A stretch of DNA of 63,909 nucleotides, filler included, from Hausera hauseri (taxonomy: Eukaryota): assembly GCA_046269625.1 (NCBI GenBank). It is 13 parts of 13 records of this genome, joined end to end, with 100 filler letters (N's around TTAATTAATTAA, not from the genome) between each part and the next. Parts side by side here need not be neighbours in the genome. Positions count along the whole stretch, not along the records: positions 5,046 to 9,500 come from JBJURY010572783.1; positions 9,601 to 14,723 come from JBJURY010328604.1; 11 more parts are not named here. One strand, given 5' to 3'. Under the pieces are notes generated by a model. That model searched no databases and was not told the DNA's origin. It worked only from the letters and a program-made list of their open reading frames with translations. A program made the position numbers and the translations under genes. Below are positions 1-63,909 of this stretch, piece by piece. Position 1 is the stretch's first letter; every line of letters begins with the position of its first letter.

Positions 1-246
1 TTATGTGTCTGGTAAGAATTCGTGTAGAGTTTTTTTCAGACACCCTACCCATGTTACATACAGGCACTGGTCTTCATCATCCTTGACTACTACATATTCG
101 CACTTTGTTCTGCATAGCGGACGCGACATTTTATTGCTTAGCCATTTCTGCAGGCAGCCTATACAGAAAGTATCTGTATCTTATGGCGCCAATTTCATTG
201 TTTTATCCGACATCTGCTCCCAAAAAATCGTACAAGTCTTCAACAT
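1..246 (-). pseudogene. Decayed RING-finger (C3HC4-type) protein downstream of Polinton pPolB
   Basis: Manual translation MLKTCTIFWEQMSDKTMKLAP*DTDTFCIGCLQKWLSNKMSRPLCRTKC...; fits CxIC...FCxxCLxxW...CPLCR with several ligands mutated and one stop; absent from the ORF track. Confidence 0.7.
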
Positions 247-486
247 TTTGAAATAATGCAAGATTAATTCAAGTAAATGTCGCACTGTATTGATTATTCA
301 AATTTATTGATTTTATTGATCTGCGTTTTACCTGGTTTTATCATATGTAATAGTTACATAGTTTTGCTTTGCCTTATCCTATGTCCCACATTACTTGATC
401 AAAAACTCGCGTTAATTATTATAACAAACATATATTGGTATAAAAATGGAACATATGTCTAATAAGTACAACAACAATGTTCATAT

Positions 487-3336
487 TTACATTAGTGAGG
501 CATGTCCATAAGGCAATGTGCTGATTCCGTGTTCAAGAATGTACCTTTTATCATTGAACCAATCGAGGCTTTTGTTCCGCAAAGCAACCGTGACAATCTC
601 ATGTTTCCGGGACTGCATCCTCTTCTTCTCGTTGACTATGTGAGTTTGTTCCCGTAACACTCTCTCAAAATCTGCAAAGCTTATGTCTTTAGATAATGTG
701 GTCCTTTGAACTTCCTTGGCTCGCTTCTTTACCTGATCACTTACATCGATGGCGTACATTTTTGATCTCAACGCCACGAAACGGGTGATGATCTTACCAT
801 TCACCTCGTCTTTAAACTTTCCGAAGACCTTCTTGGCGGTTAAATAATTTGGATGATCCTTGGGATAGTCTGACGTATCCATATACTGTTCCAATTTTGG
901 AAACTTTTCAAAGACATCATCTGTGTGGATCTGGTACATAAAACTGTCCGTGTCAGTGCACATTAGCTGGTGCTCCTTGAATGTGAAAACCATGATGTTG
1001 TAATGAAAGTCATACATCACTGTCTTGGATAGATCCAATATGGACATGCCCACATATATAGGCTTGTTGAACTCAAATGATGTCTTGGGGATATGGATGC
1101 TCACCAGGTTCTCCGTGTAGATTATGCTGCTGTGGAAATTGGATTTAGCGATGAGTTTCTTTGCCCTCTTCCAGTAACATACCAGCTCGATGTTTAACCG
1201 GTTCCGGAATTTTTCCATAGTTTTGCCAAAGACCAAGTTGTTATACAGTTTGAATTGCTCCTTTTCAAACTCGTTCATGGCATTTGGCCCTCTACTAGGT
1301 ATTGAGGTCTATGTATGGATTCAGCCGTTTGTGCTGCCTGAACTGCAAGGCCCCATGAATGCAGATGACTTAGCGTCCATTTTTGATGTCCTATTGGACA
1401 TATATGTACTGGGCTACATACCTCTTCCTGTTTTCGAGGTGGCAGGGCAACTTATTATACTTGCAATTCGGCGGCCTCTTGCTCTACGGCAGAAAAGGCA
1501 GTTGTTCATGCCTTGTTTGCATGCTATGTGAGTATTCCACGTCCACATGCAGTATGTAGCAGGTATCTCCATTGGGATCCCTACCTTCAGTATTCAAGAC
1601 TTGCGGCTGCTCCACCCACTGAAAGTTATTATTGGGCAATGGATTGCTCATTGCCCATTCATACAGGTTGTTGGCATCTAGGTATGATATATATGAGGAT
1701 TCCTTGGATGGATCATAATCTGCCATGTATTTGTCGTTGGTCTCATTGTACTTGTGAATGACCTGGTAGATTCCGCCCCTGATGCCTCTTTCAACCATGA
1801 GGACCATATTGTAATTCTTCAAAATCTGGAGCCTTATGCCTGTATAGCGCGACGTCGCCGCCCAGCTCATTCCTGGAGCTATAAAGAAATGGGCTGAATC
1901 TAAATTGTGGCTCTTAAGGGTCACATCCCGGAAGCTTTCGAATACATCTGTAAGAAACAGCACATCTGTGAGGAGATAGATATCACTGTATTCCACTATT
2001 GTCCTGCACTGGAAGGTCTGCCATACTCTGAGCGTGCTCATAGTCAGCATTGCTAATATGACTGTATGACAACTGGCTACAGAAGTCTCCATTTGCCGGT
2101 AATGTTTCTTCATCCAGTGCTTTCCATGATGTTATATAGTCATAGGGAACACTCCTTTCCGCTTCACCAGGTCAAGTGTATCCGGGAAAAACTTCTTCGT
2201 CTCCTTGAGCTCATCAGCTGGGAGGTTCACCAGGACGCTGTGCAGCGACGAGCTAATGAAGCGGAAGCTATGGATGAAGCGAAGTCTAATGCGGCTCACA
2301 TGCTTCTTAAAGGTGATGTACTTTTCCTCACTATTTGGAATCACATCAATGTTCCCCTCAATATTACCCAGTTCTCGAACAATGAAGCGGGAGTAGTATC
2401 CACTAAGATTTTGGAATACCACGGGAACATATGTACATGTCTTGCAGCGTAAGTTGCAATTGTTGTACGCTTCAGCCCAGTATATGCCTGTAAAATGGCT
2501 GTGATCCCTGACTTTGTGATTGTCCCATTGCATAGGTAGCATGTTGCTGCTTTGCGCCATTCACATTTTTCTTTGCTGTGACATCACCATGTAGCCCTTA
2601 TGCTGCTGCAACATATCTTCAGGTTTGTGGACATACTGTTCCTGACGCTGCATAAAATGTGCTGCTGCATTTAGACCCCTGTATAAGTACAGTTCTTTGT
2701 CCAGTCCTTTGACATACATGCAGTATAATGATAAGTCATGGTATTGGTATGCAGTAGTACTGCTTTACTGCAGGTTGGGGCTGCAGCTGTGAATTGGGCT
2801 GAGGATTGCCTCAAAGTCACAAATTATGACAATCGGCACCTTCTGATCTTCACGAACTCCTTGTATTCTAGGTAATCCTCCTTGTGGAATTCTACTCGAA
2901 TGCAATAGTTTGTATTGCAGTAGGTCTTATACTGTCCCAGCTTTTCCCCGGCGGTGTCTCCATTAAAATGGGTAAAGCATCTTTTGAATATATCCAGCCT
3001 TAATTTATGCTTGGATATTTGGGATTCTTGGAAGCGCTCAAAATTCTTGATCGAGATGAAATGCCTCGTTTCTCCATCATCTAGCAGCAGCAGATCCATA
3101 TGATCCTCAAATTCTTCCTTACACACATGCAAAGGATAAAATTTTTCCTACTCCAATCCGAAGATGTTGATGGAGATGTTGTTCACGCTTTCAAATTTCG
3201 TGACTTCATCTTGGCTCGGTGGGAATGAATTACAGCTGAAGTCGTATGCGTGCTGCGCTTTGTCATACATGAAAACTTTGGAAGCAGCATGTTGATCCTG
3301 GACTAGTTTTGACAAAATAGAATACATGAAAGACAT
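487..3336 (-). pseudogene. polB: Protein-primed family B DNA polymerase (Polinton/Maverick, adintovirus-like), frameshifted
   Basis: YLDANNLYEWAM (motif A), KLYNNLVFGKTME (B), CTDTDSF (C), KRKGVFP, GIRGG, exonuclease-like FQNLSGYYSRF, endonuclease-VII-like KVRDHSHFTG...NNCNL; many stops and frameshifts. Confidence 0.93.
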
Positions 3337-3576
3337 TGAGGCATGCCTTTTTCATAACTATCCATTCAGGAAGCAGTATGCAGTAGTTGCCTCATTGCTG
3401 CTATGAAGTATCTCCGCACTTTGCTCTTCAGTGCAGCTACATCAGCTGGTCGCTGCCGTTGACTTTTTTCGATATATATCATTCACTGCCACTGCGCCTC
3501 ATTTACGCTGCTCTGAGGATCCATTGTGCTGCGCCGGGGATTCAGGGCGCTATGGTGAGGTTAATGCAGCATGCGC

Positions 3577-3694
3577 TGCAGATGTGAAAGGCATAACCGG
3601 AACAATGCCTTCCGATTGTGCAGATGAGGTTGGTTTAACTGAAATAATACCTCTCCTTTATGCAGGTGTTGAAGGCATAACGAGAACAATGCCT
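3577..3694. repeat. Three degenerate 42-bp tandem repeats in the pPolB N-terminal linker
   Basis: Minus-strand peptides GIVLVMPSTPA / GIISVKPTSSA / GIVPVMPFTSA at 14-codon spacing. Confidence 0.7.
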
Positions 3695-3699
3695 GTTTT

Positions 3700-4282
3700 A
3701 AATATGGCCTTTTTGGACTTAGCCGTGAAATCACCCAAGTAGGTTTTATAAAATTTATAAAACTTACAGTATTCACCTGTGCTGCCAGTTTCACATTCGG
3801 GACATATAAGGTATTCTTCACTGTTTCAGATCCGACCATAATATTTTCTCATATTTTCGTGACATTTCCGAACATCATGTGAACCATCTGATACACAATA
3901 TGTGTATATTTGACATTTTTCCATGTTCTGTTTTGGAGCATTTAATAAAGTTATCATCTGAATATATGATTAATTTAGTAAATGTGAATTAATAAAATCA
4001 CCATTTGTGGTAAAAATCTTTGTAATATTCCTTTCTTGGATGTTTTGAACATATCGATATGATGTCTATGACCATCATAGAAATCATAATAACTTCCTCT
4101 TCTCACCTCCTCACATGTTGGGCATATGTAGAATTGAAAGCCATTGAACGACCATTTGTAATAATTTTCCATGATACTGTGACATACCTAACCATCATGT
4201 ATGATGGACTGACAATTGGGATAAAATGTACAATTGTAAAAACAGTTAATATTAATAGCAATGAAGAACAAAAACTTACCAT
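3700..4282 (-). pseudogene. N-terminal exons of the pPolB gene carrying two Cys/His repeats; 44-nt intron at 3958-4001
   Basis: Repeats YPNCQSIIHDG*VCHSIMENYYK...CPTC...DFYDGH and YTYCVSDGSHDVRKCHENMRKYY...CPEC...KFY; GT...tactaa...CAG intron joins them in frame; downstream exon is in frame with ORF 3148-3336. Confidence 0.65.
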
Positions 4283-4945
4283 TTTTTGGGAATAATGTAG
4301 TTTATTTTTTTATTGATTATTCAAAATTCAAAATTTTATTTATAATTTTGATGCAGTAAAAGAAACTGACTTGGATACCTATTGTTTATATAAATTTAAA
4401 AGTAAACTCAATACTTTTTGTTTTAATATAATGAGAAGAACAGTATGACATTAAAAAATGATTGATTTTGTGTTGTCCAAATTGTTAGGGAAATCAAATT
4501 TGTAACATTTAACTGGCAGTCTTTTTTCCTCTGACTCCTTTAACCAAACGATTGCTTCTGACTCCACAACTCCCAGACTTGAGTATAGTCATTAGCCCAT
4601 GCTATTTGCTGCAGTAGTGACGCTTTGTAAATAAGGAATAATTGAATTATTGCTTCATACGATAATTTCTAAAAGCCGAATTAGATCTCTAAATGTACAC
4701 CATATGAAAGGGATCTGACTAAAGTAGTCGCTGTTGTATGCTTATATTCGAGAGACGCACACAGTAGCGTGTCTGTTACAGTGAGCCCTTCTCTGACAAA
4801 GTTGTTATTCTAGAGTGATGCTGGGACTGAGAGCGATAGCTGCTAGTATTTTCATGAAGAGGACATGCATTGTATACAGTTAAAGCATGAACGGTGTGCT
4901 TTCCTTTGTGGAGCGCCTGGACTTGCTAATAGGACGGTTTGCATA

Positions 4946-5045
4946 NNNNNNNNNNNNNNNNNNNNNNNNNNNNNNNNNNNNNNNNNNNNTTAATTAATTA
5001 ANNNNNNNNNNNNNNNNNNNNNNNNNNNNNNNNNNNNNNNNNNNN
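4946..5045. other. Artificial scaffold spacer
   Basis: N44-TTAATTAATTAA-N44 (stops in all six frames); identical spacers at 9501, 14724, 19578, 24388, 28730, 33137, 39192, 44404, 51502, 55792 and 59965. Confidence 0.99.
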
Positions 5046-7014
5046 GGTATTATGGTTATTAAGATTTCCCATGAGCATCCTACCGCTGCATATATTCCAT
5101 ACGCCTTACCTAATGCCGTAAATACTGTTCTTATAGCACTAATGATAAAATATATAGCTAGTAAACCGGAAGCTGCTTGACCGAAATATAAAAACTTTCC
5201 CCACATCTTTTCGATAACGTTTCTTGTTACTTTCTTTAAATAATCTTTGCCCATTAGGCTTTCCCATTGTGGTGACCCTTCACCGTTCCACATTACTCTC
5301 CTAGTTAGTTCTGTTATTACTCTTTGCCTTTGTTGAGGAAACAGCAACATTCGACGGTAATTTTTTAAATTTTGTTGTGTGTAAATTCCTCCCTGTGATA
5401 TTCCTGTTAGCGGCTCAAATTTCTGATTCCGGTGTAAATTAATTAAACTTAATGTTTCCGGTTTGGACACTGGCTCTCTTTTTGGCATTCTTATCCATTT
5501 GTCATTATCGATCTTAAACATTGGCGACATATTGAAAGTGCAATTGAATAGTGGAGTAGGTTTCACATTGGTTTCCAATAATATTCTAGTTACTGGCATC
5601 CCGTATCTTGCTTCTGTATGATAAACTATGGGTAATTCCATGGTGCATTCCTCCGTTGGTCTGATTGATACTTTTATTTTCTTACATTCTACTGTTATCA
5701 GTACTTCGCCCATTATTCTTCATATTACTCCGTCGCCAAAGGGCATTACTGGCGCTACCATGTCTGGATTGGTTATTACCAATGCCATTTTATTACGCAC
5801 TATTTCGTAGTTCAATTTACATTCATTCATTATTGTTTCTCGATATAAACCTCTAATTTCCTTCCTTACATAGTTAATTAAAAAATCGATCTTATTATCA
5901 AAATACTGGGTTAATTTAATATCCTTCTTATCTATTTTAGTTTTCACTCCTGGTATTTCTTTCATCGATAAGAAAATACCTTTACAGTTGGTTCTCGATA
6001 TATCCTCGCTGCACTTATTTGCTACTCCTTTAATTTTAAATCTCATCATTTCTTCTGGGTTCTCCGAATATACAATTGTAGCCACTTCTGGCATCTTGAC
6101 TTCCTTCGTTCCTTCTTTGTATGTTGTTGCCTCTTTCTCCGCCATTTTTCCACTGTCTTCTTAAACTTTCCTTCCTTTAAGAAAGTCAATTGACATTTAC
6201 TGGCGGAGGTTTCCCATGTCATTTTTGATTCTCCAGTGTCACATTCACCATTATCATATTTACATTAACTCATGGTCGTCATTAGTTTTGTTTGTGAGTC
6301 AAATAGGCCTTCGTATTCTTTTAACTGAACCTGATAATCTTCTGTAGCTACCATTCCAGGTGCAATGGTGCCTCCAACATCATAATCTACTCCTTTACAA
6401 GTACTTTCCATCGTTTTATCTATTCTTCCTGCTCTGAAGAATCTGGTGTATTTGATTCTATTTCGAACTGCCGGTATATGTGCGTTCTGGATGGTTATTA
6501 TTCCTATCTTAAAAGCATCCTGACATTCTGCTCGTGATATTATTATCGGTTCGAACGGTGTTGTGGGTTCAATTATAGCCGTATTGCCCGAATAATAAGC
6601 ACAATTAAAAAGAAAAAATGATCTCTTTACATAACATTCTCTAATTTTAGCTTTTATAAATTCTAATTCTTGATATACCCAGTATGTGAGACCACTTGTT
6701 GTTGTTAATTGTTTTGGGTCGGCCTCTGGATATTTCTTAAAGTCATCTAGGGAATATTTTTGTCCTTCGCTAGGTTTAGAGTTATCATAAGCTACTATAC
6801 CCACGGCTTTTGGCATTAGTAGTGATGTTATTAGGAGGATTTGAAAAATTTCTGTTAGTGACATACTTGTCATACATGTTCTAGGGGTGGTCGGTTGTGT
6901 CGTGGTTGGCATCTCTACGAATCGTTCTCGTTCCCCTGACCTTACTATACTGGTCATTAGGCTGTACAACCAGCCTCCTCTACATTGGACCCAATTTCCT
7001 AAAGTATCTTTCAA
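5046..7014 (-). pseudogene. env: Chuvirus-like (class III/gB-type) envelope glycoprotein, frameshifted
   Basis: Signal-like IFQILLITSLLMPKAVG then IVAYD; Cys pattern; YFDNKIDFL...LY...NECKL; GEVLITVECKKIKVSIRPTEECTMELPI; GGIYT; TM region MWGKFLYFGQAASGLLAIYFII...YAAVGCSW, matching my recollection of chuvirus glycoprotein motifs. Confidence 0.85.
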
Positions 7015-7082
7015 AATCTTTGCAGCGGTCTTGATGTTTCGTTCAATTTCTTCTAAATTTTGAGTAGGATGATTAATTACTA

Positions 7083-8120
7083 TTATTTTATATAAAAGGT
7101 AGGATATGGCTGTTTAAGCCTTTTTTGCGCCATTCCAGTTGCGAACATCTTTGCTAAGATATCCAACTCGTGTAGTTCATTTATCCGTTCTTCGTCTAAA
7201 TTCTCATAGAATTGCCTTCTTATTCGTTGCATGTTATTATGTAATGTTGTGAATAATTCGTCTGGAATTATTACCTGCCTATCAAATAAGGCTAATGACG
7301 TACGTAGCTTCGCCAGGGGAGTTCTTAATAGTGGATCTATATCTACGGATTCGGGAGTACCATTTGCACATGCTAATAATAATGGTTTTACTATTTCTTC
7401 GTTTCTATCTTTTCTATTGCGAATGTCACTTATTTTTGATCCTTTCGGTCTGCCTCTTCTCTTGGCTTCGGTTTGTACTGTGACGTCTTGCGTATCACCT
7501 GCAGGGTTTTCTTCTACTCCCTGTGGTTCCATTTCTCTTAAGATATCTTCTACGGTTGCCTGTGCTTTCGCCTCTGGATGTATTTCGGTTATTATTATTG
7601 GATTATAATTCCCGCTGCTGCATCCAATTCTCAATAATTTATCGTAGCTATACAATGTCCTACATAATAAATTAGTCCATAGGGGCTCCCTTAATAAAAT
7701 GGTTCCAACTCCTCTATCTTCTCTCGTAACGCCTGCATGTCATCTGTTTCGTTCATCCTAATGACCCTCATATCTTGATTTCCTTCTCTTACTGTTATCC
7801 TGATAGCTTCATTTCTTCCTTTCTCGTCTTCAGCAGCTTTGGCTAATACTGTTTTTGCTATCTCTCTTACAGGACTATTGTCTTGGGCTAATAATAATAG
7901 TTGTGGTAGAATTTCGTCCATCCTTTCTGCTGTTACTTTATTAATTATTACCTTTACTATCGTGGTAGTTGCTTTATCTATATCAATTATGTTATTGGGG
8001 TCAATGGTAATTACTGCTTGTATAATATCATCTTCTTCGTCTAAATCTACATCTGGATTCTTTATTACTTGATCTAATATAGCTTCGTCAAAAATCGGTG
8101 TAACTTCGGTTTCGTCTGGA
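7083..8120 (-). pseudogene. Unknown acidic/helical coding region between gag and env, with an AT-hook-like KRRGRPKGS
   Basis: ORF pieces 7691-7921 and 7083-7655 linked by frameshifts; same A-rich codon usage as gag and env. Confidence 0.5.
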
Positions 8121-9378
8121 CTAAAGGAGGATGTACTGAGGTTACTCTTTTTTCTTTCTTATTTTCCTTTCCTGCCTCTTCCCTCTCTGTTGATGTTTCT
8201 ATTAATTTAACGTCTATGTCAATTATTTTACTATTACCTTTCTTTCTTCCTTTATGAGATACTTGTTTCTCCGGTTGGTCTTCTATCATAAAAATATTAT
8301 TTTCTTTTAATCTTTGCTGTTGTCTTCTATACTCTTTCAATTCTACTTCCAATTGTTTCTTCGTGCGTTGGGATAAGGTATCACTTATATAATTAACATT
8401 TTCTTTCCTTTTATTGTTTTTCTTTGTTTCCCTTTCGCTAACGCTATACTCCGTTTCGTATTCCTTATCGAATGAGTCATTTGACGTAGCAGATGTATAA
8501 TCTTTCTTCCGTTGTTTCTTATTATTATTTGATTTAGAGGAATCTCCTCTACGTGACCTACATGACTTAGCTATATGCCCATATTTAGTGCAATTAAAAC
8601 ATTTCAATCTTCCCTCGGAATCTATGTTAGGTAGTGCTCTTCCATCCTTTTTGGATTTCTTCTTATAGCTAGTCTTTTCTCCATCATTTCGTAAATTAAA
8701 TCTCACTTTCTTTTTTATATCTGATTCTGCTTCCGTGGCTGACGTTTGTGACGGACTTCTGCTTCTTTCATAACGTTGATACCTTTGAGCCCTATTATTC
8801 TTTTTTCTATCATAACCATTGTTATTACTTTTAGACTTGTTAAATCTATACAGTTCCGCATCTCGTTCGGCTTTTCATGCCTTTCGTATGGCTTCTTGAA
8901 ATGTAGGTGGGTCCGCTTAAATAATTATTGTCCTTAATCTTTCCTCTAATCCATATTGAAATTGAGCTAGGAGTGCGTTATTTCTTGTAGTAACGTCTGG
9001 ATATGTTCTCAATGCGAGTTTTTCCAATGCGCAAACAAAGTCCTGGATCGTTTCGTCTTTACGTTGCCTCCTTATAAATTCCTCGATTTTCCCCTTTCCA
9101 GAGGGATCTATCAAAAACTTTTGAGGCAATTTTTCTTTGATTCCTTTCCAGTCCTTCTTGTCTTCTTGGGGCATTTGGAAATAAATTATAAGAGCCGTTT
9201 CTTTTAAATGAAGGGGTAATCTTTCCATTCTTTGTTTATCGTCCCAGCCAAAACTTTTGGAATATACTTTATATTCCATCATAAAATCCTGTATATTTTT
9301 TTTGCCCGAGAACCGTTTCATCGGTAGGGTGAAATCAGCCTTCGACTGAATCACCTGCTCTACGTTATGATTTGCCAT
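8074..9378 (-). pseudogene. gag: Ty3/gypsy-type Gag (capsid plus CCHC nucleocapsid)
   Basis: RFSGKKNIQDFM...GWDDKQR...LPLHLKETA; QRKDETIQDF...QFQYGL...PPTFQEAIRKA; zinc knuckle CFNCTKYGHIAKSC; both ORF pieces share one frame with two internal stops. Confidence 0.88.
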
Positions 9379-9615
9379 GGGTTCGTCCTCACTTAAATTT
9401 ATTAAATACTCTAGTCCGAAAGGCTCGTCTTCTTCTGGTTGGTAAACTGTTCCTCTTCTTGTGGTAATGGTGATACTTTTTCAATCCAAAGGTCCTTAAA
9501 NNNNNNNNNNNNNNNNNNNNNNNNNNNNNNNNNNNNNNNNNNNNTTAATTAATTAANNNNNNNNNNNNNNNNNNNNNNNNNNNNNNNNNNNNNNNNNNNN
9601 GAAAATCTAATTACT

Positions 9616-9894
9616 GTGTTAAATCAAATGTATATTCACCGATTATATGATACAAATTATTTTAATACTGTTGAAAAGGTACGTGGTGAATTAAAGAACT
9701 TGAAAGGGAAAATAATGGACAAAGTACGAGACTGTCAGCTTATGTGTGTACTATGTAAACAAAGAAAAGTGGATACGGTATTCTTAATGTGCGGCCATCT
9801 TGTTGTTTGTCAAATGTGTTTCACCAAAGTAACAACCCAATGTCCAGAATGTAAATGTACTATAATGGAAATTGTACACATTCATTACGAATGA
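9616..9894 (+). CDS. IAP-type C3HC4 RING-finger protein (probably 5' truncated), convergent with pPolB
   Basis: CVLCKQRKVDTVFLMCGHLVVCQMCFTKVTTQCPEC at the C-terminus. Confidence 0.85.
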   Translation: MLNQMYIHRLYDTNYFNTVEKVRGELKNLKGKIMDKVRDCQLMCVLCKQRKVDTVFLMCGHLVVCQMCFTKVTTQCPECKCTIMEIVHIHYE

Positions 9895-10067
9895 CTTCTT
9901 CAATAACGGAACATGGGCTTCAGTGACATGGAGGTAATTTGTATCATTGTGATATGAGACAATACTCACAAAGTAAATATCTATTGTTTACAATGAAAAC
10001 AAACCGGTATGAACAAATTTGATATAAATAGAGATGCAATTTCAGTTCACGTTTGTTTTTTTAAACA

Positions 10068-10283
10068 ATGTCTTTGGTGGAAAACAGTTCAGCAGGTGGT
10101 GACAGTCTCTCAAAAAAGCCGCGGTACAGCGAATATTCGCTCAAAAATTCCCGGTTGTATAATGGATACGACTTACATTATCTGCGCAACGCTAATCAAT
10201 TGCCATTGACGGAAACGGTCAAAATCAAACCGGTGAAATATCGTCTATTGGTGAAAAAAAATATATATACATACATTAAATGA
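10068..10283 (+). CDS. Small hypothetical protein of the Polinton-like locus
   Basis: ATG-initiated 71-aa ORF followed by AATAAA; no recognisable domain. Confidence 0.3.
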   Translation: MSLVENSSAGGDSLSKKPRYSEYSLKNSRLYNGYDLHYLRNANQLPLTETVKIKPVKYRLLVKKNIYTYIK

Positions 10284-10436
10284 TAATAATAAAACAAAAG
10301 GCAAAGCAACGAACAATATACATTATTTACAAAACACAGATAACAATGAATTGTCATAGTAAATGGGTCACTTTGATCTGTCTGTATCATTAGCACCGAA
10401 TTCATGCGCGTGCGTGTGCGTGTTTTATTCCAAACT

Positions 10437-13400
10437 TCAATGCCCCTACGCCCAACTCTTATTCCGCCCCATTCACTTACGCTTATCATCAATGCATAGT
10501 AAAGCGACTTTTGCATTGGTCACCGTATACAACTGGTGATCAATTGATGGGATGATCGTTTGAGAAACAACGATCTTTGATTGTCCGTCTCCTTCATAGA
10601 TACGGCGATAATCACTGATTTATTTCCGTCTGGGCCAACTGAACTCCTTTAGCGCGCATTTCCGGTCCACCGTCAGTTAAAAGGCTATAACATTTTGGCC
10701 GTAGAAATACCCATTCCCGATACTGAACTCGACCTTCACTTTCATTCCTGAAGCAGCCGATTTTGTTTGTGATGGCGTTGCTGTACAATGGATGATACTG
10801 TGGGTAATTGGGCGTGTCCAGTAATCCGTCTGCCATCATTTGCCACAGTAGTTGTTTGCGATTGACGTTTTTCAGTTGAAGAAAAAACTATCTGTTTCAC
10901 CGGCAATTAAAATTGATCTCGCATCTGCCGCCGCCGCCAATCATTTGCCGGTAACGTTACAAATCGTGATACTGCAGCTCATATATCCGCAGCTTGCTCA
11001 GATATAACTTGGTCGGACCTGTACGACTTCTTCCCTGTTTAAAAGCACGGCAACCAATCCATCGACAATGTGCATTGATCGCCTGAACTGCGTCTTACTC
11101 GTGCAACTGCTCTTCGTTATTGCACAGGCGTACATTGAGCCGCTTTTTCAGATTATTTACTGTTTTTCCGTAGAGAATTTTTTTTCAGTTTGTAATAGTC
11201 ATTTTCACACTTCGTACAAGCCGCAGCGCGTTTTTCCGAATTCCGATTGATATACGGCTTGAATATCGGAGCCTATGCGAATCGGATTTGCGCGATGCAG
11301 CTGTGTGACGCGTACACACAACTGCATGTAAAATTGTAACAGACGCCAATGAACTGTAGTTTTGTTTCGGTTCATGCGTCATAAGCAGCTTCTTCACCTT
11401 CGAGCATGATGGACATCGACTGATTGTTGCTACCGGCAGTTTATCCAGAAAGTCATGCAGCTCATCTGGTACCACGAGATCGACTTCCATCAGGTATCCG
11501 ATTGAGCTGTTTTCTGTTGTGTCTGTTCTCGACATATTTTCCAGTATTGTATCCAGGTTCTGTTTGTCAACTATCCATTCGAATGAACCGTACGGCAAGG
11601 GTTGCGAAAGCGCCTAGCTGTACAGGTTATTAATGTCGATATACAACAGTGATGTTGTATCATCACTGGTTACGTGATGTTTGTTGACAAATGTCATGCC
11701 GCCACGAATTCTAACATCAAACATTCGGTACATTTTCGGGTCTTGCAACAGCTCGAAATCCCGATCCAGTGACATCAGAACTGATACCCAACTCTTTCCG
11801 GGTATTGAGGAAAAGTTGAGTGGCTCCAGCCTATCTTCTTCCAACGCTTTAGCTCGAAATGTCTGAAACAGATCGGCTGACAGGTACACATCTAATTTTA
11901 AATAGTGAAGCATGTATTCCAACAGGTTTCTGCAGCCGAGCTCGACTGTGCTTTGTGATATTCATCTTCTCTGATACCGGGCCATTGTGATGGTAATTCG
12001 TCTGTTATCTGGAGCCGCTCGTACGATATCAAAAAGTCATATTGGAATATGCCTTTGCTGCGCGCAATATGCACAGGGAATTGAGTCAATGTTAGCGGCA
12101 CATCTGGCAAGGCATTTACCAGCTTTGCCAATGATTCATTGAGAAATTGCAATGAATCAAGGTATCGTACCTCGAACCGGTTTATGCGAGCAGACAGTGA
12201 CAGGTATTTTTCCATCGTAGGTGGAATTACGGATAGTTCTCTGTGCGGAAATCCGTTTATTGCCCATTTCAAAATATGGCGACAATCATAACCCCTGAAG
12301 TTATGAAATACCTCCGGTAGGAATGGCCGCATACGACTTGCCAAATTGCATGAATTACATGCGGCTTCGAGATATCGACCGGTAAAATGATTATGATTCG
12401 GGACGAGCCGTTCGTGTGCATCAGACGGTAATATTTTGTGGCACAGGTAACATTCATCTGTGACTGCAAACGTCAGGCGTTCATTTTCAACTGTCCAGAT
12501 CAGAGGTTTGGTGCTATTATCGCAATACCACGGTGCGATTTCAGTTTCCACTATGGTTTGCAACTGCCGCAAGAAATCGCGTACACAATTCCATCCGTTG
12601 AAAACATAATATTGAGGTTGACCTGCAACTTTTATTGAGACAACCAACATACCGACGGCGATTGGAACATATTTTTAGTCATATATGTTGTGCCGTGGTA
12701 CGATAGCTTTGATATCGGCACATACTACATATGCCGGACTCTGTTTTTGACCAATCAGTGAACCTTAGTTCCTTTTTGACGGGCATGATATACATTGTGG
12801 TTCCTGACGAATTTTGTCTGCACAGAGTAACATGTTTCTCCCATGTTTTCTACTTGAATCCATGAAGACATACAGGACACCATTTACTCTGTATCTGTTT
12901 TTTGAAGAAGTGGTCATGTTCCATGTTCAGCAGTCTCTCCAGATTTGTCACTGCAACGTAATGATACTTTTCCTTTTGCTCCAATAGCAACAAATTTAAT
13001 GAGCGGCCATTTAGGTTTCGACTACGATAGATTATATCCACATGAGGATTTTTGTAAATTTCTTCATCCGCCGGTATTTCTATTATTATGTTGTACAGGA
13101 ACACATTGATTGCCAGTGTCGGATTACGCGGTTCAAATGCCGGAATGGATTTCAGTTTCATCGGCATTCAGCTTTCATCAAAGTCCAATTCAGAAAAATA
13201 CTGACGATATTGATTTGGACGATATGCACCATGTCTGGCCACTTTGCCATATTTCAATACCGCTAGAATACTGTAAAGAAAACAGTATTCATCGCCAGTA
13301 TTTTTTATATTCACTACCGCCAGAGCTGCAGGTGTCAGTATGAATTTATGTCACTAGACTTTGTTATTATAAAGCTGAGGGTAACAATTCGTATAATTCG

Positions 13401-14310
13401 CCATCCACTACCTTTTTCCTCGTAGTTGGCCATTTTCTCCTCGAGCTTTTCGCCTACATCGCCAATAAAATTTTCGGCGTATGGTACAGCTCGATGTGAC
13501 AGGTACCATTGTTTTCTGTCACATTGTACGTTTTCGAATTCTGCAAGTGCATAATATTGCACTTTGCAATAATGTTGGAATTTCTCCACTTCTGATTCCA
13601 ATCGGTTGCACACATTTTGCGGAACATGTCTCAATTGCGTTGTTGTTTTCGCCGACATGTTCACTTTGATATCCACGTACGATCTGTTCAGATCGTACTT
13701 GACTGTAATATTGGGAATATTGGCTTCCTGTGGCTCCTATTCTTGTTGTTGTTGTTGATGCTGTTCCTGTTGCTGCTATTGCTGCTGCTGCTCGGTTCTG
13801 ATTAAGTCGTCAAGACTTGTTCAGGACTGACGTTTCCTACTGGTTGTTGAAGGGCTGCCTCTGCTGCTTTTAGTTGAGTCCATAACTAGTTGTTTTTTTG
13901 GCCGCTGAAACGGGTTGAAACGGTTCTTGTGCAGATTATAAAATTGTTCATAGTTGATTTTAGCAACTATTGAACAACCGGGACATACAGGCCCGTTTAT
14001 TGTGCAGCTTTGTGGTGCCATAGTACGGCTCCATTGTACTATGACAGCCACTAACATTGTGCACTTTATTATTGCAGTAGTGTGGGTATGTGAATCAATG
14101 CTCAACCATCATCTTAGACCGAGTAAACGGTCCGAGAGATTGCTTGTGCATTTCATAAAAATCGGGGTACGGACAGTGGGTTGGAATGTTACACGTCGGA
14201 CAAAAATACGTGTCCTTTCCTCCTGCTTTGTAATAATTCGCCATCTGTTGATGACACTGATCCACCTCATGTATTCGAGAGACGCAGTACATGGGATATT
14301 GCAAACATTT
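10437..14310 (-). pseudogene. polB: Protein-primed PolB, second Polinton-like family, including N-terminal Cys/His repeats
   Basis: EKGSGWRI, HNHFTGRYLEAACNSCNL, FHNFRGYD, YLDSLQFL, IRGGMTF, LYIDINNLY, FLRPKCYS; poly-Gln linker near 13740-13790; many stops and frameshifts. Confidence 0.93.
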
Positions 14311-14483
14311 CTAAATGCAAAACAAATTAACATCTATTAAAATTATAAATAAAATTAATTAAAATACATACATTTGTAAAATTAAACATTAAACACAACC
14401 CCGATGGTCTGTGAAATTGTCTTACTCTGTAATAAACATTAGTTCCCCATACTACTACTACTAATAATAATAATAATGATGAA

Positions 14484-14723
14484 ATGGAACAGTACATTGA
14501 AAATGAAATTCAGAAATTGACCGATGACATAATGACGGGACATGTGTTTGATGTACAGTTTTTATGTGAACTCACAGAAACGAGAATAATGAGCAGGCGA
14601 GAATATATTGAATTAATAGTCAGATCTCTCTTCATAAAACGTATCGAGGATGAAATGAGACGAAAACGACAACAACAAAAATGGCGGATTAATTTCCTCA
14701 TTGCATTTGTATTTACTGCTTCG
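14484..14723 (+). CDS. Hypothetical protein divergent from pPolB, truncated at the spacer
   Basis: Open ATG frame; helical, basic, then hydrophobic segment. Confidence 0.35.
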
Positions 14724-15024
14724 NNNNNNNNNNNNNNNNNNNNNNNNNNNNNNNNNNNNNNNNNNNNTTAATTAATTAANNNNNNNNNNNNNNNNNNNNN
14801 NNNNNNNNNNNNNNNNNNNNNNNAAAAAGCACAAAATGCAATATTAGGTGCAAATTTTACACATAGAAGTACCATACTAACAACATCGTTTGCATATACC
14901 ATGCACAATTTAGACATAATGCACACAAATGTATCCCAGATTGCCCTTTTAATAGCAACATACAGCATTCAAGCTAAGGACATGCTAGTTTCAGTTCTAA
15001 CAGCCGTCGAGGTTCTCCTGTTTC

Positions 15025-15059
15025 AAAAAACTAACTCCGCCACCAGAGTTTACGGCGAG
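15025..15059 (+). promoter_or_regulatory. Putative -1 ribosomal frameshift signal between gag and pol
   Basis: A AAA AAC then gag TAA, followed by a CGCC/GGCG stem; pol is open in the -1 frame; equivalent site in the second copy. Confidence 0.7.
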
Positions 15060-18000
15060 AAATGGTAACGGCCATTCTTCGCATGTAAATAGCCGAAAAA
15101 TTTCTTTCGCGGTATTCACGTTGAGAGCTTCTACCATAACACTACCATTTCAATACATAAACTTTCTCATCGACACAGGTGAAACTATACCGCTATTACC
15201 GCTCACTTTTCCAGTTGAAAATGTACCATCTAAAACAAAATCCCTTTTTACAGCTTCTGGGCAGTCGTTACACGTTTACGGCACCTCTAGACTCTTTCAT
15301 TTTGTCAAACTTTACTTCAAAGTTTATTTGGACTTTTACCGTTGCAAATGTCCAGACAGTTCTTCTAAGGTCTGATTTTCTATCTCATTACAATCTTCTA
15401 GTGGACTTTAAACAACGTTGTTTAAAATATGGCCAAAAGAATCAAATTGACCAGACGAATGGCGTATCCGCTGTCGCGTAAATGAAGGTCACAAGTAAGC
15501 CCATATTAAAAAAATTTTCAAATAAACAGACCTTTTTAAATAATCACAACTTATTCCATAAAATTTTAAAATATGACATTTATACTGAATCGAATTTGGA
15601 TGTTGACAACTATGATTTTGTCGCCACCGTAAAAACACTTAATAAAATTACTGCCTCAAATACAATATTTAACACGACCATACTACATCAAATACCTCTC
15701 GATCTTAATCCACAAAGTGAGTCCCATATTTTACCTTTTAATGATAAAACTGTCTCGCCTTCAACCGATCTTTCACAATTACCTAAAAGTCTGCAACATT
15801 ACGTTAATACGCCATGTACTCGCGTAATTCAGAAAGATAGGTACTTTGTATCAGCAAACTGTACTTTCCATTACATCGTAACACAACACCAAAGACCTAT
15901 TAGCTAAAAGGTGCGTCCACCATTTCTGCGCCGAAGACAGGCCGTTGAAACTGAATTCCTAAATCTCGAACGCTCAGGCATAGTACGCCGATCAATGTAA
16001 CCATGGTCTTTGCCTTTACATGTTGTTCAAGAAAAGACGGATTGTTTTGGCCGTGCGATGACTATCGACAACTAAACTCTTTGACCATAATGGACGCGTA
16101 CCCCTTACCGTTGATAAAAGACATTACATAATCTCAACGGCACGACAATTTATTCTACTATTGATCTGACCAAGGCGTATCACCAAATCCCGGTGGCACC
16201 CTCGGATATCGAAAAAACCGCCGTTACTACACCCTTCGTCCTTTGTGAATATTAATATATGCCTTTTGGTCTAAGAAATGCAGCACAAACCTTCAAACGT
16301 CATATAGATGCAATACTTTCTTATCTTCCTTATGTTCATCCTTACATTGATGACATTTTAGTTGCTTCTTCATCCAGTAAACAGCATCAGAACATTTACG
16401 ATCCGTTTTCGCCGTTTACACCAACACAGTCTCCAGATAAACTTTAAAAATGTCATTTCTTTCAACGACGCATAAATTTCTTCGGACATGTTATCTCTTC
16501 TGATGGGCATTCTCCTCAACCTGACCGAGTCCAGGCCCTCAAAAACGTTCAATTACAGCGAACAACCACTGAAATGAGGAGTTTCCTCGGCACATTACAT
16601 TTTGTCCACAAGTATGTCCCATATTGCTCAGAGCTAACCGCTCCCTTTGCTCATCTAAGTGGCGGAAAGAAGCATCAGCCAATACAGTGGACGAGGAAAC
16701 TCCTAGATAAGTTTGATAAGTTAGGAGAAGGCCTAAAAACAGTCGAAATATTAGCATACCCTCAGCCAGACACTGAGATTATTCTTACTACAGACGCCTC
16801 TACCACTGCCGTAGGTGCTGTACTGCACCAGATTCATAAAAAAGGAAATCAACCACTGGAGTTCTTTTCACGCAAACTAACACCCCTTGAAACTTTCGAC
16901 CGAGAACTACTGGCAATATTTTTTTATTTAAAACACGTTTCGAATTTGCTAACTGCCCGCCGTTTTACTATACAAACCGATCATAAACCCCTCATAAATA
17001 TAATGGGGATGAAACAACCGTCTACTCAGCAAGAACGACAGATATCGTACTTGTCGATGTTTAATTTTGAAATTAAACATATTAATGTCGTTAACAACTT
17101 AGTATCGGATTTTCTGTCTAGGTCAGTTAGTTCAATTGCTATTAAACCCATTTTCATTAAAAACCAACTTCAGGACAACCAGCCACCTCAAAACATTCTT
17201 AAATCTTTTAAATTGTGGAACATCGTTGACGGTTTGGTTTTAGACACGTCCAAACCAGGATAGTCTAAAATAATCTTAGCACCTGCTTTGCAAAAAGAGG
17301 CTTTCAACAGTGTGCATTCTCTACACCATACGGGTGCTACAGCCACTTTTCGCTTACTTCACAGACAGGTAGTTTGGCCGCCAATGCGTTCCGATGTGCA
17401 AGCCTGGGTTAAGGAGTGCGTGGCTTGCCAGAAATTTAAAACCACCAAGCATTTGAAGCCACCACTATATAATGTCCCTTGCACATCACGTTTCGAGACT
17501 GTTCATATAGATCTGGTTGGCCCTCTCCCTCCAGACAATGGCCATCAATATATCTTGACCATGATGGACCGTTCCTCTAGATGGCCAGAAGCCGTCCCAT
17601 TGTGAAGCACAAACACTGATACGATAGCCGAAGTTTTCATCCGCACTTGAATCAGCAGTTTGGATATCCTAGATTTATCATTTCCGACCAAGGCCCCCAA
17701 TTCGAATGCAACCTGTCCAAATCACTCGTTAGCAGATTTGAAATCAGTAATATACACACTAGACCTTATCATTCCCAATCGAATGCCCTTATTGAGAAAT
17801 TCCACAAAACCCTGAAAACGTCGCTAAAAATTCATGCTTAATCCAACAGTAGTTGGACAGCTCTTCTTCCTTTGGTTCTGCTTGGCTGGCGGAACATTCC
17901 GTCCACTACCACAGGATGCTCACCTACCGAAGCCTTATTTGGGGCGCCTGTTCGTTCTTTGTTTGAACTAACCACTCTAGATAATACGCCTACAGAAGAA

Positions 18001-18776
18001 ACGATCAGAGCAGCACAGGACCATTTTGTCACAGTCAGTAAAGACTCGTTCTGTAGAATACTACACAACAATAAAATGTATTTACCCGACAATTTATATT
18101 CGGCAAAGTTTATTTGGCTACGGTATCAAACGCCTTGTGGTTTTCAACCGCAGTATCTAGGGCCCTATAAGCTAATTTAACTACATTCTCACAACGCTGT
18201 CAGTTTTAAAGACGGCAAGGAACTAGTAGTCCATATAAATAACGTAAAACCTGCCTATTTTGTAGATGACATATCTCCAACCGATACTTCGACATATTTC
18301 CTAACTCCTTCATTTACTTCTGTTTCTGCTGCTGCCTCTACTCCTACTCCATCTTTTTCTGTTCCCGCATCTATTCCACCTCCTATTCCTATCCCTATCC
18401 ATACTCTATTTTCTCCTCCAGCTCCTTCACATGTTACTACTTCGCCCTCCCACTTCCTATTTTTGGGAACTCCCTTAGATAATATCAATTATCCACCTTC
18501 AGTTACTTTTTTTCCCTCTTCTGTTTTACCCCTGCAGGACAATACACTCAGCGAGACACAAAGTTACATCGTTTCTCCCAAAGCATCTCAGCAAACAGAG
18601 GCAAAAGCAAAAACATATCGCAAAACTGTCACTTTCAGAAAGTACAGTAAGGAGAAAAACATCGAAGGTATACAAGGTCTGGTTCATGCTAAAACCGAAT
18701 AGGCAAATCACGCTGTTTACTTCGTGATTTTCGTTCTTTTCATACTTATCGTTTTCAACCCACCCACGGGAGATGA

Positions 18777-18947
18777 CGTGGTGCCTACTGCTCATTTTGC
18801 CCTTCGGTCTGTTTTGGCCGGACACGGCCGGATATGGTGGTTGCGTCTCTTTGGCGTCGTCTTGCCGGGACTTGCTTACGTCTCTTGGAGATTTTGTCTA
18901 CTGGCCATTTTTCACAAAACGCCGTCTCATTGTTGTATATGACAACA
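18777..18947 (+). repeat. 3' LTR (about 170 bp) after PPT GGGAGATGA
   Basis: Starts (C)GTGGTGCC (TGTGGTGCC in the related copy near 27500) and ends GACAACA. Confidence 0.65.
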
Positions 18948-19872
18948 TGATAAAATCACTTTCAGAAATTTATCAACGACTAAAGAATTGGATTTAAAAA
19001 AAAGAAAAAAATTTGATGATGATGTGACAAGAGAAAATATAATGAGAATTTATTGGCACCTATCAATCAACCAATACTTCAGCCTTCATCATACTATCAA
19101 CATATATCGCATTTTATTTAATAATTTCGTTTTCATGGAATGTTGCCGAAAATTTTGTGTCGGATGCTTATATTCTTCTTATTAGTTCCACATTTCGTTT
19201 GCTAGTTTTTTGGACAATCACCGGGGGTTTTGGAGCAATTTCTGAATTCTGCCGACTCAATATCGATGTTATTTTAATATGTGCACGTAGGAAGATTGGC
19301 AGAATTTCAAGTGAAAAATTTTAAAAAATTGATTGATTATCGTTGGTTAAACTCGTGTTGATTATACTAAAATATTTTACAATCGTTATGGCAAATGTTG
19401 AGTCAGAATTGTATGTATTTGGAATGGATAAATCCCCCTATGATTATGATCATCATGGTGTGCTACATATCGTTTTCGGGGGTCGATTGATGCACCCAAT
19501 ATTCACCGGTATAAATTCTATTCTAAATCATCTTAATTTTCGTCAGTGGCATCCTGTACAAGTATCCCAATATGACANNNNNNNNNNNNNNNNNNNNNNN
19601 NNNNNNNNNNNNNNNNNNNNNTTAATTAATTAANNNNNNNNNNNNNNNNNNNNNNNNNNNNNNNNNNNNNNNNNNNNAGAGACTATGAAAAATGAGTATG
19701 GCAACTTTCTAAAAGCACAGAATGTAGAAATATAACAATTGAAATTTAAAGTCCAGTAAAAGGGTTAAATAGCAGAAGAGATACATTTGAAAAGAGAATT
19801 CATGATCTAGAATACAGTTTTCAAGAAATTATACAGAAAATTCAATCGTTCCTTCAGGGTTGTAATCCTTAT

Positions 19873-22800
19873 GTGGCATTGTACAAACAATTATACAACG
19901 AGCCATCAGAAAATGCTCACCTCGTTTTCAAAACGACATCGCGTAGGATAGACGGTCCAGTATTGGGTGAGAAACCTTCGACAACAGAGGTAGCAGCGGT
20001 AATCAGTTGCGAAAACGAACAGTTCGCGCCAACGAAAGTGTGCGTGTGGAAAAAAGGTGCGGCCAGATCTCATACAATTAGTAGAGGTAGTGCTCTCATT
20101 GAGCCATTTCAGTACCCTTTACTTTATCCAGAAGGGAAACCAGGATGGGGAATAGACAGGAAGGACAACAGCAACAGGAAATTAACGCTTTTGAAATACA
20201 CGAGGTGTCTTCTCTTGTCAGAAGACAGATTTTCAAAATTCGGTCGACTCTCCGAGACGTGGCTAGTTGATATGTTTGCTCGGATAGATGAAGAAAGATT
20301 GCAGTATATCCGTCGTATACAACTAAATAGAAACAGAGAAGGAGGACTCAGAACAGCTCCTCTTGACGAGCTAGAAGAAGCTGGAAACGTAAACAGAGAC
20401 ATCCAGGGTGATGAGACCGTACAAGGAGAAGGCGGCATCATGCCAGGTCGAGTGTACCTCCCAAGCAGTTACACCGGAGGGCCGAGATACATGAAAGTAG
20501 CCTATATGGATGCAATGGCTTTGGTATCTCGTTTCGGTAGCCCGACTTATTTTTTAACATTTACCGCGTTTGGAAGTTGGGATGAAATAAAAATGTCGAA
20601 ACATCCGAATAGCAAACAGGAGGCTCATTTGGTCAACCGTGTATTCAAATTAAAATTACAAGAATTGTTAAATGATTTAAGATGCGGAAAGTTTTTTGGA
20701 GAATTAACCTACATTGTTTGGGTTATTGAGTTTCAAATGAGAGGCCTACCACACGCACACATTTGCTTTAGAGTAGGGAATGGAGGGCCAGTTCAGGGTG
20801 AGGAGATAGATCGGGTAATTCGGGCGGATATCCCTAAAATAGATGAGGCGGGCGGTAGGTTGCGTACCCTCGTGTTGAGACACATGACACATGGGCCATG
20901 CGGTCCAGGTCATCGCACAGATCTTCCATGCTGGGATGAAGAAGTGCGCAAATGTGCAAAAAATTTTCCAAAACCGGTAACCAGCACAACTTATATCGAC
21001 GACAGGGGCTTCGTTCAGTACAAGCGCGATAGGAATAACAAAGGGGAAATACAATTCAGGGGTAGATTTATAAGTGTCGACGATACTTGGGTTGTTCCCT
21101 ATAATGCTGCACTTCTTTTAAAATATGAGTCTCATATTAACTTGGAGATCGCGTCCGCAGCTAGAGTGGTAAAGTACTTGTTTAAGTACATATCGAAGGG
21201 GGCACCGCTTCGCAGGATGGCTGTCGTGGAAGGCAATGAAGAACCTGACGAAGTGGAACAGTACGTAACGAAACGGTACATAGGAGCCACCGACGCGGCG
21301 TGGAGAGTCCTTGAATTCCCGATAATAGGTCGCAAACCGACAGTCCAGCATTTACCGGTCCATATTGAGGGGAAGCAGTCTGTTTATTTTCTTGTTGGTA
21401 AGGAACAGGATGCAGTTCGGAAATCTACATCCCGTTTGATAATATACTTTGATAGGCCCAAGTGTGAAGAAATGGAGAACCTAACGTATCTTGATTTTTA
21501 TGAAAGGTTTAATGTCGTAACAAAAAAACCGTCTTCAAGTAGGGTTCCCATCTATGACCATGCTGATGGTCTGCATTTTGTTTTTCAGAGGCAGCGTGGT
21601 GAATCGGTTGCTAGGATGTTCTGGGTTGCTCCATCTTGTGGGGAACAGTTTTACCTTAGAGTTTTGCTGTCTAAGTATCCTTGCAGAGGTTACTCTGATT
21701 TATATGCTCTCGGTGGTCCCGAATGTACCACGTTTCAACAAGCCGCTAGGGCGTTAGGATTGGCGGATGATAGGAAAGAGTATTTCGAAGCTCTTGATGA
21801 GGCTGTAGGATTTATGAAAGCGGATAGGTTGAGGCAGTTTTTCGTCTTGCTGCTACAAGCAGGTTGTTCAGCTCCAGAAATGTGGATTAAATTCAGATCT
21901 CATTTAGCGGAAGATTTTTTAGTGCAGTTTCCCAATAATGAAGAAAAATCATTTAAGTTGGCCCTCATACATATCGACCGTTGTTTACGTCGTCAGGGAT
22001 CGTGTTTAAAAGTAGTAGGTCTTCCACACGTTGACGATGTCACAACAGAGTTGGGTAGGGAGAAGATGGAGTATAGTTCTTTGTTAGAAGGAAGATTTGT
22101 ATTAGAATGGCAGGAGAAACTCTCCTCCGATCAATCGGAAACATTTGAATACGTTAGGGATTTAATTAGAAATAACAGCACCTCTTCGGAAAAGTCAAAA
22201 ATCCTGTTTATAGACGGTCCAGGAGGTTCGGGAAAGACACTCCTTTTAAAGGTAATCGCCGCGTACGTCCGTTCCTTGGATTTAGTGGTTATCTGTGTAG
22301 CTAGTTCGGGAATAGCAGCCCTTAATCTTCGAGGCGGCACCACTGCCCACAGCATGTTCAAATTACCGTTAGAGTTGCGCGATGATGGTTATTGGTCCAT
22401 CACAAATCTTTCCCAAAGAGCGGAATTGATTAGGGAATCGTGTTTAATAATATTCGACGAAGCCTCAATGGCTCATAGAAGTATTATTGAAACGTTAGAA
22501 AGATCGATGCGGGATCTAATGAATTCGAATGAAATTTTTGGAGGCAAAATTATCATTTTTTCCGGAGATTTTCGACAAATTCCACCCGTCGTTCAAGGGG
22601 CTAAAACTCCCTCGGAAGTAGTCAATTCTTCGGTAATTAATTCTTTTATTTGGAAGACTGTGAAGACTTTCAATCTTCATACGTCTCATCGTGTCGCAGG
22701 TCACATTAACTATAGTAATTTTTTACTTCAATTAGGGTCCAATAGGGTAGAGCAAAACAGAGTAGGTGAAGGGAATGAGGTTCTTGTAGCATTACCAGCA

Positions 22801-23526
22801 GAGGTGCAAAATGCTGCTACAATCGAGGAGTTAATTTCGTTTGTTTTCCCTCCCGAAATACTTGAAAGCCCCGACGAGTGTGCCAAGAGGGTTGTTCTTT
22901 GCACACTCAATACAAATGTAAAAGAAGTGAATACTGCAGTGTGCAGTTTGTTAGGTCGCGAGGTTCAAGAATCGTATAGTTTCGATTGTGTTGTAGATGA
23001 GGAAGAGACAGGATACGATATTGATGAATCCCTTCTTCATCACGCGGAGGCGAAAGGAGTTCCGGACCATGTATTAAAACTGAAAGTAGGAGCAGTTTGC
23101 ATGGTCATGCGGAACTTAAGTTTTGATTTAGGCTTGGTCAACGGGACAAAGGTAATAGTAGTTTCAATTTCTAATCGTCTCATCACGTGTCGTAGGCCAG
23201 GCTCAGATGAGCTTTTCGGAATCCCTCGAATTTCTTTTAAATTTCCCATCGGTATAAACAGTCCCGTTGAGATGATTAGGAGGCAGTTTCCTCTTCAACT
23301 GTCGTACGCAATGACAGTTCATCGAAGTCAGGGCCAAACAATAGATTACGTGGGGTTAGATTTGAGAACAGACTGCTTCACCCACGGGCAATTATATGTA
23401 GGTCTGAGTAGGGTAAGATGTCCGGAAAACATTCGCGTTCTTGTTCCCCCTCATAGACTAATAGACGGTGTGGCCTACACCAAAAACATAGTTTACCGGG
23501 AGTTGTTAGAGGATAAAAATACGTAA
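19873..23526 (+). CDS. Helitron Rep-helicase (HUH Rep plus PIF1 helicase); frame open from 19750, true start uncertain
   Basis: YFLTFT, VIEFQMRGLPHAHI, YLFKYISKG; DGPGGSGKT, IFDEASM, GDFRQIPPV, AMTVHRSQGQT, HGQLYVGLSRV. Confidence 0.97.
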   Translation: MALYKQLYNEPSENAHLVFKTTSRRIDGPVLGEKPSTTEVAAVISCENEQFAPTKVCVWKKGAARSHTISRGSALIEPFQYPLLYPEGKPGWGIDRKDNSNRKLTLLKYTRCLLLSEDRFSKFGRLSETWLVDMFARIDEERLQYIRRIQLNRNREGGLRTAPLDELEEAGNVNRDIQGDETVQGEGGIMPGRVYLPSSYTGGPRYMKVAYMDAMALVSRFGSPTYFLTFTAFGSWDEIKMSKHPNSKQEAHLVNRVFKLKLQELLNDLRCGKFFGELTYIVWVIEFQMRGLPHAHICFRVGNGGPVQGEEIDRVIRADIPKIDEAGGRLRTLVLRHMTHGPCGPGHRTDLPCWDEEVRKCAKNFPKPVTSTTYIDDRGFVQYKRDRNNKGEIQFRGRFISVDDTWVVPYNAALLLKYESHINLEIASAARVVKYLFKYISKGAPLRRMAVVEGNEEPDEVEQYVTKRYIGATDAAWRVLEFPIIGRKPTVQHLPVHIEGKQSVYFLVGKEQDAVRKSTSRLIIYFDRPKCEEMENLTYLDFYERFNVVTKKPSSSRVPIYDHADGLHFVFQRQRGESVARMFWVAPSCGEQFYLRVLLSKYPCRGYSDLYALGGPECTTFQQAARALGLADDRKEYFEALDEAVGFMKADRLRQFFVLLLQAGCSAPEMWIKFRSHLAEDFLVQFPNNEEKSFKLALIHIDRCLRRQGSCLKVVGLPHVDDVTTELGREKMEYSSLLEGRFVLEWQEKLSSDQSETFEYVRDLIRNNSTSSEKSKILFIDGPGGSGKTLLLKVIAAYVRSLDLVVICVASSGIAALNLRGGTTAHSMFKLPLELRDDGYWSITNLSQRAELIRESCLIIFDEASMAHRSIIETLERSMRDLMNSNEIFGGKIIIFSGDFRQIPPVVQGAKTPSEVVNSSVINSFIWKTVKTFNLHTSHRVAGHINYSNFLLQLGSNRVEQNRVGEGNEVLVALPAEVQNAATIEELISFVFPPEILESPDECAKRVVLCTLNTNVKEVNTAVCSLLGREVQESYSFDCVVDEEETGYDIDESLLHHAEAKGVPDHVLKLKVGAVCMVMRNLSFDLGLVNGTKVIVVSISNRLITCRRPGSDELFGIPRISFKFPIGINSPVEMIRRQFPLQLSYAMTVHRSQGQTIDYVGLDLRTDCFTHGQLYVGLSRVRCPENIRVLVPPHRLIDGVAYTKNIVYRELLEDKNT

Positions 23527-24144
23527 TTATACATTAAAATAAATTATCATTATACCATTGGAATAGCATCGTGCCGTGTATAAATACATTTAACATAAAA
23601 TAAATACTTAAAAATAAACAAATCGCCATTATTTTTTGAAAGAAATGTCCAAAATATACTTTTTATATAAAATTGAAACCCCCCCCAAAAATAATTTAGG
23701 ACTTAGAACTTATTTATTTAAAACATGTAATGATCAAAAATTATAATTAGGTATAACACATGAAGATACATAAGACGTTACGAATTTAGGATTCACAAAC
23801 AAAAAAAATTAATAAAACATTTACATATATATAGTTTTACTGTAGGCTACATTTTCAAATATTTGTAAGTCTAGGTTCCCTACTGGTTGGATCGTCCACC
23901 ACTGCTGTAAACTCATGTGGACGTAAGACCAGGCTTATCTTAGTGTGTTAGGTAGGCAGAGGATTAGGGCTCCGTTGCGATACCTCTATAAAAAAAGCGC
24001 GCCACTGTCCCTAGCTCTTGGCTGGTGGGGAAACGGGGCAACTGGCACAACTTTCTCTGTAGGTTTTTGTTTAAAAATCACGCACTAACAAAGAAATTAC
24101 TTTAGGACTTCTAGTGTAGAATTTAATAATTTATTTGAAAACTA

Positions 24145-24272
24145 AGTTTACCGGGAGTTGTTAGATGATAAAAATACATAACTATGAATAGAAATAAATT
24201 ATCATTTATACCATTGAAATTACATGTTGCAGCCTATAATTACACACAAAATATATTTAACATAAAATAAAT
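24145..24272 (+). repeat. Diverged direct duplicate of the Helitron ORF end and 3' flank (23490-23605)
   Basis: AGTTTACCGGGAGTTGTTAGA(G/T)GATAAAAATAC(G/A)TAA...AAATAAATTATCAT...TTTAACATAAAATAAAT present in both. Confidence 0.85.
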
Positions 24273-24487
24273 TCTTTATTTATTAATTTTTAATTTTGTT
24301 AGTGTTAGTGGCACGTTCAAATAGTGGGTAAATCGGGAGTTTTCAATTTTTTCCTGGGGGATCTGGCACCGGGGTCAACTTTGGTTANNNNNNNNNNNNN
24401 NNNNNNNNNNNNNNNNNNNNNNNNNNNNNNNTTAATTAATTAANNNNNNNNNNNNNNNNNNNNNNNNNNNNNNNNNNNNNNNNNNNN

Positions 24488-27168
24488 TTGAAGTATTGCT
24501 TGGAAAAACAAAGTATTGGTTTGTTTGTGGAGCAGAAGATAAATTGGTTGTTGACGGAGACAATGCAGGTGAAATGAATGCGCCACAAATTTCTGTTTGG
24601 GTCAAATCTGATGATAAAATGGATGGTAAATTGGCCTTTGTCTCTGGAAAAGGGTTTTCATTTAATTTCGCTGTCCCCGTCTCAAATATAATTTTTACTT
24701 TGTTTGATTTAATCGAGTCGTCAAAGTTCGGTACACCGTAAGCGAAAAAGTATCCGCAAATTTCCGCGTTGCTCAGTTAAGTAAAAATAATTCGATTGAT
24801 ATCAACCTTTCCCAGATCTACTTTCAAGTTTGATGGGATGCCGTCGAAATTTGTCCGATTAACAAATAGCCCAATGACTTTATATTCAACAGGAAGACAG
24901 TACGTGATTCTCAGATTGATTTCATTGTTTTCATTGCAACGATACACTGCAAGATCTTCGGCAGTATTATTCACCAAGACTACAATATTCCAATCGATGA
25001 TATAAACGCAGTGAAGCTTGAAACTAAGTCCAGTTTCATTGACACAATCCAACGAACTGTTTATATCAGACAGGACCTTAACGCTATTCGTTTTTTGTTC
25101 AATGAAGCATGCAAATATTTTGAGAAATCCAATAATGAATTTAAAATGATTTTTGAAACAGATCAAATCGGCTTTTCGCTTTTCTGTCATTAATAAATCA
25201 AATTATTTCAAATGAGGTTTTTCTGGAATGTCTGTTTTTAACGCAACTGCGAATTGTTTTCCATTTGAAGCCCATAAAACACAAAGGGCATTGTTAAGGG
25301 ATCCAATAATTTGCAATTGGCTACTGTCAATTATACACAGAAATATCGTACCATTCAACAACATTGTAAATGTTAAATTCTTATATTCTCCAAAAACGAA
25401 TTAGACAGATAATTCTATATATAATTTCTGTATATAACGACAATGTAAAATTCCAAATAAAAGAACGAGACAAATAATTCCAAATAACGCAATAACTACG
25501 TATAACTTTATTTTTTAAACTTACAATAATCAATTGTTTTTTCAAAAATTAGAAACTGTATAAAATTTATACAAAATTACAATACATTACAAAAGATATT
25601 ATGATAAAATAGTTCAAGACAAAGATGAAGCATAAACATTGGGTAAACCGTAAACTACAAAATTGATCGCGAATATGTTAGCACTTTCTGCATCTGTTTG
25701 ATGTATAGCTTCAGTAGCATTTTTATCGGTGTCAATTGTACTGGTAATTTTAACGGATCTCAGGGCATTTGCAGAATCACTAAGTGATTTACCATCATCG
25801 AGAAATTCAGTCATAAGTGATTTCAACAATTGCTTTGTCCAATCAACAAAACTCGGCCAGTGATTAGTAATCATGGATCGGAATCCCATAAGACTATATA
25901 ATTCCAAAGATTTTACAGAGTCCTGACTCCGGAGATTTTAAGATTCCGTTTGACTGTTTATTTGTACTAGACGATCTTTAGTTGTTCGGCTCCACATTTT
26001 ATCAAAGCAGCAAATTAACTAAATCGCGAGTGTTCAGGTGTGATATCTTCTGAGGAGTGATAAACGATAAAAGATTTTCCGTATTTATGTATATGATAGA
26101 TACGGCGTCTTTAAAATACAACTCAATTTCCGATAAAGAAGGATGGGTTCCTTTTCCAGTAATTCAAATCCATTTAGGAGTTATGCTCTGTTCTCTTCGT
26201 CCATCTGGAACATTTTTTGCATTGAGAGCATCTTTTAATTTAAGAAATAGTGGTCTAATTCTCGACAATTCAACTTCAACTTGTTCTCTTTTTTCTCTTT
26301 CATAAAACAATTGATCTGAAACATCTTCAAATTTGATGTTCGCAATAAAATTCCTGTGCTGATGGCTGACATGTCTATTGGTAGAGATTAAATTTAGCTA
26401 TCTTCAATTCACATTGGTATTTGAGAATGTGCTTTGTTTTTAAAGATCCTTTTGACTGATTATCACTACTTTCCAGTTGTAGGCATGTTTTCGTTTTTAG
26501 AGATCTGGAGGTCGGTTCAAAGTTGTTTGAACGGGAAATAATTCCAAATTTCTCTCAGATTGTAGTGGATTGTGGTGGTGCTCCAGCCCACGTCACCACA
26601 GTAAACATAATCGAATCAGTGGGATGCCATTTAAAGTAGTTCAAATTACACGATGAATTCAACGAACGACGAATAATCATTGATTCGCCATTTTCTCCAG
26701 TTTCGCCACCGAAGGAATCTCCATAAATTGCCCATTATTCCCGTTAATCACTATCAACGAATTGTCGCGATTAAAGTTTCCCCATAACAACCCAGCATTC
26801 GCTTTAAATTTAATTATAAATCGCAACAAATTATTTAAAGAGAGATAAAAATGTGAAAAGTGCCGTAAATCACCAACTGAAAAACCTACTAACCTTTCAC
26901 TGTCCAATTTTGTTTTCAGTATAGAGTGCCGTGTCAACAAAACACAGCATTAAGAAAACGCGCAGTTCGTTGAGGCAGGCCGAAGGAACGTCTGACACCA
27001 GTTGTTGAATTTGAACTTCATTTCCAATTCGTTCTGATTCAAATCAGAGTTGAATAGCATCAAGAAATTACCCGCATTTGTAGGGAGTTCTAACCTACCC
27101 CGAGAAAGGTTATGAGTCTCCCAGAGTTTCTGCAAAAAATGGCCAATGGGGATTTTAAAGATTTGCAA
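24488..27168 (-). pseudogene. NUP214: Disrupted, apparently rearranged nucleoporin Nup214/Nup159-like gene
   Basis: FKWHPTDSIMFTV; LNGTIFL...CVLWASNGKQFAVA...*FDLLMTEKRK; LHCVYIIDWNIVVLVNNTAEDLAV; LPVEYKVIGL; LSNAEICGYF resemble successive Nup214 beta-propeller blades, followed by an S/T/P-rich tail; stops and frameshifts present. Confidence 0.6.
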
Positions 27169-27480
27169 AAATGATCAACATCGACAGTTTGTTTTAAACA
27201 GAACCTTCCTCCCAACAAAAAATGAGTCTATACAGGCATTGAATAAAAAGGTGACTTGATTTCTTTGATAAATAAAAATGGCAGAATGAAGAAAAAAACT
27301 GAAAATCTATTTTTTTAAACTTTTAATCTAAAATATTTTCTTTTTATTTAAACAACACCAGATAGGAGGGGATCGTAAAGTCTGAAATTACGGCACTTTT
27401 TCATTTTTAACTTATATAGATTTATGATAACTTTACAAATGATTTTATTTGCTAATTCCATAGTTTTTTTTTCTCTTAAA

Positions 27481-27560
27481 TGGGCCAATGTGGGCACCAC
27501 ATCATCCTCCCGTGGCAAAGTGAAGACTGTACAGGGAAAAACCATGAAAGGCAAAATCTG
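27481..27560 (-). mobile_element. Fragment spanning the PPT/LTR junction of the same CsRn1-like family
   Basis: Reverse complement TTCACTTTGCCACGGGAGGATGA|TGTGGTGCCCA matches 44153-44186. Confidence 0.8.
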
Positions 27561-28073
27561 CAAGAGAATTCACAGATCGATTTCACAGATCGTTTTCCTG
27601 TGACGTATTTCCATCGCCCGATCTTAAATCAAAAACCACGTCTTGTTTGGATAAAATCATTTTATAGGTAGCAATTCTCGAGAGAAAATCCTTAAACAAA
27701 TCAAACGATTCAAAAATAAGTCCAATTTTCCATCTTGGTATCGAAAAATGAAGTGCATAATTCTTTCGGAATTGTCAATTCGAAGTCTGAGGTAATTCGC
27801 ATTTGCTCCAATGGGATTTTGTTGCTTCCATAGAGAAGAAAATTAAAACTGTTCTTTTCTGACAACATTGTCGAATTTTTTGTATATCACAAAAACTATG
27901 ACTTCAAAAGAATTTATTGAATATTCTGAACAATAATCAATGTTTTTAAAAAATCAAATTCGAAAAAAAACTTTTGTCTACTTTAGACCTTTTTTCATGT
28001 GCAACACGGGAACTCTGACTATGCTAATATGTTCAGAATGTATTTTTACTGCTCTGTCTATCAGAATTCCCTA

Positions 28074-28357
28074 TGTCGGATTAAATCCGGCTGGTGACCC
28101 AGACAAACCAGCAGTAATGCATTACTCAGCATTTCCAATGCGTGGCTAACGAGACACTTTGGAGTTGAATGAGTGAAAGAGTAGAGTATTAGAGCTATGA
28201 TAGCGAGGAGAAACAAGTCGGCGATATCCGCCTTTCCACGATGTCCTATTCGTGTGTTTATTCAGATTAATGGTTAATTCAACATGGCAGACTTGTTATA
28301 AACAGCAAAGCAGTTACGTATTACAGCAGAATTTGTCCCCGGCATTTTCCCCCTCCC
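28074..28357 (-). repeat. 3' LTR (28074-28344) and PPT (28345-28357) of another LTR element
   Basis: On the minus strand, PPT GGGAGGGGGAAAA then TGCCGG...CCGACA inverted termini with an internal AATAAA. Confidence 0.65.
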
Positions 28358-28849
28358 GATTCCTCAAAATTTAATGTCAGAGTATGAAGGTTTACAAGTC
28401 AGTTTAGTTTAGTTTTGTCGAAGGGTCAATATCTTCGCACACAGATAGATAGCACACAGATAAATATCCAAAAGCGTTCCATTCTCCTCCATTCTGGAGG
28501 AACTCAGCTCAGTGCACTTCAGTTGCACCGGCGAGGACCCTGAAGGGTGGGAAAATGTTTTCTAGAACTTTTCCCGGACAGCGGCCATTAGGCCAGTTCG
28601 TTTTTGATTTCCAACTGCCAAAGGATTTTTAATTTGCACGACAATGTACACGGAGGTCCGATCTCACTACCCAGAGATCGGGGGAAGTTATTATTAGAAG
28701 GTCCAGGAGAAATAATCCCAAGTGTACCTNNNNNNNNNNNNNNNNNNNNNNNNNNNNNNNNNNNNNNNNNNNNTTAATTAATTAANNNNNNNNNNNNNNN
28801 NNNNNNNNNNNNNNNNNNNNNNNNNNNNNTTTTGATTACTACTACTATT

Positions 28850-29020
28850 ATGCATAAATCGCATTTTACATTTAGCTCCACTGAGCTCAGTTACTATGGA
28901 AAGCTGCTCTTGGGCGCGAAATTTCGTAGCGTGTTTCCACTGGACTCTGTGCCTCGTGAGTTACGACAAATTGGTGGCTTCATTGTCAATAAACACACTT
29001 TATCGCTGCCTGGCGAATAT
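28850..29020 (+). pseudogene. N-terminal fragment of an adenain-like (Polinton PRO) cysteine protease
   Basis: FRSVFPLDSVP...FIVNKHTLSLPGE matches FxGVFPxDxLP...IVNTxxxxxPGEHW and is cut at the catalytic His. Confidence 0.75.
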
Positions 29021-31920
29021 TTTGGCAGTAGAAATATCCATTCCCGATACTAAAGCCGACATGCACTTTCATCTTTGAAGCAGACGATTTTCTTTTTGAT
29101 GGCGTTGCTATACAATGAATGATTCTGTGAGCAATTGGATGTGTCCAGTAATTCGTGTGCCATAATTTTCCGCAATAGTTGTTTTTTTGACGTTTCCCGG
29201 TTCCAAGAAAAACAATCTGTGTCACAGAAAATTATATTGATTCTGCATCCGCCGCCGCCTCAAAACATTTTCCGGCGTAGTACGAAATTGCGATGGTGCA
29301 GTTCATACATCCGCAACTTGCTCAGATCCAACACAACTTGTGCTATTTAACTTCACCGGTCCAGTACGACTTCTTCCCTGTTTATAATCACAGCAACCAA
29401 TGCATCGGCAATGTGCATTGACCGCCTGAACTGCACCTTGCACGTGTACGTGACAAACCGCTTTTCGCTATTAAACATGCGTACACTGAGCCGCTTATTC
29501 ACATTCTCTACTGTTTTTCCGTAGAGAGAATTGCTTTTTAGTTTGTAGTACTCCTTTCCAAATTTCATACAAGCTACAACTTCTTTGTCCGAATTCCGAC
29601 TGATATACAGCTTAAATATCGGAGCTTGTGCGAATCGGATTGCTCGATGAAGCTATGTGACGAGTACACCCAACTGCATGTAAAATTGCAACAGACGCCA
29701 ATGAACTGTGTAGTTTTGTTTAGGTTCATGCGTCATAAACAGCTTCTTCACCTTCGAGCTTGGTGGACATTGGCTGATTGGTGCGACCCGCAGTTCATCC
29801 AGAAAGTCATGCAGCTCATTTGGTACCACGAGATCGACTTCCATCAGGTACCGGATTGAGCTATTTTCTGTTGTGTCTGCTCTCCGCAGATTTTTCAGTA
29901 TTGCGTCCAGGTCATGTTTGTCGACTATCCATTCGAATAAACCGTACGACAATGGTTGTGAAAGCGCCCAGCCGTACAGGTTAATAATGTCAATATACAA
30001 CAGTGATGTGGTATCATCACTGGTTAGGTGATGCTTGTTGACAAATGTCATACCGTCGCAAATACCAACATCAAACATTCTGTACATTTCTGGGTCTTGC
30101 AATAGCTCGATATCTCGATTCAGTGACATCAGAGTTGATGCCCAACTCATCCCGAGTATTGAGTTAAAGTTGATTGGCTCCAGTCTATTTCCTGCCAACG
30201 CTTTAGCTCGATATGTCTGAAACACATCGACTAACAGGTACACATCCGATTTCACATAGGGAAGCATGTATTCCAACAGGTTTCTGCAGCCAAACTCTGC
30301 TCAAAACGACTGTGCTTTGTAATATACTTCTTCTGTGATACCGGGCCATTGTAGAGGTAATTCGTCTGTCGTCTGGAGCCGCTCGTATTATATCACCAAG
30401 TCATACGCAAATATACCTTTGCTACAAGCAGTATGTACAGGGAATTGAGTCAATATTAGTGGCACATCTGGTAATGCGTTTACAACCTTTGCCAGAGATT
30501 CATTGAGAAATTGCAATGAATCAAAAACGTGTACCTGGAATCGGTTTATACGAGCAGGTATTTCTCCATCGTAGTCGGAATTATGAACAGTTCATAGCGC
30601 GAAAATCCGTTCATTGACAATTTCAAAATATTGTGACAATCATAACCCATGAAGTTATAAAATACCACCGCACACGCCTTGCCAAATTGCATGAATTGCA
30701 TGCTGCTCCCAAGTATTAACTGGTAAAATGAACGTGATCCGGTACGATCCGTTCCTGTGCATCAAATGGTAATATTTTGTGGCACAGGTAACATTCATCG
30801 GTGGCTGCAAGCATCAGAGGTTTATATTCGTCTATCCACATCAAGAGTTTATTGCTATTTCTACTGTACCAGGGTGCGACTTCATTTTCTACCATTGTTT
30901 CCAACTAATGCAGGAAATCACGGATACAGTTCCAGCCGTGGAAAACGTAATACTGCGGCTGACCATTGGCTTTTATTGGGACTACAGACATACTGACACT
31001 GATTAAAACGTGCTTTTGATCGTATACATTGTGCCGTTGTAGAACGGCTTTAATATCGGCATATATCACGTATGCCAGAATGTCTGATTTTGACCAATCA
31101 CTGAATCTCAGCTCCCTTTTGACTGACATGACGTACATTGTGATTCCCGAGGAATTTTGTCTGCATAGAGTCATATGTTTCTCCCACGTTGTTTCTAATC
31201 TGAATCCGTTCAGGCATACAAGACACCATTTACATCGTATACGCCTTTGATAAACTGGTCATGTACCATGTTCAACAGTCTGTCCAAATTTGTCACTGCA
31301 ACGTAATGGAATTTTTCCTTTTACTGTAACACCAACAACTTTATTTGGCGGCCATTTGGGTTCCGATTACAATAGATTATATTCACATGAGGATTTTTGT
31401 AATTTTCTTCATCCGCCTGTATTTCTATTATTGTGTTGTAGCGGAACATGTTGATTTCCGGTGTCGGATTACGCCGTTCAAATGTCGGAATAGATTTCAT
31501 TTTTATCGGCATCCAGCATCCATTGTAATTTAATTCGCAAAATTATTTCTGATAGTGTTTTGGACTATATGACTATGTCTGTCCACTTGGTCATATTTCA
31601 ATACCGCCAGAATAATGTAAAGAAAACAATATTCATCGTTAGTATTTTTTACATTCACTACCGCCAGACTGCTTCAGAGCTGCAGGTGTCGGTATGAATG
31701 ATCGTCCAGACATATATTATGTCACTCGATTTTGTTGTGATAAAGCCGAGGGTGACAATTCGTATAGTTCGCCATCCACTACCCTTTTCCGTGTAGTTTC
31801 CGATTTTCTCCTCGAGCTTTTCGCTTACGTCGGCAATAAAATCATTGGCATATGGTACAGCTCGATGTGACAGGTACCATTGTTTCCTGTCACCTTTAAC
31901 GTTTTCAAATTCTGCAAGAC
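29018..31920 (-). pseudogene. polB: Protein-primed PolB, third copy, close relative of 10437-13550, truncated at both ends
   Basis: Collinear nucleotide similarity to the second copy; KLKSNSLYGKTVEN, LYIDIINLYGWALS, EKGSGW. Confidence 0.93.
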
Positions 31921-34900
31921 CTGAGACTGAAAACAGATAGTAGAAAGCCAAAATTTGTATTTGATTGGATTACAAAATAAATGACAATATGGCAACTTTA
32001 TTAGAATTTTATTAATTTTCATTAAAAATCGGATTTTTGTATGTGTTGTAAGTCCTGATCGTGGGGCAATTCGGACACATGCACACAAGCTTTACAGCAC
32101 TTCAACATTATACACACTAAGCAAAAGAAAAATGTTACTTCATATTGTTTTACATATAGAATTTTTTGCTGCATTTGCTTGGTTGTTCTTATTAAAAAAA
32201 TTACAACTGCTGATAAAATTGAAAACTTATCTACAAAATACAGCTGAACTCTATAAAATTGCACTGTACACAATTTGGGGTCACAAATAGTAGAATCACG
32301 TCTGATAAACAAAACGAACATAACGAACCAGCACAAAACGAGTACAAGAGAACTCAAGCATAGCAAACGAAACGATTGGTGAATCTTTTGGCACGCATGT
32401 CAAATTTCATATGGCAATTTTGATTAATTACTTTTATCAGAAATGAAAAATATTTTCGTGATGTTTGAGATGCGATATTGGAAAATGTTATCAGGCAATA
32501 TGTGGTCTGGCTCATTAGCAACATTTTCGTTATTGAATGCCGTCAATTAAGTCTGTATCTTTTGTTTTCTGTGGTCGAGAATTTCGATGGGTTTCTGTGA
32601 ACTGTTGTACAAACTGTTGAGATATAAAATCTGTATAAGTCGACAGACTGAGAATGTTAGCGGTGAACCTCCCCGAAGTAGAGAATCGGGCTCGACTACG
32701 GGTCCGATGCAGTAAAAACGAATGCCCGATTGTGCCCAGACAATATGAATCAAAGGGCATAGCTCATGGTGGACACCACAGTGGGCCCTATGCAATTCCC
32801 TCTATAACAATGCAAGATAGTTTCTTTTTAAGATTCGTTTATAATTGCAGCACGATCTTGCGTTCTCGCTTGGGTGGATGTGTCTGGTTTTTGAAATGCT
32901 TGTACTGAATGCGAAATCGGTGATTGTGTTATAAACACTTCTAGTCTTACCTATTTAAGATTTTACTGCAGCGTTTAGCCTTAATGTAGTCAAATCCCTC
33001 TTATTGGGCGATTCAAAACTATAGAAAATTTACAAATAAAATTTATTATGTAACAAATAACCAAAGTCTGTGCGACTTACAATATCATAATCAGAACTGA
33101 AATTATATCTCGTATTTGATTTCGGAATCTCGCTTGNNNNNNNNNNNNNNNNNNNNNNNNNNNNNNNNNNNNNNNNNNNNTTAATTAATTAANNNNNNNN
33201 NNNNNNNNNNNNNNNNNNNNNNNNNNNNNNNNNNNNCAAATTTTGCTTAATTTTTATGTATATATAGTTAAAATATGATATGCACACAAACACATCACTA
33301 AAACATCAACATCGTATTCAACTGATGGAAATGTATTTTTTACAAAATGTCTATTTCCTATTACTATACACATACTAATTAATAATAATGAATCCGTGAT
33401 ATTTTTATTCTCTCACAAATCTTCACATTTTCTGATTGCATATAGAAATTACTGATGGCATTATTTATGTACTCCTGTTAACAGACGCGTATCTATCACA
33501 ACCTATTCATGACAACATTGTACTTTGCGTTATTGATTTTATGCCAAAGTCGACCTTATTAAATTTGATCTGATTTACAGTGCAGTAAACAATCTTTTCT
33601 CGCCTTATTGAATCTTTATTTTTAAGTTACGGTGAAAATCAATTCAAAGAAAGTTGTTATAATTCGAAAGACCTGTTTGTCAAATTTCGTAATAAATTTT
33701 ATTTTCAAAATTGGGATATTTTAAAAAATGTTTAAAAAAATCATCCTGCTTATGTTAACATATTTAATAATTTAATTTTGTTAATTGATATTTTTGTGAA
33801 TCTAAATTTGGGAGGATGCTTTATTTATTACGTTGGCTTGTTCTCATCAATCATTTAATGAAACTTACGCAGGGAAAATTCAAAAGTCAAGTTTCAAAAT
33901 CTTGGTCGAACTTCCATATATCATAAGCTAATCAGAACGTCCATATGGTACGTCGTTGCGTACTTTTTCAATTCCCTTTGAACATGCAAAAGAATTTCGA
34001 AATGTGACGTATTTTTTTTGCCCTTTTTCGATCATTGGTATTTGAATTATCATGTTTGAATCATTGATGTTCTGTTCGACTAATAAATATTCGTCTAATA
34101 TTTGATTCATAATTTGTCGTCTTTCAGGTATCATTACACAGATCTCTTGCACTTTAATATAACACGAACGACACATTAGATCTCCAACTTTAATAGAATG
34201 TTAGTTTAAAAAGGAACAAAATTTTCAGGAAATTCCATAATTTTTTTTCACTTTAGGGACTATTGAAAAAGTTCGAAATTATGCAACATGTGTATGATCT
34301 TTGTTTGCAACTTTTTTCATTTTATTAATCATTATAATATTTTGCACTAGTACGACTAATTTTCATCAAAAAAAGCCCGACTTGCAGTAAAATAATATCA
34401 TGTCACATTACAGCTCTTTTCCTCGTCAGCGATTATTTAGTTCTTGGATCATTTCTCAATATATATTATCATTCTAGAATGTACTACTAGTATCAACTTT
34501 GAGTTAAACCTGACATTTATTAAAGAAGAATTATGTTTTGAGCCAGTAATCATTCGTCGATTAATCAGTGATTTAAAAATTTCAAATTTCGCTCGATTTA
34601 CTTTGTATTTATCAACTATTGAACTCACCGTCGTCTTTTTTGTAATTGCATTTAGGTTGTTGTGAGCCGTTATAAATAGAGTTAGATTTACTAATGAATA
34701 TTTTTTATTCATAAAATTACATGTTTTTCTGTTTTGGACTTTAAGAATTTTGGCTTCGTTTACCGTTTTCTTCTTCAACATAGAAAAAATAATATAAACT
34801 CGACAAACATGACCTTATGTTTCGTGTTCTGCATCCAAAGTATTCAAGCAATCGCAAGCAATATTAACATCTAATTATTTCATCAATTATCACACAATTC

Positions 34901-37900
34901 GGTATGATTACTATCTCTGTTTTACTTTTAACTTTTTCATTTGTCAAAAAATAAATTACATTGGAAAAGATATTTGGCATTGTTCCCATGTAATACCAGT
35001 TGTTTAATTTCTGTGTCAATGCAGCACAGTTTTTTCTGCTTGGTGTTTTGAGATGAACTTATTTGACACGAATTCGAAAGAGTCACATGTTTGTAGTTGG
35101 TTGTACGGTTTTTGAAAATTTGCGTGTATTCATTCGGTCAAACCACTGTTTCTATACATGAAATTATAGACAACAACCGTTCGATAATGATTTGTCAGTT
35201 GTATTGCGGTGCGATACCAGAAATAGATACCAGTAGTGAAAACGTAATCGATATGATCTGATTATTTTCCATGAGTTTTCAACCATTGATGGAAGTTGTC
35301 TAATTTGATTAGCAATGTTTTTAAATTGTAATTTTTCTTCTTTGGGAAATGTTAGATTAATCCAGCATATATTTAATTACAATTATATCGCGGAAAATTT
35401 TCCGAATTTTGTTGAAAGGTAATTAACTCTCACTCCGGAATTAAATATTATGTTTGGACGGATTTATTTTTGGTAAAATTCGAAAATTTTTTTCTAATAT
35501 CGCCAAAATTCCTTCTAACTTCATATTTAAAATAGACAGTGACAATAAATATTTGAAGTTGGAATGAAAGAGTTAATTTCTGGTAGTTAGTCGAAAAAAA
35601 ACGAACTTTTTTCGAATATTTTTTTTAGTTAAATTGAATTTTTCATTATAATCAATTCATATGTGGTTAATTGAGATTTTTTATAGTACTTCATACGTTA
35701 ATATGCTACTCATTAAAATATGACTTAAAAATTGATTTTAATACCTGCATTTTCAATTGTGTACCATTTTAATATATAAAATTGTCAGATGATATAGTGA
35801 ACATTTTAGTGAACAGGTTTTTGAAAACTTGAAAACGGAAATGGAACGGTGCCAATTTTTTAAATTATGTCACAAAAGTGAAATATTACATTATATCTTT
35901 TTATATGAGAAAATGTTTCATTTACCCTATTAAAATTTTTTAAGGGTTTTTTTTATTTTTGCCGTTTTTTCTTAACAATAGAACTAACAAAAATGATAAA
36001 ATTGAATAATTTATTTTTGTCATTGTTATGATTATTTGGCAACGATTTAGAAATGCTGTGTGCTTTTGTGTTTTAATTCAGTTGATGATTCATTTGTGCT
36101 TTACTCTGTCATCTCATTAATTAGTAAATGAGTTATGGTAATGTTCTACTTTTGTCTGCAAATAATCTATGCAGATAATGGAATATTGTATGGGGTGATT
36201 GTATTGTCCATACAACTAAATATGTTCTACTTTACTACGTATTCATCATTGTAACATTTTTATTGCGATATTTCCATCAGACGTACATTCCAGTATGTTA
36301 CCAAATCAAGCAGAGGAATCAGAGAATATACAAGACATAAAAGTACAAACTATAGTTTTGCATTTAACCAAATCAACATGGCAAATTTCATGAGGTTCAT
36401 TGTTGTACCATTTGCACTGTATTTTAGTTATTTTCATACAAGTACTCGAGCTACTAAGGCAAAAAACTTTTTTCGCGTAGAACTATAAGAACATGGAAAT
36501 TTTGCACATTTTTGTGCTATAGCACAACAGGGAACAGTACTTAACTAGTGTCTTATCATCCGTTACTTCCCGTTATTATTCTGTGAGGCTAAATATTAAC
36601 TTTCCTACTAGCAAAGGAGGATCAATGTTGACACTCGAACGGATTTCAGGAATTTACTATAGATAAGATAATTGTTTAGATATATTGCAAGGGTGTATGA
36701 CTATTAAACTATTATCGATAATTGCAAATGGTGTCAAAGTCTGATTGTCAGTTGCAATATGTAAATACAATATACAATTTTCAGTACAGTATGAAAAACA
36801 AAGATGACCACAAATTGACAATTGAAGCATAATTTGAAGAAAATCGGTAGTAGACAAAGTCATTTACTAAGGGTTGTGTTGACGAGTTACAGAAACGAGA
36901 AAGATGGATCATAAATTACAAAGAACGTTTAATATACCATCGTAAGTTTATTGTCAAACTAGTGACGACAATACTATTCACGCATAGACGATTGAGCAAA
37001 AATTGTTAATTTGACTCGCCACAAAACTAAACTTTAGCAAAGTATTCGCTGACATGGATGTCTTATTTACCCAATGGTGCACTGAAAAGGCATACAATAC
37101 GATAGAAATAAAATCAAATTTTAAATAATGATTGGATATTATGATGATTTAGTAATTTACAATAATTTTTGAAATAATACCCAGTTTACCCCATTATAAA
37201 CCTCACATCAAAAATTTCGTATTCCTTTCTTTTTATGACAAAACATTTTACCACAAATCACAGAATTACTTCAAGTTTCTTGCAAATGCCATTTAAAATA
37301 TCATTTTGTCATAGGTTTTGGTTTATAGTCATAATCTTTTGAAAGGTTAGAATTGTAATCAATATGTACTATATATATATACACAAAATTTACAAACAGA
37401 ATTATACAAAATTTTCATCAACAGATTTGATAGTGGATAAATACAAATATTGAATTTCTTTGTACTGTTGCAAAAACAATTGACTTTGGTGCAGAAATGC
37501 TATTAAACATATGATATTTGTTACGGATATTGAAGCGAATTATTTATCAATACGGTGATTGTTTTTTGGTAATTTTAGTTGTAATTTCGTCATTTAGTCC
37601 TAATGATTATCACTTATTGTACAATCACTCAATTACTGCAACTATTTCAATGAGTAATACAATACATGCAGGTTTGTTTGTCGTTACCGATTTTCAACTA
37701 TTTTTAGAAAATTGTTAATTCAGACGAATCTTGTAACGAAATGTAATCATTTTAAAAAGTCCATCGACTTGTTAAAGGGTTCTGTCAGTGATTTTCATGT
37801 TGCCATAAGGAAATTTGAGGACGAATCACAATTGCGATGTTTGACGTTTATTTCCATTAACAGTATATTTCTTTTTACTGCAGATTTGTTCGTGGTCTCC

Positions 37901-38959
37901 TCAGCAAATGATAAATTATGTTTATTGACGTGGCTCATTCCGACCAATCCTGCCTTTTCTAACGATTTTGTCCCATCCAATTTCATTCTGGGTTATGAAG
38001 AAGACGTCCTACGGAATTTGGAATGTTGCACATTCGTTTGTCGTTGTCCAGAAGATTATTTTGCACCAATAAATGCGCCATACGAGGTGGAGAATTTCCC
38101 AATGATGAATTCCGTCAGTCGTTCGTTTACCATGCCACAGACCAGCACTGATTTATGATCATAAGTTGGACTTTAAATTGTTCGCTTGATGGAATGTGCA
38201 ATGATGAATTTCCATCAATTTGTGTGCGTGTCTGTGGAGGGATTTATATTAATGACCGTCTGCCAGCTCGACAAATATCGAATTTTTTCGAAATTTTTCA
38301 ATAAGCCCTGGAATTACAAATCATAAGTCGAAAGGAAAATGACCGTAAACGGGTTGCTGTTAGAAAGTGGTTAGACGGGAAAGATTATTCCTAGGAAATC
38401 AAGGATCATTATGAATGTCATAGGGAATGGGTGAAAAGTATGATTCATAAGGATGACAGAGCGAATGAGGGATACAAAGAAATCCTCTTTACGATAGATG
38501 ATTTATATGATCTATTCAACTTACCTGTGTTTGACTTCGTACCTTTTGTCGTAACTGTTTCATTTTAATCGGTGATGGGTTTCATGGGGTAAAATGAACA
38601 TCATTTCATTTAATCTGTTGTCATGGAGATTATTTTAATTTTCTTTATTTTTATATTTTTGTACCCTTTTATTTTAAAATTTACTTTCGTTTTCTAAATG
38701 AAATTAAAATTTCTTTATCGCATTGAAATTTTCTGAAACGATGTTCCATTTACCCATGTAACGGATATTTTGTCTCTATCAATTTCTATTGTTACAATTC
38801 ATTCGATATGGGAATAATTTTAAAAGTGCCATAAATGTGGGATTTTTTGCAATAAATAGTCGAATTTCGTTAATTTAACTTCGTTAGCAAAAATATTTTT
38901 ATTATTAATCAACATTATATTTTGGACATCTCTAACTAATTTTTACCGAATTCCAGAAT

Positions 38960-39190
38960 ATTCTTGGGGGAACAACAGTGTTTGATAGCCTAGATCTTCC
39001 CTATAAACCGTAAAAAATGTAGGACGAAAATTATATGGTTTCGTCATAAAACCGATTTTAATAAAGTCTAAAATTGTCCAATTTGAGGTATTTTTGAAAG
39101 CAATTTTTATATAATTCTGAACATGATAACTTGGAGGAGACAACAGAAACGGGTAGCCCAAATCTTCCTCTGTCACCCATAAAAAATTTT
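38960..39190. repeat. Degenerate repeat with a period of about 170 bp
   Basis: Minus ORF 38943-39176 contains EEDLGYPFLLSPPSY and REDLGYQTLLFPQEY. Confidence 0.4.
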
Positions 39191-39291
39191 TNNNNNNNNN
39201 NNNNNNNNNNNNNNNNNNNNNNNNNNNNNNNNNNNTTAATTAATTAANNNNNNNNNNNNNNNNNNNNNNNNNNNNNNNNNNNNNNNNNNNN

Positions 39292-42200
39292 CTTTATAAT
39301 GCCGTTCTTAAAATCACTGAGCCGTCAATCGACTCTATCATTCAAAGGTTTTTCAATGACAACGCCATGGGCCTACAAAAGCCTTCTGAATTCTTGCATA
39401 CACCTTTGTCGCACCTCAATACCCTTGGCATAACATCTGAGCATAGTCCAGAACTTCTTCGTCGCTACTTTTTAAACGCATTGCCCCTTCAAATAAAAGC
39501 TTTGCTCACTGTGGTCGAGGACTCCAGGGCACTGGAAAAGTTGACCAAACTGGCAGACAAAGCTTATGAAGTGCTGCACTCACACAGAGCACCAACTGTC
39601 TCTGCGCCAGTAACAACAAACCAATAACAGCAAAATGCAATGCTGCCGCAAAAAATTGCGCAATTACGCACAGAAAACGAAATTTTGCAAAGACAATTAA
39701 TAACATAAACGAGAAATTAAATGAGTTAACGTTGCCTCGACGAGGACTTTCTAGGGCTGCTTCCCCTAATGTATTTCATAAACGATAAACACGGTCGCCT
39801 TCGCCCGCGCGGTGATCTATTTGCTACTCTCACAACAAATTTGGTAACAATTCTCAGGAATGCTGCATCGGTCGTAAATTTTACTCCCCGGATTTTAATA
39901 CAAGCAACATCGTCTGCATCTATCACGCAAAATTTGGAACAAAAGCACAAAAATGCCTACCTGGCTACAATTACAACACGCACAATAAAATCAACAATAT
40001 CAAACCCACACAAAATAGTAGGCCGAACTCACCAGCTACAAAAAATTGATTTCGCCGCTAGGACACACGGCAAGTTCTAGCAAAGGCAACAACCTACACA
40101 AAGATAGCCGACACATTTCCTTTGCTGTTTTCACGTTGGAAGCAGCAGTTGTCACTCCAAAGCAAAACATTAATTTTCTCGTAGACACCGGCGCAGCAAT
40201 CTCTTTATTACCACCAACACGGCACATCCAAAACAATTTCACTTCAAAAAAGCACCTGTTCACTGCGTCCGGTAAACATTTACAAACTTTTGGTGTTACC
40301 AAATTAACTTTCATTCTTCCAAATTTCCCAAACACATTCACTTGGAAATTTACAGCAGACAGCGTACGCACACCTATATTGGGTTCAGACTTTCTGTCCC
40401 ACTATAATTTACTTGTAGACTACAAACGATGTTCCTTAAAGAGCGGAAATAATCTTAATCAAATTAGCAGCATTTCGGTAACCACCCGGGCAATCGCTTC
40501 TAACAAGTCAATATTGAAGCAAACGACTTCCGATTTAAATTATTTTTATAATCACATATTATGTAGAAATTTTTACTACGGTGGCAAATACGATATTGCC
40601 AACTGCGTGTCACGTATTACTGATAGCACAGCTGCCAACATCATCTTTAACACGAACATCCTGCACCAAACATCACCTTGTCACAACACCTTGTCTACAA
40701 CTCATACTTCAACTGCATCCATTCAGGATGCATCGACACCATAGGATAACTTTTTATCGTTGCCTTCTGATCTACAGCAATACATTTCGTTTTCCTGCAC
40801 GCGTCTGTTGCAAAAGGACAAATCATTCGTACCATGTCAATCCACCTTCCATCTCATAGTAACAGCAAATCAAAGACCAATACGTCAAAAGGTCCGCCCG
40901 CTATCGCCTCGCCGTAGACAGGCAGTGGAAGCTGAGTTTCTCGAACTGGAAAGATCAGGAATAATCAAAATATCCAAATTCCCGTGGTCTTCTCCACTGC
41001 CTATGGTTCCAAGAAAATATGCTACCTTTCGTCCATGCGGTGATTACCGCCAACTCAACACCATAACAACAATGGATGCCTACCCTCTACCATTAATCAA
41101 CGATATCCTTCACAGGCTCCATGCTGCAACCGTCTTTTCCTGCATTGATCTACATAAAGCATGCCACCAAATTCCGGTGACACCAGCAGACATTCCCAAA
41201 ACGGCTGTCATTACACCTTTCGGCATTTTCGAGTATCTCTTTATGCCTTTTGGACTCCGCAGCGCTTCTCAGACTTTCCAAAGGCATATCGACGCAGTTC
41301 TATCAGGCTTAGGCTTCGCCTATCCCTATATTGATAACATTTTAATTGCCTCATCTTCCCCCAAGCAACACTCTAAACACTTACGTTTAATCTTCCAGCG
41401 CTTGCACTAAAACAATTTGCAAATTAACTTCTCCAAATGCTCCTTTTTTCAACATAAGGTCAATTTCCTAGGACACGTTATTAGCTCCTCTAGACATTCA
41501 CCTCAGCCGGATCGCATCACTCAGCTCAAAAACATACAACTACCACGTACATCCACAGAGATGCGTCCTTTCCTCGGAAACTTGCACTTTATTCATAAGT
41601 ACGTTCCGCACTGTTCCACTCTAACCGTTCCATTTACATCACTAAGCTTTGGCAAGAAGAAACAGCCTATTCAGTGGACCGCAAATTTAATCAATGCTTT
41701 CAATCGTCTCAAAGAAAATTTTAAAACGGTTGAAATCCTGGCCTATCCAGACTCCCATGCAGAACTCTTCTTAACCACGGATGCATCCATAACAGCTGCA
41801 GATGCTGTCCTCCATCAAGTCAAAAATGGATCCCATGAACCATTATAGTTCTTCACAGCACAAGAACAACGGTATTCCACCTTTGACCGCGAGTTGCTCG
41901 CAATGGTCCTTGCCGTAAAACACTTCAAATATCTCCTAATTGCACGAACTTTTACCATACAAACGAACCACAAGCCCTTGCTTTAAATTTTCACCATGAA
42001 ATCGCCTTCACCACGTCAGGAGAGACAAATATCGTATTTGACAACAATTAATTTTTTAAATTAAACATTTAAACGGAGTCGACAATTTAGTAGCAGACTT
42101 TTTGTCCCGATCGGTCAGCTCGATTGATTTTACACCAATTTTTCCTCAAACCAAGCTTCAACAAAATCAGCCACCTCCTGACATCCTTAAATCTTTTAAA

Positions 42201-44349
42201 TCTTGAAAAACCATCGACGGTGTGGCCTTTGACACCTCCAAACCTAATAATCCCAAAATCATTCTTTTTGAATCGCTTCAAAAGGAAGCGTTCAACAGCG
42301 TACATTCGTTGTATCATCCTGGTGCCAAGGGCACTTTTCACCTCTTACAACGCCAAGTAGTATGGCCGTCGATGCGCTGTGACGTGCAGGTGTAAGTTAG
42401 GCAGTGTGGTGCATGCCAAAAATAAAAAGTTACTAAGCACTTAAAGCCACCACTATATCATTTTCCATGCACGTCTCGTTTTGAATCTGTTTACATTGAC
42501 CTTGTAGGCCCACTACCCTTAGATAACGGCCATCAGTTCATCCTCACAATTATGGACCGTTCCTCGCGATGGCCAGAAGCCGTCTCGCTTCGGAGCACTG
42601 ACACAGAAACCATCGCAGACGTTTTCATCCGCACTTGGATCAGCAGGTTTAAATCACCTCGCCATATCATTTCGGACCAAGGTCCACAGTTAAAATCCAA
42701 CCTGTTTAAAGCTCTTGTCAATCGATTGGGAATTAACCACATTTACACATTACCATATCACCCCCAATCGAACGGCCTTTTCGAACGCTTTCACCGGATA
42801 GTGAAAACGTCTCTCAAAATTCTTGCTGAGTCCAATCGAAGTTGGATTACACTCCTTCCGTAGGTTTGGCTGGGCTGACGGAAGATACTATCAACTTCTA
42901 CAGGCTGTTCACCTGCAGAAGCACTATTTGGCACTTCCATCAGATCATTATTCGAGCTGACTGAGCTGGACAATACTCCTACAGACGAAACCATACTAGC
43001 AGCACAGAGACACTTCGTTGAGATCAGCAAAGACTCTTTTTACAGATTGTTACACGCAAATAAACCCTACGTACCAAACGATTTATATACTGCCAAGTTT
43101 GTTTGGTTAAGGAATCAGACGCCGTGTGGCTTTCAACCTCAGTATGTCGGCCCTTACAAAGTAATTCGCTTACACCGTTCACATCAATAATGCTAAACCG
43201 GCCTTCTTCATTGACGACACGTCTCCCATCGAAAATACTTCTCCACCAACATCCTTACAAGACGCGCTGCAATCTAGCAATCCACCTTCCATCTCTGCTA
43301 AATTTCTTAATCCACTTTTGCCTATGTCTTCTCCCAAAATTTCCATTTCAATTTCCTCTCACAATTCAGTTTCTTTCGCCCCATTCGATTTTGCACCTTC
43401 AAGCCTTCCACCACCTCCTTCATCTCACAACAATCTGCTTTCTCCTTTTACATCACTTCGTCCATCAAACACCATTTTGACTTCACCAATCTCCCAATCA
43501 ACACCTTTCATCATTCTAACCTCTTGCATACCACTCTCCAACTACTTTCCTTCGCCTTCTCCATCTTCTCGCTTTCTTTTGCCTTGTACCTCTTCGTCGC
43601 TTTCTCTTTCTCTCTGCCCCTCTCTTTCCACACCTTCTTCATCTTCGGCGCTTTCTTCCCCCCTTTCTTCTCACACATCAACTTTTACTCCTTTCACTTC
43701 CGCTTCACAACGTCCTCCTCTCTTTACCTCTTTCACTATCCCTTTTCCTCTCTCTATTACTACTTTTGTTTCATCTTCTAATTCCACTCTCTCACACAGT
43801 TCAATTCCAACCTCGATTACAACTTCTCTTTCTCTTCCTTTATCCGCCACTACACCTTTAATCATTCCTTAGTCTTCAACAATCTCTCTTTCTCCTTTAC
43901 CTTCTTCTCTTCATTCTGATTCGTCTTCGCACGACACAACATTTACAAGAAAATCCGATAATTTTTTTCCCAACTTTAACCTCTGCAGACAAACACGCAA
44001 CATAAAAACAAAACACGCAGAGTCACATTCAGCAAATATAGCAGGGAAAAATCACTAAAAGGCACCCAACGTCTTGTCCACACTAAGGCCAGCTGACACA
44101 GACACTCTTTCGTTTTGGGGTTTTTTCTCTGTCTCTTTTACCCTTTATAAATTTCACTTTGCCACGGGAGGGTGATATGGTGCCCATAGTGACCGGCGCC
44201 TTCTGGCCTATTTGGTTGGACACGGCCGGGGTCCGTTGCCGACACGTCGGGCCCATAGTCGGGCCCCGATCTCCCGCCTCGAAAATCTTATAACAAGAAA
44301 GCAATCGACGTTTGATATACGACAAATTATCGTTCTAATTTCGACAACA
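39292..44349 (+). mobile_element. Ty3/gypsy LTR retrotransposon (CsRn1-like), second decayed copy
   Basis: Gag MGLQKPSEFL...FLNALP...LTKLADK with doubled CHCC-type motifs; A AAA AAT slip site at 40040; FLVDTGA; RPCGDYR; YIDNILIAS; integrase; PPT 44165-44175; LTR from 44176 (end uncertain). Confidence 0.95.
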
Positions 44350-45420
44350 AATGCCAAATTCTGCTGTCAATTTTTTACGACAAATTCAACGAATAAAAAC
44401 TAGNNNNNNNNNNNNNNNNNNNNNNNNNNNNNNNNNNNNNNNNNNNNTTAATTAATTAANNNNNNNNNNNNNNNNNNNNNNNNNNNNNNNNNNNNNNNNN
44501 NNNATGATGAAATGAGAATTGAAATTGTACACACAGTTAGACTAAACATGATTAAATTTTGTCTAATGTTGATAAAATTATATAAACAAATCAAATCAGT
44601 CAACGATTATTTAATGTTAATTTTCGTCTGCACAGTTAATTTTGGTCAGCACATTCGTGGTTGATACATTCGACAAAATGATCATCAATTAAATGTGTTA
44701 CATCTAACCAGATAACACGCAAATAAATATATTTTCGGAAGTTTGTAGTTTAAGTTAACGGGATTTGTATCTAAATTAAAAATTAATCTATATATTACTC
44801 ATCAAAATGGGTTATAACATTTACCCTGCGTTGACTAATTTTTGAATTGCACGTGATCATAAAATATATATGTAAATATCTTTGTTATTTTCATCAAAAG
44901 TGTATACACAGAGAAATACAAACATAACAAAACAGTCGAATAAGACGACTGGGGCACGCAGGAGAAAAATAAAAGCAATCATATGGATCATCGAATGTTT
45001 ATTGTTACACTATTATTGTTCCTCCGCTGATGCGTACGACTGCCCAGTTGATGATCAGGCCATTCTGATCTGCATCTTCAGCGCAATAGACATCTCGTCC
45101 GGGCTGGAAACGAGTGTCCATGGACGTCGCATTTCGAGGGCTAGGCTGCAGGAAATGAGTTGGTTTTCCGACGAGACTAGAGATTTGAAGAGGCGGTCTG
45201 TCGCGGCCATCAGTCTGACGAAGACGGTCATAAGCCCGGTCGATTTGAAAAGACGCCTATTCGAAAGGGCTTCTCTCTCGTGTATTCTTGTGTGAAGTTC
45301 GTGGGCCCTCGTTCCATCATGTTCATTCGTCAGTTTTCCCGTTTTTCTCTTGTTGGCCTGTCTACTTAGTGATTTTGTTGTTTCGCCTTCTGGCGTTCTC
45401 TCTTCAGTCTGTGGGATATC

Positions 45421-45585
45421 GGTCTTTCGATTTCCCTTAGCCTTATCTTTCGGTTCTTCCGTTTCGTTATTTCTGTTTTCGGCGTTCTCTTCTCTGTCAG
45501 TGGTGTTTCGATTTCCCTTATTATTATCTTCCTGTTCTTCGGTTTTATTCTTTAGATTTCGAACGTAGGCATTGATTTTTGTATT
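45421..45585. repeat. Two copies of an approximately 81-bp repeat in an unknown minus-strand coding segment
   Basis: TEEQEDNNKGNRNT and TEEPKDKAKGNRKT on the minus strand. Confidence 0.55.
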
Positions 45586-45842
45586 TTGAGGCGTTTTCGT
45601 TTTCTGTGGCGTCAGTATAGGAGTTTTTTGAATCTGGTTTAGTAAGTTTTTAAATTATTACTACTACGTTTTAATTGAATATACAAACAAAATAAAAACT
45701 GTAAAAAATTTTTATTTCTTGTATGATTTTTTGCGTTTCTGTGAATTCGCGAATTTATATTTTGTATAAAATTCACTGTTGGTGAATTTATGTTAAATGC
45801 AATGTTCGTGAATTTATTTGTAAAGCAGAGTTTTACAATATA

Positions 45843-47134
45843 CAGGGTGCGATTAAAAAACGATATGAGCCTAACATAATCTTGAACTTGAGACAGAACC
45901 GTAAGGAGCAACAAGAAAAAAAAGATTATATCATATAATTTATTTTGGCATGAATATAAAGTACAATTATTCAAAGTGTCCTCCTTCAGCAGCAATTACA
46001 GTCTCACGACTAGGTCGAAACTTGGAGCAGGTTGTCCGGATGTACTCCTCTGACATGTTGATCCACGCCTTGATGATGGACTTCTTCAAGTTGTCGGTGT
46101 TGTCATGGGGATGAGCGCAACAACGTACGCCAATATTAAATAATCCAGGTCATTCAAATCCGGAGAGCTGGCCGGCCATATTGCTTTGGACCAGAAATTT
46201 TTGATGTTTTTCTCAAGCCAATTCTGGACAAAGTTCGAAATATGGGCCGGAGCCCCGTCCTGCTGGAACACGATGTTGGCCTCCTTTATGTAGTTGGAGT
46301 CAATCCAGAGCTTGACATGATTCTTCAGAACCTCCAGATACAATTCCCTGGTCACTTTTGCGTTCTTTCTGAATAAGATCGGAAGCATTTTCTTACCATC
46401 AGAGGATATCAGTCCAAACATCATGACTGAGGCTGGATGCTTTATCTGGAGTGTGTGTTTAAAATTGTCAGGGACATCCTTTGGGTCCTCCCTACTGATG
46501 TACTAGTCATTCCATTTGCTGAGGGAAGATTCGACGGTGAACTCCTTCTCATCTGTAAAGAGGATGACAGGCAATGCCGCTCTTCAGAATCTTGAGAAAC
46601 TTCTTACTTCTTTTCAGTCTGGCTTCCTTCTGGTTTGTTGTGATCAGCTGTCTCTTTGTCCTGGCCCTTGAATTGGTCTTGAGGTCCTCTTCACCACCTT
46701 CCGGATCGTGAAGTCGCTTTCCCCGGCCTCCCTGGCCGTCTTCCTCATAGACATGACTGGCTGCTTCCGGGTCTTCTCACGAACGGACTTAATCAGGGCC
46801 TTGGTCCGAACTGATTTGAATCGTCCATTTCCAGGCTTCCTTCTGGCACTGCCTGTATCTTTAAACTTGTTTACGGCTCTGGACACAGTGCTCCTGGCAC
46901 ACTTCAGGGTATCGGCAATGTCCTTAGTGATCATTCCGGCGTGAAACATATCAACAATTGATTGATTTGAAGGTATTTTTCATATTATTTTTATTGATTG
47001 TTTACAAAATAAAGTATAGCGTTCAAAAGTACTATCTTTGAGCCACAGATGTCTCATTTGGCAGGAAAGTTAAAAAATTTTAAACTTTTGTACTAAGCAC
47101 TTAAAATAATGGAGCGAATTTTATTCGCACTTTG
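45843..47134 (-). mobile_element. Tc1/mariner DD37D (maT) transposon, complete but decayed
   Basis: Imperfect TIRs CAGGGTGCGATTAAAA / CAAAGTGCGAATAAAA with flanking TA; transposase about 45967-46983 with FTDE and QQDGAPAH...SPDLNDLDY (37 residues between the last two Asp). Confidence 0.92.
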
Positions 47135-47998
47135 TACATATTTTAATTTTCATGTAATGAATTTTTAAATAATTGCATACATGTAATTCTTAACATGTAT
47201 TTACACATTTTTCGACGATTCTTTTTGCAATCAATATCAAGTTATAACTTGATGATCGGGAAACACCACCAAGCCTTCTTCTTAGATCTTTTATGACATG
47301 CTGTTTCAAAAGAGTAGCCAGGGTTTACTTAATATTTGTGCTATTGTTAATGCGTACTAATATGTACATTAGGTATATGACATCTCTTTAACCATATGAT
47401 CCTGTAGCGCCACACGATGAACTATTGTGTAAATGGCCCAAACACATAAAAAGTTCGAATATATTTCGAGCATAAGTCACGCACCAACATCAAAACGTTA
47501 TATAATGAAATGTGCACTTTTGTGCAGATCAAATATGCGGCTGCAATGCAAACTACACGCAGGTATTAGTCAAAAGAAATCGTATTTGCAATTTATTTTC
47601 TGTTCGACAGAGTGGAATAATGTCTTGTATAACTTTAATCGTTCGCTCTGCACAAATGTTGCTCCGCTGGGTATAGATAGGTGAAGGATTTTGTGATCAA
47701 TGTTCTTGAAAAGAATATGCAGCTTTTGGAAATGACTGAACCGCTTGTTAAAAGATAATGTAGTGTTTCTCATCATAGGTCTGATTGCAAAACCAAACAT
47801 CGCTCTATGTATCACAGATGAAAGGACACGCTTCTTCCAACTTCAGTCGGGATTCTGGCTAAAGAATGTGCGACAACAAAGTGAAAGTATCCCTGGAATT
47901 CCATTACATAAACTTGAAACTCGTCATCTTTTATAATGACGAAATACGCAAGTTAGGTGAAAGAAAATACGGTGAAGAAAAAAATACGCAAGAATAGT

Positions 47999-48850
47999 TT
48001 ACAAATTAAGCAAGGAATCGCGAAGGTACTTGGGCGCTTGTGGCTCACAAAGCACTGCTTTATTATTTAAATAATGACATATTGTCTTCCAGTGTCGAAA
48101 ACCATTCACATCAAGAGGCTGAGCAAAACCTGTAGCTGCAGGAGGAATGCATAGTATTTTTATATTTTCGTCTATAGGAATGAGATTTTTAAGGCAGTTG
48201 TGAGCAATATAAGAGTCCTCTACCAATGCAAAATGTTTTCCAGCATGTTTCAGCATTATTTTCACGAACCAATCCTTTAACTGCTCTTTCTCCATCTTAC
48301 TAAAACCGGATGCAATAAAATAGATGAGTTTAGGGCAGCGGTACATAGATTTCTTTACTTGTGGGCCAAAGTCGCCGTCTTTCTCCTGAAGGCAAATAGT
48401 AATAGGTAGTAATAAATTTCCGGCTGCACTTATTACTGGTTGTATTGTGTACGTATGAGTTGTTCCGGAACCTGATTGCGATACCACTTTCACAACAGTG
48501 GATCCTGTTTTGAACCGATCATTGAGAAACAAATTTTGTGACTTTACGAATAGAAATACGGGAGCGCTTCTTAAAATTGTGAAGCTCGTGGCCACTACAT
48601 CTGAAATCAAAAAGACCAATTTCCTTAGAAACTTGGATGGCCCATTTCATCGTATCTCTATCATAAACTGATAAAAGATTTGCACGATATTCTTCAAACA
48701 TTTCTTGAACTCGATTTGAGAGTGTTGCAAGTTTCCATTCTTTTGGCGAATTTCCGGAATTAATCATGCCCCCCAGCGGTAGAGCTTCACCGTATTTTTT
48801 ACAAAAGTTACACGGTTTTGCACGGTCTCAAGTGACAAACGGGTTTTCTT
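47999..48850 (-). mobile_element. Tc5/Tc4-like (pogo-related DDE) transposase remnant with internal deletion
   Basis: CENP-B-type HTH (DRDTMKWA...FRCSGHELHNFKKRSRISIRKVTK), TTHTYTIQPVIS, VEDSY, IPPAATGFAQPLDVNGFRHWK; a weaker second fragment (LSIPSGAT) lies near 47650. Confidence 0.8.
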
Positions 48851-50136
48851 GACTTTGGTCATTGGATGCGCTTTTGTGTTACGCCAAAATTCCACGACTT
48901 TGGTGACATTTTCCCATGAAGTATAACCTCAATCGTTTGGATGTTCTGGTGGATTGTATGATGATGAAGATGAAATTCTTCCGTTGGAATGAATTTGCCA
49001 TTTATCTGAATCTTGTAAAATTTCTTCACTACTGACAGCATCCACGCATAAACAGAAAGTTTGAACGTATTCAATTTTTGTTTCCATTGACATAGCCATC
49101 CAAATAACCGTTAATAATATCTGCGAAAATTATTTACTTAGCTTCAGCGAAAAAATTAAAAGTTAATATACCTTTTAGGGCACTTTCTAGTTCCTTTTCT
49201 CTGAAGGTTGGGTTGCCGACTAATTTCTTCCACTCTCGCCTATAGTTTTTACTTAAACTAATTAAAAGTTGATACGGATTAATTGTGAAGGACATTTTCA
49301 TTAATGACAAAACACTATTTATTGTAAACTGTGTAAATAGGAACGAAGTGCTGGTATTTTTATGAATTGAAAACATAAACGTAATTGCTATTTATCATAA
49401 ATTGCTGTACAATTCACTACATATCGAGCAGACTATATTGCTAATAAAAACTGTTTGTTTATTGCAGTTAAAATTTATTTCGTGTGCATTGGTAGTGGAC
49501 TCTAACAAGGCTCAATGAAGCAAAATTTGATAAATCTGAAAGCGTACATACATAGGAAGTCATATATGGGTAATCCGAATATGGCGTCAGACATTCGAAA
49601 ACGAGTTTACAAACCGAATATTTTTCGAGTTTTGTCAAAAACTCCATCAAGCCTTAAATATAAAAATCTGAGTGCACCATTAGATTCCCCATGTGACAAA
49701 ACACTTTGTGACACCATGATATGTATATATACTTAAAACATGTGTAAAAAATATACATAAAACTAATACATTTTAGAAATAGTGAGCTCAATTACTCGGA
49801 ATCGTCCTTCAATTAGGTCGTAATATTTTTTCTGAGCTTATGATGACGAACACAATAAAATTTAACCCGTTTAATTAGGGAGGTAGCAGCGCGGCGTGTT
49901 ACAGTCAGAATTTTAGTAATCTCATATCTATTAATATTTTGAACTGTATTAAAAATCGGCGAATATTAAATTAAATTAAAGTATCACAATAAAATGACTT
50001 TACTAATTTATTTTTAACTTTGTCTACTTTGTATACCCACACGTTCCCGCAATAGCATATTTACATGTAATTCCAAGGAATATTTAACTAAATTCTATAA
50101 AAATAATAGAGGTACTAACAAATATAAAATATATAG

Positions 50137-63909: not shown

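Follow-up and report, generated by a model that had tools for sequence, protein, structure and literature searches.

The window analysed in this study is a 63,909-nucleotide stretch of Hausera hauseri DNA, in which artificial spacers join 13 contigs that are unrelated and measure 3.8-7.0 kb each. Positions 5046-9500 (no strand assigned) are one entire unplaced contig flanked by N44-TTAATTAATTAA-N44 spacers; since this interval is exactly one contig, the adjoining sequence in the window is not genomic flank of the element described here, which is cut at both ends. The contig carries, all on the minus strand, a gag gene, a long coding region without family assignment (region X) and an env gene. 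No LTR, direct repeat, primer site or 3' purine tract was seen in 5046-9500, and coding sequence runs to both ends.

The capsid part of gag is located at 8920-9480 on the minus strand, with the first in-frame ATG at 9378. It matched the Pfam family Retrotrans_gag at about 9216-8944 (E 7e-4, under the curated cut-off), and its frame then meets in-frame stops at 8919-8917 and 8877-8875. A single zinc knuckle of the CX2CX4HX4C type (nucleocapsid) was found by motif and profile at 8560-8601 on the same strand, the zf-CCHC match (E 6e-4) also being under the curated cut-off. Both the capsid and the knuckle had been named in an earlier note on this DNA, and both are present. Gag continues on the minus strand through a basic, low-complexity segment at 8160-8559, and the frame changes at a point within 8160-8075. 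As to a programmed frameshift from gag to X, inspection by eye showed no canonical slippery heptamer. Because the gag matches lie below the Pfam cut-offs and RT is absent from the contig, the gypsy label is a weak one.

Region X (6850-8159, minus strand) is coding, with frame changes near 7740-7690 and 7115-7085, and no pol remnant was found in it. From the knuckle to the hydrophobic stretch at 6849-6793 there are 1.71 kb, about 570 codons without family assignment. This part had been described before as a near-open stretch of about 1.7 kb, with which its 3 breaks agree, against 16.6 +/- 2.3 (lowest 9) in 500 shuffles. Along X the composition passes from basic to acidic and then to partly helical with an AT-hook-like motif, RRGRPK, at 7460-7443 (minus strand). 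Motifs of this kind occur in integrase tails. X is most simply a long Gag extension, and its make-up suggests that it may have a nucleic-acid binding or spacer role. With X as query the ESM Atlas gave no usable match, and the single-sequence fold of X reached a pLDDT of 40.8, too low for use in a fold search. Cer1 CERV was considered as a model for X and found no support in the accessible portion of PMC10309623.

The env gene (5060-6846, minus strand) encodes a Monjiviricetes/chuvirus-type class III (gB-like) glycoprotein, matching PF24664 over positions 5-588 of 653. At its start lies an internal hydrophobic stretch, signal-peptide-like or signal-anchor-like (6793-6849, minus strand, hydropathy 1.96), and near its C-terminus a transmembrane-like stretch (5111-5167, minus strand, hydropathy 1.91), so that a simple window hydropathy scan places the ectodomain between two peaks, 6849 and 5167. 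The signal peptide and glycoprotein previously proposed to follow X are thus recognizable, the PF24664 match starting at about 6846. The gene is interrupted by stops at 6267-6265 and 5722-5720 and by a frame change near 6165-6120, and PF24664 (Monjiviricetes_fusion) matched in three pieces (E 1e-12, 4e-10 and 8e-44) spanning model positions 5-195, 253-361 and 373-588; with the stops read as residue X, the match reached E 2e-58.

In the ESM Atlas, 26 of the 30 matches of the env tail were PF24664 clusters (best 0.95) and herpesvirus gB scored 0.90, with a recognition value below the tool's bar. Nematoda was the commonest phylum in two of the three best clusters, a weak indication with few members having a taxon, and Arthropoda was the commonest in the top cluster. 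The single-sequence model of the env tail, made to look for the five-domain gB fold and its cysteine-bridge type, had a pLDDT of 37.6 and gave no match in a fold search at E 0.001, the model quality being too low, and a PDB sequence search returned a single match at E 1.2. The class III assignment, on which the earlier reading had been allowed to fail, holds by profile, together with the PF24664 and gB matches of the Atlas.

The remaining contigs of the window contain mostly animal-type mobile elements, and no sibling of the gag-X-env element was found among them. Two broken gypsy pol copies (RT and RNase H) with long low-complexity tails are located at 14824-19577 and 39292-44403 on the plus strand. 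They showed no similarity to the gag-X-env element, and a comparison of the window's own gypsy pol pieces with it (72 queries, 13 targets) gave one match, at scaled E 0.26, so they are regarded as unrelated. An unbroken Helitron Rep-Pif1 frame of 1,258 codons fills most of its contig at 19750-23526 (plus strand), which suggests a young family. Decayed minus-strand pieces at 1-4945, 9601-14723 and 28830-33136 resemble, by eye, the protein-primed DNA polymerase B of Polinton/Maverick elements, and a RING finger (E 8e-9) was found at 9601-9891. Several nested, decayed DDE transposases were recognized by eye at 44504-51501 (minus strand), which we take to have a Tc1/mariner and Tc5/pogo look. The A-rich, much-broken coding run at 51602-55791 (plus strand) includes an RPAP1_C match at 54704-55090 (E 1.4e-14), while in the 9 scanned pieces no further family passed the cut-off. 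A mobile element may have captured a fragment of a host gene here. The contig at 60065-63909 is a degenerate TTCG/TTCT tetranucleotide array.

Reading frame and family in run X1

Read from 9480 as far as the contig runs, the least-break path contains at least 8 breaks (4 stops and 4 frame changes). The opposite strand needs 36, and 200 block shuffles needed 59.4 +/- 4.3 (lowest 48). Gag, X and env therefore lie on one strand in a near-open path, as had been said of this locus (no obvious non-coding gap), and the idea of a single Gag-X-Env polyprotein fits this path. Codon-position composition is alike, and A-rich, in all six segments. With its 8 breaks, the copy at 5046-9500 cannot make the protein.

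Run X1 is one public run carrying the stretch, possibly the source sample; the summed depth of its contigs is not a copy number. At 80% likeness, 14,710 X1 contigs were placed on the element and all 30 bins were covered, with a summed depth of 858-35,895; 32 contigs overran the element ends, and the env-end bin had a summed depth of 18,178. X1 contigs identical to the 5046-9500 copy had depths of 5.6 and 9.3. From this contrast in depth it is likely that the contig broke within a repeated segment, and the contrast points to a large family.

At 90% likeness, 2,067 X1 contigs were found along 6700-8700. They covered 30 of 30 bins, with depth falling to 58-200 in three of them; 153 were partly aligned and 2% continued unlike the element. 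The best-supported loose ends at this likeness came from at most 10 contigs and measured at most 21 letters, and among those listed none was dominant between gag and env; the tables give the best six each, with 1,344 (80%) and 118 (90%) further loose ends. Two top loose ends at 80% resemble, by eye, the element's own next bases, like a diverged subfamily. A 192-base X1 contig is identical to the window across 8069-8260, and no piece spanning the whole element was present among the pieces listed. Taken as observed, the adjacency of gag, X and env looks family-wide, a family trait and neither a private deletion nor a chimera. Among the best listed rows, difference sites fell at the third codon position in 7 of 40 cases (80% likeness), 15 of 40 (90%) and 21 of 74 when pooled; the low value of 7 of 40, from selected top rows, hints at best at third-position variation within the family.

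Position of pol and gene order

Protease, RT, RNase H and integrase families were found in none of the six frames of the contig, and neither D[ST]G nor YxDD motifs occur on its minus strand. The six-frame scan bears out the absence of these enzymes between gag and env reported in the earlier note, and the canonical GAG-POL-ENV arrangement, with pol between gag and env, is not that of this contig. The further step taken there, to a "Pol-less" element, does not follow. Four codons separate the end of the env match (residue 1480 of 1484) from the contig end, and the match reaches position 588 of 653 in the model, of which about 65 positions are lacking. Env stays open up to the final base, and neither a stop codon nor a 3' region or LTR comes after it. 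The break falls inside env, so from this contig one cannot tell whether pol comes next.

We consider it probable that the contig holds the 5' half of a truncated, decayed and repeated GAG-ENV-POL element, with pol likely just past the contig end. The earlier premise that env usually stands downstream of pol is too narrow, since gB-type GAG-ENV-POL gypsy elements are published (PMC13524379). In its accessible text, this study (Chary and Hayashi, eLife) covers 1,512 env-carrying Ty3/gypsy elements ("errantiviruses"), and those of Nematoda, Bryozoa and Platyhelminthes, 55 of the 1,512 rows, all have a gB-type env and the order GAG-ENV-POL; in arthropods the usual order is GAG-POL-ENV, and 114 gypsy elements with a chuvirus-like glycoprotein are given. 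According to the same study, the cysteine-bridge type of env follows the host phylum. The element shares with these HSV/gB-type GAG-ENV-POL elements, likened here by description, a gB/chuvirus-type env that comes directly after gag without an intervening pol, an ectodomain between two hydrophobic stretches, a compatible length and genomic repetition (up to 215 copies of theirs in a planarian); it differs in that pol and LTRs are not visible and in its decay, the published elements having been selected for intactness (PMC13524379, accessible text). In a minus-strand element of GAG-ENV-POL order, pol is expected past base 5046. We infer this downstream pol, as no relative was retrieved and pol itself was not seen.

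The length from the gag start to the expected env end is 4.5 kb here, and pol has a size of about 3.5 kb. For comparison, 45 of the 55 Nematoda/Bryozoa/Platyhelminthes rows in PMC13524379 were entered, 4 contig-clipped rows were dropped, and the 6 kb flank added by the methods of that study was subtracted from the span of each row; the 41 rows used had a median ORF span of 8.6 kb (range 6.6-12.0). The difference between 8.6 kb and 4.5 kb leaves about 4 kb, room for pol, which is a compatibility check only. Taking about 2 kb for env and about 3.5 kb for pol from 8.6 kb gives an expected gag side of about 3 kb; the gag side here measures 2.5 kb.

An intact element of this kind would make one long polyprotein, in which Gag-X would stay cytoplasmic, the internal signal would send the Env ectodomain into the ER lumen and the C-terminal membrane stretch would bring the chain back to the cytoplasm. 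Protease, RT, RNase H and integrase would then be made in the cytoplasm, with Pol cut out by the element's own protease. It would thus supply its own Pol and copy itself by ordinary LTR retrotransposition, while the proposed function of Env would be to fuse membranes, from cell to cell or on entry into the germ line.

Certain nematode endogenous retroviruses of non-canonical order reportedly have gag, env, pro and pol in a single continuous ORF, with which the near-open frame seen here would agree. These elements (Sacco et al. 2022, doi 10.1099/jgv.0.001739, as cited in the accessible text of PMC13524379) have ENV before POL, and would be alike in that an env captured from an RNA virus is placed before pol. 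The mosquito Anakin elements are of the BEL/Pao type and carry a chuvirus glycoprotein, 13 of 263 being complete and many defective (PMC7642597, accessible text). They are alike in having the same glycoprotein family within an LTR element and many defective copies, and differ in having BEL/Pao pol domains, whereas here Retrotrans_gag and one knuckle are found and env adjoins gag; no Pao-type family match occurred in the six frames of the contig, which does not group with Anakin. The arthropod GAG-POL-ENV gypsy elements of PMC13524379, as far as its accessible text goes, share a gypsy gag and gB-type env, and differ in having pol between the two. Gypsy fragments beside chuvirus-type glycoproteins, without clear capture, are described in the accessible part of PMC10084718, and the accessible portions of PMC12440569 and PMC10309623 hold nothing bearing on gene order. 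Protein searches with env tail and gag queries gave no relative, by a method that needs shared exact words and is weak, and locus scans of viral contigs and metagenomes gave no true relative of the element. A 28-residue match to gag in an IMG/VR contig (L001, 1-9537) that carries a phage portal gene was taken as chance.

Alternative explanations and meaning

A non-autonomous LTR-gag-X-env-LTR family, the founder of which lost or eroded its pol (X being the stump) and which was amplified with Pol in trans, is an unlikely alternative that would also explain why no pol lies between gag and env here, and apparently none in siblings. X, coding and without family assignment, includes with RRGRPK a motif of the integrase-tail kind; yet X holds no pol remnant, nothing positive shows a 3' end, env being cut by the contig, and in GAG-ENV-POL elements too a long gag side is expected (about 3 kb; it measures 2.5 kb in this contig). 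The published gene order accounts for the same anatomy (PMC13524379, accessible text), although the search in that study required POL and is therefore silent on Pol-less families. If the host is an arthropod, to which the top Atlas cluster might point and where GAG-ENV-POL would be unreported, the Pol-less alternative gains weight. Its fuller form, a high-copy invertebrate family that makes the Gag-X-Env polyprotein only, builds enveloped particles and takes Pol from a partner, with the genes split over two genomes, appears doubtful to us; a keyword search of the literature, a weak test, found no invertebrate Gag-X-Env-only family with borrowed Pol. Of the satellite or bipartite element suggested earlier, the part that stands is the absence of pol between gag and env, and the part that falls short is a positive 3' end, env being cut. 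That idea rests on the absence of pol, for which the contig end accounts more simply.

A canonical GAG-POL-ENV gypsy element with a pol deletion private to the 5046-9500 copy is very improbable. Such gB-type elements are common in arthropods (PMC13524379, accessible text), depth dips to 58-200 in 3 of 30 bins at 90% likeness, and the loose ends are known from the best six of each table, with 1,344 and 118 further; however, one junction should leave many long loose ends, while the best-supported ones listed are short (median 9-21 letters), only 2% of aligned contigs continue unlike, and depth exceeds 850 in every bin at 80% likeness. The private deletion is already largely refuted by these observations, and the single-copy loss of pol offered in the earlier note gives way before 2,067 contigs along 6700-8700 with no dominant loose end from gag to env among those listed. 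Among the loose ends listed, the X1 contigs at 90% likeness gave no sign of siblings with pol between gag and env. We give almost no credence to a chimeric contig, or to a gag fragment and a viral glycoprotein EVE that became neighbours by chance. In favour, the contig is unplaced, short and derived from a repeat, and no X1 piece listed spans the whole stretch; against, everything lies on one strand in one near-open frame, the A-rich codon composition is similar in all six segments, and family contigs cover the element continuously, including the identical 192-base piece over 8069-8260. The chimeric scaffold that might have undone the earlier reading thus finds no echo in X1.

If the reading as a GAG-ENV-POL element is true, a divergent, heavily amplified family is added to the env-before-pol retroelements, one for which the protein and contig searches gave no close relative and in which the 570 codons from nucleocapsid to envelope are unexplained. 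It also brings a caution, that in fragmented assemblies "gag-env without pol" can be a GAG-ENV-POL element of which the first half was assembled. Were the family truly Pol-less, it would offer a rare instance in which selection maintains particle and fusion genes in an element needing helper enzymes.
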